Source: Yuukianura sp. NJ FZ-2021
Lineage: Eukaryota
DNA: 64,000 nucleotides
Assembly (NCBI GenBank): GCA_046563655.1
Contig: CM102287.1
Span: 496,001-560,000 of the forward strand
Reading direction: 5' to 3'
Part shown: positions 1-64,000 of the stretch, piece after piece
Numbering within the stretch: the stretch's first letter is position 1
How the letters are laid out: each line of letters begins with the position of its first letter
Translations under genes and position numbers: made by a program
Notes under the pieces: model-generated
What the model was told of the DNA's origin: nothing
Databases searched by the model: none
Seen by the model: only the letters and a program-made list of their open reading frames with translations

Positions 1-3000
1 GGAAATACTTTTTTATGTCATACTACCACCTTGCACTTCCAATAAAGCACACCTGAATAACTGGTGTTCAACAATAATCTGGAATGATATTTTAGCCCAA
101 CTCCACTATGCAACAAGTGCATAAATCTAACTGTCATTTTGGTATAAACTAATGTGGGAACTATACAACGAAGTTTTAAACATACTGAAAAGTGGAATTT
201 ATGCCTTGTTATCGCTTATAACCATCTGCAAGGAACGCATCTAATACCGGTCCACTTTGTCGTAGTGCATCAACGACTATTACACACGGTGAACCACTTG
301 TTGTCAGCCTTCATCTTTGAGCACCAAGGAGAAGTGCCGGTGAAATTACAAGCTCGCCCTCACTACAGATACCAACCAGTACTCATTTTGACACTATGAA
401 TCACAATGACTCCGACGGCAATGGAACTTCAGGGGTTCCCATTATTACATTTTCTAAATCAAAATCGAACATTCAGCATTATTTGTTATTTTGATTAAAA
501 TTTTTAGGAAATACTTTTTTATGTCATACTACCACCTTGCACTTCCAATAAAGCACACCTGAATAACTGGTGTTCAACAATAATCTGGAATTATATTTTA
601 GCCCAACTCCACTATGCAACAAGTGCATAAATCTAACTGTCATTTTGGTATGAACTAATGTGGGAACTATACAACGAAGTTTTAAACATACTGAAAAGTG
701 GAATTTATGCCTTGTTATCGCTTATAACCATCTGCAAGGAACGCATGTAATACCGGTCCACTTTGTCGTAGTGCATCAACGACTATTACACACGGTGAAC
801 CACTTGTTGTCAGCCTTCATTTTTGAGCACAAAGGAGAAGTGCCGGTGAAATGACAAGCTCGCCCTCACTACAGATACCAGCCAGTACTCATTTTGACAC
901 TATGAATCACAATGACTCCGACGGCAATGGAACTTCAGGGGATCCCATTATTACATTTTCTAAATCAAAATCGAACATTCAGCATTATTTGTTATTTTGA
1001 TTAAAATTTTTAGGAAATACTTTTTTATGTCATACTACCACCTTGCACTTCCAATAAAGCACACCTGAATAACTGGTGTTCAACAATAATCTGGAATGAT
1101 ATTTTAGCCCAACTCCACTATGCAACAAGTGCATAAATCTAACTGTCATTTTGGTATAAACTAATGTGGGAACTATACAACGAAGTTTTAAACATACTGA
1201 AAAGTGGAATTTATGCCTTGTTATCGCTTATAACCATCTGCAAGGAACGCATGTAATACCGGTCCACTTTGTCGTAGTGCATCAACGACTATTACACACG
1301 GTGAACCACTTGTTGTCAGCCTTCATTTTTGAGCACAAAGGAGAAGTGCCGGTGAAATGACAAGCTCGCCCTCACTACAGATACCAGCCAGTACTCATTT
1401 TGACACTATGAATCACAATGACTCCGACGGCAATGGAACTTCAGGGGATCCCATTATTACATTTTCTAAATCAAAATCGAACATTCAGCATTATTTGTTA
1501 TTTTGATTAAAATTTTTAGGAAATACTTTTTTATGTCATACTACCACCTTGCACTTCCAATAAAGCACACCTGAATAACTGGTGTTCAACAATAATCTGG
1601 AATTATATTTTAGCCCAACTCCACTATGCAACAAGTGCATAAATCTAACTGTCATTTTGGTATAAACTAATGTGGGAACTATACAACGAAGTTTTAAACA
1701 TACTGAAAAGTGGAATTTATGCCTTGTTATCGCTTATAACCATCTGCAAGGAACGCATCTAATACCGGTCCACTTTGTCGTAGTGCATCAACGACTATTA
1801 CACACGGTGAACCACTTGTTGTCAGCCTTCATCTTTGAGCACAAAGGAGAAGTGCCGGTGAAATGACAAGCTCGCCCTCACTACAGATACCAACCAGTAC
1901 TCATTTTGACACTATGAATCACAATGACTCCGACGGCAATGGAACTTCAGGGGTTCCCATTATTACATTTTCTAAATCAAAATCGAACATTCAGCATTAT
2001 TTGTTATTTTGATTAAAATTTTTAGGAAATACTTTTTTATGTCATACTACCACCTTGCACTTCCAATAAAGCACACCTGAATAACTGGTGTTCAACAATA
2101 ATCTGGAATTATATTTTAGCCCAACTCCACTATGCAACAAGTGCATAAATCTAACTGTCATTTTGGTATAAACTAATGTGGGAACTATACAACGAAGTTT
2201 TAAACATACTGAAAAGTGGAATTTATGCCTTGTTATCGCTTATAACCATCTGCAAGGAACGCATCTAATACCGGTCCACTTTGTCGTAGTGCATCAACGA
2301 CTATTACACACGGTGAACCACTTGTTGTCAGCCTTCATCTTTGAGCACAAAGGAGAAGTGCCGGTGAAATGACAAGCTCGCCCTCACTACAGATACCAAC
2401 CAGTACTCATTTTGACACTATGAATCACAATGACTCCGACGGCAATGGAACTTCAGGGGATCCCATTATTACATTTTCTAAATCAAAATCGAACATTCAG
2501 CATTATTTGTTATTTTGATTAAAATTTTTAGGAAATACTTTTTTATGTCATACTACCACCTTGCACTTCCAATAAAGCACACCTGAATAACTGGTGTTCA
2601 ACAATAATCTGGAATTATATTTTAGCCCAACTCCACTATGCAACAAGTGCATAAATCTAACTGTCATTTTGGTATAAACTAATGTGGGAACTATACAACG
2701 AAGTTTTAAACATACTGAAAAGTGGAATTTATGCCTTGTTATCGCTTATAACCATCTTCATGGAACGCATCTAATACCGGTCCACTTTGTCGTAGTGCAT
2801 CAACGACTATTACACACGGTGAACCACTTGTTGTCAGCCTTCATCTTTGAGCACAAAGGAGAAGTGCCGGTGAAATGACAAGCTCGCCCTCACTACAGAT
2901 ACCAACCAGTACTCATTTTGACACTATGAATCACAATGACTCCGACGGCAATGGAACTTCAGGGGATCCCATTATTACATTTTCTAAATCAAAATCGAAC

Positions 3001-6000
3001 ATTCAGCATTATTTGTTATTTTGATTAAAATTTTTAGGAAATACTTTTTTATGTCATACTACCACCTTGCACTTCCAATAAAGCACACCTGAATAACTGG
3101 TGTTCAACAATAATCTGGAATTATATTTTAGCCCAACTCCACTATGCAACAAGTGCATAAATCTAACTGTCATTTTGGTATAAACTAATGTGGGAACTAT
3201 ACAACGAAGTTTTAAACATACTGAAAAATGGAATTTATGCCTTGTTATCGCTTATAACCATCTTCATGGAACGCATCTAATACCGGTCCACTTTGTCGTA
3301 GTGCATCAACGACTATTACACACGGTGAACCACTTGTTGTCAGCCTTCATCGTTGAGCACAAAGGAGAAGTGCCGGTGAAATGACAAGCTCGCCCTCACT
3401 ACAGATACCTACCAGTACTCATTTTGACACTACGAATCACAATGACTCCGACGGCAATGGAACTTCAGGGGTTCCCATTATTACATTTTCTAAATCAAAA
3501 TCGAACATTCAGCATTATTTGTTATTTTGATTAAAATTTTTAGGAAATACTTTTTTATGTCATACTACCACCTTGCACTTCCAATAAAGCACACCTGAAT
3601 AACTGGTGTTCAACAATAATCTGGAATTATATTTTAGCCTAACTCCACTGTGCAACAAGTGCATAAATCTAACTGTCATTTTGGTATAAACTAATGTGGG
3701 AACTATACAACGAAGTTTTAAACATACTGAAAAGTGGAATTTATGCCTTGTTATCGCTTATAACCATCTGCAAGGAACGCATGTAATACCGGTCCACTTT
3801 GTCGTAGTGCATCAACGACTATTACACACGGTGAACCACTTGTTGTCAGCCTTCATCTTTGAGCACAAAGGAGAAGTGCCGGTGAAATGACAAGCTCGCC
3901 CTCACTACAGATACCTACCAGTACTCATTTTGACACTACGAATCACAATGACTCCGACGGCAATGGAACTTCAGGGGATCCCATTATTACATTTTCTAAA
4001 TCAAAATCGAACATTCAGCATTATTTGTTATTTTGATTAAAATTTTTAGGAAATACTTTTTTATGTCATTCTACCACCTTGCACTTCCAATAAAGCACAC
4101 CTGAATAACTGGTGTTCAACAATAATCCGGAATTATATTTTAGCCCAACTTCACTATGCAACAAGTGCATAAATCTAACTGTCATTTTGGTATAAACTAA
4201 TGTGGGAACTATACAACAAAGTTTTAAACATACTGAAAAATGGAATTTATGCCTTGTTGTCGCTTATAACCATCTTCATGGAACGCATCTAATACCGGTC
4301 CACTTTGTCGTAGTGCATCAACGACTATTACACACGGTGAACCACTTGTTGTCAGCCTTCATCTTTGAGCACAAAGGAGAAGTGCCGGTGAAATTACAAG
4401 CTCGCCCTCACTACAGATACCAACCAGTACTCATTTTGACACTATGAATCACAATGACTCCGACGGCAATGGAACTTCAGGGGTTCCCATTATTACATTT
4501 TCTAAATCAAAATCGAACATTCAGCATTATTTGTTATTTTGATTAAAATTTTTAGGAAATACTTTTTTATGTCATACTACCACCTTGCACTTCCAATAAA
4601 GCACACCTGAATAACTGGTGTTCAACAATAATCTGGAATTATATTTTAGCCCAACTCCACTATGCAACAAGTGCATAAATCTAACTGTCATTTTGGTATA
4701 AACTAATGTGGGAACTATACAACGAAGTTTTAAACATACTGAAAAATGGAATTTATGCCTTGTTGTCGCTTATAACCATCTTCATGGAACGCATCTAATA
4801 CCGGTCCACTTTGTCGTAGTGCATCAACGACTATTACACACGGTGAACCACTTGTTGTCAGCCTTCATCTTTGAGCACCAAGGAGAAGTGCCGGTGAAAT
4901 TACAAGCTCGCCCTCACTACAGATACCAACCAGTACTCATTTTGACACTATGAATCACAATGACTCCGACGGCAATGGAACTTCAGGGGTTCCCATTATT
5001 ACATTTTCTAAATCAAAATCGAACATTCAGCATTATTTGTTATTTTGATTAAAATTTTTAGGAAATACTTTTTTATGTCATACTACCACCTTGCACTTCC
5101 AATAAAGCACACCTGAATAACTGGTGTTCAACAATAATCTGGAATTATATTTTAGCCCAACTTCACTATGCAACAAGTGCATAAATCTAACTGTCATTTT
5201 GGTATAAACTAATGTGGGAACTATACAACGAAGTTTTAAACATACTGAAAAATGGAATTTATGCCTTGTTGTCGCTTATAACCATCTTCATGGAACGCAT
5301 CTAATACCGGTCCACTTTGTCGTAGTGCATCAACGACTATTACACACGGTGAACCACTTGTTGTCAGCCTTCATCTTTGAGCACAAAGGAGAAGTGCCGG
5401 TGAAATGACAAGCTCGCCCTCACTACAGATACCAACCAGTACTCATTTTGACACTATGAATCACAATGACTCCGACGGCAATGGAACTTCAGGGGTTCCC
5501 ATTATTACATTTTCTAAATCAAAATCGAACATTCAGCATTATTTGTTATTTTGATTAAAATTTTTAGGAAATACTTTTTTATGTCATACTACCACCTTGC
5601 ACTTCCAATAAAGCACACCTGAATAACTGGTGTTCAACAATAATCTGGAATTATATTTTAGCCCAACTCCACTATGCAACAAGTGCATAAATCTAACTGT
5701 CATTTTGGTATAAACTAATGTGGGAACTATACAACGAAGTTTTAAACATACTGAAAAATGGAATTTATGCCTTGTTATCGCTTATAACCATCTTCATGGA
5801 ACGCATCTAATACCGGTCCACTTTGTCGTAGTGCATCAACGACTATTACACACGGTGAACCACTTGTTGTCAGCCTTCATCTTTGAGCACAAAGGAGAAG
5901 TGCCGGTGAAATTACAAGCTCGCCCTCACTACAGATACCAACCAGTACTCATTTTGACACTATGAATCACAATGACTCCGACGGCAATGGAACTTCAGGG

Positions 6001-9000
6001 GTTCCCATTATTACATTTTCTAAATCAAAATCGAACATTCAGCATTATTTGTTATTTTGATTAAAATTTTTAGGAAATACTTTTTTATGTCATACTACCA
6101 CCTTGCACTTCCAATAAAGCACACCTGAATAACTGGTGTTCAACAATAATCTGGAATTATATTTTAGCCCAACTCCACTATGCAACAAGTGCATAAATCT
6201 AACTGTCATTTTGGTATAAACTAATGTGGGAACTATACAACGAAGTTTTAAACATACTGAAAAATGGAATTTATGCCTTGTTATCGCTTATAACCATCTT
6301 CATGGAACGCATCTAATACCGGTCCACTTTGTCGTAGTGCATCAACGACTATTACACACGGTGAACCACTTGTTGTCAGCCTTCATCTTTGAGCACAAAG
6401 GAGAAGTGCCGGTGAAATGACAAGCTCGCCCTCACTACAGATACCAACCAGTACTCATTTTGACACTATGAATCACAATGACTCCGACGGCAATGGAACT
6501 TCAGGGGTTCCCATTATTACATTTTCTAAATCAAAATCGAACATTCAGCATTATTTGTTATTTTGATTAAAATTTTTAGGAAATACTTTTTTATGTCATA
6601 CTACCACCTTGCACTTCCAATAAAGCACACCTGAATAACTGGTGTTCAACAATAATCTGGAATTATATTTTAGCCCAACTCCACTATGCAACAAGTGCAT
6701 AAATCTAACTGTCATTTTGGTATAAACTAATGTGGGAACTATACAACGAAGTTTTAAACATACTGAAAAATGGAATTTATGCCTTGTTATCGCTTATAAC
6801 CATCTTCATGGAACGCATCTAATACCGGTCCACTTTGTCGTAGTGCATCAACGACTATTACACACGGTGAACCACTTGTTGTCAGCCTTCATCTTTGAGC
6901 ACCAAGGAGAAGTGCCGGTGAAATTACAAGCTCGCCCTCACTACAGATACCAACCAGTACTCATTTTGACACTATGAATCACAATGACTCCGACGGCAAT
7001 GGAACTTCAGGGGTTCCCATTATTACATTTTCTAAATCAAAATCGAACATTCAGCATTATTTGTTATTTTGATTAAAATTTTTAGGAAATACTTTTTTAT
7101 GTCATACTACCACCTTGCACTTCCAATAAAGCACACCTGAATAACTGGTGTTCAACAATAATCTGGAATTATATTTTAGCCCAACTCCACTATGCAACAA
7201 GTGCATAAATCTAACTGTCATTTTGGTATAAACTAATGTGGGAACTATACAACGAAGTTTTAAACATACTGAAAAATGGAATTTATGCCTTGTTGTCGCT
7301 TATAACCATCTTCATGGAACGCATCTAATACCGGTCCACTTTGTCGTAGTGCATCAACGACTATTACACACGGTGAACCACTTGTTGTCAGCCTTCATCT
7401 TTGAGCACCAAGGAGAAGTGCCGGTGAAATTACAAGCTCGCCCTCACTACAGATACCAACCAGTACTCATTTTGACACTATGAATCACAATGACTCCGAC
7501 GGCAATGGAACTTCAGGGGTTCCCATTATTACATTTTCTAAATCAAAATCGAACATTCAGCATTATTTGTTATTTTGATTAAAATTTTTAGGAAATACTT
7601 TTTTATGTCATACTACCACCTTGCACTTCCAATAAAGCACACCTGAATAACTGGTGTTCAACAATAATCTGGAATTATATTTTAGCCCAACTCCACTATG
7701 CAACAAGTGCATAAATCTAACTGTCATTTTGGTATAAACTAATGTGGGAACTATACAACGAAGTTTTAAACATACTGAAAAGTGGAATTTATGCCTTGTT
7801 ATCGCTTATAACCATCTGCAAGGAACGCATGTAATACCGGTCCACTTTGTCGTAGTGCATCAACGACTATTACACACGGTGAACCACTTGTTGTCAGCCT
7901 TCATTTTTGAGCACAAAGGAGAAGTGCCGGTGAAATGACAAGCTCGCCCTCACTACAGATACCAGCCAGTACTCATTTTGACACTATGAATCACAATGAC
8001 TCCGACGGCAATGGAACTTCAGGGGATCCCATTATTACATTTTCTAAATCAAAATCGAACATTCAGCATTATTTGTTATTTTGATTAAAATTTTTAGGAA
8101 ATACTTTTTTATGTCATACTACCACCTTGCACTTCCAATAAAGCACACCTGAATAACTGGTGTTCAACAATAATCCGGAATTATATTTTAGCCCAACTTC
8201 ACTATGCAACAAGTGCATAAATCTAACTGTCATTTTGGTATAAACTAATGTGGGAACTATACAACAAAGTTTTAAACATACTGAAAAATGGAATTTATGC
8301 CTTGTTGTCGCTTATAACCATCTTCATGGAACGCATCTAATACCGGTCCACTTTGTCGTAGTGCATCAACGACTATTACACACGGTGAACCACTTGTTGT
8401 CAGCCTTCATCTTTGAGCACAAAGGAGAAGTGCCGGTGAAATGACAAGCTCGCCCTCACTACAGATACCTCCTACCAGTACTCATTTTGACACTACGAAT
8501 CACAATGACTCCGACGGCAATGGAACTTCAGGGGATCCCATTATTACATTTTCTAAATCAAAATCGAACATTCAGCATTATTTGTTATTTTGATTAAAAT
8601 TTTTAGGAAATACTTTTTTATGTCATTCTACCACCTTGCACTTCCAATAAAGCACACCTGAATAACTGGTGTTCAACAATAATCTGGAATTATATTTTAG
8701 CCCAACTCCACTATGCAACAAGTGCATAAATCTAACTGTCATTTTGGTATAAACTAATGTGGGAACTATACAACGAAGTTTTAAACATACTGAAAAGTGG
8801 AATTTATGCCTTGTTATCGCTTATAACCATCTGCAAGGAACGCATGTAATACCGGTCCACTTTGTCGTAGTGCATCAACGACTATTACACACGGTGAACC
8901 ACTTGTTGTCAGCCTTCATTTTTGAGCACAAAGGAGAAGTGCCGGTGAAATGACAAGCTCGCCCTCACTACAGATACCAGCCAGTACTCATTTTGACACT

Positions 9001-12000
9001 ATGAATCACAATGACTCCGACGGCAATGGAACTTCAGGGGATCCCATTATTACATTTTCTAAATCAAAATCGAACATTCAGCATTATTTGTTATTTTGAT
9101 TAAAATTTTTAGGAAATACTTTTTTATGTCATACTACCACCTTGCACTTCCAATAAAGCACACCTGAATAACTGGTGTTCAACAATAATCTGGAATTGTA
9201 TTTTAGCCCAACTCCACTATGCAACAAGTGCATAAATCTAACTGTCATTTTGGTATAAACTAATGTGGGAACTATACAACGAAGTTTTAAACATACTGAA
9301 AAGTGGAATTTATGCCTTGTTATCGCTTGTAGCCATCTGCAAGGAACGCATCTAATACCGGTCCACTTTGTCGTAGTGCATCAACGACTATTACACACGG
9401 TGAACCACTTGTTGTCAGCCTTCATCTTTGAGCACCAAGGAGAAGTGCCGGTGAAATTACAAGCTCGCCCTCACTACAGATACCAACCAGTACTCATTTT
9501 GACACTATGAATCACAATGACTCCGACGGCAATGGAACTTCAGGGGTTCCCATTATTACATTTTCTAAATCAAAATCGAACATTCAGCATTATTTGTTAT
9601 TTTGATTAAAATTTTTAGGAAATACTTTTTTATGTCATACTACCACCTTGCACTTCCAATAAAGCACACCTGAATAACTGGTGTTCAACAATAATCTGGA
9701 ATTATATTTTAGCCCAACTCCACTATGCAACAAGTGCATAAATCTAACTGTCATTTTGGTATAAACTAATGTGGGAACTATACAACGAAGTTTTAAACAT
9801 ACTGAAAAATGGAATTTATGCCTTGTTGTCGCTTATAACCATCTTCATGGAACGCATCTAATACCGGTCCACTTTGTCGTAGTGCATCAACGACTATTAC
9901 ACACGGTGAACCACTTGTTGTCAGCCTTCATCTTTGAGCACCAAGGAGAAGTGCCGGTGAAATTACAAGCTCGCCCTCACTACAGATACCAACCAGTACT
10001 CATTTTGACACTATGAATCACAATGACTCCGACGGCAATGGAACTTCAGGGGATCCCATTATTACATTTTCTAAATCAAAATCGAACATTCAGCATTATT
10101 TGTTATTTTGATTAAAATTTTTAGGAAATACTTTTTTATGTCATACTACCACCTTGCACTTCCAATAAAGCACACCTGAATAACTGGTGTTCAACAATAA
10201 TCTGGAATTATATTTTAGCCCAACTCCACTATGCAACAAGTGCATAAATCTAACTGTCATTTTGGTATAAACTAATGTGGGAACTATACAACGAAGTTTT
10301 AAACATACTGAAAAGTGGAATTTATGCCTTGTTATCGCTTATAACCATCTGCAAGGAACGCATGTAATACCGGTCCACTTTGTCGTAGTGCATCAACGAC
10401 TATTACACACGGTGAACCACTTGTTGTCAGCCTTCATCTTTGAGCACAAAGGAGAAGTGCCGGTGAAATTACAAGCTCGCCCTCACTACAGATACCAACC
10501 AGTACTCATTTTGACACTATGAATCACAATGACTCCGACGGCAATGGAACTTCAGGGGTTCCCATTATTACATTTTCTAAATCAAAATCGAACATTCAGC
10601 ATTATTTGTTATTTTGATTAAAATTTTTAGGAAATACTTTTTTATGTCATACTACCACCTTGCACTTCCAATAAAGCACACCTGAATAACTGGTGTTCAA
10701 CAATAATCTGGAATTATATTTTAGCCCAACTCCACTATGCAACAAGTGCATAAATCTAACTGTCATTTTGGTATAAACTAATGTGGGAACTATACAACGA
10801 AGTTTTAAACATACTGAAAAGTGGAATTTATGCCTTGTTATCGCTTATAACCATCTGCAAGGAACGCATGTAATACCGGTCCACTTTGTCGTAGTGCATC
10901 AACGACTATTACACACGGTGAACCACTTGTTGTCAGCCTTCATTTTTGAGCACAAAGGAGAAGTGCCGGTGAAATGACAAGCTCGCCCTCACTACAGATA
11001 CCAGCCAGTACTCATTTTGACACTATGAATCACAATGACTCCGACGGCAATGGAACTTCAGGGGATCCCATTATTACATTTTCTAAATCAAAATCGAACA
11101 TTCAGCATTATTTGTTATTTTGATTAAAATTTTTAGGAAATACTTTTTTATGTCATACTACCACCTTGCACTTCCAATAAAGCACACCTGAATAACTGGT
11201 GTTCAACAATAATCTGGAATTATATTATAGCCGAACTCCACTATGCAACAAGTGCATAAATCTAACTGTCATTTTGGTATAAACTAATGTGGGAACTATA
11301 CAACGAAGTTTTAAACATACTGAAAAATGGAATTTATGCCTTGTTGTCGCTTATAACCATCTTCATGGAACGCATCTAATACCGGTCCACTTTGTCGTAG
11401 TGCATCAACGACTATTACACACGGTGAACCACTTGTTGTCAGCCTTCATCTTTGAGCACCAAGGAGAAGTGCCGGTGAAATTACAAGCTCGCCCTCACTA
11501 CAGATACCAACCAGTACTCATTTTGACACTATGAATCACAATGACTCCGACGGCAATGGAACTTCAGGGGTTCCCATTATTACATTTTCTAAATCAAAAT
11601 CGAACATTCAGCATTATTTGTTATTTTGATTAAAATTTTTAGGAAATACTTTTTTATGTCATACTACCACCTTGCACTTCCAATAAAGCACACCTGAATA
11701 ACTGGTGTTCAACAATAATCTGGAATTATATTTTAGCCCAACTCCACTATGCAACAAGTGCATAAATCTAACTGTCATTTTGGTATAAACTAATGTGGGA
11801 ACTATACAACGAAGTTTTAAACATACTGAAAAGTGGAATTTATGCCTTGTTATCGCTTATAACCATCTGCAAGGAACGCATGTAATACCGGTCCACTTTG
11901 TCGTAGTGCATCAACGACTATTACACACGGTGAACCACTTGTTGTCAGCCTTCATTTTTGAGCACAAAGGAGAAGTGCCGGTGAAATGACAAGCTCGCCC

Positions 12001-15000
12001 TCACTACAGATACCAGCCAGTACTCATTTTGACACTATGAATCACAATGACTCCGACGGCAATGGAACTTCAGGGGATCCCATTATTACATTTTCTAAAT
12101 CAAAATCGAACATTCAGCATTATTTGTTATTTTGATTAAAATTTTTAGGAAATACCTTTTTATGTCATACTACCACCTTGCACTTCCAATAAAGCACACC
12201 TGAATAACTGGTGTTCAACAATAATCTGGAATTATATTTTAGCCCAACTCCACTATGCAACAAGTGCATAAATCTAACTGTCATTTTGGTATAAACTAAT
12301 GTGGGAACTATACAACAAAGTTTTAAACATACTGAAAAATGGAATTTATGCCTTGTTGTCGCTTATAACCATCTTCATGGAACGCATCTAATACCGGTCC
12401 ACTTTGTCGTAGTGCATCAACGACTATTACACACGGTGAACCACTTGTTGTCAGCCTTCATCTTTGAGCACAAAGGAGAAGTGCCGGTGAAATGACAAGC
12501 TCGCCCTCACTACAGATACCAACCAGTACTCATTTTGACACTACGAATCACAATGACTCCGACGGCAATGGAACTTCAGGGGATCCCATTATTACATTTT
12601 CTAAATCAAAATCGAACATTCAGCATTATTTGTTATTTTGATTAAAATTTTTAGGAAATACTTTTTTATGTCATACTACCACCTTGCACTTCCAATAAAG
12701 CACACCTGAATAACTGGTGTTCAACAATAATCTGGAATTATATTTTAGCCCAACTCCACTATGCAACAAGTGCATAAATCTAACTGTCATTTTGGTATAA
12801 ACTAATGTGGGAACTATACAACGAAGTTTTAAACATACTGAAAAGTGGAATTTATGCCTTGTTATCGCTTATAACCATCTGCAAGGAACGCATGTAATAC
12901 CGGTCCACTTTGTCGTAGTGCATCAACGACTATTACACACGGTGAACCACTTGTTGTCAGCCTTCATCTTTGAGCACAAAGGAGAAGTGCCGGTGAAATT
13001 ACAAGCTCGCCCTCACTACAGATACCAACCAGTACTCATTTTGACACTATGAATCACAATGACTCCGACGGCAATGGAACTTCAGGGGTTCCCATTATTA
13101 CATTTTCTAAATCAAAATCGAACATTCAGCATTATTTGTTATTTTGATTAAAATTTTTAGGAAATACTTTTTTATGTCATACTACCACCTTGCACTTCCA
13201 ATAAAGCACACCTGAATAACTGGTGTTCAACAATAATCTGGAATTATATTTTAGCCCAACTCCACTATGCAACAAGTGCATAAATCTAACTGTCATTTTG
13301 GTATAAACTAATGTGGGAACTATACAACGAAGTTTTAAACATACTGAAAAGTGGAATTTATGCCTTGTTATCGCTTATAACCATCTGCAAGGAACGCATG
13401 TAATACCGGTCCACTTTGTCGTAGTGCATCAACGACTATTACACACGGTGAACCACTTGTTGTCAGCCTTCATTTTTGAGCACAAAGGAGAAGTGCCGGT
13501 GAAATGACAAGCTCGCCCTCACTACAGATACCAGCCAGTACTCATTTTGACACTATGAATCACAATGACTCCGACGGCAATGGAACTTCAGGGGATCCCA
13601 TTATTACATTTTCTAAATCAAAATCGAACATTCAGCATTATTTGTTATTTTGATTAAAATTTTTAGGAAATACTTTTTTATGTCATACTACCACCTTGCA
13701 CTTCCAATAAAGCACACCTGAATAACTGGTGTTCAACAATAATCTGGAATTATATTTTAGCCGAACTCCACTATGCAACAAGTGCATAAATCTAACTGTC
13801 ATTTTGGTATAAACTAATGTGGGAACTATACAACAAAGTTTTAAACATACTGAAAAATGGAATTTATGCCTTGTTGTCGCTTATAACCATCTTCATGGAA
13901 CGCATCTAATACCGGTCCACTTTGTCGTAGTGCATCAACGACTATTACACACGGTGAACCACTTGTTGTCAGCCTTCATCTTTGAGCACCAAAGGAGAAG
14001 TGCCGGTGAAATTACAAGCTCGCCCTCACTACAGATACCAACCAGTACTCATTTTGACACTATGAATCACAATGACTCCGACGGCAATGGAACTTCAGGG
14101 GTTCCCATTATTACATTTTCTAAATCAAAATCGAACATTCAGCATTATTTGTTATTTTGATTAAAATTTTTAGGAAATACTTTTTTATGTCATACTACCA
14201 CCTTGCACTTCCAATAAAGCACACCTGAATAACTGGTGTTCAACAATAATCTGGAATTATATTTTAGCCCAACTCCACTATGCAACAAGTGCATAAATCT
14301 AACTGTCATTTTGGTATAAACTAATGTGGGAACTATACAACGAAGTTTTAAACATACTGAAAAGTGGAATTTATGCCTTGTTATCGCTTATAACCATCTG
14401 CAAGGAACGCATGTAATACCGGTCCACTTTGTCGTAGTGCATCAACGACTATTACACACGGTGAACCACTTGTTGTCAGCCTTCATTTTTGAGCACAAAG
14501 GAGAAGTGCCGGTGAAATGACAAGCTCGCCCTCACTACAGATACCAGCCAGTACTCATTTTGACACTATGAACCACAATGACTCCGACGGCAATGGAACT
14601 TCAGGGGATCCCATTATTACATTTTCTAAATCAAAATCGAACATTCAGCATTATTTGTTATTTTGATTAAAATTTTTAGGAAATACCTTTTTATGTCATA
14701 CTACCACCTTGCACTTCCAATAAAGCACACCTGAATAACTGGTGTTCAACAATAATCCGGAATTATATTTTAGCCCAACTTCACTATGCAACAAGTGCAT
14801 AAATCTAACTGTCATTTTGGTATAAACTAATGTGGGAACTATACAACAAAGTTTTAAAAATACTGAAAAATGGAATTTATGCCTTGTTGTCGCTTATAAC
14901 CATCTTCATGGAACGCATCTAATACCGGTCCACTTTGTCGTAGTGCATCAACGACTATTACACACGGTGAACCACTTGTTGTCAGCCTTCATCTTTGAGC

Positions 15001-18000
15001 ACAAAGGAGAAGTGCCGGTGAAATGACAAGCTCGCCCTCACTACAGATACCTACCAGTACTCATTTTGACACTACGAATCACAATGACTCCGACGGCAAT
15101 GGAACTTCAGGGGATCCCATTATTACATTTTCTAAATCAAAATCGAACATTCAGCATTATTTGTTATTTTGATTAAAATTTTTAGGAAATACTTTTTTAT
15201 GTCATACTACCACCTTGCACTTCCAATAAAGCACACCTGAATAACTGGTGTTCAACAATAATCTGGAATTATATTTTAGCCCAACTCCACTATGCAACAA
15301 GTGCATAAATCTAACTGTCATTTTGGTATAAACTAATGTGGGAACTATACAACGAAGTTTTAAACATACTGAAAAGTGGAATTTATGCCTTGTTATCGCT
15401 TATAACCATCTTCAAGGAACGCATCTAATACCGGTCCACTTTGTTGTAGTGCATCAACGACTATTACACACGGTGAACCACTTGTTGTCAGCCTTCATTT
15501 TTGAGCACAAAGGAGAAGTGCCGGTGAAATGACAAGCTCGCCCTCACTACAGATACCAACCAGTACTCATTTTGACACTATGAATCACAATGACTCCGAC
15601 GGCAATGGAACTTCAGGGGATCCCATTATTACATTTTCTAAATCAAAATCGAACATTCAGCATTATTTGTTATTTTGATTAAAATTTTTAGGAAATACTT
15701 TTTTATGTCATACTACCACCTTGCACTTCCAATAAAGCACACCTGAATAACTGGTGTTCAACAATAATCTGGAATTATATTTTAGCCCAACTCCACTATG
15801 CAACAAGTGCATAAATCTAACTGTCATTTTGGTATAAACTAATGTGGGAACTATACAACAAAGTTTTAAACATACTGAAAAATGGAATTTATGCCTTGTT
15901 GTCGCTTATAACCATCTTCATGGAACGCATCTAATACCGGTCCACTTTGTCGTAGTGCATCAACGACTATTACACACGGTGAACCACTTGTTGTCAGCCT
16001 TCATCTTTGAGCACAAAGGAGAAGTGCCGGTGAAATGACAAGCTCGCCCTCACTACAGATACCTACCAGTACTCATTTTGACACTACGAATCACAATGAC
16101 TCCGACGGCAATGGAACTTCAGGGGATCCCATTATTACATTTTCTAAATCAAAATCGAACATTCAGCATTATTTGTTATTTTGATTAAAATTTTTAGGAA
16201 ATACTTTTTTATGTCATTCTACCACCTTGCACTTCCAAGAAAGCACACCTGAATAACTGGTGTTCAACAATAATCCGGAATTATATTTTAGCCCAACTTC
16301 ACTATGCAACAAGTGCATAAATCTAACTGTCATTTTGGTATAAACTAATGTGGGAACTATACAACAAAGTTTTAAACATACTGAAAAATGGAATTTATGC
16401 CTTGTTGTCGCTTATAACCATCTTCATGGAACGCATCTAATACCGGTCCACTTTGTCGTAGTGCATCAACGACTATTACACACAATGAACCACTTGTTGT
16501 CAGCCTTCATCTTTGAGCACCAAGGAGAAGTGCCGGTGAAATTACAAGCTCGCCCTCACTACAGATACCAACCAGTACTCATTTTGACACTATGAATCAC
16601 AATGACTCCGACGGCAATGGAACTTCAGGGGTTCCCATTATTACATTTTCTAAATCAAAATCGAACATTCAGCATTATTTGTTATTTTGATTAAAATTTT
16701 TAGGAAATACTTTTTTATGTCATACTACCACCTTGCACTTCCAATAAAGCACACCTGAATAACTGGTGTTCAACAATAATCTGGAATTATATTTTAGCCC
16801 AACTCCACTATGCAACAAGTGCATAAATCTAACTGTCATTTTGGTATAAACTAATGTGGGAACTATACAACGAAGTTTTAAACATACTGAAAAGTGGAAT
16901 TTATGCCTTGTTATCGCTTATAACCATCTGCAAGGAACGCATGTAATACCGGTCCACTTTGTCGTAGTGCATCAACGACTATTACACACGGTGAACCACT
17001 TGTTGTCAGCCTTCATTTTTGAGCACAAAGGAGAAGTGCCGGTGAAATGACAAGCTCGCCCTCACTACAGATACCAGCCAGTACTCATTTTGACACTATG
17101 AACCACAATGACTCCGACGGCAATGGAACTTCAGGGGATCCCATTATTACATTTTCTAAATCAAAATCGAACATTCAGCATTATTTGTTATTTTGATTAA
17201 AATTTTTAGGAAATACTTTTTTATGTCATACTACCACCTTGCACTTCCAATAAAGCACACCTGAATAACTGGTGTTCAACAATAATCCGGAATTATATTT
17301 TAGCCCAACTTCACTATGCAACAAGTGCATAAATCTAACTGTCATTTTGGTATAAACTAATGTGGGAACTATACAACAAAGTTTTAAAAATACTGAAAAA
17401 TGGAATTTATGCCTTGTTGTCGCTTATAACCATCTTCATGGAACGCATCTAATACCGGTCCACTTTGTCGTAGTGCATCAACGACTATTACACACGGTGA
17501 ACCACTTGTTGTCAGCCTTCATCTTTGAGCACAAAGGAGAAGTGCCGGTGAAATGACAAGCTCGCCCTCACTACAGATACCTACCAGTACTCATTTTGAC
17601 ACTACGAATCACAATGACTCCGACGGCAATGGAACTTCAGGGGATCCCATTATTACATTTTCTAAATCAAAATCGAACATTCAGCATTATTTGTTATTTT
17701 GATTAAAATTTTTAGGAAATACTTTTTTATGTCATTCTACCACCTTGCACTTCCAAGAAAGCACACCTGAATAACTGGTGTTCAACAATAATCCGGAATT
17801 ATATTTTAGCCCAACTTCACTATGCAACAAGTGCATAAATCTAACTGTCATTTTGGTATAAACTAATGTGGGAACTATACAACAAAGTTTTAAACATACT
17901 GAAAAATGGAATTTATGCCTTGTTGTCGCTTATAACCATCTTCATGGAACGCATCTAATACCGGTCCACTTTGTCGTAGTGCATCAACGACTATTACACA

Positions 18001-21000
18001 CAATGAACCACTTGTTGTCAGCCTTCATCTTTGAGCACAAAGGAGAAGTGCCGGTGAAATGACAAGCTCGCCCTCACTACAGATACCAGCCAGTACTCAT
18101 TTTGACACTATGAATCACAATGACTCCGACGGCAATGGAACTTCAGGGGATCCCATTATTACATTTTCTAAATCAAAATCGAACATTCAGCATTATTTGT
18201 TATTTTGATTAAAATTTTTAGGAAATACTTTTTTATGTCATTCTACCACCTTGCACTTCCAATAAAGCACACCTGAATAACTGGTGTTCAACAATAATCC
18301 GGAATTATATTTTAGCCCAACTTCACTATGCAACAAGTGCATAAATCTAACTGTCATTTTGGTATAAACTAATGTGGGAACTATACAACAAAGTTTTAAA
18401 CATACTGAAAAATGGAATTTATGCCTTGTTGTCGCTTATAACCATCTTCATGGAACGCATCTAATACCGGTCCACTTTGTCGTAGTGCATCAACGACTAT
18501 TACACACGGTGAACCACTTGTTGTCAGCCTTCATCTTTGAGCACAAAGGAGAAGTGCCGGTGAAATGACAAGCTCGCCCTCACTACAGATACCTACCAGT
18601 ACTCATTTTGACACTACGAATCACAATGACTCCGACGGCAATGGAACTTCAGGGGATCCCATTATTACATTTTCTAAATCAAAATCGAACATTCAGCATT
18701 ATTTGTTATTTTGATTAAAATTTTTAGGAAATACTTTTTTATGTCATTCTACCACCTTGCACTTCCAATAAAGCACACCTGAATAACTGGTGTTCAACAA
18801 TAATCCGGAATTATATTTTAGCCCAACTTCACTATGCAACAAGTGCATAAATCTAACTGTCATTTTGGTATAAACTAATGTGGGAACTATACAACAAAGT
18901 TTTAAACATACTGAAAAATGGAATTTATGCCTTGTTGTCGCTTATAACCATCTTCATGGAACGCATCTAATACCGGTCCACTTTGTCGTAGTGCATCAAC
19001 GACTATTACACACGGTGAACCACTTGTTGTCAGCCTTCATTTTTGAGCACAAAGGAGAAGTGCCGGTGAAATGACAAGCTCGCCCTCACTACAGATACCA
19101 GCCAGTACTCATTTTGACACTATGAATCACAATGACTCCGACGGCAATGGAACTTCAGGGGATCCCATTATTACATTTTCTAAATCAAAATCGAACATTC
19201 AGCATTATTTGTTATTTTGATTAAAATTTTTAGGAAATACTTTTTTATGTCATTCTACCACCTTGCACTTGCAATAAAGCACACCTGAATAACTGGTGTT
19301 CAACAATAATCCGGAATTATATTTTAGCCCAACTTCACTATGCAACAAGTGCATAAATCTAACTGTCATTTTGGTATAAACTAATGTGGGAACTATACAA
19401 CGAAGTTTTAAACATACTGAAAAGTGGAATTTATGCCTTGTTATCGCTTATAACCATCTGCAAGGAACGCATGTAATACCGGTCCACTTTGTCGTAGTGC
19501 ATCAACGACTATTACACACGGTGAACCACTTGTTGTCAGCCTTCATCTTTGAGCACAAAGGAGAAGTGCCGGTGAAATGACAAGCTCGCCCTCACTACAG
19601 ATACCTACCAGTACTCATTTTGACACTACGAATCACAATGACTCCGACGGCAATGGAACTTCAGGGGATCCCATTATTACATTTTCTAAATCAAAATCGA
19701 ACATTCAGCATTATTTGTTATTTTGATTAAAATTTTGAGGAAATACTTTTTTATGTCATTCTACCACCTTGCACTTCCAATAAAGCACACCTGAATAACT
19801 GGTGTTCAACAATAATCCGGAATTATATTTTAGCCCAACTTCACTATGCAACAAGTGCATAAATCTAACTGTCATTTTGGTATAAACTAATGTGGGAACT
19901 ATACAACAAAGTTTTAAACATACTGAAAAATGGAATTTATGCCTTGTTGTCGCTTATAACCATCTTCATGGAACGCATCTAATACCGGTCCACTTTGTCG
20001 TAGTGCATCAACGACTATTACACACGGTGAACCACTTGTTGTCAGCCTTCATCTTTGAGCACAAAGGAGAAGTGCCGGTGAAATGACAAGCTCGCCCTCA
20101 CTACAGATACCTACCAGTACTCATTTTGACACTACGAATCACAATGACTCCGACGGCAATGGAACTTCAGGGGATCCCATTATTACATTTTCTAAATCAA
20201 AATCGAACATTCAGCATTATTTGTTATTTTGATTAAAATTTTTAGGAAATACTTTTTTATGTCATTCTACCACCTTGCACTTCCAATAAAGAACACCTGA
20301 ATAACTGGTGTTCAACAATAATCCGGAATTATATTTTAGCCCAACTTCACTATGCAACAAGTGCATAAATCTAACTGTCATTTTGGTATAAACTAATGTG
20401 GGAACTATACAACAAAGTTTTAAACATACTGAAAAATGGAATTTATGCCTTGTTGTCGCTTATAACCATCTTCATGGAACGCATCTAATACCGGTCCACT
20501 TTGTCGTAGTGCATCAACGACTATTACACACGGTGAACCACTTGTTGTCAGCCTTCATCTTTGAACACCAAGGAGAAGTGCCGGTGAAATTACAAGCTCG
20601 CCCTCACTACAGATACCAACCAGTACTCATTTTGACACTATGAATCACAATGACTCCGACGGCAATGGAACTTCAGGGGTTCCCATTATTACATTTTCTA
20701 AATCAAAATCGAACATTCAGCATTATTTGTTATTTTGATTAAAATTTTTAGGAAATACTTTTTTATGTCATACTACCACCTTGCACTTCCAATAAAGCAC
20801 ACCTGAATAACTGGTGTTCAACAATAATCTGGAATTATATTTTAGCCCAACTCCACTATGCAACAAGTGCATAAATCTAACTGTCATTTTGGTATAAACT
20901 AATGTGGGAACTATACAACGAAGTTTTAAACATACTGAAAAGTGGAATTTATGCCTTGTTATCGCTTATAACCATCTGCAAGGAACGCATGTAATACCGG

Positions 21001-24000
21001 TCCACTTTGTCGTAGTGCATCAACGACTATTACACACGGTGAACCACTTGTTGTCAGCCTTCATTTTTGAGCACAAAGGAGAAGTGCCGGTGAAATGACA
21101 AGCTCGCCCTCACTACAGATACCAGCCAGTACTCATTTTGACACTATGAATCACAATGACTCCGACGGCAATGGAACTTCAGGGGATCCCATTATTACAT
21201 TTTCTAAATCAAAATCGAACATTCAGCATTATTTGTTATTTTGATTAAAATTTTTAGGAAATACTTTTTTATGTCATACTACCACCTTGCACTTCCAATA
21301 AAGCACACCTGAATAACTGGTGTTCAACAATAATCTGGAATTATATTTTAGCCCAACTTCACTATGCAACAAGTGCATAAATCTAACTGTCATTTTGGTA
21401 TAAACTAATGTGGGAACTATACAACAAAGTTTTAAACATACTGAAAAATGGAATTTATGCCTTGTTGTCGCTTATAACCATCTTCATGGAACGCATCTAA
21501 TACCGGTCCACTTTGTCGTAGTGCATCAACGACTATTACACACGGTGAACCACTTGTTGTCAGCCTTCATCTTTGAGCACCAAGGAGAAGTGCCGGTGAA
21601 ATTACAAGCTCGCCCTCACTACAGATACCAACCAGTACTCATTTTGACACTATGAATCACAATGACTCCGACGGCAATGGAACTTCAGGGGTTCCCATTA
21701 TTACATTTTCTAAATCAAAATCGAACATTCAGCATTATTTGTTATTTTGATTAAAATTTTTAGGAAATACTTTTTTATGTCATACTACCACCTTGCACTT
21801 CCAATAAAGCACACCTGAATAACTGGTGTTCAACAATAATCTGGAATTATATTTTAGCCCAACTCCACTATGCAACAAGTGCATAAATCTAACTGTCATT
21901 TTGGTATAAACTAATGTGGGAACTATACAACGAAGTTTTAAACATACTGAAAAGTGGAATTTATGCCTTGTTATCGCTTATAACCATCTGCAAGGAACGC
22001 ATGTAATACCGGTCCACTTTGTCGTAGTGCATCAACGACTATTACACACGGTGAACCACTTGTTGTCAGCCTTCATTTTTGAGCACAAAGGAGAAGTGCC
22101 GGTGAAATGACAAGCTCGCCCTCACTACAGATACCAACCAGTACTCATTTTGACACTATGAATCACAATGACTCCGACGGCAATGGAACTTCAGGGGATC
22201 CCATTATTACATTTTCTAAATCAAAATCGAACATTCAGCATTATTTGTTATTTTGATTAAAATTTTTAGGAAATACTTTTTTATGTCATACTACCACCTT
22301 GCACTTCCAATAAAGCACACCTGAATAACTGGTGTTCAACAATAATCTGGAATTATATTTTAGCCCAACTCCACTATGCAACAAGTGCATAAATCTAACT
22401 GTCATTTTGGTATAAACTAATGTGGGAACTATACAACGAAGTTTTAAACATACTGAAAAGTGGAATTTATGCCTTGTTATCGCTTATAACCATCTGCAAG
22501 GAACGCATCTAATACCGGTCCACTTTGTCGTAGTGCATCAACGACTATTACACACGGTGAACCACTTGTTGTCAGCCTTCATTTTTGAGCACAAAGGAGA
22601 AGTGCCGGTGAAATGACAAGCTCGCCCTCACTACAGATACCAACCAGTACTCATTTTGACACTATGAATCACAATGACTCCGACGGCAATGGAACTTCAG
22701 GGGATCCCATTATTACATTTTCTAAATCAAAATCGAACATTCAGCATTATTTGTTATTTTGATTAAAATTTTTAGGAAATACTTTTTTATGTCATACTAC
22801 CACCTTGCACTTCCAATAAAGCACACCTGAATAACTGGTGTTCAACAATAATCTGGAATTATATTTTAGCCCAACTCCACTATGCAACAAGTGCATAAAT
22901 CTAACTGTCATTTTGGTATAAACTAATGTGGGAACTATACAACGAAGTTTTAAACATACTGAAAAGTGGAATTTATGCCTTGTTATCGCTTATAACCATC
23001 TGCAAGGAACGCATCTAATACCGGTCCACTTTGTCGTAGTGCATCAACGACTATTACACACGGTGAACCACTTGTTGTCAGCCTTCATTTTTGAGCACAA
23101 AGGAGAAGTGCCGGTGAAATGACAAGCTCGCCCTCACTACAGATACCAACCAGTACTCATTTTGACACTATGAATCACAATGACTCCGACGGCAATGGAA
23201 CTTCAGGGGATCCCATTATTACATTTTCTAAATCAAAATCGAACATTCAGCATTATTTGTTATTTTGATTAAAATTTTTAGGAAATACTTTTTTATGTCA
23301 TACTACCACCTTGCACTTCCAATAAAGCACACCTGAATAACTGGTGTTCAACAATAATCTGGAATTATATTTTAGCCCAACTCCACTATGCAACAAGTGC
23401 ATAAATCTAACTGTCATTTTGGTATAAACTAATGTGGGAACTATACAACGAAGTTTTAAACATACTGAAAAGTGGAATTTATGCCTTGTTATCGCTTATA
23501 ACCATCTGCAAGGAACGCATCTAATACCGGTCCACTTTGTCGTAGTGCATCAACGACTATTACACACGGTGAACCACTTGTTGTCAGCCTTCATTTTTGA
23601 GCACAAAGGAGAAGTGCCGGTGAAATGACAAGCTCGCCCTCACTACAGATACCAACCAGTACTCATTTTGACACTATGAATCACAATGACTCCGACGGCA
23701 ATGGAACTTCAGGGGATCCCATTATTACATTTTCTAAATCAAAATCGAACATTCAGCATTATTTGTTATTTTGATTAAAATTTTTAGGAAATACTTTTTT
23801 ATGTCATACTACCACCTTGCACTTCCAATAAAGCACACCTGAATAACTGGTGTTCAACAATAATCTGGAATTATATTTTAGCCCAACTCCACTATGCAAC
23901 AAGTGCATAAATCTAACTGTCATTTTGGTATAAACTAATGTGGGAACTATACAACGAAGTTTTAAACATACTGAAAAGTGGAATTTATGCCTTGTTATCG

Positions 24001-27000
24001 CTTATAACCATCTGCAAGGAACGCATCTAATACCGGTCCACTTTGTCGTAGTGCATCAACGACTATTACACACGGTGAACCACTTGTTGTCAGCCTTCAT
24101 TTTTGAGCACAAAGGAGAAGTGCCGGTGAAATGACAAGCTCGCCCTCACTACAGATACCAACCAGTACTCATTTTGACACTATGAATCACAATGACTCCG
24201 ACGGCAATGGAACTTCAGGGGATCCCATTATTACATTTTCTAAATCAAAATCGAACATTCAGCATTATTTGTTATTTTGATTAAAATTTTTAGGAAATAC
24301 TTTTTTATGTCATACTACCACCTTGCACTTCCAATAAAGCACACCTGAATAACTGGTGTTCAACAATAATCTGGAATTATATTTTAGCCCAACTCCACTA
24401 TGCAACAAGTGCATAAATCTAACTGTCATTTTGGTATAAACTAATGTGGGAACTATACAACGAAGTTTTAAACATACTGAAAAGTGGAATTTATGCCTTG
24501 TTATCGCTTATAACCATCTGCAAGGAACGCATCTAATACCGGTCCACTTTGTCGTAGTGCATCAACGACTATTACACACGGTGAACCACTTGTTGTCAGC
24601 CTTCATTTTTGAGCACAAAGGAGAAGTGCCGGTGAAATGACAAGCTCGCCCTCACTACAGATACCAACCAGTACTCATTTTGACACTATGAATCACAATG
24701 ACTCCGACGGCAATGGAACTTCAGGGGATCCCATTATTACATTTTCTAAATCAAAATCGAACATTCAGCATTATTTGTTATTTTGATTAAAATTTTTAGG
24801 AAATACTTTTTTATGTCATACTACCACCTTGCACTTCCAATAAAGCACACCTGAATAACTGGTGTTCAACAATAATCTGGAATTATATTTTAGCCCAACT
24901 CCACTATGCAACAAGTGCATAAATCTAACTGTCATTTTGGTATAAACTAATGTGGGAACTATACAACGAAGTTTTAAACATACTGAAAAGTGGAATTTAT
25001 GCCTTGTTATCGCTTATAACCATCTGCAAGGAACGCATCTAATACCGGTCCACTTTGTCGTAGTGCATCAACGACTATTACACACGGTGAACCACTTGTT
25101 GTCAGCCTTCATTTTTGAGCACAAAGGAGAAGTGCCGGTGAAATGACAAGCTCGCCCTCACTACAGATACCAGCCAGTACTCATTTTGACACTATGAATC
25201 ACAATGACTCCGACGGCAATGGAACTTCAGGGGATCCCATTATTACATTTTCTAAATCAAAATCGAACATTCAGCATTATTTGTTATTTTGATTAAAATT
25301 TTTAGGAAATACTTTTTTATGTCATACTACCACCTTGCACTTCCAATAAAGCACACCTGAATAACTGGTGTTCAACAATAATCTGGAATTATATTTTAGC
25401 CCAACTCCACTATGCAACAAGTGCATAAATCTAACTGTCATTTTGGTATAAACTAATGTGGGAACTATACAACGAAGTTTTAAACATACTGAAAAGTGGA
25501 ATTTATGCCTTGTTATCGCTTATAACCATCTTCATGGAACGCATCTAATACCGGTCCACTTTGTCGTAGTGCATCAACGACTATTACACACGGTGAACCA
25601 CTTGTTGTCAGCCTTCATCTTTGAGCACAAAGGAGAAGTGCCGGTGAAATGACAAGCTCGCCCTCACTACAGATACCAACCAGTACTCATTTTGACACTA
25701 TGAATCACAATGACTCCGACGGCAATGGAACTTCAGGGGATCCCATTATTACATTTTCTAAATCAAAATCGAACATTCAGCATTATTTGTTATTTTGATT
25801 AAAATTTTTAGGAAATACTTTTTTATGTCATACTACCACCTTGCACTTCCAATAAAGCACACCTGAATAACTGGTGTTCAACAATAATCTGGAATTATAT
25901 TTTAGCCCAACTCCACTATGCAACAAGTGCATAAATCTAACTGTCATTTTGGTATAAACTAATGTGGGAACTATACAACGAAGTTTTAAACATACTGAAA
26001 AATGGAATTTATGCCTTGTTATCGCTTATAACCATCTTCATGGAACGCATCTAATACCGGTCCACTTTGTCGTAGTGCATCAACGACTATTACACACGGT
26101 GAACCACTTGTTGTCAGCCTTCATCTTTGAGCACAAAGGAGAAGTGCCGGTGAAATGACAAGCTCGCCCTCACTACAGATACCAACCAGTACTCATTTTG
26201 ACACTATGAATCACAATGACTCCGACGGCAATGGAACTTCAGGGGATCCCATTATTACATTTTCTAAATCAAAATCGAACATTCAGCATTATTTGTTATT
26301 TTGATTAAAATTTTTAGGAAATACTTTTTTATGTCATACTACCACCTTGCACTTCCAATAAAGCACACCTGAATAACTGGTGTTCAACAATAATCTGGAA
26401 TTATATTTTAGCCCAACTCCACTATGCAACAAGTGCATAAATCTAACTGTCATTTTGGTATAAACTAATGTGGGAACTATACAACGAAGTTTTAAACATA
26501 CTGAAAAATGGAATTTATGCCTTGTTATCGCTTATAACCATCTTCATGGAACGCATCTAATACCGGTCCACTTTGTCGTAGTGCATCAACGACTATTACA
26601 CACGGTGAACCACTTGTTGTCAGCCTTCATCTTTGAGCACAAAGGAGAAGTGCCGGTGAAATGACAAGCTCGCCCTCACTACAGATACCAACCAGTACTC
26701 ATTTTGACACTATGAATCACAATGACTCCGACGGCAATGGAACTTCAGGGGATCCCATTATTACATTTTCTAAATCAAAATCGAACATTCAGCATTATTT
26801 GTTATTTTGATTAAAATTTTTAGGAAATACTTTTTTATGTCATACTACCACCTTGCACTTCCAATAAAGCACACCTGAATAACTGGTGTTCAACAATAAT
26901 CTGGAATTATATTTTAGCCCAACTCCACTATGCAACAAGTGCATAAATCTAACTGTCATTTTGGTATAAACTAATGTGGGAACTATACAACGAAGTTTTA

Positions 27001-30000
27001 AACATACTGAAAAATGGAATTTATGCCTTGTTATCGCTTATAACCATCTTCATGGAACGCATCTAATACCGGTCCACTTTGTCGTAGTGCATCAACGACT
27101 ATTACACACGGTGAACCACTTGTTGTCAGCCTTCATCTTTGAGCACAAAGGAGAAGTGCCGGTGAAATTACAAGCTCGCCCTCACTACAGATACCAACCA
27201 GTACTCATTTTGACACTATGAATCACAATGACTCCGACGGCAATGGAACTTCAGGGGTTCCCATTATTACATTTTCTAAATCAAAATCGAACATTCAGCA
27301 TTATTTGTTATTTTGATTAAAATTTTTAGGAAATACTTTTTTATGTCATACTACCACCTTGCACTTCCAATAAAGCACACCTGAATAACTGGTGTTCAAC
27401 AATAATCTGGAATTATATTTTAGCCCAACTCCACTATGCAACAAGTGCATAAATCTAACTGTCATTTTGGTATAAACTAATGTGGGAACTATACAACGAA
27501 GTTTTAAACATACTGAAAAGTGGAATTTATGCCTTGTTATCGCTTATAACCATCTGCAAGGAACGCATCTAATACCGGTCCACTTTGTCGTAGTGCATCA
27601 ACGACTATTACACACGGTGAACCACTTGTTGTCAGCCTTCATTTTTGAGCACAAAGGAGAAGTGCCGGTGAAATGACAAGCTCGCCCTCACTACAGATAC
27701 CAGCCAGTACTCATTTTGACACTATGAATCACAATGACTCCGACGGCAATGGAACTTCAGGGGATCCCATTATTACATTTTCTAAATCAAAATCGAACAT
27801 TCAGCATTATTTGTTATTTTGATTAAAATTTTTAGGAAATACTTTTTTATGTCATACTACCACCTTGCACTTCCAATAAAGCACACCTGAATAACTGGTG
27901 TTCAACAATAATCTGGAATTATATTTTAGCCCAACTCCACTATGCAACAAGTGCATAAATCTAACTGTCATTTTGGTATAAACTAATGTGGGAACTATAC
28001 AACGAAGTTTTAAACATACTGAAAAATGGAATTTATGCCTTGTTATCGCTTATAACCATCTTCATGGAACGCATCTAATACCGGTCCACTTTGTCGTAGT
28101 GCATCAACGACTATTACACACGGTGAACCACTTGTTGTCAGCCTTCATCTTTGAGCTCAAAGGAGAAGTGCCGGTGAAATGACAAGCTCGCCCTCACTAC
28201 AGATACCAACCAGTACTCATTTTGACACTATGAATCACAATGACTCCGACGGCAATGGAACTTCAGGGGATCCCATTATTACATTTTCTAAATCAAAATC
28301 GAACATTCAGCATTATTTGTTATTTTGATTAAAATTTTTAGGAAATACTTTTTTATGTCATACTACCACCTTGCACTTCCAATAAAGCACACCTGAATAA
28401 CTGGTGTTCAACAATAATCTGGAATTATATTTTAGCCCAACTCCACTATGCAACAAGTGCATAAATCTAACTGTCATTTTGGTATAAACTAATGTGGGAA
28501 CTATACAACGAAGTTTTAAACATACTGAAAAGTGGAATTTATGCCTTGTTATCGCTTATAACCATCTGCAAGGAACGCATCTAATACCGGTCCACTTTGT
28601 CGTAGTGCATCAACGACTATTACACACGGTGAACCACTTGTTGTCAGCCTTCATTTTTGAGCACAAAGGAGAAGTGCCGGTGAAATGACAAGCTCGCCCT
28701 CACTACAGATACCAACCAGTACTCATTTTGACACTATGAATCACAATGACTCCGACGGCAATGGAACTTCAGGGGATCCCATTATTACATTTTCTAAATC
28801 AAAATCGAACATTCAGCATTATTTGTTATTTTGATTAAAATTTTTAGGAAATACTTTTTTATGTCATACTACCACCTTGCACTTCCAATAAAGCACACCT
28901 GAATAACTGGTGTTCAACAATAATCTGGAATTATATTTTAGCCCAACTCCACTATGCAACAAGTGCATAAATCTAACTGTCATTTTGGTATAAACTAATG
29001 TGGGAACTATACAACGAAGTTTTAAACATACTGAAAAATGGAATTTATGCCTTGTTATCGCTTATAACCATCTTCATGGAACGCATCTAATACCGGTCCA
29101 CTTTGTCGTAGTGCATCAACGACTATTACACACGGTGAACCACTTGTTGTCAGCCTTCATTTTTGAGCACAAAGGAGAAGTGCCGGTGAAATGACAAGCT
29201 CGCCCTCACTACAGATACCAACCAGTACTCATTTTGACACTATGAATCACAATGACTCCGACGGCAATGGAACTTCAGGGGATCCCATTATTACATTTTC
29301 TAAATCAAAATCGAACATTCAGCATTATTTGTTATTTTGATTAAAATTTTTAGGAAATACTTTTTTATGTCATACTACCACCTTGCACTTCCAATAAAGC
29401 ACACCTGAATAACTGGTGTTCAACAATAATCTGGAATTATATTTTAGCCCAACTCCACTATGCAACAAGTGCATAAATCTAACTGTCATTTTGGTATAAA
29501 CTAATGTGGGAACTATACAACGAAGTTTTAAACATACTGAAAAGTGGAATTTATGCCTTGTTATCGCTTATAACCATCTTCATGGAACGCATCTAATACC
29601 GGTCCACTTTGTCGTAGTGCATCAACGACTATTACACACGGTGAACCACTTGTTGTCAGCCTTCATTTTTGAGCACAAAGGAGAAGTGCCGGTGAAATGA
29701 CAAGCTCGCCCTCACTACAGATACCAACCAGTACTCATTTTGACACTATGAATCACAATGACTCCGACGGCAATGGAACTTCAGGGGTTCCCATTATTAC
29801 ATTTTCTAAATCAAAATCGAACATTCAGCATTATTTGTTATTTTGATTAAAATTTTTAGGAAATACTTTTTTATGTCATACTACCACCTTGCACTTCCAA
29901 TAAAGCACACCTGAATAACTGGTGTTCAACAATAATCTGGAATTATATTTTAGCCCAACTCCACTATGCAACAAGTGCATAAATCTAACTGTCATTTTGG

Positions 30001-33000
30001 TATAAACTAATGTGGGAACTATACAACGAAGTTTTAAACATACTGAAAAGTGGAATTTATGCCTTGTTATCGCTTATAACCATCTTCATGGAACGCATCT
30101 AATACCGGTCCACTTTGTCGTAGTGCATCAACGACTATTACACACGGTGAACCACTTGTTGTCAGCCTTCATCTTTGAGCACAAAGGAGAAGTGCCGGTG
30201 AAATGACAAGCTCGCCCTCACTACAGATACCAACCAGTACTCATTTTGACACTATGAATCACAATGACTCCGACGGCAATGGAACTTCAGGGGATCCCAT
30301 TATTACATTTTCTAAATCAAAATCGAACATTCAGCATTATTTGTTATTTTGATTAAAATTTTTAGGAAATACTTTTTTATGTCATACTACCACCTTGCAC
30401 TTCCAATAAAGCACACCTGAATAACTGGTGTTCAACAATAATCTGGAATTATATTTTAGCCCAACTCCACTATGCAACAAGTGCATAAATCTAACTGTCA
30501 TTTTGGTATAAACTAATGTGGGAACTATACAACGAAGTTTTAAACATACTGAAAAATGGAATTTATGCCTTGTTATCGCTTATAACCATCTTCATGGAAC
30601 GCATCTAATACCGGTCCACTTTGTCGTAGTGCATCAACGACTATTACACACGGTGAACCACTTGTTGTCAGCCTTCATCTTTGAGCACAAAGGAGAAGTG
30701 CCGGTGAAATTACAAGCTCGCCCTCACTACAGATACCAACCAGTACTCATTTTGACACTATGAATCACAATGACTCCGACGGCAATGGAACTTCAGGGGT
30801 TCCCATTATTACATTTTCTAAATCAAAATCGAACATTCAGCATTATTTGTTATTTTGATTAAAATTTTTAGGAAATACTTTTTTATGTCATACTACCACC
30901 TTGCACTTCCAATAAAGCACACCTGAATAACTGGTGTTCAACAATAATCTGGAATTATATTTTAGCCCAACTCCACTATGCAACAAGTGCATAAATCTAA
31001 CTGTCATTTTGGTATAAACTAATGTGGGAACTATACAACGAAGTTTTAAACATACTGAAAAGTGGAATTTATGCCTTGTTATCGCTTATAACCATCTTCA
31101 AGGAACGCATCTAATACCGGTCCACTTTGTCGTAGTGCATCAACGACTATTACACACGGTGAACCACTTGTTGTCAGCCTTCATTTTTGAGCACAAAGGA
31201 GAAGTGCCGGTGAAATGACAAGCTCGCCCTCACTACAGATACCAACCAGTACTCATTTTGACACTATGAATCACAATGACTCCGACGGCAATGGAACTTC
31301 AGGGGATCCCATTATTACATTTTCTAAATCAAAATCGAACATTCAGCATTATTTGTTATTTTGATTAAAATTTTTAGGAAATACTTTTTTATGTCATACT
31401 ACCACCTTGCACTTCCAATAAAGCACACCTGAATAACTGGTGTTCAACAATAATCTGGAATTATATTTTAGCCCAACTCCACTATGCAACAAGTGCATAA
31501 ATCTAACTGTCATTTTGGTATAAACTAATGTGGGAACTATACAACGAAGTTTTAAACATACTGAAAAGTGGAATTTATGCCTTGTTATCGCTTATAACCA
31601 TCTGCAAGGAACGCATCTAATACCGGTCCACTTTGTCGTAGTGCATCAACGACTATTACACACGGTGAACCACTTGTTGTCAGCCTTCATTTTTGAGCAC
31701 AAAGGAGAAGTGCCGGTGAAATGACAAGCTCGCCCTCACTACAGATACCAACCAGTACTCATTTTGACACTATGAATCACAATGACTCCGACGGCAATGG
31801 AACTTCAGGGGATCCCATTATTACATTTTCTAAATCAAAATCGAACATTCAGCATTATTTGTTATTTTGATTAAAATTTTTAGGAAATACTTTTTTATGT
31901 CATACTACCACCTTGCACTTCCAATAAAGCACACCTGAATAACTGGTGTTCAACAATAATCTGGAATTATATTTTAGCCCAACTCCACTATGCAACAAGT
32001 GCATAAATCTAACTGTCATTTTGGTATAAACTAATGTGGGAACTATACAACGAAGTTTTAAACATACTGAAAAGTGGAATTTATGCCTTGTTATCGCTTA
32101 TAACCATCTTCATGGAACGCATCTAATACCGGTCCACTTTGTCGTAGTGCATCAACGACTATTACACACGGTGAACCACTTGTTGTCAGCCTTCATCTTT
32201 GAGCACAAAGGAGAAGTGCCGGTGAAATGACAAGCTCGCCCTCACTACAGATACCAACCAGTACTCATTTTGACACTATGAATCACAATGACTCCGACGG
32301 CAATGGAACTTCAGGGGATCCCATTATTACATTTTCTAAATCAAAATCGAACATTCAGCATTATTTGTTATTTTGATTAAAATTTTTAGGAAATACTTTT
32401 TTATGTCATACTACCACCTTGCACTTCCAATAAAGCACACCTGAATAACTGGTGTTCAACAATAATCTGGAATTATATTTTAGCCCAACTCCACTATGCA
32501 ACAAGTGCATAAATCTAACTGTCATTTTGGTATAAACTAATGTGGGAACTATACAACGAAGTTTTAAACATACTGAAAAGTGGAATTTATGCCTTGTTAT
32601 CGCTTATAACCATCTGCAAGGAACGCATCTAATACCGGTCCACTTTGTCGTAGTGCATCAACGACTATTACACACGGTGAACCACTTGTTGTCAGCCTTC
32701 ATTTTTGAGCACAAAGGAGAAGTGCCGGTGAAATGACAAGCTCGCCCTCACTACAGATACCAACCAGTACTCATTTTGACACTATGAATCACAATGACTC
32801 CGACGGCAATGGAACTTCAGGGGATCCCATTATTACATTTTCTAAATCAAAATCGAACATTCAGCATTATTTGTTATTTTGATTAAAATTTTTAGGAAAT
32901 ACTTTTTTATGTCATACTACCACCTTGCACTTCCAATAAAGCACACCTGAATAACTGGTGTTCAACAATAATCTGGAATTATATTTTAGCCCAACTCCAC

Positions 33001-36000
33001 TATGCAACAAGTGCATAAATCTAACTGTCATTTTGGTATAAACTAATGTGGGAACTATACAACGAAGTTTTAAACATACTGAAAAGTGGAATTTATGCCT
33101 TGTTATCGCTTATAACCATCTGCAAGGAACGCATCTAATACCGGTCCACTTTGTCGTAGTGCATCAACGACTATTACACACGGTGAACCACTTGTTGTCA
33201 GCCTTCATTTTTGAGCACAAAGGAGAAGTGCCGGTGAAATGACAAGCTCGCCCTCACTACAGATACCAACCAGTACTCATTTTGACACTATGAATCACAA
33301 TGACTCCGACGGCAATGGAACTTCAGGGGATCCCATTATTACATTTTCTAAATCAAAATCGAACATTCAGCATTATTTGTTATTTTGATTAAAATTTTTA
33401 GGAAATACTTTTTTATGTCATACTACCACCTTGCACTTCCAATAAAGCACACCTGAATAACTGGTGTTCAACAATAATCTGGAATTATATTTTAGCCCAA
33501 CTCCACTATGCAACAAGTGCATAAATCTAACTGTCATTTTGGTATAAACTAATGTGGGAACTATACAACGAAGTTTTAAACATACTGAAAAGTGGAATTT
33601 ATGCCTTGTTATCGCTTATAACCATCTGCAAGGAACGCATCTAATACCGGTCCACTTTGTCGTAGTGCATCAACGACTATTACACACGGTGAACCACTTG
33701 TTGTCAGCCTTCATTTTTGAGCACAAAGGAGAAGTGCCGGTGAAATGACAAGCTCGCCCTCACTACAGATACCAACCAGTACTCATTTTGACACTATGAA
33801 TCACAATGACTCCGACGGCAATGGAACTTCAGGGGATCCCATTATTACATTTTCTAAATCAAAATCGAACATTCAGCATTATTTGTTATTTTGATTAAAA
33901 TTTTTAGGAAATACTTTTTTATGTCATACTACCACCTTGCACTTCCAATAAAGCACACCTGAATAACTGGTGTTCAACAATAATCTGGAATTATATTTTA
34001 GCCCAACTCCACTATGCAACAAGTGCATAAATCTAACTGTCATTTTGGTATAAACTAATGTGGGAACTATACAACGAAGTTTTAAACATACTGAAAAGTG
34101 GAATTTATGCCTTGTTATCGCTTATAACCATCTGCAAGGAACGCATCTAATACCGGTCCACTTTGTCGTAGTGCATCAACGACTATTACACACGGTGAAC
34201 CACTTGTTGTCAGCCTTCATTTTTGAGCACAAAGGAGAAGTGCCGGTGAAATGACAAGCTCGCCCTCACTACAGATACCAACCAGTACTCATTTTGACAC
34301 TATGAATCACAATGACTCCGACGGCAATGGAACTTCAGGGGATCCCATTATTACATTTTCTAAATCAAAATCGAACATTCAGCATTATTTGTTATTTTGA
34401 TTAAAATTTTTAGGAAATACTTTTTTATGTCATACTACCACCTTGCACTTCCAATAAAGCACACCTGAATAACTGGTGTTCAACAATAATCTGGAATTAT
34501 ATTTTAGCCCAACTCCACTATGCAACAAGTGCATAAATCTAACTGTCATTTTGGTATAAACTAATGTGGGAACTATACAACGAAGTTTTAAACATACTGA
34601 AAAGTGGAATTTATGCCTTGTTATCGCTTATAACCATCTGCAAGGAACGCATCTAATACCGGTCCACTTTGTCGTAGTGCATCAACGACTATTACACACG
34701 GTGAACCACTTGTTGTCAGCCTTCATTTTTGAGCACAAAGGAGAAGTGCCGGTGAAATGACAAGCTCGCCCTCACTACAGATACCAACCAGTACTCATTT
34801 TGACACTATGAATCACAATGACTCCGACGGCAATGGAACTTCAGGGGATCCCATTATTACATTTTCTAAATCAAAATCGAACATTCAGCATTATTTGTTA
34901 TTTTGATTAAAATTTTTAGGAAATACTTTTTTATGTCATACTACCACCTTGCACTTCCAATAAAGCACACCTGAATAACTGGTGTTCAACAATAATCTGG
35001 AATTATATTTTAGCCCAACTCCACTATGCAACAAGTGCATAAATCTAACTGTCATTTTGGTATAAACTAATGTGGGAACTATACAACGAAGTTTTAAACA
35101 TACTGAAAAATGGAATTTATGCCTTGTTATCGCTTATAACCATCTTCATGGAACGCATCTAATACCGGTCCACTTTGTCGTAGTGCATCAACGACTATTA
35201 CACACGGTGAACCACTTGTTGTCAGCCTTCATCTTTGAGCACAAAGGAGAAGTGCCGGTGAAATGACAAGCTCGCCCTCACTACAGATACCAACCAGTAC
35301 TCATTTTGACACTATGAATCACAATGACTCCGACGGCAATGGAACTTCAGGGGTTCCCATTATTACATTTTCTAAATCAAAATCGAACATTCAGCATTAT
35401 TTGTTATTTTGATTAAAATTTTTAGGAAATACTTTTTTATGTCATACTACCACCTTGCACTTCCAATAAAGCACACCTGAATAACTGGTGTTCAACAATA
35501 ATCTGGAATTATATTTTAGCCCAACTCCACTATGCAACAAGTGCATAAATCTAACTGTCATTTTGGTATAAACTAATGTGGGAACTATACAACGAAGTTT
35601 TAAACATACTGAAAAGTGGAATTTATGCCTTGTTATCGCTTATAACCATCTGCAAGGAACGCATCTAATACCGGTCCACTTTGTCGTAGTGCATCAACGA
35701 CTATTACACACGGTGAACCACTTGTTGTCAGCCTTCATTTTTGAGCACAAAGGAGAAGTGCCGGTGAAATGACAAGCTCGCCCTCACTACAGATACCAAC
35801 CAGTACTCATTTTGACACTATGAATCACAATGACTCCGACGGCAATGGAACTTCAGGGGATCCCATTATTACATTTTCTAAATCAAAATCGAACATTCAG
35901 CATTATTTGTTATTTTGATTAAAATTTTTAGGAAATACTTTTTTATGTCATACTACCACCTTGCACTTCCAATAAAGCACACCTGAATAACTGGTGTTCA

Positions 36001-39000
36001 ACAATAATCTGGAATTATATTTTAGCCCAACTCCACTATGCAACAAGTGCATAAATCTAACTGTCATTTTGGTATAAACTAATGTGGGAACTATACAACG
36101 AAGTTTTAAACATACTGAAAAATGGAATTTATGCCTTGTTATCGCTTATAACCATCTTCATGGAACGCATCTAATACCGGTCCACTTTGTCGTAGTGCAT
36201 CAACGACTATTACACACGGTGAACCACTTGTTGTCAGCCTTCATCTTTGAGCACAAAGGAGAAGTGCCGGTGAAATGACAAGCTCGCCCTCACTACAGAT
36301 ACCAACCAGTACTCATTTTGACACTATGAATCACAATGACTCCGACGGCAATGGAACTTCAGGGGATCCCATTATTACATTTTCTAAATCAAAATCGAAC
36401 ATTCAGCATTATTTGTTATTTTGATTAAAATTTTTAGGAAATACTTTTTTATGTCATACTACCACCTTGCACTTCCAATAAAGCACACCTGAATAACTGG
36501 TGTTCAACAATAATCTGGAATTATATTTTAGCCCAACTCCACTATGCAACAAGTGCATAAATCTAACTGTCATTTTGGTATAAACTAATGTGGGAACTAT
36601 ACAACGAAGTTTTAAACATACTGAAAAGTGGAATTTATGCCTTGTTATCGCTTATAACCATCTGCAAGGAACGCATCTAATACCGGTCCACTTTGTCGTA
36701 GTGCATCAACGACTATTACACACGGTGAACCACTTGTTGTCAGCCTTCATCTTTGAGCACAAAGGAGAAGTGCCGGTGAAATGACAAGCTCGCCCTCACT
36801 ACAGATACCAACCAGTACTCATTTTGACACTATGAATCACAATGACTCCGACGGCAATGGAACTTCAGGGGATCCCATTATTACATTTTCTAAATCAAAA
36901 TCGAACATTCAGCATTATTTGTTATTTTGATTAAAATTTTTAGGAAATACTTTTTTATGTCATACTACCACCTTGCACTTCCAATAAAGCACACCTGAAT
37001 AACTGGTGTTCAACAATAATCTGGAATTATATTTTAGCCCAACTCCACTATGCAACAAGTGCATAAATCTAACTGTCATTTTGGTATAAACTAATGTGGG
37101 AACTATACAACGAAGTTTTAAACATACTGAAAAATGGAATTTATGCCTTGTTATCGCTTATAACCATCTTCATGGAACGCATCTAATACCGGTCTACTTT
37201 GTCGTAGTGCATCAACGACTATTACACACGGTGAACCACTTGTTGTCAGCCTTCATCTTTGAGCTCAAAGGAGAAGTGCCGGTAAAATGACAAGCTCGCC
37301 CTCACTACAGATACCAACCAGTACTCATTTTGACACTATGAATCACAATGACTCCGACGGCAATGGAACTTCAGGGGATCCCATTATTACATTTTCTAAA
37401 TCAAAATCGAACATTCAGCATTATTTGTTATTTTGATTAAAATTTTTAGGAAATACTTTTTTATGTCATACTACCACCTTGCACTTCCAATAAAGCACAC
37501 CTGAATAACTGGTGTTCAACAATAATCTGGAATTATATTTTAGCCCAACTCCACTATGCAACAAGTGCATAAATCTAACTGTCATTTTGGTATAAACTAA
37601 TGTGGGAACTATACAACGAAGTTTTAAACATACTGAAAAGTGGAATTTATGCCTTGTTATCGCTTATAACCATCTGCAAGGAACGCATCTAATACAGGTC
37701 CACTTTCTCGTAGTGCATCAACGACTATTACACACGGTGAACCACTTGTTGTCAGCCTTCATCTTTGAGCTCAAAGGAGAAGTGCCGGTAAAATGACAAG
37801 CTCGCCCTCACTACAGATACCAACCAGTACTCATTTTGACACTATGAATCACAATGACTCCGACGGCAATGGAACTTCAGGGGATCCCATTATTACATTT
37901 TCTAAATCAAAATCGAACATTCAGCATTATTTGTTATTTTGATTAAAATTTTTAGGAAATACTTTTTTATGTCATACTACCACCTTGCACTTCCAATAAA
38001 GCACACCTGAATAACTGGTGTTCAACAATAATCTGGAATTATATTTTAGCCCAACTCCACTATGCAACAAGTGCATAAATCTAACTGTCATTTTGGTATA
38101 AACTAATGTGGGAACTATACAACGAAGTTTTAAACATACTGAAAAATGGAATTTATGCCTTGTTATCGCTTATAACCATCTTCATGGAACGCATCTAATA
38201 AAGGTCCACTTTGTCGTAGTGCATCAACGACTATTACACACGGTGAACCACTTGTTGTCAGCCTTAATTTTTGAGCACAAAGGAGAAGTGCCGGTGAAAT
38301 GACAAGCTCGCCCTCACTACAGTTACCAACCAGTACTCATTTTGACACTACGAATCACAATGACTCCGACGGCAATGGAACTTCAGGGGATCCCATTATT
38401 ACATTTTCTAAATCAAAATCGAACATTCAGCATTATTTGTTATTTTGATTAAAATTGTTGGAAAGACTTTTTTGTCATACTACCACCTTGCACTTCCAAT
38501 AAAGCACACCTGAATAACTGGTGTTCAACAATAATCTGGAATTATATTTTAGCCCAACTCCACTATGCAACAAGTGCATAAATCTAACTGTCATTTTGGT
38601 ATAAACTAATGTGGGAACTATACAACAAAGTTTTAAACATACTGAAAAATGGAATTTATGCCTTGTTATCGCTTATAACCATCTTCATGGAACGCATCTA
38701 ATACCGGTCCACTTTGTCGTAGTGCATCAACGACTATTACACACGGTGAACCACTTGTTGTCAGCCTTCATCTTTGAGCACAAAGGAGAAGTGCCGGTGA
38801 AATGACAAGCTCGCCCTCACTACAGATACCAACCAGTACTCATTTTGACACTACGAATCACAATGACTCCGACGGCAATGGAACTTCAGGGGATCCCATT
38901 ATTACATTTTCTAAATCAAAATCGAACATTCAGCATTATTTGTTATTTTGATTAAAATTTTTAGGAAATACTTTTTTATGTCATACTACCACCTTGCACT

Positions 39001-42000
39001 TCCAATAAAGCACACCTGAATAACTGGTGTTCAACAATAATCTGGAATTATATTTTAGCCCAACTCCACTATGCAACAAGTGCATAAATCTAACTGTCAT
39101 TTTGGTATAAACTAATGTGGGAACTATACAACGAAGTTTTAAACATACTGAAAAGTGGAATTTATGCCTTGTTATCGCTTATAACCATCTGCAAGGAACG
39201 CATCTAATACCGGTCCACTTTGTCGTAGTGCATCAACGACTATTACACACGGTGAACCACTTGTTGTCAGCCTTCATCTTTGAGCACAAAGGAGAAGTGC
39301 CGGTGAAATGACAAGCTCGCCCTCACTACAGATACCAACCAGTACTCATTTTGACACTATGAATCACAATGACTCCGACGGCAATGGAACTTCAGGGGTT
39401 CCCATTATTACATTTTCTAAATCAAAATCGAACATTCAGCATTATTTGTTATTTTGATTAAAATTTTTAGGAAATACTTTTTTATGTCATACTACCACCT
39501 TGCACTTCCAATAAAGCACACCTGAATAACTGGTGTTCAACAATAATCTGGAATTATATTTTAGCCCAACTCCACTATGCAACAAGTGCATAAATCTAAC
39601 TGTCATTTTGGTATAAACTAATGTGGGAACTATACAACGAAGTTTTAAACATACTGAAAAGTGGAATTTATGCCTTGTTATCGCTTATAACCATCTTCAT
39701 GGAACGCATCTAATACCGGTCCACTTTGTCGTAGTGCATCAACGACTATTACACACGGTGAACCACTTGTTGTCAGCCTTCATCTTTGAGCACAAAGGAG
39801 AAGTGCCGGTGAAATTACAAGCTCGCCCTCACTACAGATACCAACCAGTACTCATTTTGACACTATGAATCACAATGACTCCGACGGCAATGGAACTTCA
39901 GGGGTTCCCATTATTACATTTTCTAAATCAAAATCGAACATTCAGCATTATTTGTTATTTTGATTAAAATTTTTAGGAAATACTTTTTTATGTCATACTA
40001 CCACCTTGCACTTCCAATAAAGCACACCTGAATAACTGGTGTTCAACAATAATCTGGAATTATATTTTAGCCCAACTCCACTATGCAACAAGTGCATAAA
40101 TCTAACTGTCATTTTGGTATAAACTAATGTGGGAACTATACAACGAAGTTTTAAACATACTGAAAAATGGAATTTATGCCTTGTTATCGCTTATAACCAT
40201 CTTCATGGAACGCATCTAATACCGGTCCACTTTGTCGTAGTGCATCAACGACTATTACACACAATGAACCACTTGTTGTCAGCCTTCATCTTTGAGCACA
40301 AAGGAGAAGTGCCGGTGAAATTACAAGCTCGCCCTCACTACAGATACCAACCAGTACTCATTTTGACACTATGAATCACAATGACTCCGACGGCAATGGA
40401 ACTTCAGGGGTTCCCATTATTACATTTTCTAAATCAAAATCGAACATTCAGCATTATTTGTTATTTTGATTAAAATTTTTAGGAAATACTTTTTTATGTC
40501 ATACTACCACCTTGCACTTCCAATAAAGCACACCTGAATAACTGGTGTTCAACAATAATCTGGAATTATATTTTAGCCCAACTCCACTATGCAACAAGTG
40601 CATAAATCTAACTGTCATTTTGGTATAAACTAATGTGGGAACTATACAACGAAGTTTTAAACATACTGAAAAATGGAATTTATGCCTTGTTATCGCTTAT
40701 AACCATCTTCATGGAACGCATCTAATACCGGTCCACTTTGTCGTAGTGCATCAACGACTATTACACACAATGAACCACTTGTTGTCAGCCTTCATCTTTG
40801 AGCACAAAGGAGAAGTGCCGGTGAAATTACAAGCTCGCCCTCACTACAGATACCAACCAGTACTCATTTTGACACTATGAATCACAATGACTCCGACGGC
40901 AATGGAACTTCAGGGGTTCCCATTATTACATTTTCTAAATCAAAATCGAACATTCAGCATTATTTGTTATTTTGATTAAAATTTTTAGGAAATACTTTTT
41001 TATGTCATACTACCACCTTGCACTTCCAATAAAGCACACCTGAATAACTGGTGTTCAACAATAATCTGGAATTATATTTTAGCCCAACTCCACTATGCAA
41101 CAAGTGCATAAATCTAACTGTCATTTTGGTATAAACTAATGTGGGAACTATACAACGAAGTTTTAAACATACTGAAAAGTGGAATTTATGCCTTGTTATC
41201 GCTTATAACCATCTGCAAGGAACGCATCTAATACCGGTCCACTTTGTCGTAGTGCATCAACGACTATTACACACGGTGAACCACTTGTTGTCAGCCTTCA
41301 TTTTTGAGCACAAAGGAGAAGTGCCGGTGAAATGACAAGCTCGCCCTCACTACAGATACCAACCAGTACTCATTTTGACACTATGAATCACAATGACTCC
41401 GACGGCAATGGAACTTCAGGGGATCCCATTATTACATTTTCTAAATCAAAATCGAACATTCAGCATTATTTGTTATTTTGATTAAAATTTTTACGAAATA
41501 CTTTTTTATGTCATACTACCACCTTGCACTTCCAATAAAGCACACCTGAATAACTGGTGTTCAACAATAATCTGGAATTATATTTTAGCCCAACTCCACT
41601 ATGCAACAAGTGCATAAATCTAACTGTCATTTTGGTATAAACTAATGTGGGAACTATACAACGAAGTTTTAAACATACTGAAAAGTGGAATTTATGCCTT
41701 GTTATCGCTTATAACCATCTGCAAGGAACGCATCTAATACCGGTCCACTTTGTCGTAGTGCATCAACGACTATTACACACGGTGAACCACTTGTTGTCAG
41801 CCTTCATCTTTGAGCACAAAGGAGAAGTGCCGGTGAAATTACAAGCTCGCCCTCACTACAGATACCAACCAGTACTCATTTTGACACTATGAATCACAAT
41901 GACTCCGACGGCAATGGAACTTCAGGGGTTCCCATTATTACATTTTCTAAATCAAAATCGAACATTCAGCATTATTTGTTATTTTGATTAAAATTTTTAG

Positions 42001-45000
42001 GAAATACTTTTTTATGTCATACTACCACCTTGCACTTCCAATAAAGCACACCTGAATAACTGGTGTTCAACAATAATCTGGAATTATATTTTAGCCCAAC
42101 TCCACTATGCAACAAGTGCATAAATCTAACTGTCATTTTGGTATAAACTAATGTGGGAACTATACAACGAAGTTTTAAACATACTGAAAAATGGAATTTA
42201 TGCCTTGTTATCGCTTATAACCATCTTCATGGAACGCATCTAATACCGGTCCACTTTGTCGTAGTGCATCAACGACTATTACACACAATGAACCACTTGT
42301 TGTCAGCCTTCATCTTTGAGCACAAAGGAGAAGTGCCGGTGAAATTACAAGCTCGCCCTCACTACAGATACCAACCAGTACTCATTTTGACACTATGAAT
42401 CACAATGACTCCGACGGCAATGGAACTTCAGGGGTTCCCATTATTACATTTTCTAAATCAAAATCGAACATTCAGCATTATTTGTTATTTTGATTAAAAT
42501 TTTTAGGAAATACTTTTTTATGTCATACTACCACCTTGCACTTCCAATAAAGCACACCTGAATAACTGGTGTTCAACAATAATCTGGAATTATATTTTAG
42601 CCCAACTCCACTATGCAACAAGTGCATAAATCTAACTGTCATTTTGGTATAAACTAATGTGGGAACTATACAACGAAGTTTTAAACATACTGAAAAATGG
42701 AATTTATGCCTTGTTATCGCTTATAACCATCTTCATGGAACGCATCTAGTACTGGTCCACTTTGTCGTAGTGCATCAACGACTATTACACACGGTGAACC
42801 ACTTGTTGTCAGCCTTCATCTTTGAGCACAAAGGAGAAGTGCCGGTGAAATGACAAGCTCGCCCTCACTACAGATACCAACCAGTACTCATTTTGACACG
42901 ATGAATCACAATGACTCCGACGGCAATGGAACTTCAGGGGTTCCCATTATTACATTTTCTACATCAAAATCGAACATTCAGCATTATTTGTTATTTTGAT
43001 TAAAATTTTTAGGAAATACTTTTTTATGTCATACTACCACCTTGCACTTCCAATAAAGCACACCTGAATAACTGGTGTTCAACAATAATCTGGAATTATA
43101 TTTTAGCCCAACTCCACTATGCAACAAGTGCATAAATCTAACTGTCATTTTGGTATAAACTAATGTGGGAACTATACAACGAAGTGTTAAACATACTGAA
43201 AAGTGGAATTTATGCCTTGTTGTCGCTTATAACCATCTGCAAGGAACGCATCTAATACCGGTCCACTTTGTCGTAGTGCATCAACGACTATTACACACGG
43301 TGAACCACTTGTTGTCAGCCTTCATTTTTGAGCACAAAGGAGAAGTGCCGGTGAAATGACAAGCTCGCCCTCACTACAAATACCAACCAGTACTCATTTT
43401 GACACTACGAATCACAATGACTCCGACGGCAATGGAACTTCAGGGGATCCCATTATTACATTTTCTAAATCAAAATCGAACATTCAGCATTATTTGTTAT
43501 TTTTATTGAAATTTTTAGGAAATACTTTTTCATGTCATACTACCACCTTGCACTTCCAATAAAGCACACCTGAATAACTGGTGTTCAACAATAATCTGGA
43601 ATTATATTTTAGCCCAACTCCACTATGCAACAAGTGCATAAATCTAACTGTCATTTTGGTATAAACTAACGTGGGAACTATACAACGAAGTTTTAAACAT
43701 ACTGAAAAGTGGAATTTATGCCTTGTTATCGCTTATAACCATCTGTAAGGAACGCATCTAATACCGGTCCACTTTGTCGTAGTGCATCAACGACTATTAC
43801 ACACGGTGAACCACTTGTTGTCAGCCTTCATTTTTGAGCACAAAGGAGAAGTGCCGGTGAAATGACAAGCTCGCCCTCACTACAGATACCAACCAGTACT
43901 CATTTTGACACGATGAATCACAATGACTCCGACGGCAATGGAACTTCAGGGGATCCCATTATTACATTTTCTAAATCAAAATCGAACACTCAGCATTATT
44001 TGTTATTTTGATTAAAATTGTTGGAAAGACTTTTTTGTCATACTACCACCTTGCACTTCCTATAAAGCACACCTGAATAACTGGTGTTCAACAATAATCT
44101 GGAATTATATTTTAGCCCAACTCCACTATGCAACAAGTGCATAAATCTAACTGTCATTTTGGTATAAACTAATGTGGGAACTATACAACGAAGTTTTAAA
44201 CATACTGAAAAGTGGAATTTATGCCTTGTTATCGCTTATAACCACCTTCAAATAACGCATCTAATACCGGTCCACTTTGTCGTAGTGCATCAACGACTAT
44301 TACACACGGTGAACCACTTGTTGTCAGCCTTCATTTTTGAGCACAAAGGAGAAGTGCCGGTGAAATGACAAGCTCGCCCTCACTACAGATACCTGCTAGT
44401 ACTCATTTTGACACTACGAATCACAATGACTCCGACGGCAATGGAACTTCAGGGGATCCCATTATTACATTTTCTAAATCAAAATCGAACATTCAGCATT
44501 ATTTGTTATTTTGATTAAAATTTTTAGGAAATACTTTTTTATGTCATACTACCACCTTGCACTTCCAATAAAGCACACCTGAATAACTGGTGTTCAACAA
44601 TAATCTGGAATTATATTTTAGCCCAACTCCACTATGCAACAAGTGCATAAATCTAACTGTCATTTTGGTATAAACTAATGTGGGAACTATACAACGAAGT
44701 TTTAAACATACTGAAAAGTGGAATTTATGCCTTGTTATCGCTTATAACCATCTTCAGATAACGCATCTAATACCGGTCCACTTTGTCGTAGTGCATCAAC
44801 GACTATTACACACGGTGAACCACTTGTTGTCAGCCTTCATTTTTGAGCACAAAGGAGAAGTGCCGGTGAAATGACAAGCTCGCCCTCACTACAGATACCA
44901 ACCAGTACTCATTTTGACACTACGAATCACAATGACTCCGACGGCAATGGAACTTCAGGGGATCCCATTATTACATTTTCTAAATCAAAATCGAACATTC

Positions 45001-48000
45001 AGCATTATTTGTTATTTTGATTAAAATTTTTAGGAAATACTTTTTTATGTCATACTACCACCTTGCACTTCCAATAAAGCACACCTGAATAACTGGTGTT
45101 CAACAATAATCTGGAATTATATTTTAGCCCAACTCCACTATGCAACAAGTGCATAAATCTAACTGTCATTTTGGTATAAACTAATGTGGGAACTATACAA
45201 CGAAGTTTTAAACATACTGAAAAATGGAATTTATGCCTTGTTATCGCTTATAACCATCTTCATGGAACGCATCTAATACCGGTCCACTTTGTCGTAGTGC
45301 ATCAACGACTATTACACACGGTGAACCACTTGTTGTCAGCCTTCATTTTTGAGCACAAAGGAGAAGTGCCGGTGAAATGACAAGCTCGCCCTCACTACAG
45401 ATACCAACCAGTACTCATTTTGACACTACGAATCACAATGACTCCGACGGCAATGGAACTTCAGGGGATCCCATTATTACATTTTCTAAATCAAAATCGA
45501 ACATTCAGCATTATTTGTTATTTTGATTAAAATTTTTAGGAAATACTTTTTTATGTCATACTACCACCTTGCACTTCCAATAAAGCACACCTGAATAACT
45601 GGTGTTCAACAATAATCTGGAATTATATTTTAGCCCAACTCCACTATGCAACAAGTGCATAAATCTAACTGTCATTTTGGTATAAACTAATGTGGGAACT
45701 ATACAACGAAGTTTTAAACATACTGAAAAGTGGAATTTATGCCTTGTTATCGCTTATAACCATCTTCAAGGAACGCATCTAATACCGGTCCACTTTGTCG
45801 TAGTGCATCAACGACTATTACACACGGTGAACCACTTGTTGTCAGCCTTCATTTTTGAGCACAAAGGAGAAGTGCCGGTGAAATGACAAGCTCGCCCTCA
45901 CTACAGATACCAACCAGTACTCATTTTGACACTACGAATCACAATGACTCCGACGGCAATGGAACTTCAGGGGATCCCATTATTACATTTTCTAAATCAA
46001 AATCGAACATTCAGCATTATTTGTTATTTTGATTAAAATTTTTAGGAAATACTTTTTTATGTCATACTACCACCTTGCACTTCCAATAAAGCACACCTGA
46101 ATAACTGGTGTTCAACAATAATCTGGAATTATATTTTAGCCCAACTCCACTATGCAACAAGTGCATAAATCTAACTGTCATTTTGGTATAAACTAATGTG
46201 GGAACTATACAACGAAGTTTTAAACATACTGAAAAGTGGAATTTATGCCTTGTTATCGCTTATAACCATCTGCAAGGAACGCATCTAATACCGGTCCACT
46301 TTGTCGTAGTGCATCAACGACTATTACACACGGTGAACCACTTGTTGTCAGCCTTCATTTTTGAGCACAAAGGAGAAGTGCCGGTGAAATGACAAGCTCG
46401 CCCTCACTACAGATACCAACCAGTACTCATTTTGACACTACGAATCACAATGACTCCGACGGCAATGGAACTTCAGGGGATCCCATTATTACATTTTCTA
46501 AATCAAAATCGAACATTCAGCATTATTTGTTATTTTGATTAAAATTTTTAGGAAATACTTTTTTTATGTCATACTACCACCTTGCACTTCCAATAAAGCA
46601 CACCTGAATAACTGGTGTTCAACAATAATCTGGAATTATATTTTAGCCCAACTCCACTATGCAACAAGTGCATAAATCTAACTGTCATTTTGGTATAAAC
46701 TAATGTGGGAACTATACAACGAAGTTTTAAACATACTGAAAAGTGGAATTTATGCCTTGTTATCGCTTATAACCATCTGCAAGGAACGCATCTAATACCG
46801 GTCCACTTTGTCGTAGTGCATCAACGACTATTACACACGGTGAACCACTTGTTGTCAGCCTTCATTTTTGAGCTCAAAGGAGAAGTGCCGGTAAAATGAC
46901 AAGCTCGCCCTCACTACAGATACCAACCAGTACTCATTTTGACACTATGAATCACAATGACTCCGACGGCAATGGAACTTCAGGGGATCCCATTATTACA
47001 TTTTCTAAATCAAAATCGAACATTCAGCATTATTTGTTATTTTTATTAAAATTTTTAGGAAATACTTTTTTATGTCATACTACCACCTTGCACTTCCAAT
47101 AAAGCACACCTGAATAACTGGTGTTCAACAATAATCTGGAATTATATTTTAGCCCAACTCCACTATGCAACAAGTGCATAAATCTAACTGTCATTTTGGT
47201 ATAAACTAATGTGGGAACTATACAACGAAGTTTTAAACATACTGAAAAGTGGAATTTATGCCTTGTTATCGCTTATAACCATCTGCAAGGAACGCATCTA
47301 ATACCGGTCCACTTTGTCGTAGTGCATCAACGACTATTACACACGGTGAACCACTTGTTGTCAGCCTTCATTTTTGAGCACAAAGGAGAAGTGCCGGTGA
47401 AATGACAAGCTCGCCCTCACTACAGATACCAACCAGTACTCATTTTGACACGATGAATCACAATGACTCCGACGGCAATGGAACTTCAGGGGATCCCATT
47501 ATTACATTTTCTAAATCAAAATCGAACATTCAGCATTATTTGTTATTTTGATTAAAATTGTTGGAAAGACTTTTTGTCATACTACCACCTTGCACTTCCA
47601 ATAAAGCACACCTGAATAACTGGTGTTCAATATTAATCTGGAATTATATTTTAGCCCAACTTCACTATGCAACAAGTGCATAAATCTAACTGTCATTTTG
47701 GTATAAACTAATGTGGGAACTATACAACAAAGTTTTAAACATACTGAAAAATGGAATTTATGCCTTGTTGTCGCTTATAACCATCTTCACGGAACGCATC
47801 TAATACCGGTACACTTTGTCGTAGTGCATCAACGACTATTACACACGGTGAACCACTTGTTGTCAGCCTTCATCTTTGAGCACAAAGGAGAAGTGCCGGT
47901 GAAATGACAAGCTCGCCATCACTACAGATACCTGCCAGTACTCATTTTGACACTACGAATCACAATGACTCCGACGGCAATGGAACTTCAGGGGATCCCA

Positions 48001-51000
48001 TTATTACATTTTCTAAATCAAAATCGAACATTCAGCATTATTTGTTATTTTTATTAAAATTTTTAGGAAATACTTTTTTATGTCATACTACCACCTTGCA
48101 CTTCCAATAAAGCACACCTGAATAACTGGTGTTCAACAATAATCTGGAATTATATTTTAGCCCAACTCCACTATGCAACAAGTGCATAAATCTAACTGTC
48201 ATTTTGGTATAAACTAATGTGGGAACTATACAACGAAGTTTTAAACATACTGAAAAGTGGAATTTATGCCTTGTTATCGCTTATAACCATCTGCAAGGAA
48301 CGCATCTAATACCGGTCCACTTTGTCGTAGTGCATCAACGACTATTACACACGGTGAACCACTTGTTGTCAGCCTTCATTTTTGAGCACAAAGGAGAAGT
48401 GCCGGTGAAATGACAAGCTCGCCCTCACTACAGATACCAACCAGTACTCATTTTGACACGATGAATCACAATGACTCCGACGGCAATGGAACTTCAGGGG
48501 ATCCCATTATTACATTTTCTAAATCAAAATCGAACATTCAGCATTATTTGTTATTTTTATTAAAATTTTTAGGAAATACTTTTTTATGTCATACTACCAC
48601 CTTGCACTTCCAATAAAGCACACCTGAATAACTGGTGTTCAACAATAATCTGGAATTATATTTTAGCCCAACTCCACTATGCAACAAGTGCATAAATCTA
48701 ACTGTCATTTTGGTATAAACTAATGTGGGAACTATACAACGAAGTTTTAAACATACTGAAAAGTGGAATTTATGCCTTGTTATCGCTTATAACCATCTTC
48801 AAATAACGCATCTAATACCGGTCCACTTTGTCGTAGTGCATCAACGACTATTACACACGGTGAACCACTTGTTGTCAGCCTTAATTTTTGAGCACAAAGG
48901 AGAAGTGCCGGTGAAATGACAAGCTCGCCCTCACTACAGTTACCAACCAGTACTCATTTTGACACTACGAATCACAATGACTCCGACGGCAATGGAACTT
49001 CAGGGGATCCCATTATTACATTTTCTAAATCAAAATCGAACATTCAGCATTATTTGTTATTTTGATTAAAATTTTTAGGAAATACTTTTTTATGTCATAC
49101 TACCACCTTGCACTTCCAATAAAGCACACCTGAATAACTGGTGTTCAACAATAATCTGGAATTATATTTTAGCCCAACTCCACTATGCAACAAGTGCATA
49201 AATCTAACTGTCATTTTGGTATAAACTAATGTGGGAACTATACAACGAAGTTTTAAACATACTGAAAAGTGGAATTTATGCCTTGTTATCGCTTATAACC
49301 ATCTTCAAATAACGCATCTAATACCGGTCCACTTTGTCGTAGTGCATCAACGACTATTACACACGGTGAACCACTTGTTGTCAGCCTTAATTTTTGAGCA
49401 CAAAGGAGAAGTGCCGGTGAAATGACAAGCTCGCCCTCACTACAGTTACCAACCAGTACTCATTTTGACACTACGAATCACAATGACTCCGACGGCAATG
49501 GAACTTCAGGGGATCCCATTATTACATTTTCTAAATCAAAATCGAACATTCAGCATTATTTGTTATTTTGATTAAAATTGTTGGAAAGACTTTTTTGTCA
49601 TACTACCACCTTGCACTTCCAATAAAGCACACCTGAATAACTGGTGTTCAATATTAATCTGGAATTATATTTTAGCCCAACTTCACTATGCAACAAGTGC
49701 ATAAATCTAACTGTCATTTTGGTATAAACTAATGTGGGAACTATACAACAAAGTTTTAAACATACTGAAAAGTGGAATTTATGCCTTGTTATCGCTTATA
49801 GCCATCTGCAAGGAACGCATCTAATACCGGTCCACTTTGTCGTAGTGCATCAACGACTATTACACACGGTGAACCACTTGTTGTCAGCCTTAATTTTTGA
49901 GCACAAAGGAGAAGTGCCGGTGAAATGACAAGCTCGCCCTCACTACAGTTACCAACCAGTACTCATTTTGACACTACGAATCACAATGACTCCGACGGCA
50001 ATGGAACTTCAGGGGATCCCTTTATTACATTTTCTAAATCAAAATCGAACATTCAGCATTATTTGTTATTTTGATTAAAATTTTTAGGAAATATTTTTTA
50101 TGTCATATTACCACCTTGCACTTCTAATAAAGCACACCTGAATAACTGGTGTTCAACAATAATCTGGAATTATATTTTAGCCCAACTCCACTATGCAACA
50201 AGTGCATAAATCTAACTGTCATTTTGGTATAAACTAATGTGGGAACTATACAACGAAGTTTTAAACATACTGAAAAGTGGAATTTATGCCTTGTTATCGC
50301 TTATAACCATCTGCAAGGAACGAATCTAATACCGGTCCACTTTATCGTAGTGCATCAACGACTATTACACACGGTGAACCACTTGTTGTCAGCCTTAATT
50401 TTTGAGCACAAAGGAGAAGTGCCGGTGAAATGACAAGCTCGCCCTCACTACAGATACCAACCAGTACTCATTTTGACACTACGAATCACAATGACTCCGA
50501 CGGCAATGGAACTTCAGGGGATCCCATTATTACATTTTCTAAATCAAAATCGAACATTCAGCATTATTTGTTATTTTGATTAAAATTTTTAGGAAATACT
50601 TTTTTATGTCATACTACCACCTTGCACTTCCAATAAAGCACACCTGAATAACTGGTGTTCAACAATAATCTGGAATTATATTTTAGCCCAACTCAACTAT
50701 GCAACAAGTGCATAAATCTAACTGTCATTTTGGTATAAACTAATGTTGGAACTATACAACGAAGTTTTAAACATACTGAAAAGTGGAATTTATGCCTTGT
50801 TATCGCTTATAACCATCTTCAAATAACGCATCTAATACCGGTCCACTTTGTCGTAGTGCATCAACGACTATTACACATGGTGAACCACTTGTTGTCAGCC
50901 TTAATTTTTGAGCACAAAGGAGAAGTGCCGGTGAAATGACAAGCTCGCCCTCACTACAGTTACCAACCAGTACTCATTTTGACACTACGAATCACAATGA

Positions 51001-52565
51001 CTCCGACGGCAATGGAACTTCAGGGGATCCCATTATTACATTTTCTAAATCAAAATCGAACATTCAGCATTATTTGTTATTTTGATTAAAATTGTTGGAA
51101 AGACTTTTTTGTCATACTACCACCTTGCACTTCCAATAAAGCACACCTGAATAACTGGTGTTCAATATTAATCTGGAATTATATTTTAGCCCAACTTCAC
51201 TATGCAACAAGTGCATAAATCTAACTGTCATTTTGGTATCAACTAATGTGGGAACTATACAACAAAGTTTTAAACATACTGAAAAATGGAATTTATGCCT
51301 TGTTGTCGCTTATAACCATCTTCATGGAACGCATCTAATACCGGTACACTTTGTCGTAGTGCATCAACGACTATTACACACGGTGAACCACTTGTTGTCA
51401 GCCTTCATCTTTGAGCACAAAGGAGAAGTGCCGGTGAAATGACAAGCTCGCCATCACTACAGATACCTGCCAGTACTCATTTTGACACTACGAATCACAA
51501 TGACTCCGACTACAATGGAACTTCAGGGGATCCCATTATTACATTTTCTAAATCAAAATCGAACATTCAGCATTATTTGTTATTTTTATTAAAATTTTTA
51601 GGAAATACTTTTTTATGTCATACTACCACCTTGCACTTCCAATAAAGCACACCTGAATAACTGGTGTTCAACAATAATCTGGAATTATATTTTAGCCCAA
51701 CTCCACTATGCAACAAGTGCATAAATCTAACTGTCATTTTGGTATAAACTAATGTGGGAACTATACAACGAAGTTTTAAACATACTGAAAAGTGGACTTT
51801 ATGCCTTGTTATCGCTTATAACCATCCTCAAGTAACGCATCTAATACCGGTCCACTTTGTCGTAGTGCATCAACGACTATTACACACGGTGAACCACTTG
51901 TTGTCAGCCTTCATCTTTGAGCACAAAGGAGAAGTGCCGGTGAAATGACAAGCTCGCCCTCACTACAGATACCTGCCAGTACTCATTTTGACACTACGAA
52001 TCACAATGACTCCGACGGCAATGGAACTTCAGGGGATCCCATTATTACATTTTCTAAATCAAAATCGAACATTCAGCATTATTTGTTATTTTGATTAAAA
52101 TTTTTAGGAAATACTTTTTTATGTCATACTACCACCTTGCACTTCCAATAAAGCACACCTGAATAACTGGTGTTCAACAATAATCTGGAATTATATTTTA
52201 GCCCAACTCCACTATGCAACAAGTGCATAAATCTAACTGTCATTTTGGTATAAACTAATGTGGGAACTATACAACGAAGTTTTAAACATACTGAAAAGTG
52301 GAATTTATGCCTTGTTATCGCTTATAACCATCTTCAAATAACGCATCTAATACCGGTCCACTTTGTCGTAGTGCATCAACGACTATTACACACGGTGAAC
52401 CACTTGTTGTCAGCCTTCATTTTTGAGCACAAAGGAGAAGTGCCGGTGAAATGACAAGCTCGCCCTCACTACAGATACCAACCAGTACTCATTTTGACAC
52501 GATGAATCACAATGACTCCGACGGCAATGGAACTTCAGGGGTTCCCATTATTACATTTTCTACAT
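1..52565. repeat. Tandem satellite array, 506-bp unit, about 104 copies in window (open at left edge)
   Basis: The same sequence recurs every 506 bp (ORF-track starts 154, 660, 1166 ... 52260). Copies differ by a few recurrent SNPs and rare 1-4 bp indels. The last unit is cut after ...ttacattttctacat at 52565. Confidence 0.99.
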
Positions 52566-52936
52566 TGAAACCTCTCCCATCTCTCACTCTAACTATCATC
52601 GTATCATCATCTAATCTACATTCTCCTACGCTATCAATGGCGATAGAGAAATAATCAATCAATCTAACGATAATCCATAATCATAAATATCCAATAAAAA
52701 AAAGAGAAAGAACGGAATACCTATTCCTCATGAAGTTGCTCCCTAACTGATCTATGTTAGAACGATGACCTACTAGTCTAGCACTAGTCCTGGGGTTTCC
52801 TAAGTTCTTGGATTGGTTGGTGGAAGTCGGTAGGAATGAAAGTGAAAGTAGCTACACTTCAATGCTCTTTAAACATTTGTGGGCATAACCCAGCAGGAGG
52901 ACCTGAGTACTTTTACTAGTAAAGTGCTGTGGCTTT

Positions 52937-52945
52937 ACATACCTG
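52937..52945 (-). promoter_or_regulatory. Putative major splice donor in LTR (CAG|GTATGT)
   Basis: Near-consensus donor on the element strand about 270 nt downstream of the putative initiator, with no ATG in between. Confidence 0.55.
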
Positions 52946-53135
52946 AGGTTTTGGCCTGGCCTTGGCGCTACCCCTTACTGATGTTTGTATTGACCTCTCG
53001 ACCTCTCCTTGGGTTGGCTGGAGACTTTGGTTGGTGGTGGCACTCCCCGGGTTGACCCACGGTGGCTGGAGCGTCTCGTTGGAAGTTAGAAGTTGAAAGA
53101 AGTGAAGAAAAGAAATAGAAGTGAAAGTAGTTGCT

Positions 53136-53141
53136 TTTAAT
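53136..53141 (-). terminator. Putative polyadenylation signal ATTAAA in LTR
   Basis: Minus-strand ATTAAA followed ~15 nt later by a long T/C-rich tract (cttctatttcttttcttcacttctttc), downstream of the putative start site as expected for an R region. Confidence 0.5.
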
Positions 53142-53208
53142 TTAGACTTAAGGGCCAGGCTGGCCGAGTGCCTACTAGAAGTTAAGAGTTAAGTAAAAGC
53201 TACCGGAC

Positions 53209-53247
53209 AACTGACCAAGAGGTCGGACTACCGATCCTCTATTTATC
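53209..53247 (-). promoter_or_regulatory. Putative LTR core promoter: TATA-like GATAAATA plus initiator TCAGTT
   Basis: Minus-strand GATAAATA at 53247-53240 and TCAGTT at 53214-53209, about 33 nt apart. TCAGTY is the arthropod-type Inr consensus. Confidence 0.55.
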
Positions 53248-53677
53248 CCTAAAGATTAGACGATCTGAACATGCAAGAACATGATCTTCGAACTCATTAA
53301 CTAATAAACATGTCAAATTAATCTACACTTTGTAACTACAAAGTTTCAAAATCATCAAGTTTTCTAGTCTTTTTCTTATCTATGTTCTTACCAAAAAGAC
53401 ATAAACTTTGTCTTAGAATTTGAATTAGTAATGCTAACTAAGTGAAACTTAAGTCACGTCAGATTACTCATGACTTGACTTTTACTGTTGATTGCGAAAA
53501 GTCATAAACTTTTCGCAGTTGATAAGGGTGATCAGTCAGCACCCTGGGGTCGTCTCCCTCCTGATTAGGGAACACGCGAAAAAGGAATGAACTAATTCAT
53601 TCCCTTCTCCTGTGCTCCAGTGAGAAATCTGCCAATCAATACTTTAAAATTGATTGACAGCTTTCTCCACTGTTACA

Positions 53678-53691
53678 TCTTCCCCAACTTA
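53678..53691 (-). promoter_or_regulatory. Polypurine tract (plus-strand primer site)
   Basis: Minus-strand TAAGTTGGGGAAGA directly adjoining the TGTAACA start of the LTR. Confidence 0.85.
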
Positions 53692-53996
53692 GTCATGAGC
53701 CGTCCTCGGCGAATCCAAGTGTAACGAACTTAACTATCCTAACCTAACAAAACTTTTGTGACAAAGTCACGATTTCCGCGTGCCGTGATAACCTAGTAGC
53801 TAAGACATGATAAGCAGAGGTCACAAAGTGCGTTATCCTGAAGTGCCTAACTCATCCTATCAGTCTAGGACATTCTACAAATAAATTTACTACGTCTGCT
53901 GTCTCAAGCCCTCTCTACTAGGGCATATCTCTGTCATTAACCGTTACATGTACCGCAACAAGATGTACTACATTAAATTACTGAAGTCGTCAACAT

Positions 53997-55565
53997 TCAA
54001 TCCCAAGGATTCCGCTCTGGAGAGGGGATGGGGTGTCGGTTGTGCCAAGGGGTACTGGAAGGCGGAGGGGGTGTGTCACCTGGAGGGTGTAGATCTTCCC
54101 TTGTACCTCGTCTGTTTGCGCTCGGCGCTGCTTCCGGTCGACTCGATCGGGAACTCTTCCAAAGAAGGATTCCGGTCATCTGTTTCTGCATCGTGGCCAT
54201 CTGCTGCTCCAAAATTCGGACTCGCTCACGTAGCAGGGAACGTTCATCTCGATCGTGTTCTCTGGCCTCTCGGTGTCTCTGGTTCCGCTCTCGCCTGGCC
54301 TCACGCTTCTCATGGCGTTCCTGAGTCTTTGGTGCTTTGACCTGGACAACCTCCGGAATGAATTCTTGTATACGACGCTTCCCAACGGCAAGACAACTTT
54401 TTGACGAATGAAGAGGGTTTGGGACCATTGACGTAACTGGCACCTCTTTAGCTTTGGATGACGGTGGGCGAATAATGGCGTCGTTGAAGTCAAACTTGAT
54501 CTCGTACTCATGATACAAGGATGGCATGATACGTTCATATGCATCCGGCGGGATGCCTTCGGGTTTCGGGAGGCGACGAAATCTGCGCAGTACTCCTCGG
54601 ACAAACTCATCATTACTGCATCGCTTCCATACTTCAATATCGGCTTCAAACAAACTGATAGGGCAATCAAGATTTCGAGCTATGGTCACTACCGTTGTAT
54701 GAAGACATTGCAATCTGGTGGAGCATCCAAGATAAGTTGATTCAAATGCAGGGCGTGGGACGGAGAGAGCCACGTCTTTTTCTGTCTCATGTAGCCACCG
54801 GTCAATGATTCGCGTTGTCTGGTTCATGAAGTCTCGTCGTAGGGAGTCAGTAATGCCTAGCCAAACGTTCAGTAATTGCTCTGCAAAATCGGTCATCAGC
54901 TGGAAGTGTTCTATTACATGAGAGCTGAACTGAGTGTCACAAACGGTTTGGTAGTCTACCACTGCTACGTTTTCATCAATGTACTGCTGGCACAAGGCTG
55001 CATAACTGAAGGATGTAGTTGAGTCAGAGATTCCCACGAGTGGAAGTTTAGCGATATCCACTATACCCGCTGCTGTTATGCCAAAATCTCTAAGTAATGC
55101 CTTAAACTGACGTTCCCCTTGATACGTAATCTTCGCAATTTCTGAGGATTCCATCAAAATTCTTAAAGGCTCCTGCAGCTGCTTGGCGGTCTCTTTGGCG
55201 TCAATGACAAAACCTCGCTCTGGAGTCATGATTGCGATATGGGTGGTTTCCCCAAGATATGTCTGTTCGTTCTGGAACGCATAGATCACCATCGGTTTCC
55301 GATCATAGATCTTCCTGATGTTAGCCAGGAGTGTGGTTTCCTCCCTGATTATCTCGGGCAAGATCTGTGGTCTGTCTGATCTCAACGGCAAGTGTAACAG
55401 CTTATTACGCAAAGTAGAGCTGGCCCTCATCTCCATCATCTCTTTCTTTAGCTTGGGTTGAATGACCTCAATGTCGATATTTTTCTTATGTCTAATTTTA
55501 TAATATTCTGTAGGTGTTGTAAATAGCCTAATCTTATGCTGCTTTACATTCAGTATCTTTTGCAT
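53997..55565 (-). CDS. Accessory ORF F, 522 aa: Rrp6/RNase D-like (DEDDy-fold) exonuclease-like domain lacking catalytic residues, degenerate HRDC-like segment, basic region plus coiled coil, Pro-rich tail
   Basis: Motifs TYLGETTHIAIMTPERGFVID, LMESSEIAKITYQGERQFKALLRDFGI, IVDIAKL, SYAALCQQY and TIARNLD are colinear with Rrp6/RNase D motifs as recalled from memory. The ATG is preceded by tatttcaattccag. Confidence 0.75.
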   Translation of the reverse strand: MQKILNVKQHKIRLFTTPTEYYKIRHKKNIDIEVIQPKLKKEMMEMRASSTLRNKLLHLPLRSDRPQILPEIIREETTLLANIRKIYDRKPMVIYAFQNEQTYLGETTHIAIMTPERGFVIDAKETAKQLQEPLRILMESSEIAKITYQGERQFKALLRDFGITAAGIVDIAKLPLVGISDSTTSFSYAALCQQYIDENVAVVDYQTVCDTQFSSHVIEHFQLMTDFAEQLLNVWLGITDSLRRDFMNQTTRIIDRWLHETEKDVALSVPRPAFESTYLGCSTRLQCLHTTVVTIARNLDCPISLFEADIEVWKRCSNDEFVRGVLRRFRRLPKPEGIPPDAYERIMPSLYHEYEIKFDFNDAIIRPPSSKAKEVPVTSMVPNPLHSSKSCLAVGKRRIQEFIPEVVQVKAPKTQERHEKREARRERNQRHREAREHDRDERSLLRERVRILEQQMATMQKQMTGILLWKSSRSSRPEAAPSANRRGTREDLHPPGDTPPPPSSTPWHNRHPIPSPERNPWD

Positions 55566-55581
55566 TCTGGAATTGAAATAT

Positions 55582-56199
55582 TTACTTAGATTTAGTATTT
55601 ACACTTGCATTTGCACTTACAGCACTACTAGGTCCTGCTGCTGGTGACTCTTCTAACAATTTCAGCTTTCGGAGCACGTTAAACTTTAACGTTATGGCAT
55701 TAAATAATTCTGCGTGCACGAATAAATTTGTGCAAGTGTGAGTACGCTCCATGATATGCCACAACCCTACGATACTGTCGTATGGCTTCTTTGTGGTAAG
55801 ATCAATACAAACGTGTCCTGGATACATATAGAAATATTGAGGAGGATAAAAGCAAAATTGTTCTACTACCTCCATAATATCTTCTAAGCGCAGTGTTAAG
55901 AAGAAATCTACTGAGACTGCTACTTGTGACCGAAATTCGGTTTTCTGCCGTGCTATTTCTTCGAGCACTTCTATCAAGCTCCCTTTTGCTCGTGCACTCA
56001 CGACGTCTTCAATCGTCATGAAGCAAACGTGTCTTATTACACGTCCCATGGTTGGAATAATTTTAACATTTTTCAAAATTGTTCCAAAAGAATACAGGAG
56101 CCCGTCTCCTGACCCGTCTCCCTGAATCTGTCCTCTATTTCTGATGGACACTAAGCTTCGCACTCCGCGAATGCTTGGTACAATTTCCTGTACTTCCAC
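55582..56199 (-). CDS. Accessory ORF E, unknown function (start uncertain: frame open from 56250, first in-frame ATG at 56049)
   Basis: Frame of more than 200 codons on the element strand, tightly packed between ORFs D and F; no family recognised. Confidence 0.6.
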   Translation of the reverse strand: MEVQEIVPSIRGVRSLVSIRNRGQIQGDGSGDGLLYSFGTILKNVKIIPTMGRVIRHVCFMTIEDVVSARAKGSLIEVLEEIARQKTEFRSQVAVSVDFFLTLRLEDIMEVVEQFCFYPPQYFYMYPGHVCIDLTTKKPYDSIVGLWHIMERTHTCTNLFVHAELFNAITLKFNVLRKLKLLEESPAAGPSSAVSANASVNTKSK

Positions 56200-56340
56200 A
56201 ACTTCTGGTTGTGCAAATTTTTCACATATAAGTTGTGCGAATCTATCTAATTAATGGAAAAGCATATTGTGACATCCGTCTATATTCTAAAAATGACGTG
56301 TCGTTCATCTTGGTGAGTCTTCTTGATGACTCGGAATCTG

Positions 56341-57273
56341 CTATTCGCTTTCGTCTGTGTGATCGGACGATTCGGAGCTATTGGAGCTGCTACTAAAGAA
56401 CGGATCGCTGTTCCTGTGATAGTAAGATCGAAATTCTGCGTCATCATCCCATCCCATTTTTAGATATCTCATATTTCTCAAATGACTGTAATGGGCTTGA
56501 CGAGATTTCAACGATTTCTCGCGTTCTCTCCATATTACATTATGATAGTACATAAAGAAATCAATTTCCGAAGGTCTACCCCCATTGTACATCAAAATTG
56601 TGTGAACTTCTATCATTCGAGTCTTTAAGAATTCGGCTTCCCCGAACAAGATAGCATCCGCGGCTTCATGCGTTCTAACAATTCTACCTTTGTAAACTGG
56701 TACGTGCTGATATCGTTGTGCCAAATGGATCTTTTCATCTATATTTAGGGAAATGTAAACTCCGATGTTCAGAGCAAGATAAACCCCATCTACGTTATCG
56801 ACAATTTGTGTATGGATGGGATGACTGTGTTTTCTCATTCCCTTCGAAAACCTGTATACAGCCTCATGATGTGAGTATGGTAAAAGATAACTATCTTGAA
56901 CTAGTCCTGTCTTCGGATAATACCACATTTGAAATTCCTTGATCTTACCCTCAATGTAGTGGAGGCTATATTGCATATGTTTCCACATGGGTTGCTCTAT
57001 CTCTGGGAAACGGATTGATAACATACTCATTTCAATAGGGCTAAAACAACGAGCCTGACTGACTCTATGTTCCAATTCGCGTTGTTTCTCAACTCTCGAT
57101 TTCGTTGACGCTAGAATTGACTCGATATCTTTTACGTCTTGTAGGTACCCCTTACTAGGTTTGTACTCGCTCGCGGCGATCTCTTTCCAATGTTGTATCC
57201 ACTCAATAGTGGAGGGATCTCGGAATCTGTGCATCTGACTTTTCCAGTAATCGGGAGCTTGTCTCCTTGCCAT
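56341..57273 (-). CDS. Accessory ORF D, 310 aa, unknown function, Ser/acidic C-terminal tail
   Basis: Intact ATG-to-stop ORF. The ATG lies 2 nt after the acceptor-like tttaacttttag. No family recognised. Confidence 0.75.
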   Translation of the reverse strand: MARRQAPDYWKSQMHRFRDPSTIEWIQHWKEIAASEYKPSKGYLQDVKDIESILASTKSRVEKQRELEHRVSQARCFSPIEMSMLSIRFPEIEQPMWKHMQYSLHYIEGKIKEFQMWYYPKTGLVQDSYLLPYSHHEAVYRFSKGMRKHSHPIHTQIVDNVDGVYLALNIGVYISLNIDEKIHLAQRYQHVPVYKGRIVRTHEAADAILFGEAEFLKTRMIEVHTILMYNGGRPSEIDFFMYYHNVIWREREKSLKSRQAHYSHLRNMRYLKMGWDDDAEFRSYYHRNSDPFFSSSSNSSESSDHTDESE

Positions 57274-57308
57274 ATCTAAAAGTTAAATTATAATTACGGG
57301 AAAATCAT

Positions 57309-57322
57309 TCTTCCCCAACTTA
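57309..57322 (-). promoter_or_regulatory. Internal exact copy of the polypurine tract
   Basis: tcttccccaactta is identical (14/14) to 53678-53691. Confidence 0.7.
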
Positions 57323-57798
57323 TTTTCCTTTTGTTATACTTTCGGCATTTCTAATGTCGGTCCTGAGAGTTCGCTAAATGCAGTTTTTCTGAAGTTTCTG
57401 ACATTTATGACTCTTAAATTACTCTTTTTCCCATTGACTGTGATCTCTTAGTGACCTCATCACACTATCGCAAGCGAAATGTCCAGAACTTATTATAATA
57501 GAAAATCCTAAAAGAAGAAACGGCTATCCTGATAGAATTCCAGAGGTGTTGGTGATGTCAATGCGACTCCGACCATCCAAATCTCCGGACCTAAATTCTC
57601 CTGACTTTTCAACTTTCCCACAATTACGTTAACGTACAGCGTTAAGTTTTACGTTAACTTTTTCTGGAATTAATAAAAAAAAATCCAAAGCTTCTGACAT
57701 GGATGACTTATATCCTAAATAATGTGATTATGAAATCGGCGATGGTAGAGCTGAGTCAAATTTGAACGAGGAGGTTTGTTTACGACCTGCTCGTATGC

Positions 57799-60171
57799 TT
57801 AAACACGAGTATCTACGCTGGTAGATTCTTGAGCTGGTTCTTCCAACTCACTCACAGCGCTCTTAATCAAGTCCACAATTTTGTCAGCTTGTGGAGAATG
57901 CAAAATGATTTTCAGAGGTGGACGCCCTTGTTCAGCGTCTAAATTAAACTGAACCCTCGTTCCTACGAATGGTTCGGAAATATCCATTTTTCGCACTTTA
58001 TCTCGTTCCTCTCTCTGTTTCCTAAGTTGGTTCCTTTTACGCCAGTAAAACCAGGTGAGTCCTCCCAAAAGTACGAGTAATAAAACTAACCACATGACGA
58101 CGGTGAACATGTTAATAGCATGATGCAATTCTACGCCTGTGGGGTTTGCAACGGCTCCTCCTATCTGTCCTGCAAAGGGAACTCCAAAGACCATTCCCCC
58201 GTTTGCCATGAACTGTTTGTACAAGAGTAGCGCAACGCCTACCGAGAGTACTATGTTCCAAATTATCAACGCTGTATTTGTTGATGGGGCCGTTATTTGA
58301 ATTAATTTCGGAACCATCATGGACTTCAAATGACTCATTTCCGTTAGGTTCAACCTTGGAGAACCCAAATCCCAAGTCTCGTTAAATATCGTTTTCAAGT
58401 CGGGATACAACTTCTTCTCAGAGTTTCTGCCAAATCAAGTAGTGTTCAACAACACATCCATTCGTGCCATCATTGCCGGAATTACCAGATTTACTCGAGG
58501 TCTTTCTGCCAAACCGATAGGACATGGATACGGTGGTTTAATAGGCATTCTCCCCGGCAACTGCAACTCACAGTCGCATGCCAACTTAACTTCTATGCTT
58601 CCTATACCATGTGGTGGTGGCTCCAGTGGAAAATCAATATCATCATCTCTATTATGACATCTTATGTTCATGGTTTCGGTAGCCCCTGTAACTGCAAAAG
58701 TATGATGATCTAGTTGTGAAATCGTTAACTCGCTCTTGTCTGCCAAACATTCGAAAAGACAATACTCATTTAATTCCGCTAGTGATGCACCTCTCAGCAA
58801 CTTTTGGGCACACATGTAACCAGTGAGTGGATCCGAATTAAATTGAGGGATCAAACACAAGCCTGACTCTGGTTTACATTGTTGTAATTGAGTTCCCTGA
58901 ATTGTGACCAACGTATCGTTACTTAATGCCAGATATGTGGGTGCATGTTGCAGAATGCACGTACTACCCTTGTAACTGAATGGTATGTTAGTCATTGCGT
59001 ACAATTTCCAGTTTGCGGCCTTACGCCTGATTGGAATTCTCAATCTGAAAATCGTTCGTCCTTCCGTAGTAAAGGCACAATCAGCGATCTTTAATTTGTA
59101 ATATCTCGAAATTTCAGATGGTGGGACAACTAACTCATATCCATCGTTTTGCAATTGTTTTGACAATTCCCCCAAATCTGCAATCAATCGTTTGAATGGA
59201 ATTGCTAAGATAGAAATGGTTCCTGCTCTACAGTGATCTTGGAGATCTTTAAATCTCATAATCTCCATGATCGAATTAAGGTGTTCATAAATCTGGACAA
59301 AAGTCATTTGATGTGAAAGTAACTCTTTTTCCAACCGTTTCACATCTTTTGTCAGAGCATCTTCTTCTCCCTGTAATTCTTGTTGTTCGCGCATCGTTAT
59401 TTCAATCTGTCGGTGGACAGAAGCAAAAATGCGAGATGCATTGCCCTGAAACATTTCCAACCCTCCTTTTATGGTCATAAGATTCCGATTTGTTTCCACA
59501 ACTGAATCTTTCATGACAGAAAGAAACAGTTCCATCTTTTCCGAGTTCATGCTAATGTCACTTAAATCTCTTTTAGAAGCCACGCCACAACAGAATGACC
59601 ACCAGTCCCCAATTAAGGTTAAAGGGTTGAATGCCTGAAAATCAAATTCTCTTTTTCCCCGATTCGAAGCCTTGGCCTTGGATGTCTGCTTAGTTCGATT
59701 TAAACGAGCACGATTCCTTGCCTGCTGAATGGCAATCGGTATCTCGTCCAATGATATCAACGGCTTTTCTTTGACAATTTCGTTTCGGGTAGGGCCCATG
59801 TTCTCGTTGGACTTACCTTGATCTTCGCTTATCCCAAACGTACCTGATTCGTCCCTCATTAAGGAATCGGCTATGATATTTCCCAAAATTTCCGATACAT
59901 GTCCGATGGGCCTACGCATTGTGTTTGGGAAAATGCACGTTCCATCCACTTCCGCACATCTATAGGCCTCGAATACGTTTTTCTCAAATTCTCTGAATGA
60001 CACTTGTATGTCGTAGATCAATGGGACCGACGCGGTATACAATTCCGTGTTCCGGATTTCCCGGATCGTTGTTCCGGTTGTCACTCGAACCTCTGTCGGA
60101 GTGATCTGATATGCCACTCCCTTGGCAATAAATCCGATCGTCATCAACGCACTGATCAGTGTGCACGCCAT
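57799..60171 (-). CDS. env: Envelope (class I fusion) glycoprotein, 790 codons with one in-frame TGA at 58437-58435
   Basis: Signal peptide MACTLISALMTIGFIAKGVA, furin site RGKR (59661-59650), hydrophobic fusion-peptide-like FNPLTLIGDWWSFCCGV, heptad-repeat region and Cys-rich ectodomain. The track ORFs 58435-60195 and 57799-58410 are in the same frame, and the second carries the transmembrane segments. Confidence 0.85.
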
Positions 60172-60180
60172 TTTATTTTT

Positions 60181-60206
60181 CTGTACAAGAAGCAAGAAGG
60201 AAAATT
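60181..60206 (-). promoter_or_regulatory. env splice acceptor
   Basis: Minus-strand aattttccttcttgcttcttgtacag|aaaaataaaATG: a long polypyrimidine tract and CAG 9 nt before the signal-peptide ATG. Confidence 0.7.
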
Positions 60207-60255
60207 ATTATGCTAACCTACCTACCTATTGCTAGTGGTTCCTAACACTAAACCA

Positions 60256-61023
60256 CTAGTCAAAATCTCTGAGACTTCGATCTGTTTGACAAATGTATTC
60301 TGCTTTTTCTTCGTCCATATAAAATCCAAAACCTTGAAAAATTCGAAACAAATCATTCCGAATCTGTTGTCGTCTTGGGGACAACGTATCCCAATAAGCC
60401 TGATATCGTATTTGAAACACGTAAGTAAATGGCTTCCATTTGCTTTCTGGTTCTCCCAGTTCGCGTAAAACTTTGGCCAATCGACTGTATGTGAACATGG
60501 TGAAAACATTATGAGGCTTCTTGACACATTTGACGCCAATAAGCCTATCCGAAATTAGTGTTCGCTGTGGAATAACATTCCATTCAGCATCTGCGATTAA
60601 GTCGACCCAACAGTCCACGCTGATATTGATAATTGCACTAGGTTTTAACGTGAATGGACAGTGAATTAAGCGCACGATGTCCGTCATTTCAACATGTTTC
60701 CATTTCATAGGTACTTGAGCCAAGTACCACAACTTCTCGTGTCTAGCTGTTTCCAGTTCATCTACTACATTTACAGTGGGCCGATCTGGGTATCGCTTTC
60801 CACAAAATTCAAACTGCTCGACTATGGAACACCTTGTGTCCATTGTTTTTCTAATAATTAAGGCTATTTCGTTACTAAGTTCGGGAAATGCTTCAGCTAC
60901 ATTGTTTGCGTCTAAAGCGTTGAGTTCTTTTATGATGATTTCTAGGACGTCGAATCCCAAAGCAGTGAAGTGGAGTGGAGTGTATGCAAGCGGCTTCATT
61001 GTAGTCTCGCTTCTCCCTTCCAT
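60256..61023 (-). CDS. Accessory ORF C, 255 aa, divergent paralog of ORFs A and B, F-box-like N-terminus
   Basis: Shares HEKLWYLAQVP, DIVRLIHCPF, YWDTLSPRRQQIR and EYIC blocks with A and B. N-terminal FTALGFDVLEIIIKELNALDA. First ATG at 61023. Confidence 0.8.
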   Translation of the reverse strand: MEGRSETTMKPLAYTPLHFTALGFDVLEIIIKELNALDANNVAEAFPELSNEIALIIRKTMDTRCSIVEQFEFCGKRYPDRPTVNVVDELETARHEKLWYLAQVPMKWKHVEMTDIVRLIHCPFTLKPSAIINISVDCWVDLIADAEWNVIPQRTLISDRLIGVKCVKKPHNVFTMFTYSRLAKVLRELGEPESKWKPFTYVFQIRYQAYWDTLSPRRQQIRNDLFRIFQGFGFYMDEEKAEYICQTDRSLRDFD

Positions 61024-61149
61024 TTCCTTAAATATTATAACCTCTGATATATGCCTTAATATCAAAATCCTAGTTCAAATATTTATTCAACTACTCAAGT
61101 CCTCCTACTAAGGCTACTTGCAGCTATTATGTCTAATGACTTTCAGTTA

Positions 61150-61920
61150 TTACTGATTGTATCTATCAGAAAACCTACACAGAAATTCTACATACTCGTC
61201 TGTAACATCCCTACCATTCTCGGTACATCTTCTCTTATATACAACACGCATACGCCTCTGTCTGAAGCTTAGTGTACTCAGGTACTTATCGTACTCACTT
61301 TTGTATCTGACTAACAATTCTTGTCGCACGGACTCTTTTCCGTTTGTTTCCTCTATGGCGGTTACAATTCGCATAAAGTTAAATGGATACGTCGTTATGA
61401 CATCTTTACGAAAGCTTACTGTCTTGGGCGGCGTACGCCCATACGGTAGATCTGCATGGATGTGGTGTCCTTGAGTTTCAACTAACTCTATGAGCTCGCT
61501 AGCTAGCAAACTTCTAAATGTTTCTACTTTACATACGAAGCCGCAATTCAAAATTCTAAATACATCCATACAACTGAATGGGGCAAATTCTATTGGCAGC
61601 TGTGCCAAGTACCATCGTTTCTCATGATTACAAACACGCATTTCAATTTCACAGTGAAAGGCGTTCGCACTTCCAAACAAATTAAATGTCTCGATTAATT
61701 CATCCCAATTAGTCATGACCTTTTCTATCTCTTTAGCAAATAAGGTTATGATCCTGGGATATGCATGTAAAGCATCGTTGAACTTTGACGCATCTAAAAC
61801 GCTTAGCTTTCTAGCTATACTGATTAGAGGTAGATCGTCCAGTGACGAAATGTTCCTTTGGATGTGAAGACGGCGTTTCTTAGCCGGTTCTCCCTCTGTT
61901 TCTGTGTGCTTCAATTCCAT
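61150..61920 (-). CDS. Accessory ORF B, 256 aa, paralog of A and C, NLS-like PAKKRRL and F-box-like N-terminus
   Basis: LDDLPLISIARKLSVLDASKF, HEKRWYLAQLPI, YPFNF, YKSEYDKYLSTLSFRQRRMR and DEYVEFLC. First ATG at 61920. Confidence 0.85.
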   Translation of the reverse strand: MELKHTETEGEPAKKRRLHIQRNISSLDDLPLISIARKLSVLDASKFNDALHAYPRIITLFAKEIEKVMTNWDELIETFNLFGSANAFHCEIEMRVCNHEKRWYLAQLPIEFAPFSCMDVFRILNCGFVCKVETFRSLLASELIELVETQGHHIHADLPYGRTPPKTVSFRKDVITTYPFNFMRIVTAIEETNGKESVRQELLVRYKSEYDKYLSTLSFRQRRMRVVYKRRCTENGRDVTDEYVEFLCRFSDRYNQ

Positions 61921-61986
61921 AGTTATTCCTACCAAAATTTTGTATTTCTATTCTCAGTTAAATCAGCTTAATGACCACGTTATGTT

Positions 61987-62802
61987 TTACTCAAGACCTC
62001 CTGCTGAGGCTGGGATTTGAAAATCGTAAAGTAGATTTTTCGCATCTGAAAGCTGACACACAAATTCGACATATTCGTCGGAAACATTCCTTTGGTTTTC
62101 GGCACATTCTCTCTTCACAGTCTCCCGCATTTGTCTTTGCCTGGGGCTGAGAGAGTTTAAGTATTTTTCGTATTCACTCTTATAATTCTGCAATAACTGC
62201 TGGTATACTGATTCATCCCCTTTCATCTCTCTCACCACTTGTGCCAATTTGCAGAAATTAAACGGGTAATCCTGAAAATGCTGTTTATGAAATCTGACTG
62301 ACCTAGGGGTTCGTGATCTAAAGCATGCTCCTGCGGAGACTTCTACCTTCAAAGTGTTTACGATTTCTATAAGGTCGTCAGCAGACAAAGCCTTAAAAAC
62401 CTCTGCATCACACCTGAACCCACAGTGTAGGATTCTGAATAAGTCGATATGTCTAACGGGTGTGTGATCAATCGGTATCTGAGACATGTACCATCTCTTC
62501 TCGTGAGATCCGTATTTTTGTTCCGTCTCGAACTGATCAGGGGGTACGAGGCTGAGTAATTCAAATTTTTCTATTACTGTATCCCAGTTGGCCATTGCCC
62601 TATCGATCTCTGTTTCTACTAGTTCTACTACTCTTGGGTACCCTTGAACAGCTTCCTTGAACTTGGAGGCGTCCATTACGCACAGCTTTCTTATAATGCT
62701 GATGAGTGGCAAATCACTCAGTGACGTAAGTTCTCTTTGGATCTGAAGATGGCTTTCCTTTGCCGGTCCGTGTTTGGACACTTCTGTGTTCTTCGAATCC
62801 AT
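61987..62802 (-). CDS. Accessory ORF A, 271 aa, paralog of B and C, F-box-like N-terminus
   Basis: LSDLPLISIIRKLCVMDASKF, HEKRWYMSQIPI, YPFNF, YKSEYEKYLNSLSPRQRQMR and DEYVEFVC. First ATG at 62802. Confidence 0.85.
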   Translation of the reverse strand: MDSKNTEVSKHGPAKESHLQIQRELTSLSDLPLISIIRKLCVMDASKFKEAVQGYPRVVELVETEIDRAMANWDTVIEKFELLSLVPPDQFETEQKYGSHEKRWYMSQIPIDHTPVRHIDLFRILHCGFRCDAEVFKALSADDLIEIVNTLKVEVSAGACFRSRTPRSVRFHKQHFQDYPFNFCKLAQVVREMKGDESVYQQLLQNYKSEYEKYLNSLSPRQRQMRETVKRECAENQRNVSDEYVEFVCQLSDAKNLLYDFQIPASAGGLE

Positions 62803-62929
62803 TGTTTTTCTCAATATCCTGACAAATTTTGTATATCTAAAATTTTTAGTCAATAAGCCTATGGTTTACAGGCCTACAGTTTATATTATCCAACAGCGCT
62901 TGGACACGAAAGATCCAATGTGCAAGGCT

Positions 62930-64000
62930 TTAGTCTAGGAATCTAACTGGTTTTCGGACTACTCGGCCGTACCTTGTCGTAACTACATTTTTCTCTTCGA
63001 CTTTTACTTCTTTATCTTTTAACTCTGCTTGTCTAATCTCTTCATCTTCAGAAGATTCTAAGAACTCTTCAGATTCTACATCAGAGGATTCCACGTCCTC
63101 TTCCAATTCATCGGTTTCCAACTCATTGGGAACATCCGACTCCAACGGTATTTCAAAATTCAAAATATTCGTCAACTCATTTGAAACTGCTCTAGCATTA
63201 TCCTTGCTGATCGAAATTCCTTTCAACTCTTCGGCTAAGTCATCAGAATTTTCTTGGGTGGGTCTATTACAACCGTCTTCCCCAACTTGATCTGCCGCTA
63301 CTCCTGGAGCGGAAAGTCCCTCACAAATGTGAAGTAAATCATCTTCAACATAACGCTTCAAATTTTCAATATGTACTCTAACTGGGACATCATCCGAAGC
63401 CGCACCAACAGGTGAGCAATGATACGCTAAGGGTGAGACCTTCTGTACAACAACATATGGACCTTTATACCGCATGGCCAATTTCCGAGTTCGGCCAGCT
63501 TTGACAACTTTAACTTTAATGAGAACCTTATCTCCAATGTCATATTCCAACGGGAGACGTTTGGGATCGAACAAACCAGCTTGCTTTTTCTGTGCTTTTT
63601 GAATACCAACCCGAGCCAATTCTCTGGCCTCGTGCATTTTACGAATCCGTGATGGGATGTCTTCCCATTGTCGCGATGTATCCAACGCAACGTCAAGAGG
63701 ATGGAACGGATGGCGTCCATACATGATATAATAGCTGCTAAACCCCGTACTCTCTTTGTGAACCGCGGTATTTAGTGCAAAAACAGCAGAACCTAAATAC
63801 CGATCCCAGTCCCTTTGACTCTGCAGCACATAATTAGATAAAATTTCTTCGATACTACGGTTACTTCGTTCAACTAGTCCATTGGTACGACTATGATAAG
63901 GTGTGGAATACAAGTTCACAGTTCCAATCAAAGAATTGAACTGTTTAAAGAAAGATGATCGGAACGTACTAGCATTATCCGTCTGAATTGATTTAAACAC
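62930..64000 (-). CDS. pol: Pol polyprotein C-terminus: Ty3/gypsy integrase core end, GPY/F module, acidic tail (5' truncated by window)
   Basis: IQTDN...YSTPYHSRTNGLVERSN with exactly 35 residues between D and E. Also WDRYL, TGFSSYYIMYGR, YKGPYVV, VHIENLKRY and terminal TRYGRVVRKPVRF. Confidence 0.97.
   Translation of the reverse strand: MFKSIQTDNASTFRSSFFKQFNSLIGTVNLYSTPYHSRTNGLVERSNRSIEEILSNYVLQSQRDWDRYLGSAVFALNTAVHKESTGFSSYYIMYGRHPFHPLDVALDTSRQWEDIPSRIRKMHEARELARVGIQKAQKKQAGLFDPKRLPLEYDIGDKVLIKVKVVKAGRTRKLAMRYKGPYVVVQKVSPLAYHCSPVGAASDDVPVRVHIENLKRYVEDDLLHICEGLSAPGVAADQVGEDGCNRPTQENSDDLAEELKGISISKDNARAVSNELTNILNFEIPLESDVPNELETDELEEDVESSDVESEEFLESSEDEEIRQAELKDKEVKVEEKNVVTTRYGRVVRKPVRFLD

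Follow-up and report, generated by a model that had tools for sequence, protein, structure and literature searches.

Do the open frames that surround env in the retroelement at the end of this window (the whole 64 000-nt stretch of DNA that was analysed) belong to the element and, if so, what do they contribute to it? Reading the minus strand from 64000 to 52566, the 3′ part of an LTR retroelement was found inside a 506-bp satellite, in the order pol tail, A, B, C, F-type env, E, E2, F, polypurine tract (PPT) and a 1112-nt LTR (TG...CA). The frames are tightly packed and all lie on the minus strand of 52566–64000. The window takes in the element from the pol tail to the 3′ LTR, with gag, PR-RT and the 5′ LTR falling beyond its edge, and the visible part would be roughly the 3′ half to two-thirds of the element. 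The reading preferred here, with a probability of about 0.8, is that of a young multi-copy errantivirus-like endogenous retrovirus, probably of an arthropod, whose genome has been enlarged by two cargo modules missing from its nearest known relatives. The features are as follows.

1–52565, no strand: satellite insertion target, 506 bp, 104 units, 97–100% alike among the 30 units listed
52566–53677, minus: 3′ LTR, 1112 nt, TGTAACAG...GGTTTCA, placed from the PPT junction, the satellite break and contig depth
53678–53690, minus: 3′ PPT, directly adjoining TGTAACAG
53997–55565, minus: ORF F, 522 aa, with a DEDDy-fold (Rrp6/RNase D-like) domain at about residues 66–245
55582–56049, minus: ORF E2, 155 aa from its first ATG, no known family
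56152–56250, minus: relic of a dUTPase C-terminus, ~30 residues, with which the E2 frame begins when read from stop to stop
56341–57273, minus: ORF E, 310 aa, of no known family; its tail is acidic and rich in Ser
57309–57321, minus: PPT 13-mer, internal copy 2, 35 nt 5′ of the E ATG
57799–60171, minus: env, baculovirus-F/errantivirus-type class I fusion glycoprotein, from a Baculo_F match and three relatives
60256–61023, minus: ORF C, 255 aa, distant paralog of A and B
61150–61920, minus: ORF B, 256 aa, paralog of A
61987–62802, minus: ORF A, 271 aa, heading a tandem trio of paralogs
62930–64000, minus: 3′ end of pol (integrase core tail, SH3-like domain, acidic C-terminal tail), from Pfam and alignment to the relative L001; the frame leaves the window
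63276–63288, minus: PPT 13-mer AAGTTGGGGAAGA, internal copy 1, within the coding sequence of the pol tail

Identity and boundaries of the element

Over 359 aa the pol tail showed 51% identity to the integrase of L001, a metagenome relative whose pol has the domain order RVT_1, RT_RNaseH, Integrase_H2C2, rve, SH3_Tf2-1. The Pfam SH3_Tf2-1 domain itself was matched at E 8.6e-7 and 29.4 bits, narrowly missing the cut-off of 30, and pol thus ends in a Ty3/gypsy-type integrase. Downstream of pol, as in errantiviruses, lies an F-type env (baculovirus-F/paramyxovirus-F): Pfam Baculo_F matched the frame 58435–60171 with 31.5 bits against a cut-off of 24.1, and three relatives were found at 37–49% identity. 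A single in-frame stop at 58432–58434 breaks env in the window copy; the three intact relatives (717–740 aa) align through the break, and an RGKR-type basic cleavage-type site with a hydrophobic stretch is kept in env and all three. The protein would mediate cell-to-cell entry. A frame D (57799–58338), counted as an accessory gene in the first-pass annotation, was rejected as a separate gene since the alignment of relatives spans the stop; it is the transmembrane C-terminus of env, the membrane-anchor end split off by that one stop.

As in other Ty3/gypsy elements, the LTR has TG...CA ends with a polypurine tract before it. The satellite periodicity stops at 52562–52566, where the LTR ends GGTTTCA. 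This boundary and the copies of the element were examined in DNA contigs of the same organism from three runs (X1–X3) of one study and one sample, which may be the source of the window. Unbroken satellite contigs continued past 52562 (6, 4 and 1 in X1, X2 and X3) and therefore show the empty site. In one contig the LTR end was followed, on the element strand, by AC and TGGCGACCGTGACAGGATT, whose first 17 letters complement the last 17 of an 18-nt CCA-ended mosquito small RNA given in the available part of PMC9184468. Such a junction, with a tRNA-primer-like site directly behind the LTR, would represent a 5′ LTR and PBS of another copy. Replication would proceed as in any LTR retroelement, with a tRNA priming the minus strand beside the 5′ LTR.

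The PPT 13-mer was found as an exact match three times (inside pol, ahead of E and next to the LTR) against 0.15 expected, and three were reached in none of 100 shuffles. The three identical tracts would start plus strands and so cut the 9.3-kb post-pol stretch into shorter pieces, comparable to the action of the lentiviral central PPT. At the pol copy, 6–7 contigs per run depart from the window sequence on both sides of 63277–63310.

The gap of 2758 nt from pol to env holds A, B and C, and that of 4121 nt from env to the LTR holds E, E2 and F, thus the element departs from the errantivirus-type three-gene layout in which pol and env are adjacent. These results support a Ty3/gypsy-type env-bearing LTR element in which additional coding frames flank env on either side and lie within the LTR boundary. 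The order had been given earlier as pol(IN)-A-B-C-env-D-E-F-PPT-LTR, with six extra frames of about 200–520 codons. The tight one-strand chain, the PPT and the LTR stand, but D is part of env and E2 had been overlooked; the count stays at six because D was removed and E2 added, and the sizes become 155–522 codons. The extra frames would be expressed from spliced subgenomic RNAs, and pyrimidine-rich AG sites at most 30 nt from six of the seven ATGs are a weak cue to splicing.

Copies, variants and relatives

Contigs matching the element numbered 427, 697 and 132 in the three runs and were 90–99+% alike. The word depth, a contig depth that differs from copy number, was flat across pol, A, B, C, env, E, E2 and F (370–741 in X1, 171–738 in X2). 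In the two bins lying fully inside the LTR it rose to 1283–2297 (X1) and 1838–1972 (X2), 2–4 times the interior. The element is a repeated family and not a one-off, and the earlier question of whether further copies exist is answered by many contigs 90–99% alike with flat depth over all frames. The host is probably an arthropod.

One loose end carried (CCTAA)n; TTAGG is the arthropod telomere repeat.

The flat depth bears on whether the locus is a single element at all. Two elements, or an element and a gene cluster, could lie adjacent or have been mis-joined, in which case the LTR at 52566–53677 would be foreign to the pol at 62930–64000. The location of the 5′ half beyond the window is compatible with this, as are a G+C content of 0.48 in F against 0.40–0.43 elsewhere and a 520-nt non-coding spacer between env and E, which has its own PPT copy and could mark an old element end. 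However, the PPT 13-mer recurs unchanged inside pol, ahead of E and next to the LTR, and the depth is flat over the spacer as well as over all frames. The spacer was bridged by contigs over 57105–58212 in all three runs, with a 76-nt piece replaced, and no LTR-like rise in contig depth was seen at 57300–57800. Such a composite locus is thus considered very improbable, and the extra frames are treated below as parts of one element.

Copies with deletions were also present among the contigs. A joint from 55518 to 56363 drops 844 nt, with 37 other letters in between, and reached a depth of 295.6 in X1 and 44 in X3; E2 is missing from this well-represented variant. A separate form has a 6897-nt internal deletion.

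Two metagenome relatives cover the pol–env junction. In L001 env starts 77 nt after pol, and ~465 nt after env there is TGTGACAGT, which by eye resembles the start of the window LTR. In L002 the start of env is ~105 nt past the pol tail. No matches to A, B, C, E, E2 or F were found in either. Given that both of the relatives covering the junction do without the extra frames, a lineage-specific gain is indicated. The earlier expectation that gene order might be conserved in relatives is therefore answered only as far as these two go, and in them the extra frames are missing.

The two modules of extra frames

Module 1 is a three-gene family, A, B and C, which arose between pol and env through tandem duplication. 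Identity is 48% between A and B (E 1.6e-88) and 24–26% for the pairs A–C and B–C (E 2e-22 and 5e-15), and 45 columns are invariant across the three genes, all of which are still open at 52–76% divergence. Relatives outside the trio were not found, no known family was matched and a fold search with ORF A gave no call. Module 2, between env and the 3′ PPT, consists of E, of E2 together with a decayed piece of a dUTPase, and of F. For E there was no Pfam match at E ≤ 0.1 and no meaningful PDB match. We infer that A–C and E may be element-specific adaptor proteins.

The E2 frame runs for 222 codons from stop to stop (55585–56250). Its head resembles the C-terminus of dUTPase: of 21 PDB matches, 17 were to the C-terminal 30 residues of dUTPases, with the shrimp enzyme as the best (E 6e-4), though the Pfam dUTPase domain gave only E 0.2. 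We take this region to be that of dUTPase motifs IV–V. In-frame stops sit just upstream of it, and in place of the five motifs in one open frame that a trimeric dUTPase has, only the last ~30 residues are recognisable.

Pfam DNA_pol_A_exo1 matched F with 26.7 bits against a cut-off of 23.6. Only two relatives of F were found among 1.84 billion representative sequences, and a sequence profile matched Rrp6 (E 7e-8) and Egalitarian (E 4e-3) in the PDB. A fold search with a model of F, whose pLDDT is 65–80 over residues 70–173 only, gave 33 chains at Z ≥ 8, by title nearly all exonucleases or polymerases with such a domain. Among them were EXD1 (Z 14.6, rmsd 8.3, 210 aligned), human RRP6 (Z 13.6, rmsd 3.7, 173 aligned), Nibbler (Z 13.4, rmsd 3.5, 180 aligned) and Egalitarian (Z 12.9, rmsd 3.9, 170 aligned). 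By profile and model, the domain in F has the DEDDy 3′–5′ exonuclease fold. It is followed by a basic coiled-coil-like stretch and then a Pro-rich tail.

The Asp-Glu-Asp-Tyr-Asp set of Rrp6, which we take to be the catalytic residues, is not reproduced in F. The ExoI Asp and Glu align, at low posterior, to I94/Y95 and A96; the ExoII Asp aligns at high posterior to Q153, which is invariant in all three family members; and the ExoIII Tyr and Asp align to D and Q. A point against loss of activity is an acidic residue nearby, in the QNE directly after the aligned ExoI position. On this alignment the catalytic positions are apparently replaced and the exonuclease likely inactive. F is then most likely a non-catalytic binder of the 3′ ends of RNA or single-stranded DNA, by analogy with its structural neighbours. 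Such binding would serve the stability, transport or packaging of the element RNA, much as with the inactive DEDD-fold proteins EXD1 and Egalitarian.

Among copies, 13 of the 16 F differences listed, out of 747 differences in all, were synonymous (P between 1e-6 and 3e-5), which supports purifying selection on F. The earlier prediction of dN/dS < 1 for A–F is borne out in this form for F.

These observations bear on how far the extra frames are to be seen as useful. E, E2 and F, and perhaps A–C, might instead be host or foreign DNA that a master copy trapped between its pol or env and its LTR and that is copied along, useless and decaying. L001 and L002 manage without such frames, E2 is deleted in one common variant and the 6897-nt deletion is carried by another, the dUTPase is reduced to a 30-residue relic behind in-frame stops, and F seemingly has no catalytic residues. 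For rotifer elements, the available part of Rodriguez et al. (PMC5408684) likewise describes extra ORFs with no clear within-genome departure from neutrality. Against this, the listed differences in F are mainly synonymous, and A, B and C have stayed open through divergence to 24–48% identity. All six frames are open although env already has a stop in the window copy, and a search for detectable host relatives of the six found none. Useless cargo is therefore judged an unlikely explanation for the frames as a whole. Retention for the benefit of the element is very probable for F, probable for A–C, an even matter for E and doubtful for E2. The stop in env, the E2-less variant and the decayed dUTPase together suggest that part of module 2 may be decaying cargo.

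What the benefit might be is less certain. By analogy with Vif, Vpr or Vpu of lentiviruses, the six proteins could act against host defence. EXD1 and Nibbler of the piRNA pathway and the RNA-surveillance enzyme Rrp6 have the same fold as F, and a fast-diverging three-member family such as A, B and C is the pattern that would be expected in an arms race. But none of the frames was found to resemble a known antagonist, and roles in RNA handling or particle assembly are equally simple and fit the same data, so an anti-defence role is thought improbable. A broader version is rated just as low. Here an arthropod errantivirus branch would have reached lentivirus-like complexity independently, with a genome estimated at ~17–18 kb, three plus-strand priming sites and six accessory genes, among them a dead Rrp6/EXD1-like F and diversifying A/B/C countering host RNA surveillance or the piRNA pathway. 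If true, the element would be the first retrovirus of an invertebrate to have genes dedicated to counter-defence.

Comparison with known systems

Errantiviruses, as described in the available part of PMC13524379 (gypsy, ZAM and Idefix of Drosophila, together with the set that Chary and Hayashi assembled across metazoans), have LTRs, an F-type env behind a Ty3/gypsy-type pol and a tRNA primer site, and they form multi-copy families in which some copies are recent. The enlarged errantivirus-like element preferred here shares these features, its tRNA primer site being putative. Errantiviruses are gag-pol-env, whereas the window element has three genes between pol and env and three frames after env. 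The filters given there set the largest gap at 500 nt for insects and 1000 nt for others and the longest region at 10 kb, thus the layout seen here would have been screened out.

The earlier premise that invertebrate gypsy-type elements are gag-pol-env only was too strong. The bdelloid rotifer LTR elements Juno, Vesta and TelKA carry DEDDy-exonuclease, GDSL and other ORF3s and a dUTPase, according to the available part of Rodriguez, Kenefick and Arkhipova 2017 (PMC5408684). A captured DEDDy-type ORF downstream of pol, a dUTPase and, in one rotifer lineage, an F-type env are common to both. On the rotifer side, as that text has it, there is one ORF3 per family, env and DEDDy occur in separate lineages, the dUTPase is inside pol and the DEDDy catalytic residues (DEED) are intact. 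The window element, in a host that is probably an arthropod, combines env with four orphan frames, the relic of a dUTPase and an ORF of DEDDy fold whose catalytic positions are apparently replaced; F is set beside the rotifer DEDDy ORFs (Juno, Vesta, Athena) by description only. The giant gypsy-like planarian element Burro also has accessory ORFs or domains besides an env homolog and a dUTPase-like motif, but in the available part of PMC6431247 its extras are in a polyprotein of ~5000 aa with env between gag and pol, unlike the separate frames after pol in the window.

Among cellular proteins, F shares its fold with the inactive RNA-binding EXD1 and Egalitarian and with the active Rrp6, Nibbler, RNase D and WRN-exo. 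It differs from them in being element-borne, in its two detectable sequence relatives and in its long extra C-terminal half; a Pfam search of F showed no HRDC domain like that of Rrp6 and no further listed domain.

As in the vertebrate complex retroviruses (lentiviruses, spumaviruses), env is flanked by accessory genes on either side. Such retroviruses express their accessory genes from multiply spliced RNAs and have an extra PPT in the integrase-coding part of pol, and some members have a dUTPase. Unlike Retroviridae, the window element has an integrase tail of the Tf2-1/Ty3 type and an env of the baculovirus-F type, and no resemblance of its accessory frames to retroviral ones was found. Because the integrase is of the Ty3/gypsy type, kinship with vertebrate retroviruses is an analogy only. 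The likeness is one of convergent architecture and not of membership, and the complexity of the element is unusual for the env-bearing Ty3/gypsy group, yet precedented.

Layout of the element and its boundaries

From 64000 down to 52566, the minus strand of the window carries a chain of open frames with a G+C content of 0.40-0.46. The features, in element order, are as follows.

64000-62930, minus strand: pol tail (the integrase end of pol), continuing beyond the window end
62802-61987, minus strand: extra frame A, 271 aa
61920-61150, minus strand: extra frame B, 256 aa
61023-60256, minus strand: extra frame C, 255 aa
60171-58435, minus strand: env, 578 aa up to an in-frame stop
58338-57799, minus strand: D of the first-pass annotation, 179 aa
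57798-57274, minus strand: env-E spacer, 525 nt
57273-56341, minus strand: extra frame E, 310 aa
56049-55582, minus strand: extra frame E2, 155 aa (222 codons from stop to stop)
55565-53997, minus strand: extra frame F, 522 aa
53690-53678, minus strand: polypurine tract (PPT), 13 nt
53677-52566, minus strand: LTR, 1112 nt

The PPT, AAGTTGGGGAAGA, immediately adjoins the LTR start, TGTAACAG, and the LTR terminates in GGTTTCA at 52566, so that the coordinates and the PPT-LTR call of the first-pass annotation were correct. Positions 1-52565 are occupied by a satellite of uniform G+C (0.37), made up of 104 head-to-tail copies of a 506-bp unit which are 97-100% alike among the 30 units listed. The satellite periodicity stops at 52562-52566. 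The empty site was also observed: satellite contigs from three public DNA runs, X1, X2 and X3, continue as satellite at 52562 (6, 4 and 1 contigs, respectively). Within the satellite, spacings of 507 and 509 nt occur occasionally and the comparison at a lag of one unit breaks for one unit length at ∼51100-51600, which is read as a single indel. The word depth of the satellite in X1 was 181478, hundreds of times that of the element.

The pol tail contains an SH3 domain of the Tf2-1 type scoring 29.4 bits, slightly below the Pfam cut-off of 30, and shares 51% identity over 359 aa with the integrase of L001, a metagenome locus whose pol comprises RVT_1, RNase H, Integrase_H2C2, rve and SH3_Tf2-1. 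The PPT 13-mer is present as three exact minus-strand copies, at 63288-63276 in the pol tail, at 57321-57309, 35 nt upstream of the ATG of E, and at 53690-53678 at the LTR. At a tolerance of up to one mismatch, 0.15 matches were expected and three were reached in 0 of 100 shuffles. Since the same 13-mer is found in the pol tail and at the LTR, the LTR is tied to pol. Lentiviruses have a central PPT, and by analogy the internal copies suggest additional plus-strand starts in a long genome. A 33-nt island at 63277-63310, in which the internal PPT copy lies, is all that matches in 6-7 contigs of each of X1 and X2; these contigs diverge to either side of it, with low agreement. The island is thus common to copies that have otherwise diverged, and has the look of a small segment preserved across distinct element families. 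No copy of the 13-mer below 3 mismatches was found in L001.

The env protein scored above the Pfam cut-off for Baculo_F (31.5 bits versus 24.1) and three homologs of 717-740 aa, two from JGI and one from ENA, showed 37-49% identity to it. A scan of viral contigs with the env family found no relative. D had been proposed as a separate gene. However, the last ∼150 residues of the three env homologs align with D, and a single in-frame stop, at 58432-58434, parts env from D with conserved sequence continuing across it in translation. Thus env is a single gene of ∼790 codons, broken here, and D is its C-terminal part. The earlier count of six extra frames holds (A, B, C, E, E2 and F) but the membership changes, as D is removed and the overlooked E2 takes its place. 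These frames form two cargo modules, A-B-C between pol and env and E, E2 (with a dUTPase relic) and F between env and the PPT.

A, B, C, env, E and E2 all start in one common reading frame, the spacings between successive start codons from A to E2 being 882, 897, 852, 2898 and 1224 nt, each a multiple of 3 (chance ∼(1/3)^5); pol and F lie in other frames. As there are two in-frame stops between each pair, A, B, C and env are not a read-through arrangement. Plus-strand open frames of 105-130 codons lie over F (53948-54340), C (60776-61111) and B (61157-61474), probably by chance. No Rfam family was found in 50000-64000 and no tRNA gene was found in the window.

The extra proteins

A, B and C are paralogs, with identities of 48% for A-B (E 1.6e-88), 26% for A-C (E 2e-22) and 24% for B-C (E 5e-15), and their alignment has 45 invariant columns. 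All three are open despite this divergence, suggesting that coding capacity has been kept for a long time. None of the three matched a Pfam family above noise and the PDB sequence search gave nothing meaningful. The word-index search with the A/B/C alignment, in which 4419 candidates were scored, and the scan of viral contigs with the family found no relatives. The predicted structure of A was poor (pLDDT 54) and the top fold match, a helical bundle, reached Z 5.0 at best, so no fold was assigned. An LPLISIIRKL-like stretch in A/B/C resembled an F-box by eye; no F-box family was found in Pfam at E≤0.1. For E, there was no Pfam family and no meaningful PDB relative, and a likeness to dUTPase noted by eye received no support from Pfam or PDB.

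The first ∼30 residues of the E2 stop-to-stop frame match the C-terminal end of dUTPase. In the PDB, 17 of the 21 matches to this frame at E≤10 were to dUTPases with the alignment in this position, a shrimp dUTPase ranking first (E 6e-4). The dUTPase family in Pfam reached only E 0.2, and in-frame stops occur immediately upstream. The dUTPase piece at the head of the E2 frame is read as a relic.

F scored above the Pfam cut-off for a 3'-5' exonuclease domain (26.7 bits versus 23.6). An exhaustive phmmer search of 1.84 billion representatives gave two relatives only, P0004 (337 aa, E 1.6e-15) and P0005 (168 aa, E 6e-9). These are encoded on metagenome contigs of 3041 and 9075 nt, respectively, and share the Pfam domain of F. 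The word-index search, the PDB search with F alone and the scan of viral contigs with the F family gave no match. A profile of F and its two relatives gave 20 PDB matches at E≤10, namely Rrp6/EXOSC10 (13 matches, E 7e-8 to 1.3e-6), trypanosome RNase D (two, E ∼1e-3), Egalitarian (two, E 4e-3 and 0.02) and unrelated proteins (three, E 0.32 to 2.2). The predicted structure of F was confident solely at residues 70-173 (pLDDT 65-80). Z≥8 was nevertheless reached by 33 chains in the fold search with this model, those at the top being EXD1, the Pol I exonuclease domain, RRP6, Nibbler, Klenow, Egalitarian, RNase D, WRN and EXD2.

At the residues which we take to be catalytic in Rrp6, the profile alignment places I94/Y95 and A96 of F at the ExoI pair (low posterior), Q153, invariant in 3 of 3 family members, at the ExoII Asp (high posterior), and D and Q at the ExoIII Tyr and Asp. 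These replacements make it probable that F is no nuclease, but QNE, directly after the aligned position, may be a shifted ExoI site. F is under constraint. Among the 16 listed differences between copies of F, with 707 further rows over the whole stretch outside this count, 13 were synonymous and 3 were not, an excess with P of 1e-6 to 3e-5 given a synonymous share of 23-29% for random changes.

Copies, variants and relatives of the element

The copy data come from one public sample, sequenced in three DNA runs within one study and possibly the source of the window's own assembly. Sample contigs were aligned to 52450-64000, giving 427, 697 and 132 contigs in the three runs. The first-pass annotation had proposed a search for other copies, and many diverged ones do exist in this sample, as the contigs fall into three likeness classes (99+%, 95-99% and 90-95%). 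Contig depth is not equal to copy number and so only the contrast between LTR and interior was used. Word depth stayed level from pol through A, B, C, env, E and E2 to F, at 370-741 in X1 and 171-738 in X2, and the two bins fully inside the LTR gave 1283-2297 in X1 and 1838-1972 in X2. The higher LTR depth is as expected if each copy has two LTRs and solo LTRs also exist.

A junction between the element and (CCTAA)n lies at 54792, within F, in one X2 contig; the complementary repeat, TTAGG, is that of arthropod telomeres. This is either a truncated copy beside telomere-type repeats or an interstitial block, and is a weak hint of an arthropod host.

A well represented variant skips from 55518 to 56363, with 844 nt gone and 37 other letters instead (depth 295.6 in X1 and 44 in X3), indicating a group of copies that lack the dUTPase relic and E2 and also the initial codons of F. 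In the env-E spacer, 96 other letters replace 76 nt at 57643-57720 in all three runs. A rarer variant, 56014-62912, skips 6897 nt and runs from the pol end into E2 (X2, depth 37).

One contig runs from the LTR end through AC into TGGCGACCGTGACAGGATT on the element strand, and this joint looks like a primer-binding site beside a 5' LTR. The small RNA matching here presumably has the 3' end of tRNA-Arg. It is a CCA-ended RNA of 18 nt tabulated for a mosquito in PMC9184468, and the first 17 letters of TGGCGACCGTGACAGGATT are the complement of its last 17. A 14-mer of the site had no match in literature text; a 13-mer of the complementary strand matched two articles, of which only this one was relevant.

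In L001 (5702 nt), pol ends at 2700 and an intact env of 723 aa starts at 2777, followed after ∼465 nt by TGTGACAGT, which appears to resemble the start of the element's LTR. In L002, a second metagenome locus (2422 nt), the pol tail is at 18-65 and env starts at 173. No tblastn match to A, B, C, E, E2 or F was found in either locus. The pol-env junction is simple in both of the two relatives covering it, and there is no E-F module in the one relative covering the stretch after env (L001). At 5047-5352, between env and the likely LTR, L001 has a 101-aa open frame, which matches no Pfam family and does not resemble E, E2 or F. Two further loci, L003 and L004, were dropped as relatives because the match (36% identity over 94 aa) looks like chance and because L003 has dense coding on each of its strands, which is not what a retroelement shows.

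Proposed working and comparison with known systems

The architecture and boundary of the element, its status as a family and the constraint on F are matters of observation. A role of the extra proteins against host defences is possible but is supported by none of these findings. The element would follow an ordinary LTR-retroelement cycle in which a tRNA primes beside the 5' LTR and plus strands begin at the three PPTs. The F-type env would mediate entry into neighbouring cells and the extra frames would be expressed through spliced subgenomic RNAs. For 6 of the 7 ATGs (not that of E2), a pyrimidine-rich stretch ending in AG is present ≤30 nt upstream, a weak cue for splicing as such stretches are frequent by chance. 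F would bind the ends of RNA or ssDNA without catalysis, serving the element RNA, A-C and E would be adaptor proteins, and E2 with the dUTPase piece would be decaying cargo. Being nearly without relatives in billions of sequences, the accessory proteins are candidate new virus-host interaction modules, testable one by one.

In invertebrates, the place of retroviruses is taken by env-bearing gypsy-type elements, for which a genome of three genes is the usual description. Chary and Hayashi have made a metazoan-wide survey of such elements (PMC13524379). The element described here is alike in working and belongs with them by pol and env, but departs from the three-gene layout. The filters described there are an intergenic gap of ≤500 nt (insects) or 1000 nt (others) and ≤10 kb overall; with 2758 nt between pol and env, the element would be missed. 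Elements of such a build would thus be uncounted in this, the largest survey. The literature searches turned up no arthropod element of the env-bearing gypsy type that has several accessory genes; the supplementary lists of PMC13524379 may include the host.

Extra ORFs in LTR elements are already known. In rotifers, the ORF3s of Juno and Vesta are reported to encode DEDDy exonucleases with intact catalytic residues, dUTPase lies within pol in three lineages and TelKA has an F-type env (PMC5408684); planarian Burro elements have accessory ORFs (PMC6431247); and in an opinion article the accessory domains given for LTR elements include the DnaQ-like exonuclease (PMC6338049). Lentiviruses share with the element accessory genes around env, an extra PPT in the integrase-coding region and dUTPase, a likeness which is convergent, with no sign of kinship. 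The element of the first-pass annotation is real and much of that reading holds. We rate it as errantivirus-like: two cargo modules and triplicated PPTs accompany a DEDDy-fold protein that is constrained and probably inactive. Its extras amount to a three-member paralog family, that exonuclease-fold protein and a dUTPase relic, together with triplicated plus-strand primers. As a many-copy family with six extra frames, it indicates that gene capture and duplication enlarge such genomes beyond vertebrate retroviruses and rotifers.

What the first reader, a model, noticed from the sequence alone, without database searches (positions are those of the whole stretch)
52937..62838. One LTR leader and many acceptors: predicted set of subgenomic spliced mRNAs
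Seen on the minus strand: an ATG-free ~270-nt stretch from the Inr (53212) to CAG|GTATGT (GT at 52942). Acceptor-like AGs precede the first ATG of A (62838 and 62820), B (61949 and 61930), C (61071), env (60182), D (57277, tttag|atATG) and F (55568, ttccag|aATG). In each case the next ATG is the ORF start. A and B share the upstream motif tag a[at]atacaaaattt..ag ga. Inference: the equivalent donor in the 5' LTR is alternatively spliced to each gene, as in complex retroviruses. The C acceptor is weak.
Basis: partly seen in the sequence, partly recalled or inferred. Interest (0 to 1): 0.7.

Follow-up and report, generated by a model that had tools for sequence, protein, structure and literature searches.

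The report
Predicted splicing scheme of a retroelement

Summary
Window 52566-64000 (minus strand) is the 3' part of an env-bearing Ty3/gypsy element inserted in a 506-bp satellite. It reads integrase end, paralogs A/B/C, F-type env (cut by one in-frame stop), D, E, an exonuclease-like F, and a 1112-nt 3' LTR.

**Observation:** The 270-nt leader has no ATG and ends at CAG|GTATGT, one of the 4 best of 633 GT sites.

**How strong the signals are:**
- The env acceptor is outstanding under two crude scores (rank 4 of 784; 3 of 783).
- It recurs just before the env ATG in two relatives with 49% and 43% env identity.
- D and F acceptors are moderate.
- A, B and C acceptors are no better than ordinary AGs.
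- E has no acceptor.

**Indirect support:**
- Five ATG-free spacers.
- Good start-codon contexts.
- Few internal AATAAA.
- Only one TATA+Inr pair, in the LTR.

**Limits:** no RNA run was listed, and the 5' LTR lies outside the window. Known errantivirus donors lie near gag, not in the LTR.

**New here:** a donor-like GTARGT sits 40-45 nt before the env acceptor in all three elements, and 54 nt before F. The scheme is probably not "one donor only".

The scan noted a similar acceptor-before-ATG pattern on other DNA of this genome (e1-7468604).

**Verdict:** partly supported; a new variant of a known kind.

The parts
52566..53677 (-). 3' LTR (1112 nt), TGTAACAG...GGTTTCA; U3 about 53677-53213, R about 53212-53119, U5 to 52566
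   Evidence: It starts right after the polypurine tract. It ends where the 506-bp satellite resumes: the 12 nt before the satellite marker are GATTTTGATTTA in 101 of 103 units but GGTTTCAATGTA here. The U3/R/U5 split is inferred from motifs only.
53678..53690 (-). 3' polypurine tract AAGTTGGGGAAGA
   Evidence: Exact 13-mer abutting the LTR start. There are 3 exact copies on this strand against 0.15 expected.
53240..53247 (-). TATA-like box (ATAAATAG)
   Evidence: Only TATA-like + Inr pair found on the minus strand of the element.
53210..53215 (-). Inr-like GTCAGT/TCAGTT, proposed start A at 53212
   Evidence: Motif only; no start-site data.
53136..53141 (-). ATTAAA, the only canonical poly(A) hexamer in the LTR, followed by a T-rich stretch
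   Evidence: It lies 199 nt upstream of the candidate donor.
52943..53212 (-). Candidate leader exon, 270 nt, ATG-free
   Evidence: 0 ATG; part of the longest ATG-free run (332 nt); shuffle P=0.026.
52937..52945 (-). Candidate 5' splice site CAG|GTATGT
   Evidence: 8 of 9 consensus matches, among the 4 best of 633 GT. Its use is not shown.
62930..64000 (-). 3' end of pol (integrase C-terminus), runs off the window
   Evidence: SH3_Tf2-1 E 8.6e-7, 29.4 bits, just under the cut-off of 30. 53% identical to the pol end of L002, which carries RVT_1, RT_RNaseH, Integrase_H2C2 and SH3_Tf2-1.
62819..62838 (-). Two acceptor-like AGs before A (ttttAG|at, gtcAG|ga)
   Evidence: Ranks 79 and 104 of 784, and 269 and 382 of 783.
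61987..62802 (-). ORF A (271 aa)
   Evidence: No Pfam family above cut-off. No homolog found for the A/B/C alignment.
61929..61949 (-). Two acceptor-like AGs before B
   Evidence: Ranks 316 and 181 of 784: weak.
61150..61920 (-). ORF B (256 aa), 48% identical to A
61070..61071 (-). Acceptor-like AG before C (weak)
   Evidence: Rank 181 of 784; 517 of 783.
60256..61023 (-). ORF C (255 aa), 27% identical to A
60216..60225 (-). Donor-like GTAGGTAGGT, 45/41 nt upstream of the env acceptor
   Evidence: The same hexamer type sits 45 nt (L002) and 40 nt (L003) before their env acceptors, and is the only GTARGT on the sense strand of each.
60181..60182 (-). env acceptor (ttccttcttgcttcttgtacAG|aaaaataaaATG)
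   Evidence: Rank 4 of 784 and 3 of 783. Position conserved in L002 and L003.
57799..60171 (-). env gene: ORF 60171-58435 plus same-frame ORF 58338-57799, separated by one in-frame stop codon at 58435-58437
   Evidence: Baculo_F E 9.4e-8, 31.5 bits, cut-off 24.1. Translation across the stop. Relatives of 717-740 aa are continuous there.
57276..57277 (-). D acceptor (aatttaacttttAG|atATG)
   Evidence: Rank 17 of 784; 89 of 783. It bypasses 7 ATGs in the 525-nt spacer.
56341..57273 (-). ORF D (310 aa)
   Evidence: No Pfam family.
55582..56049 (-). ORF E (155 aa), no acceptor free of upstream ATGs
55615..55620 (-). Donor-like GTAAGT inside the last 12 codons of E, 54 nt before the F acceptor, with a TACTAAA branch-like motif between
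55567..55568 (-). F acceptor (tttcaattccAG|aATG)
   Evidence: Rank 39 of 784; 170 of 783.
53997..55565 (-). ORF F (522 aa), 3'-5' exonuclease-like
   Evidence: DNA_pol_A_exo1 E 5.6e-6, 26.7 bits, cut-off 23.6. No homolog in the word-based search.
57309..57321 (-). Internal exact copy of the polypurine tract, 36 nt before D's ATG
63276..63288 (-). Internal exact copy of the polypurine tract inside the integrase ORF
1..52565 (.). 506-bp satellite array into which the element is inserted

Best explanation
This is the 3' part of a large env-bearing Ty3/gypsy (errantivirus-like) element. Its genes after pol most likely reach the ribosome on a nested set of 3'-coterminal subgenomic mRNAs made by alternative splicing of an LTR-driven transcript.

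Shown from sequence:
- The gene order.
- The LTR with a TATA/Inr pair and a poly(A) hexamer.
- An ATG-free 270-nt leader that ends at a strong donor.
- ATG-free spacers and good start-codon contexts.
- A strong env acceptor kept in two distant relatives.

Inferred:
- The 5' LTR copy of the donor, or another donor near gag outside the window, is joined to acceptors just before env, D and F.
- It is joined less certainly to acceptors before A, B and C.
- Each mRNA then translates its first ORF.
- The donor in U5 may also help the 5' LTR transcript read past the ATTAAA 199 nt upstream. This rests on a recalled parallel with the HIV-1 major donor, not on a test.

The scheme is probably more complex than one donor. 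Donor-like GTARGT hexamers sit 40-54 nt upstream of the env and F acceptors, and the env one is conserved in relatives.
For: Need for separate 5' ends:
- Spacers of 16-127 nt carry no ATG: 419 nt, P=5e-5.
- 6 of 7 ORF starts have a purine at -3 and G at +4, against 30 of 203 for all ATGs.
- Internal AATAAA is rare on the sense strand: 2 against 8.7+-3.0 in shuffles.
- The only TATA-like+Inr pair is in the LTR.

env acceptor:
- It ranks 4 of 784 and 3 of 783.
- L002 and L003 (env 49% and 43% identical) have a top-ranked YAG 1 and 7 nt before the env ATG: 5 of 406 and 2 of 157.
- Their upstream ATGs lie before the AG.

D and F acceptors lie 2 and 1 nt before the ATG, and D's bypasses 7 ATGs.

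Donor:
- 8 of 9 consensus matches, among the 4 best of 633 GT.
- It sits at the end of the longest ATG-free run.

Precedent (passages read):
- Env of Drosophila errantiviruses comes from spliced subgenomic RNA (bioRxiv 10.1101/2023.08.03.551782; PMC4276936).
- Tor3a env is spliced from the 5' LTR transcript (PMC4402516).
- Cer1 CERV comes from a spliced 5-exon mRNA (PMC10309623).
- Rotifer ORF3s are 'expressed from spliced messages' (PMC5408684).
Against: - No junction, start site or transcript was seen.
- The 5' LTR and leader are outside the window, so the donor's presence there rests on LTR identity, which I could not check.
- A strong donor somewhere in 640 nt of R-U5 is not rare by itself (my estimate is about 0.2, from 4 of 633 GT sites).
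- Mapped env donors of Drosophila errantiviruses and Tor3a lie upstream of gag or within it, not in the LTR.
- After the donor, U5 holds 11 ATGs. This is awkward for gag translation from unspliced RNA and makes a 553-nt U5 look unusual.
- A, B and C acceptors score like ordinary AGs, and E has none.
- The scores are home-made and not trained on host introns.
- This copy's env carries an in-frame stop, so the copy may be inactive.
- A TATAAA lies in the pol-A spacer.
Confidence: 0.5

Rival explanations
1. The donor is elsewhere. The genes are spliced as proposed, but from a donor downstream of the 5' LTR (leader or start of gag), as in the errantiviruses mapped so far. The U5 GTATGT is then unused, or serves only to bind U1 and suppress the nearby poly(A) signal.
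For: Passages read:
[quoted passage not shown] The region that would hold such a donor lies beyond 64000. A second donor-like GTAGGT also lies in U5 at 52773.
Against: The ATG-free run ends exactly at the U5 donor, and 11 ATGs follow it. A leader exon that extended further would carry upstream ATGs into every subgenomic mRNA.
Confidence: 0.2
2. Internal promoters. Some or all of the accessory genes, above all the A/B/C cassette, are transcribed from starts inside the element. The AGs before them are incidental or belong to short local introns.
For: - Tor3b/4b elements of Oikopleura express env from an internal promoter (PMC4402516, passages).
- TATAAA at 62885-62880 sits about 31 nt before a weak Inr-like CTTATTG in the pol-A spacer.
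- A, B and C acceptors are weak.
- The A/B upstream motif is conserved but need not be a splice signal.
- GTARGT...AG pairs of 40-54 nt look like complete short introns that could sit in 5' UTRs.
Against: - No TATA+Inr pair outside the LTR in my scan.
- The A-B spacer is 66 nt, the E-F spacer 16 nt, and they lack poly(A) hexamers, leaving little room for independent units.
- In L002 and L003 the upstream ATGs lie before the env acceptor and before the GTARGT. A start upstream of them would keep those ATGs even after removal of the short intron.
Confidence: 0.15
3. Chance signals in a dead copy. Apart from the env acceptor, the AGs and the donor are ordinary dinucleotides in AT-rich spacers. 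This copy, with env interrupted by a stop, makes no such RNAs.
For: - AG occurs 784 times on the strand.
- A/B/C sites rank 269-517 of 783.
- The overall enrichment is only p=0.023.
- env has an in-frame stop.
- No look-alike stretch was found in other scanned windows.
Against: - ATG-free spacers (P=5e-5) and start-codon contexts (6 of 7) point to selection for translation of each ORF.
- All other ORFs are open.
- The env acceptor and its upstream GTARGT are conserved in relatives.
Confidence: 0.1
4. Spliced-leader trans-splicing. If the host uses it, each acceptor receives a host SL rather than the LTR leader, resolving a polycistronic transcript.
For: The acceptor-just-before-ATG geometry (1-9 nt for env, D, F) and the short same-strand spacers resemble operon processing. 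That resemblance is recalled knowledge, not tested here.
Against: The host is not identified and no SL sequence is known. Earlier notes call it arthropod-like. The ATG-free leader ending at a donor has no role in this model.
Confidence: 0.05

Closest known systems
Drosophila errantiviruses (gypsy, ZAM, Idefix, springer; insect endogenous retroviruses)
   Same: Ty3/gypsy pol followed by an F-type (Baculo_F) env. Env is translated from a spliced subgenomic RNA, with the acceptor close to the env start (passages; Pfam).
   Different: They have one extra gene (env) and one intron. The donor lies upstream of gag or within it. Here at least six further ORFs flank env, and the candidate donor lies in U5 of the LTR.
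Complex retroviruses (lentiviruses, deltaretroviruses, foamy viruses)
   Same: The proposed logic is the same: one major 5' donor, several alternative acceptors, nested 3'-coterminal mRNAs, and extra internal donors. Internal polypurine tracts also occur there (abstract of PMC5294762 for foamy virus; the rest is recalled).
   Different: Different family (Metaviridae-like pol, F-type env), and no sequence relation of the accessory genes. No RNA evidence here. No Rev/Rex-like export factor has been identified.
Cer1 of C. elegans (CERV)
   Same: An invertebrate Ty3/gypsy LTR element that makes an accessory protein from a spliced mRNA using host-type splice sites (PMC10309623, passages).
   Different: Cer1 makes one accessory product from five exons partly shared with gag, and has no env. 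Here there are many separate ORFs, each with its own ATG.
Tor elements of Oikopleura dioica
   Same: Env-bearing Ty3/gypsy elements in which env expression was mapped. Tor3a splices from the 5' LTR transcript (PMC4402516, passages).
   Different: Tor3b/4b use an internal promoter instead. This is the documented precedent for the main rival.
Juno/Vesta LTR elements of bdelloid rotifers with extra ORFs
   Different: They usually carry a single ORF3. No homology to F was found here. Splice sites were not compared.

Membership tests
Env-bearing Ty3/gypsy element (errantivirus-like, Metaviridae) | Ty3/gypsy-type pol (RT-RNase H-integrase order) upstream of env | tested here: inconclusive
   Only the integrase C-terminus is in the window: SH3_Tf2-1 at 29.4 bits against a cut-off of 30. 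It is 53% identical to the pol end of L002, whose 899-aa ORF has RVT_1, RT_RNaseH, Integrase_H2C2 and SH3_Tf2-1.
Env-bearing Ty3/gypsy element (errantivirus-like, Metaviridae) | Envelope gene of viral fusion-protein type after pol | tested here: met
   Baculo_F E 9.4e-8, 31.5 bits, above the cut-off of 24.1. Signal-peptide-like N-terminus and a membrane segment in the C-terminal part. The gene is interrupted by one in-frame stop.
Env-bearing Ty3/gypsy element (errantivirus-like, Metaviridae) | LTRs with TG...CA ends, polypurine tract before the 3' LTR, PBS after the 5' LTR, target-site duplication | tested here: inconclusive
   The 3' LTR (TG...CA) and the PPT are met. The 5' LTR, PBS and duplication lie outside the window, and no genome is held.
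Env-bearing Ty3/gypsy element (errantivirus-like, Metaviridae) | env expressed from a spliced subgenomic mRNA | not testable with these tools
   No RNA run was listed. Only sequence signals and their conservation are available.
Complex-retrovirus-type expression (one major donor, many acceptors) | Promoter and start site in the LTR | tested here: inconclusive
   TATA-like box and TCAGTT 34 nt apart, the only such pair on the strand. Motifs only.
Complex-retrovirus-type expression (one major donor, many acceptors) | A major 5' splice site in the leader, present in the 5' copy | tested here: inconclusive
   CAG|GTATGT in U5 of the 3' LTR, 8 of 9 matches. The 5' copy was not seen and use is not shown.
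Complex-retrovirus-type expression (one major donor, many acceptors) | A functional 3' splice site before each downstream gene | tested here: inconclusive
   - env: strong and conserved.
- D, F: moderate.
- A, B, C: not above background.
- E: none.

Complex-retrovirus-type expression (one major donor, many acceptors) | Observed leader-to-gene junctions in RNA | not testable with these tools
   One search listed no run, so read laying could not be used.
Complex-retrovirus-type expression (one major donor, many acceptors) | A factor or element that exports unspliced RNA (Rev/RRE, CTE, CERV-like) | not tested
   No Pfam assignment for A-E. No test was made.

The most novel reading that the evidence does not exclude
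An invertebrate Ty3/gypsy errantivirus-like element runs a lentivirus-like, multi-exon splicing programme. A leader donor inside U5 and internal donor/acceptor modules express six or more accessory proteins. The conserved module 'GTARGT, 40-45 nt, strong acceptor, env ATG' is kept in three elements that share only 43-49% env identity. It would act as a regulatory device, either a minimal intron or a decoy 5' splice site, that sets the balance between unspliced genomic RNA and env mRNA.
Probability: 0.15. Interest if true: 0.75.

Novelty: new variant of a known kind. Interest (0 to 1): 0.5.

Why it matters
Spliced env mRNAs are known for errantiviruses, and multi-acceptor splicing is a hallmark of complex retroviruses. 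No paper I searched or read describes an LTR retrotransposon that needs six or more separate messages (searches; 0 occurrences of 'splic' in the 2026 survey of env-carrying elements).

If the prediction holds, regulated alternative splicing, and the need to export unspliced RNA, arose in Metaviridae-like elements independently of vertebrate retroviruses.

The conserved donor-like hexamer just upstream of the env acceptor gives a concrete, mutable element for testing how such elements balance genomic and subgenomic RNA.

If the prediction fails and internal promoters are used, the element would extend the Tor3b/4b exception to a whole gene set.

Tried and rejected
RNA evidence:
- The look-up of sequencing runs on window:52900-62890, kind rna. 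No RNA holder was listed.
- No whole genome is held for the window, so the 5' LTR, PBS and sister copies could not be fetched.

Earlier-findings look-ups:
- By sequence and by relatives: look-alike stretches in 0 windows.
- An 8-word look-up found nothing.

Relatives:
- Viral contigs with env, A and the env alignment gave none. One 20-residue match, L001, was taken as spurious.
- Genome contigs with the env alignment gave none.
- Metagenome contigs gave 4 loci. L004 and L005 match only 88 env residues at 36%, show fragmented ORFs, and were dropped from all counts.
- Homolog searches for the A/B/C alignment and for F found nothing at E<=0.001 in the near-length class. 'Longer' and 'shorter' were not tried, so this is not proof that they stand alone.

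Ideas that did not hold:
- A hairpin pairing the GTAGGT region with the pyrimidine tract. It is predicted in the window (z -2.35) and weakly in L002 (z -0.87), but not in L003 (z 0.0) or before F (z 0.53). Not conserved, so rejected.
- Recursive-splice-site reading (AG|GTAGGT). It is exact only in the window. In L002 and L003 the preceding AG is 5 and 1 nt away. Not adopted.
- Removing the 54-nt GTAAGT...CAG unit before F does not fuse E to F. E would end 10 codons later in another frame.
- Internal repeats in the LTR gave no alternative LTR end.
- Rfam: 3 matches, all below their gathering scores.

Full report
**What is in the window**

Bases 1 to 52565 are a very uniform 506-bp satellite.
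- Composition is flat at GC 0.37.
- 17 copies are 95-100% identical in 44000-52417.
- The 506-nt periodicity stops near 52560-52580.
- An 18-base marker recurs 103 times.

From 52566 to the window end, the minus strand carries the 3' part of an LTR retroelement:
- The end of pol (integrase C-terminus, 62930-64000).
- Three paralogous ORFs: A 62802-61987, B 61920-61150 and C 61023-60256. B is 48% and C 27% identical to A.
- env (60171-58435).
- A same-frame ORF (58338-57799).
- D (57273-56341), E (56049-55582) and F (55565-53997).
- An LTR.

Pfam results:
- Baculo_F for env: E 9.4e-8, 31.5 bits, cut-off 24.1.
- DNA_pol_A_exo1 for F: 26.7 bits, cut-off 23.6.
- SH3_Tf2-1 for the pol end: 29.4 bits, just under its cut-off of 30.
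- Nothing above cut-off for A-E.

env and the next ORF are one gene cut by a single in-frame stop at 58435-58437. Three database relatives of 717-740 aa are continuous across that point, and their continuation aligns with the downstream ORF.

**The LTR**

- The 13-mer AAGTTGGGGAAGA abuts TGTAACAG at 53677. It occurs three times exactly on this strand against 0.15 expected.
- The other end is ...GGTTTCA at 52566, after which the satellite resumes. The 12 bases before the marker are GATTTTGATTTA in 101 of 103 units, but GGTTTCAATGTA at the junction.
- The LTR is therefore 1112 nt, TG...CA.
- Inside it, ATAAATAG (53246) and TCAGTT (A at 53212) form the only TATA-like+Inr pair that a simple scan finds on the minus strand of the 11.4-kb stretch.
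- ATTAAA at 53141, followed by a T-rich stretch, is the only canonical poly(A) hexamer in the LTR.
- This gives U3 of about 465 nt, R of about 94 nt and an unusually long U5 of about 553 nt. That split is inferred from motifs.

**Checking the observation**

Every coordinate is right.

Leader and donor:
- The leader 53212->52943 is 270 nt without ATG.
- It sits in the longest ATG-free run of the element (332 nt), which ends in the ATG of the donor's own GTATGT.
- The shuffle probability of no ATG in 270 nt is 0.026.
- CAG|GTATGT matches 8 of 9 consensus positions. Only 4 of 633 GT sites do as well, and it is the only such site after the start site in the LTR.
- By itself, a good donor somewhere in 640 nt is not rare (about 0.2 by my estimate from those counts).
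- Eleven ATGs follow in the rest of U5.

Acceptors:
- The AGs exist as described, and the next ATG is always the ORF start.
- For A, B, C and env this is because the whole spacers lack ATG: five spacers, 419 nt, 0 ATG against 8.5 expected from the strand's density. P=5e-5 by shuffling within spacers.

**Are the acceptors better than chance?**

I could not calibrate a model on host introns, because none are in the window, so I used two crude scores.

| Site | Weighted score, rank of 784 AGs | Pyrimidine count, AGs scoring as high, of 783 |
|---|---|---|
| env | 4 | 3 |
| D | 17 | 89 |
| F | 39 | 170 |
| A | 79 and 104 | 269 and 382 |
| B | 316 and 181 | 269 and 382 |
| C | 181 | 517 |

- ORF-start ATGs have somewhat better upstream acceptors than the other 196 ATGs (one-sided p=0.023).
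- E has no AG between the preceding ATG and its own.
- So env is robust, D and F are moderate, A/B/C are not distinguishable from background, and E is not covered by the model.
- The shared A/B motif is real. Its 30-nt window is 73% identical against 57% for the coding DNA overall, as high as the best-conserved coding windows. With two sequences this shows constraint but not its nature.

**Indirect evidence that each ORF needs its own 5' end**

- 6 of 7 ORF starts have a purine at -3 and G at +4, against 30 of 203 for all ATGs.
- Sense-strand AATAAA is rare inside the element: 2 against 8.7+-3.0 in shuffles.
- No AATAAA or ATTAAA lies between A's start and 61087.
- The A-B and E-F spacers are 66 and 16 nt.
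- The RNAs must therefore be long and overlapping at their 3' ends. By scanning, only the first ORF of each would be read.
- This fits splicing, but also internal starts.

**Relatives**

The env search found three proteins (49, 43 and 37% identity). The metagenome scan returned the contigs of two of them, L002 and L003, plus two fragmentary loci that I dropped.
- L002 reads pol (RVT_1, RT_RNaseH, Integrase_H2C2, SH3_Tf2-1), then env 76 nt later, then a 101-aa ORF, then what looks like an LTR start (TGTGACAGT).
- Neither L002 nor L003 has anything like A-F.
- The window's element is therefore an expanded form.

In both relatives the env ATG is preceded by a top-ranked acceptor:
- L002: ccctcttgtaatccctAG|aATG, rank 5 of 406.
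- L003: ataactcttctAG|aactactATG, rank 2 of 157.
- In both, the spacer's upstream ATG lies before that AG.
- The acceptor is thus conserved in position although the spacers no longer align. This is comparative support for env splicing, and the best-supported part of the finding.

- The hexamer GTARGT, the intron side of a 5' splice site, lies 45 and 41 nt before the env acceptor AG in the window (60225, 60221).
- It lies 45 nt before the env acceptor in L002 (2731) and 40 nt before it in L003 (126).
- In L002 and L003 it is the only GTARGT on the whole sense strand (5.7 and 2.4 kb).
- The share of AGs with such a hexamer 37-62 nt upstream is 10 of 910, 2 of 407 and 3 of 162.
- I noticed it in the window first, so the two relatives are independent tests, with a joint chance of about 1e-4 from those shares.
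- A GTAAGT also lies 54 nt before the F acceptor, inside E's last 12 codons, with TACTAAA between.

What the hexamer does is open. It could be a real minimal intron, a decoy donor that tempers the acceptor, or a donor used to skip env.
- A hairpin explanation is not conserved.
- The recursive-site form is exact only in the window.
- Other strong donor-like sites lie inside env: AAG|GTAAGT at 59816 (9 of 9) and CAG|GTACGT at 59843.
- The element therefore has the raw material for more than 'one donor, many acceptors'.

**What is known**

| Source | What I saw | Content |
|---|---|---|
| PMC4276936 | passages | gypsy env comes from a spliced mRNA |
| PMC4402516 | passages | Tor3a env is spliced from the 5' LTR transcript; Tor3b/4b env starts at an internal promoter |
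| PMC10309623 | passages | Cer1 CERV is made from a spliced five-exon mRNA |
| PMC5408684 | passage | ORF3s of LTR retrotransposons 'are expressed from spliced messages' |
| PMC13524379, the 2026 survey of env-carrying elements | outline and term search | 0 occurrences of 'splic', 'subgenomic' or 'accessory' |

- My three literature searches listed no paper on a multi-acceptor LTR retrotransposon. The searches match words, not meaning.
- The scan itself noted a similar acceptor-before-ATG cassette in another element of this genome (e1-7468604). I did not test that one.

**Verdict**

Splicing to env is well supported by conservation, splicing to D and F is plausible, and splicing to A, B and C rests on context rather than on the sites themselves. 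E is unexplained.
- The LTR location of the donor is a reasonable guess that runs against the mapped examples and cannot be checked here.
- No RNA evidence could be obtained.
- I put the splicing model, with the donor either in U5 or near gag, at about 0.7 in total, of which 0.5 is for the statement as given. I put internal promoters at 0.15.

Noticed in passing
window 53678-53690, 57309-57321, 63276-63288 (minus strand): The polypurine tract AAGTTGGGGAAGA occurs three times exactly: at the LTR border, 36 nt before D's ATG, and inside the integrase ORF. Expected 0.15 matches. These look like internal (central) polypurine tracts, as in lentiviruses and foamy viruses, in a long element.
   Followed up: partly
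window 58435-58437 (minus strand): A single in-frame stop codon splits env into a 578-aa part and a 179-aa part holding the membrane segments. Relatives of 717-740 aa are continuous there. Either this copy's env is broken or the stop is read through.
   Followed up: partly
window 55582-62802 (minus strand): The start codons of A, B, C, env, D and E all lie in the same reading frame. Tandem duplication explains A/B/C; the rest is unexplained and may be chance (about 1 in 80).
   Followed up: no
window 52772-52935 (minus strand): A perfect 12-nt palindrome TTTACTAGTAAA lies a few bases after the candidate donor. ACTAGT occurs three times within 150 nt of U5, out of 7 in the whole window. It may be a dimerisation or packaging feature; this was not tested.
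   Followed up: no
window 59816 and 59843 (minus strand): The best donor-like sites of the whole element (AAG|GTAAGT, 9 of 9; CAG|GTACGT, 8 of 9) lie about 110-120 codons into env. Both end the exon in phase 1, which would be in frame with D's ATG through the D acceptor. The chance of that is 1 in 3.
   Followed up: no
window 62880-62885 (minus strand): TATAAA in the pol-A spacer, about 31 nt before a weak Inr-like CTTATTG. It is one of only 3 TATAAA on the strand and could be an internal promoter for the A/B/C cassette.
   Followed up: partly
L002 1-5702 and L003 1-2422: Two metagenome contigs carry simpler relatives (pol, env, and in L002 a 101-aa ORF) with no A-F genes. The accessory cassettes of the window's element are therefore lineage-specific additions. 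L002's extra ORF also has an AG 1 nt before its ATG (rank 33 of 406).
   Followed up: partly
window 1-52565: A satellite of 506-bp units, 95-100% identical, fills more than 52 kb. TRF misses it because the period exceeds 500.
   Followed up: partly
window 57540-57700 (minus strand): The 525-nt spacer between env and D holds the two best-scoring acceptor-like sites outside env (57664, 57508) and AACGTTAACG-type palindromes. No ORF was assigned and the role is unknown.
   Followed up: no

Follow-up and report, generated by a model that had tools for sequence, protein, structure and literature searches.

The element and its genes

The window (the whole 64,000-nt stretch of DNA that was analysed) contains three adjoining open reading frames (ORFs) that lie between the 3' part of a pol gene and an env gene:

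Paralog A, 61987..62802, minus strand: 271 aa
Paralog B, 61150..61920, minus strand: 256 aa
Paralog C, 60256..61023, minus strand: 255 aa, with the LP dipeptide replaced

The first-pass annotation had described three intact ORFs here, and our analysis bears out both the ORFs, which start and end on the minus strand where it had placed them, and their location, with a Ty3-type integrase encoded upstream and a Baculo_F env downstream. Likewise, all the ordered motifs that it had quoted for A, B and C (HEK[RL]WY..Q.P, D..R...C.F, Y...LS.R....R and E[FY].C) are present in the alignment of the three proteins, together with both of its N-terminal strings. When the 2547-nt region was shuffled, an ORF of at least 255 codons appeared in 0/1000 cases (longest 189, median 74), and the probability of obtaining 255 open codons by chance is about 1.6e-8 at the composition of the region.

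The other features of the element that carries these genes are as follows:

3' part of pol, 62930..64000, minus strand: end of the integrase core, SH3-like domain and acidic C-terminal tail; the ORF leaves the window
env ectodomain ORF, 58435..60171, minus strand: 578 aa, class I fusion protein of the baculovirus F/errantivirus type, with an N-terminal signal-like segment
env continuation, 57799..58338, minus strand: hydrophobic anchor segments, in the same frame as the ectodomain ORF
Paralog D, 56341..57273, minus strand: 310 aa, a distant member of the family, downstream of env and directly upstream of a dUTPase remnant
Decayed dUTPase tail, 56050..56340, minus strand: last conserved blocks recognisable, four in-frame stops upstream
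155-aa ORF, 55582..56049, minus strand: equivalent to the C-terminal domain fused to the dUTPase in metagenome contig L001
522-aa ORF, 53997..55565, minus strand: Rrp6/RNase D-type (DEDDy) exonuclease fold
Non-coding 3' end of the element, 52560..53996, minus strand: abuts a satellite

The best PDB sequence match of the integrase is to residues 1236-1424 of Ty3 Gag-Pol (E 2.6e-7), followed by the integrases of foamy virus, HTLV and HIV, and the 3' part of pol also matches PF24626 (SH3_Tf2-1) with an E-value of 8.6e-7 and 29.4 bits, just below the cut-off of 30. The env ectodomain matches PF12259 (Baculo_F; E 9.4e-8, 31.5 bits against a cut-off of 24.1). This env gene is interrupted in the present copy, because one stop codon splits the ectodomain ORF from its in-frame continuation. 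The 506-bp periodicity of the satellite ends at about 52,555-52,600, and the adjoining non-coding 3' end presumably comprises the polypurine tract and the 3' LTR. At its other side the window ends within the integrase, and the 5' half of the element lies beyond it. The sequencing runs listed are three DNA runs from one sample, with no RNA runs among them; a contig of one run holds another copy of the element, which has a 4-nt insertion in C at 60781. Judged by its sequence, the carrier is a multi-copy, partly decayed Ty3/gypsy endogenous retrovirus with an F-type envelope (errantivirus-like).

The pol-env interval measures 2.76 kb and holds three genes, and four further ORFs follow env. A, B, C, env, D and the 155-aa ORF have one common reading frame. 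Stop-codon read-through or an alternative genetic code was considered for this common frame and rejected, because TAA, TAG and TGA all occur between the ORFs, the gaps holding 4, 7 and 5 in-frame stops. The ATGs of A, B, C, env, D and the exonuclease-like ORF are each preceded, at a distance of 0-33 nt, by a pyrimidine-rich stretch with AG after it. The sequence ATACAAAATTT..AG upstream of the ATG is common to A and B, and in the case of env a polypyrimidine tract is followed by CAG, 9 nt before the ATG. Through these candidate splice acceptors, each gene would probably be expressed from its own spliced subgenomic mRNA.

Paralogy and relatives of the A-D family

BLASTP aligned A with B at 48% identity over 256 aa (E 1e-89) and A with C at 26% identity over 220 aa (E 2e-23), and the tree grouped A with B (support 85/89) and all three together (99/97), C being the most diverged of the triplet. 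Thus, the view that A is closer to B than to C is confirmed by both methods. Between A and B, pN is 0.33 versus a pS of 0.80, at which synonymous sites are saturated; the A/B divergence is old and constrained. The earlier proposal of successive duplications with retention of the frames agrees with the BLASTP results, the tree, the pN/pS values and the ORF shuffles. The term "triplet" needs amending, however: three adjoining copies do lie between pol and env, but the family is larger than three, since a fourth member, D, is located beyond env.

Paralog D matches the family profile with a probability of 78.8% (hhalign; E 1.7e-5, 199 columns) and the metagenomic homolog P0002 with an E-value of 3e-4 (BLASTP), and in the tree it joins P0002 and a second homolog, P0003, apart from A, B and C (support 99/97). 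No Pfam family was found for D as a whole at E<=0.1 (hmmscan, Pfam-A). Pairwise identity among the four copies ranges from 14 to 48%.

An exhaustive HMMER search of 1.84e9 representative proteins with the family profile gave three matches at E<=1e-3. Two of these, P0002 (E 2e-4) and P0003 (E 2.5e-4), aligned end to end with the profile and have the length and motifs of A-C. The third, P0001, was dropped as a relative: this repetitive protein of 1338 aa aligns, in 20 stretches, with profile positions 203-235 alone. A word-indexed protein search for relatives of A yielded 0 matches among 400 candidates, and the same type of search with a five-sequence profile retrieved only P0003, among 3578 candidates. 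As far as such searches detect them, the relatives outside the window number only two among 1.84 billion representative proteins.

Both homologs come from metagenome contigs, and in each case a dUTPase gene follows directly, with an Rrp6-like exonuclease-fold gene after it; the place of D before the dUTPase remnant is the same as theirs. Metagenome contigs L001 and L002, retrieved with the P0002/P0003 alignment, contain intact dUTPase ORFs (PF00692, E 9.5e-38 and 8.2e-40, respectively); the decayed dUTPase tail in the window was identified by eye, by comparing its translation with these ORFs. The 155-aa ORF shows 35% identity over 99 aa (E 1e-20) to residues 198-296 of the 350-aa dUTPase ORF of L001. 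The 522-aa ORF matches PF01612 (E 5.6e-6) and, in a PDB profile search, Rrp6 (E 9e-8), and it has homologs in L001 (E 5e-24) and L002 (E 1e-30). Its ExoI and ExoII acidic residues are not kept, the D.E and D positions of Rrp6 facing non-acidic residues. The exonuclease-like alignment found no match in viral contigs (0/43 stretches), in genome contigs (0/126) or in the word-indexed protein search (0/8000 scored). The family moves as part of a conserved accessory module, the other genes of which encode a dUTPase(-CTD) and a catalytically degenerate Rrp6-like protein.

This arrangement bears on whether A-D could serve in the particle itself, either as structural components (matrix- or tegument-like proteins, for example) or in its assembly, for instance as a chaperone associated with env, in which case their multiplication would have no adaptive meaning. 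The position of the triplet next to env is in line with such a role, as is the absence of any enzymatic motif or known family (Pfam). On the metagenome contigs, however, the homologs adjoin the dUTPase and exonuclease-like genes with no env between them; moreover, A-C lack a signal peptide and any hydrophobic segment, and structural proteins are seldom kept as four copies this divergent. We therefore consider a structural role very unlikely.

That the ORFs are decaying passengers, open by luck in one copy of a dead provirus, is extremely unlikely. It is true that this copy is partly decayed, with one stop in env and a dUTPase reduced to a remnant, and that C carries the 4-nt insertion in another copy. 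However, no shuffled sequence contained an ORF of this length, replacement divergence lies far under the saturated synonymous divergence, and homologs of the same length and with the same motifs occur in unrelated metagenome contigs. We conclude that A-D constitute a previously undescribed protein family and are real retroviral accessory genes.

Domain layout and the F-box question

Paralog A is predicted to consist of a disordered leader (residues 1-27), an LP-containing three-helix module (about 28-77), an alpha/beta middle domain (80-177) and a C-terminal helical bundle (178-260). The N-terminal helices are predicted at residues 33-41, 45-53 and 56-77; the model of the N-terminal part, obtained from four sequences, is of modest confidence (pLDDT 65, pTM 0.36). 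Each protein of the family is predicted to be modular in this way, with a leader that is short and disordered, the L..LP three-helix module, the alpha/beta domain and the C-terminal bundle.

Foldseek matches had E-values that were all >0.07 and TM-scores of 0.1-0.2 overall. The whole model gave 0 PDB matches at E<=1e-3 (best E 0.13), and no F-box proteins were among the matches listed. The N-terminal three-helix module gave weak, tied fold matches that include MAX2 and matched segments of cyclin F and Cdc4; in the Foldseek search with this module, MAX2 was one of three PDB matches (E 9.4). In BFVD, too, the fold search found nothing at E<=1e-3; the 50 matches listed include three F-box and three polerovirus P0 proteins, all at E>0.07, with the P0/"RNA silencing suppressor" models at ranks 5, 31 and 46 (E 0.15-0.57, TMq 0.15-0.18). 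For the alpha/beta middle domain there was no fold match among those listed, the list being filled by the C-terminal bundle. A possible H..E..C catalytic triad, formed by the invariant H100/E101 and C249, was rejected: no protease or hydrolase family or fold was found, and C249 is missing in D.

The N-termini had been described in the first-pass annotation as F-box-like, a description that the analysis neither establishes nor refutes. On the one hand, the strings are present, L..LP occurs in A and B, and there are weak fold and language-model matches. On the other hand, no F-box profile match was obtained. The Pfam search that had been suggested as a check came out negative for the first 80 residues of A, B and C (0/3 at E<=10), as it did for P0002 and P0003 (0/2 at E<=10), and A, B, C and D as whole proteins contained no F-box at E<=0.1 (hmmscan, Pfam-A PF00646/PF12937), with the proviso that very weak F-box similarity could escape these searches, since the HMMER filters discard most matches above about 0.1. 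PDB sequence-profile searches contained no F-box proteins among 5 and 7 matches at E<=10.

The F-box consensus is characterised by an LP dipeptide, hydrophobic heptad-like spacing and a tryptophan in helix 3. A, B and P0002 have the L..LP motif, and C and D do not; in P0002 it is followed by hydrophobic positions, which gives the best fit to this spacing. None of the members has a tryptophan about 26 residues after the proline, where the helix-3 position of the consensus lies. According to language-model features, F-box clusters rank 1-3 for residues 22-98, with scores of 0.82, 0.78 and 0.76, on a scale where at least 0.9 is more than a lead, on which 0.8 is also attained by shuffled proteins in a third of cases, and which is uncalibrated for parts of proteins. 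In the language-model search, nine of the ten best named matches belong to the F-box family or clan; with the whole protein, an F-box cluster appears at rank 13. These weak signals are not independent of each other, because all of them rest on the same short motif. The family is not a demonstrable F-box member.

Our tentative choice of a best single mechanism is that A-D are F-box-like adaptors. In F-box receptors, a docking module at the N-terminus precedes a variable domain. The N-terminal module of A-D would attach to a host machine, with Skp1 of the SCF ubiquitin ligase as the most likely partner, and would then be a very divergent F-box, while the remaining two-thirds of each protein, which are diversified, would bind a host protein of their own and mark it for removal. 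That four diverged copies have been kept is expected of antagonists of several or fast-changing host factors. Taken as a whole, this Skp1-docking mechanism is possible, short of being probable. Antagonism could also do without a ubiquitin ligase: the proteins would then act stoichiometrically on host factors, for instance by sequestering components of restriction or small-RNA pathways, and the N-terminal helices would simply belong to the fold or serve in dimerisation. We consider this unlikely.

A conserved arginine-rich helix, L[ST]..Q...R.....[KR], is located at about residues 218-236 of A. This helix could bind viral RNA or a promoter if the proteins were nucleic-acid-binding regulators, counterparts of Tat, Tas, Rev and Rex, that control the transcription, splicing and export of the subgenomic mRNAs; the N-terminal three-helix module would then be a helix-turn-helix or SANT-like binding domain. 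However, no DNA- or RNA-binding family was found in Pfam, the fold matches are no stronger than those to F-box proteins, the language-model features favour F-box clusters over helix-turn-helix clusters, and four diverged paralogs are hard to explain if they act on one genome. A regulatory role is thus rather unlikely.

The Skp1-docking adaptor mechanism can be extended, by analogy, to the element as a whole. The element would be a "complex" errantivirus in which A-D, as divergent F-box-like receptors, hand silencing or restriction proteins of the host, e.g. of the Argonaute or Piwi clade, to SCF to be destroyed, while the catalytically dead Rrp6/Egalitarian-like neighbour binds RNA and protects or routes the viral transcript. 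In this extended form the proposal is quite improbable.

Comparison with known systems

Insect-type endogenous retroviruses have a gag-pol-env organisation and form the principal targets of the somatic piRNA pathway. They are not known to have host-directed accessory genes. With four diverged accessory copies, a dUTPase and an exonuclease-fold gene, the gene complexity of this Ty3/gypsy element is comparable to that of lentiviruses or foamy viruses. Should the N-terminal module dock on Skp1, the element would provide a case, open to direct testing, in which a retroelement attacks host defence via the ubiquitin system. If, in addition, the "complex" errantivirus reading is true, it would be an endogenous retrovirus of invertebrates equipped with a counter-defence module of its own, and the first Vif- or P0-type accessory system in Ty3/gypsy elements.

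Viral F-box receptors of SCF include polerovirus P0, which sends AGO1 for destruction, nanovirus Clink, baculovirus LEF-7, and the F-box proteins of poxviruses and giant viruses. They resemble the predicted layout of the family in that an N-terminal three-helix module of about 45 residues, with L..LP at its start, precedes a variable domain, and the P0 proteins in BFVD (253-265 aa) are similar in size to A-C (255-271 aa). However, TM-scores of P0 and viral F-box models against the family are only 0.15-0.19. The family also differs in that it has no F-box profile match, LP is absent in C and D, the helix-3 tryptophan is not in place, and A-D have no Pfam match to P0. The carrier differs as well, A-D being carried by a retroelement; we found no report in the literature of F-box genes in retroelements.

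The lentiviral proteins Vif, Vpr and Vpx are encoded by small accessory genes between pol and env and serve as cullin-ligase adaptors against host restriction factors; Vpr and Vpx form a family born by duplication. The pol-env position is common to these genes and A-C. However, A-D have no sequence or Pfam similarity to Vif or Vpr (hmmscan), the lentiviral adaptors use Cul5 and Cul4 and not SCF, and their carrier is an orthoretrovirus, whereas A-D are carried by a Ty3/gypsy element whose env is of the F type.

Errantiviruses are Ty3/gypsy elements that carry env and occur in insects and other metazoans. Their Ty3-type integrase is followed by a baculovirus-F-type env, as is the case here, and the multi-copy state of the element is a further point in common. 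In the available text of Chary and Hayashi (eLife 2026, PMC13524379), known errantiviruses are described as gag-pol-env, from which this element differs by its three genes before env and four more ORFs after it. According to the same text, the survey allowed a pol-env gap of <=500 nt for insects and <=1000 nt for others. With these limits an element with 2.76 kb and three genes in this interval would be missed, and surveys limited to a spacing of 0.5-1 kb will, on this account, overlook such elements.

According to the available text of Rodriguez et al. 2017 (PMC5408684) and Arkhipova and Yushenova 2019 (PMC6431247), LTR retrotransposons and Terminons of bdelloid rotifers have acquired extra genes in a modular way: env-like genes, a dUTPase and an ORF for a DEDDy-type exonuclease. 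That text describes no counterpart of the A-D family in these elements. It places the dUTPase inside pol, whereas here it is a separate downstream gene, and it reports a largely kept DEDDy motif (DEED) in the exonuclease, whereas the acidic residues are replaced here. The kinds of neighbour genes that have been added, as far as described there, are nevertheless the same in the rotifer elements and in the element of the window.

The carrier element and its gene order

Bases 1 to about 52,560 of the window consist of a 506-bp satellite array, in which a 300-nt reference stretch occurs in 104 copies at a spacing of 506 bp, about 97-100% identical among the rows listed. Tandem Repeats Finder missed this satellite because the longest period it considers is 500. 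The array (1-52560) has a strong and constant GC skew of about -0.17. Its periodicity stops at about 52,555-52,600, and from there to the end of the window all long ORFs lie on the minus strand.

Long ORFs beyond the satellite array, in reading order. A candidate 3' splice acceptor is an AG preceded by a run rich in pyrimidines or in T, shortly before the ATG.
62930-64000, minus strand: integrase end; best PDB match, the Ty3 Gag-Pol integrase region (E 2.6e-7)
61987-62802, minus strand: paralog A; candidate acceptor 16 nt upstream of the ATG
61150-61920, minus strand: paralog B; candidate acceptor 8 nt upstream
60256-61023, minus strand: paralog C; candidate acceptor 20 nt upstream
58435-60171, minus strand: baculovirus-F-type env (PF12259, E 9.4e-8, above the cut-off); candidate acceptor 9 nt upstream, following a run of about 20 pyrimidines
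next after env, minus strand: 179-aa ORF with hydrophobic segments (env anchor part)
after the 179-aa ORF, minus strand: paralog D, a 310-aa ORF; candidate acceptor 2 nt upstream
after D, minus strand: 155-aa ORF
53997-55565, minus strand: 522-aa ORF with a 3'-5' exonuclease fold (PF01612, E 5.6e-6); candidate acceptor 1 nt upstream

This ORF block is the 3' two-thirds of an errantivirus-type Ty3/gypsy endogenous retrovirus, whose gene content far exceeds gag-pol-env, and the provirus abuts the satellite array or sits inserted at its edge. The env ectodomain ORF and the hydrophobic-anchor ORF share one frame with a single in-frame stop between them (58339-58434), and thus the env gene is interrupted in this copy. 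A, B, C, env, its anchor part, D and the 155-aa ORF are seven consecutive ORFs in one reading frame (55582-62802, minus strand); counting env and its anchor part as one gene, six genes would share a frame by chance in about 0.4% of cases. Read-through or a variant code was considered for this common frame and rejected, as 4-7 in-frame stops, with all three stop codons represented, interrupt the frame in the gaps.

The pattern of candidate acceptors, which in a related metagenome contig (L001) extends to one directly before the ATG of the exonuclease-like ORF (0 nt), looks as would be expected if alternative splicing generated separate subgenomic mRNAs. The A/B duplication appears to have taken in the leader, since the motif ATACAAAATTT lies upstream of both genes.

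A family of four paralogs and its accessory module

We found A, B and C exactly where the first-pass annotation had placed a tandem triplet of paralogs (60256..62802), between pol and env, i.e. with the Ty3-type integrase on one side and the baculovirus-F-type env on the other, and the motifs that it quoted are all present in them. Their paralogy is certain (A/B, 48% identical, E 1e-89; A/C, 26% identical, E 2e-23), and the proposed closer relationship of A and B is recovered in the tree, with support of 85/89 for (A,B) and 99/97 for (A,B,C). Retention of intact frames was likewise borne out: when the region was shuffled 1000 times, an ORF of 255 codons appeared in 0/1000 cases (longest, 189). 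Furthermore, differences at synonymous sites are saturated (pS 0.72-0.81) and those at replacement sites are far less frequent (pN 0.33 for A/B), which shows that the duplications are old and that constraint has preserved the copies.

Databases contain hardly any other members of the family. No match came from a word-indexed search for its relatives, and when 1.84 billion representatives were searched exhaustively with HMMER, three matches were obtained at E<=1e-3, one of which was dropped as a repetitive artefact. The other two, the metagenomic proteins P0002 (285 aa) and P0003 (233 aa), align with the family over their full length and have its motifs in common. That the ORFs are decaying passengers is therefore highly improbable, being contradicted by these end-to-end relatives, by the pS/pN values and by the shuffles.

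P0002 and P0003 are both encoded on short metagenome contigs, L001 and L002. In both contigs the gene next to the family member encodes a dUTPase (E 1e-37 to 1e-39), to which a homolog of the 155-aa ORF is fused as a further domain in L001 (E 1e-20), and the following gene is homologous to the 522-aa ORF (E 5e-24 and 1e-30).

Genes next to the family member in the two contigs.
L001 929-1981: intact dUTPase, fused to a C-terminal domain
L001 1927-2940: exonuclease-like ORF
L002 803-1225: intact dUTPase
L002 1231-2604: exonuclease-like ORF

The fourth member, D, located downstream of env, matches the family profile (hhalign probability 78.8%, E 1.7e-5, 199 columns) and a metagenomic homolog (BLASTP E 3e-4), and the tree groups it with P0002 and P0003, against A, B and C, at 99/97. 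D immediately precedes a decayed dUTPase tail and then the 155-aa ORF, so that its position corresponds to that of P0002 and P0003. Of the dUTPase, a remnant of the last conserved blocks is left at 56050-56340, and several stops lie upstream of it. The family member, dUTPase-CTD and exonuclease-fold protein thus form, in this order, a conserved accessory module, and the triplet between pol and env arose through the secondary expansion of a gene of this module. In L002 1-160, the helix at the N-terminus of the family member (like ..LRELINF.. of the others) lies off-frame from the remaining ORF; close to its start, this copy contains either a frameshift or a sequencing error.

In the case of the 522-aa ORF and its homologs in L001 and L002, the nearest protein is Rrp6/EXOSC10 (E 9e-8). 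In the alignment as printed, non-acidic residues of the exonuclease-like profile stand opposite the Rrp6 ExoI D.E and ExoII D positions, and the matches to this profile include Drosophila Egalitarian (E 0.004), an inactive, RNA-binding exonuclease fold. Judging from these alignments, the exonuclease-fold ORF may be an RNA-binding pseudo-enzyme.

Predicted structure and possible function

An AlphaFold2 model from a five-sequence alignment (mean pLDDT 70.4, pTM 0.61) predicts the following parts; the N-terminal module modelled alone is of modest quality (pLDDT 65).

Parts of the AlphaFold2 prediction.
Residues 1-27: disordered leader
Residues 33-41, 45-53 and 56-77: three helices
Residues 80-177: alpha/beta domain
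Residues 178-260: helical bundle, well predicted

The first-pass annotation had also described the N-termini as F-box-like. No family member matches an F-box profile in Pfam, PDB sequence-profile searches at E<=10 returned no F-box protein, and the LP dipeptide is absent from C and D. What did recur is a weak signal in fold and language-model searches. Firstly, one of three Foldseek PDB matches in all is the F-box protein MAX2 complexed with ASK1 (E 9.4). Secondly, the 50 BFVD matches listed include three giant-virus F-box proteins and three polerovirus P0/silencing-suppressor proteins, both groups at E 0.15-0.57 and TM below 0.2. Thirdly, in a language-model search with residues 22-98, F-box clusters take ranks 1-3 (0.82, 0.78 and 0.76) and 9/10 of the best named matches belong to the F-box family or clan, although scores below 0.9 are leads only and the calibration does not cover parts of proteins. 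In cyclin F and Cdc4, the ranges matched by the N-terminal module are their F-box segments. These hints are not independent, because they all rest on one short motif, and since the profiles do not match, F-box family membership is not established.

Nevertheless, we tentatively favor action like that of F-box receptors as the single most likely mechanism for A-D. With a small helical module at the N-terminus and a larger, variable body behind it, the proteins would correspond in layout to FBXO-type receptors, and four copies have been retained at 14-48% identity. Several diverged copies are typically found among viral proteins whose host partners differ from copy to copy or evolve fast, as in Vpr and Vpx and in the F-box families of poxviruses and giant viruses. 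It is this layout, together with the retained copies, that leads us to the adaptor or antagonist reading. An antagonist acting independently of a ligase is rather unlikely. A nucleic-acid-binding regulator, which could act via the three-helix module and a conserved arginine-rich helix, is unlikely, and a structural protein is improbable; four copies at such identities are hard to square with a single regulator or with a structural role.

Copies of the element and comparison with known systems

Contigs from three DNA runs of one sample span the whole stretch, with summed word depths in the hundreds. Since many of these contigs are 90-99% alike, the element forms a family of multiple copies. A contig from one run carries an insertion of 4 nt within C. 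In other copies from these runs, 844 nt (55518-56363; the 155-aa ORF and dUTPase remnant) are replaced by 37 other letters, and 76 nt between env and D (57643-57720) by 96 other letters, which is structural variation among element copies. At 54782-54792, contigs that differ by about 15% from the exonuclease-like gene break off into (CCTAA)n / (TTAGG)n, the telomere repeat typical of arthropods; thus, a related copy is interrupted or capped by telomere-type repeats.

Ty3/gypsy elements with an F-type env are widespread in metazoans according to a survey that limited the pol-env spacing to 500 nt in insects and 1000 nt in others, and whose consulted parts mention no F-box, accessory genes or exonuclease (PMC13524379). 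Among the matches listed in full-text searches of the literature, there was no paper on accessory genes of an LTR retroelement that are F-box-like or present in multiple copies. The A-D protein family is new; the kinds of phenomena to which it belongs are already known, namely additional ORFs carried by invertebrate retroviruses and, possibly, ligase adaptors of viruses. A parallel to the additional genes is found in bdelloid rotifer LTR elements and Terminons, to which genes for a DEDDy exonuclease, a dUTPase and env-like proteins have been added (PMC5408684; PMC6431247).
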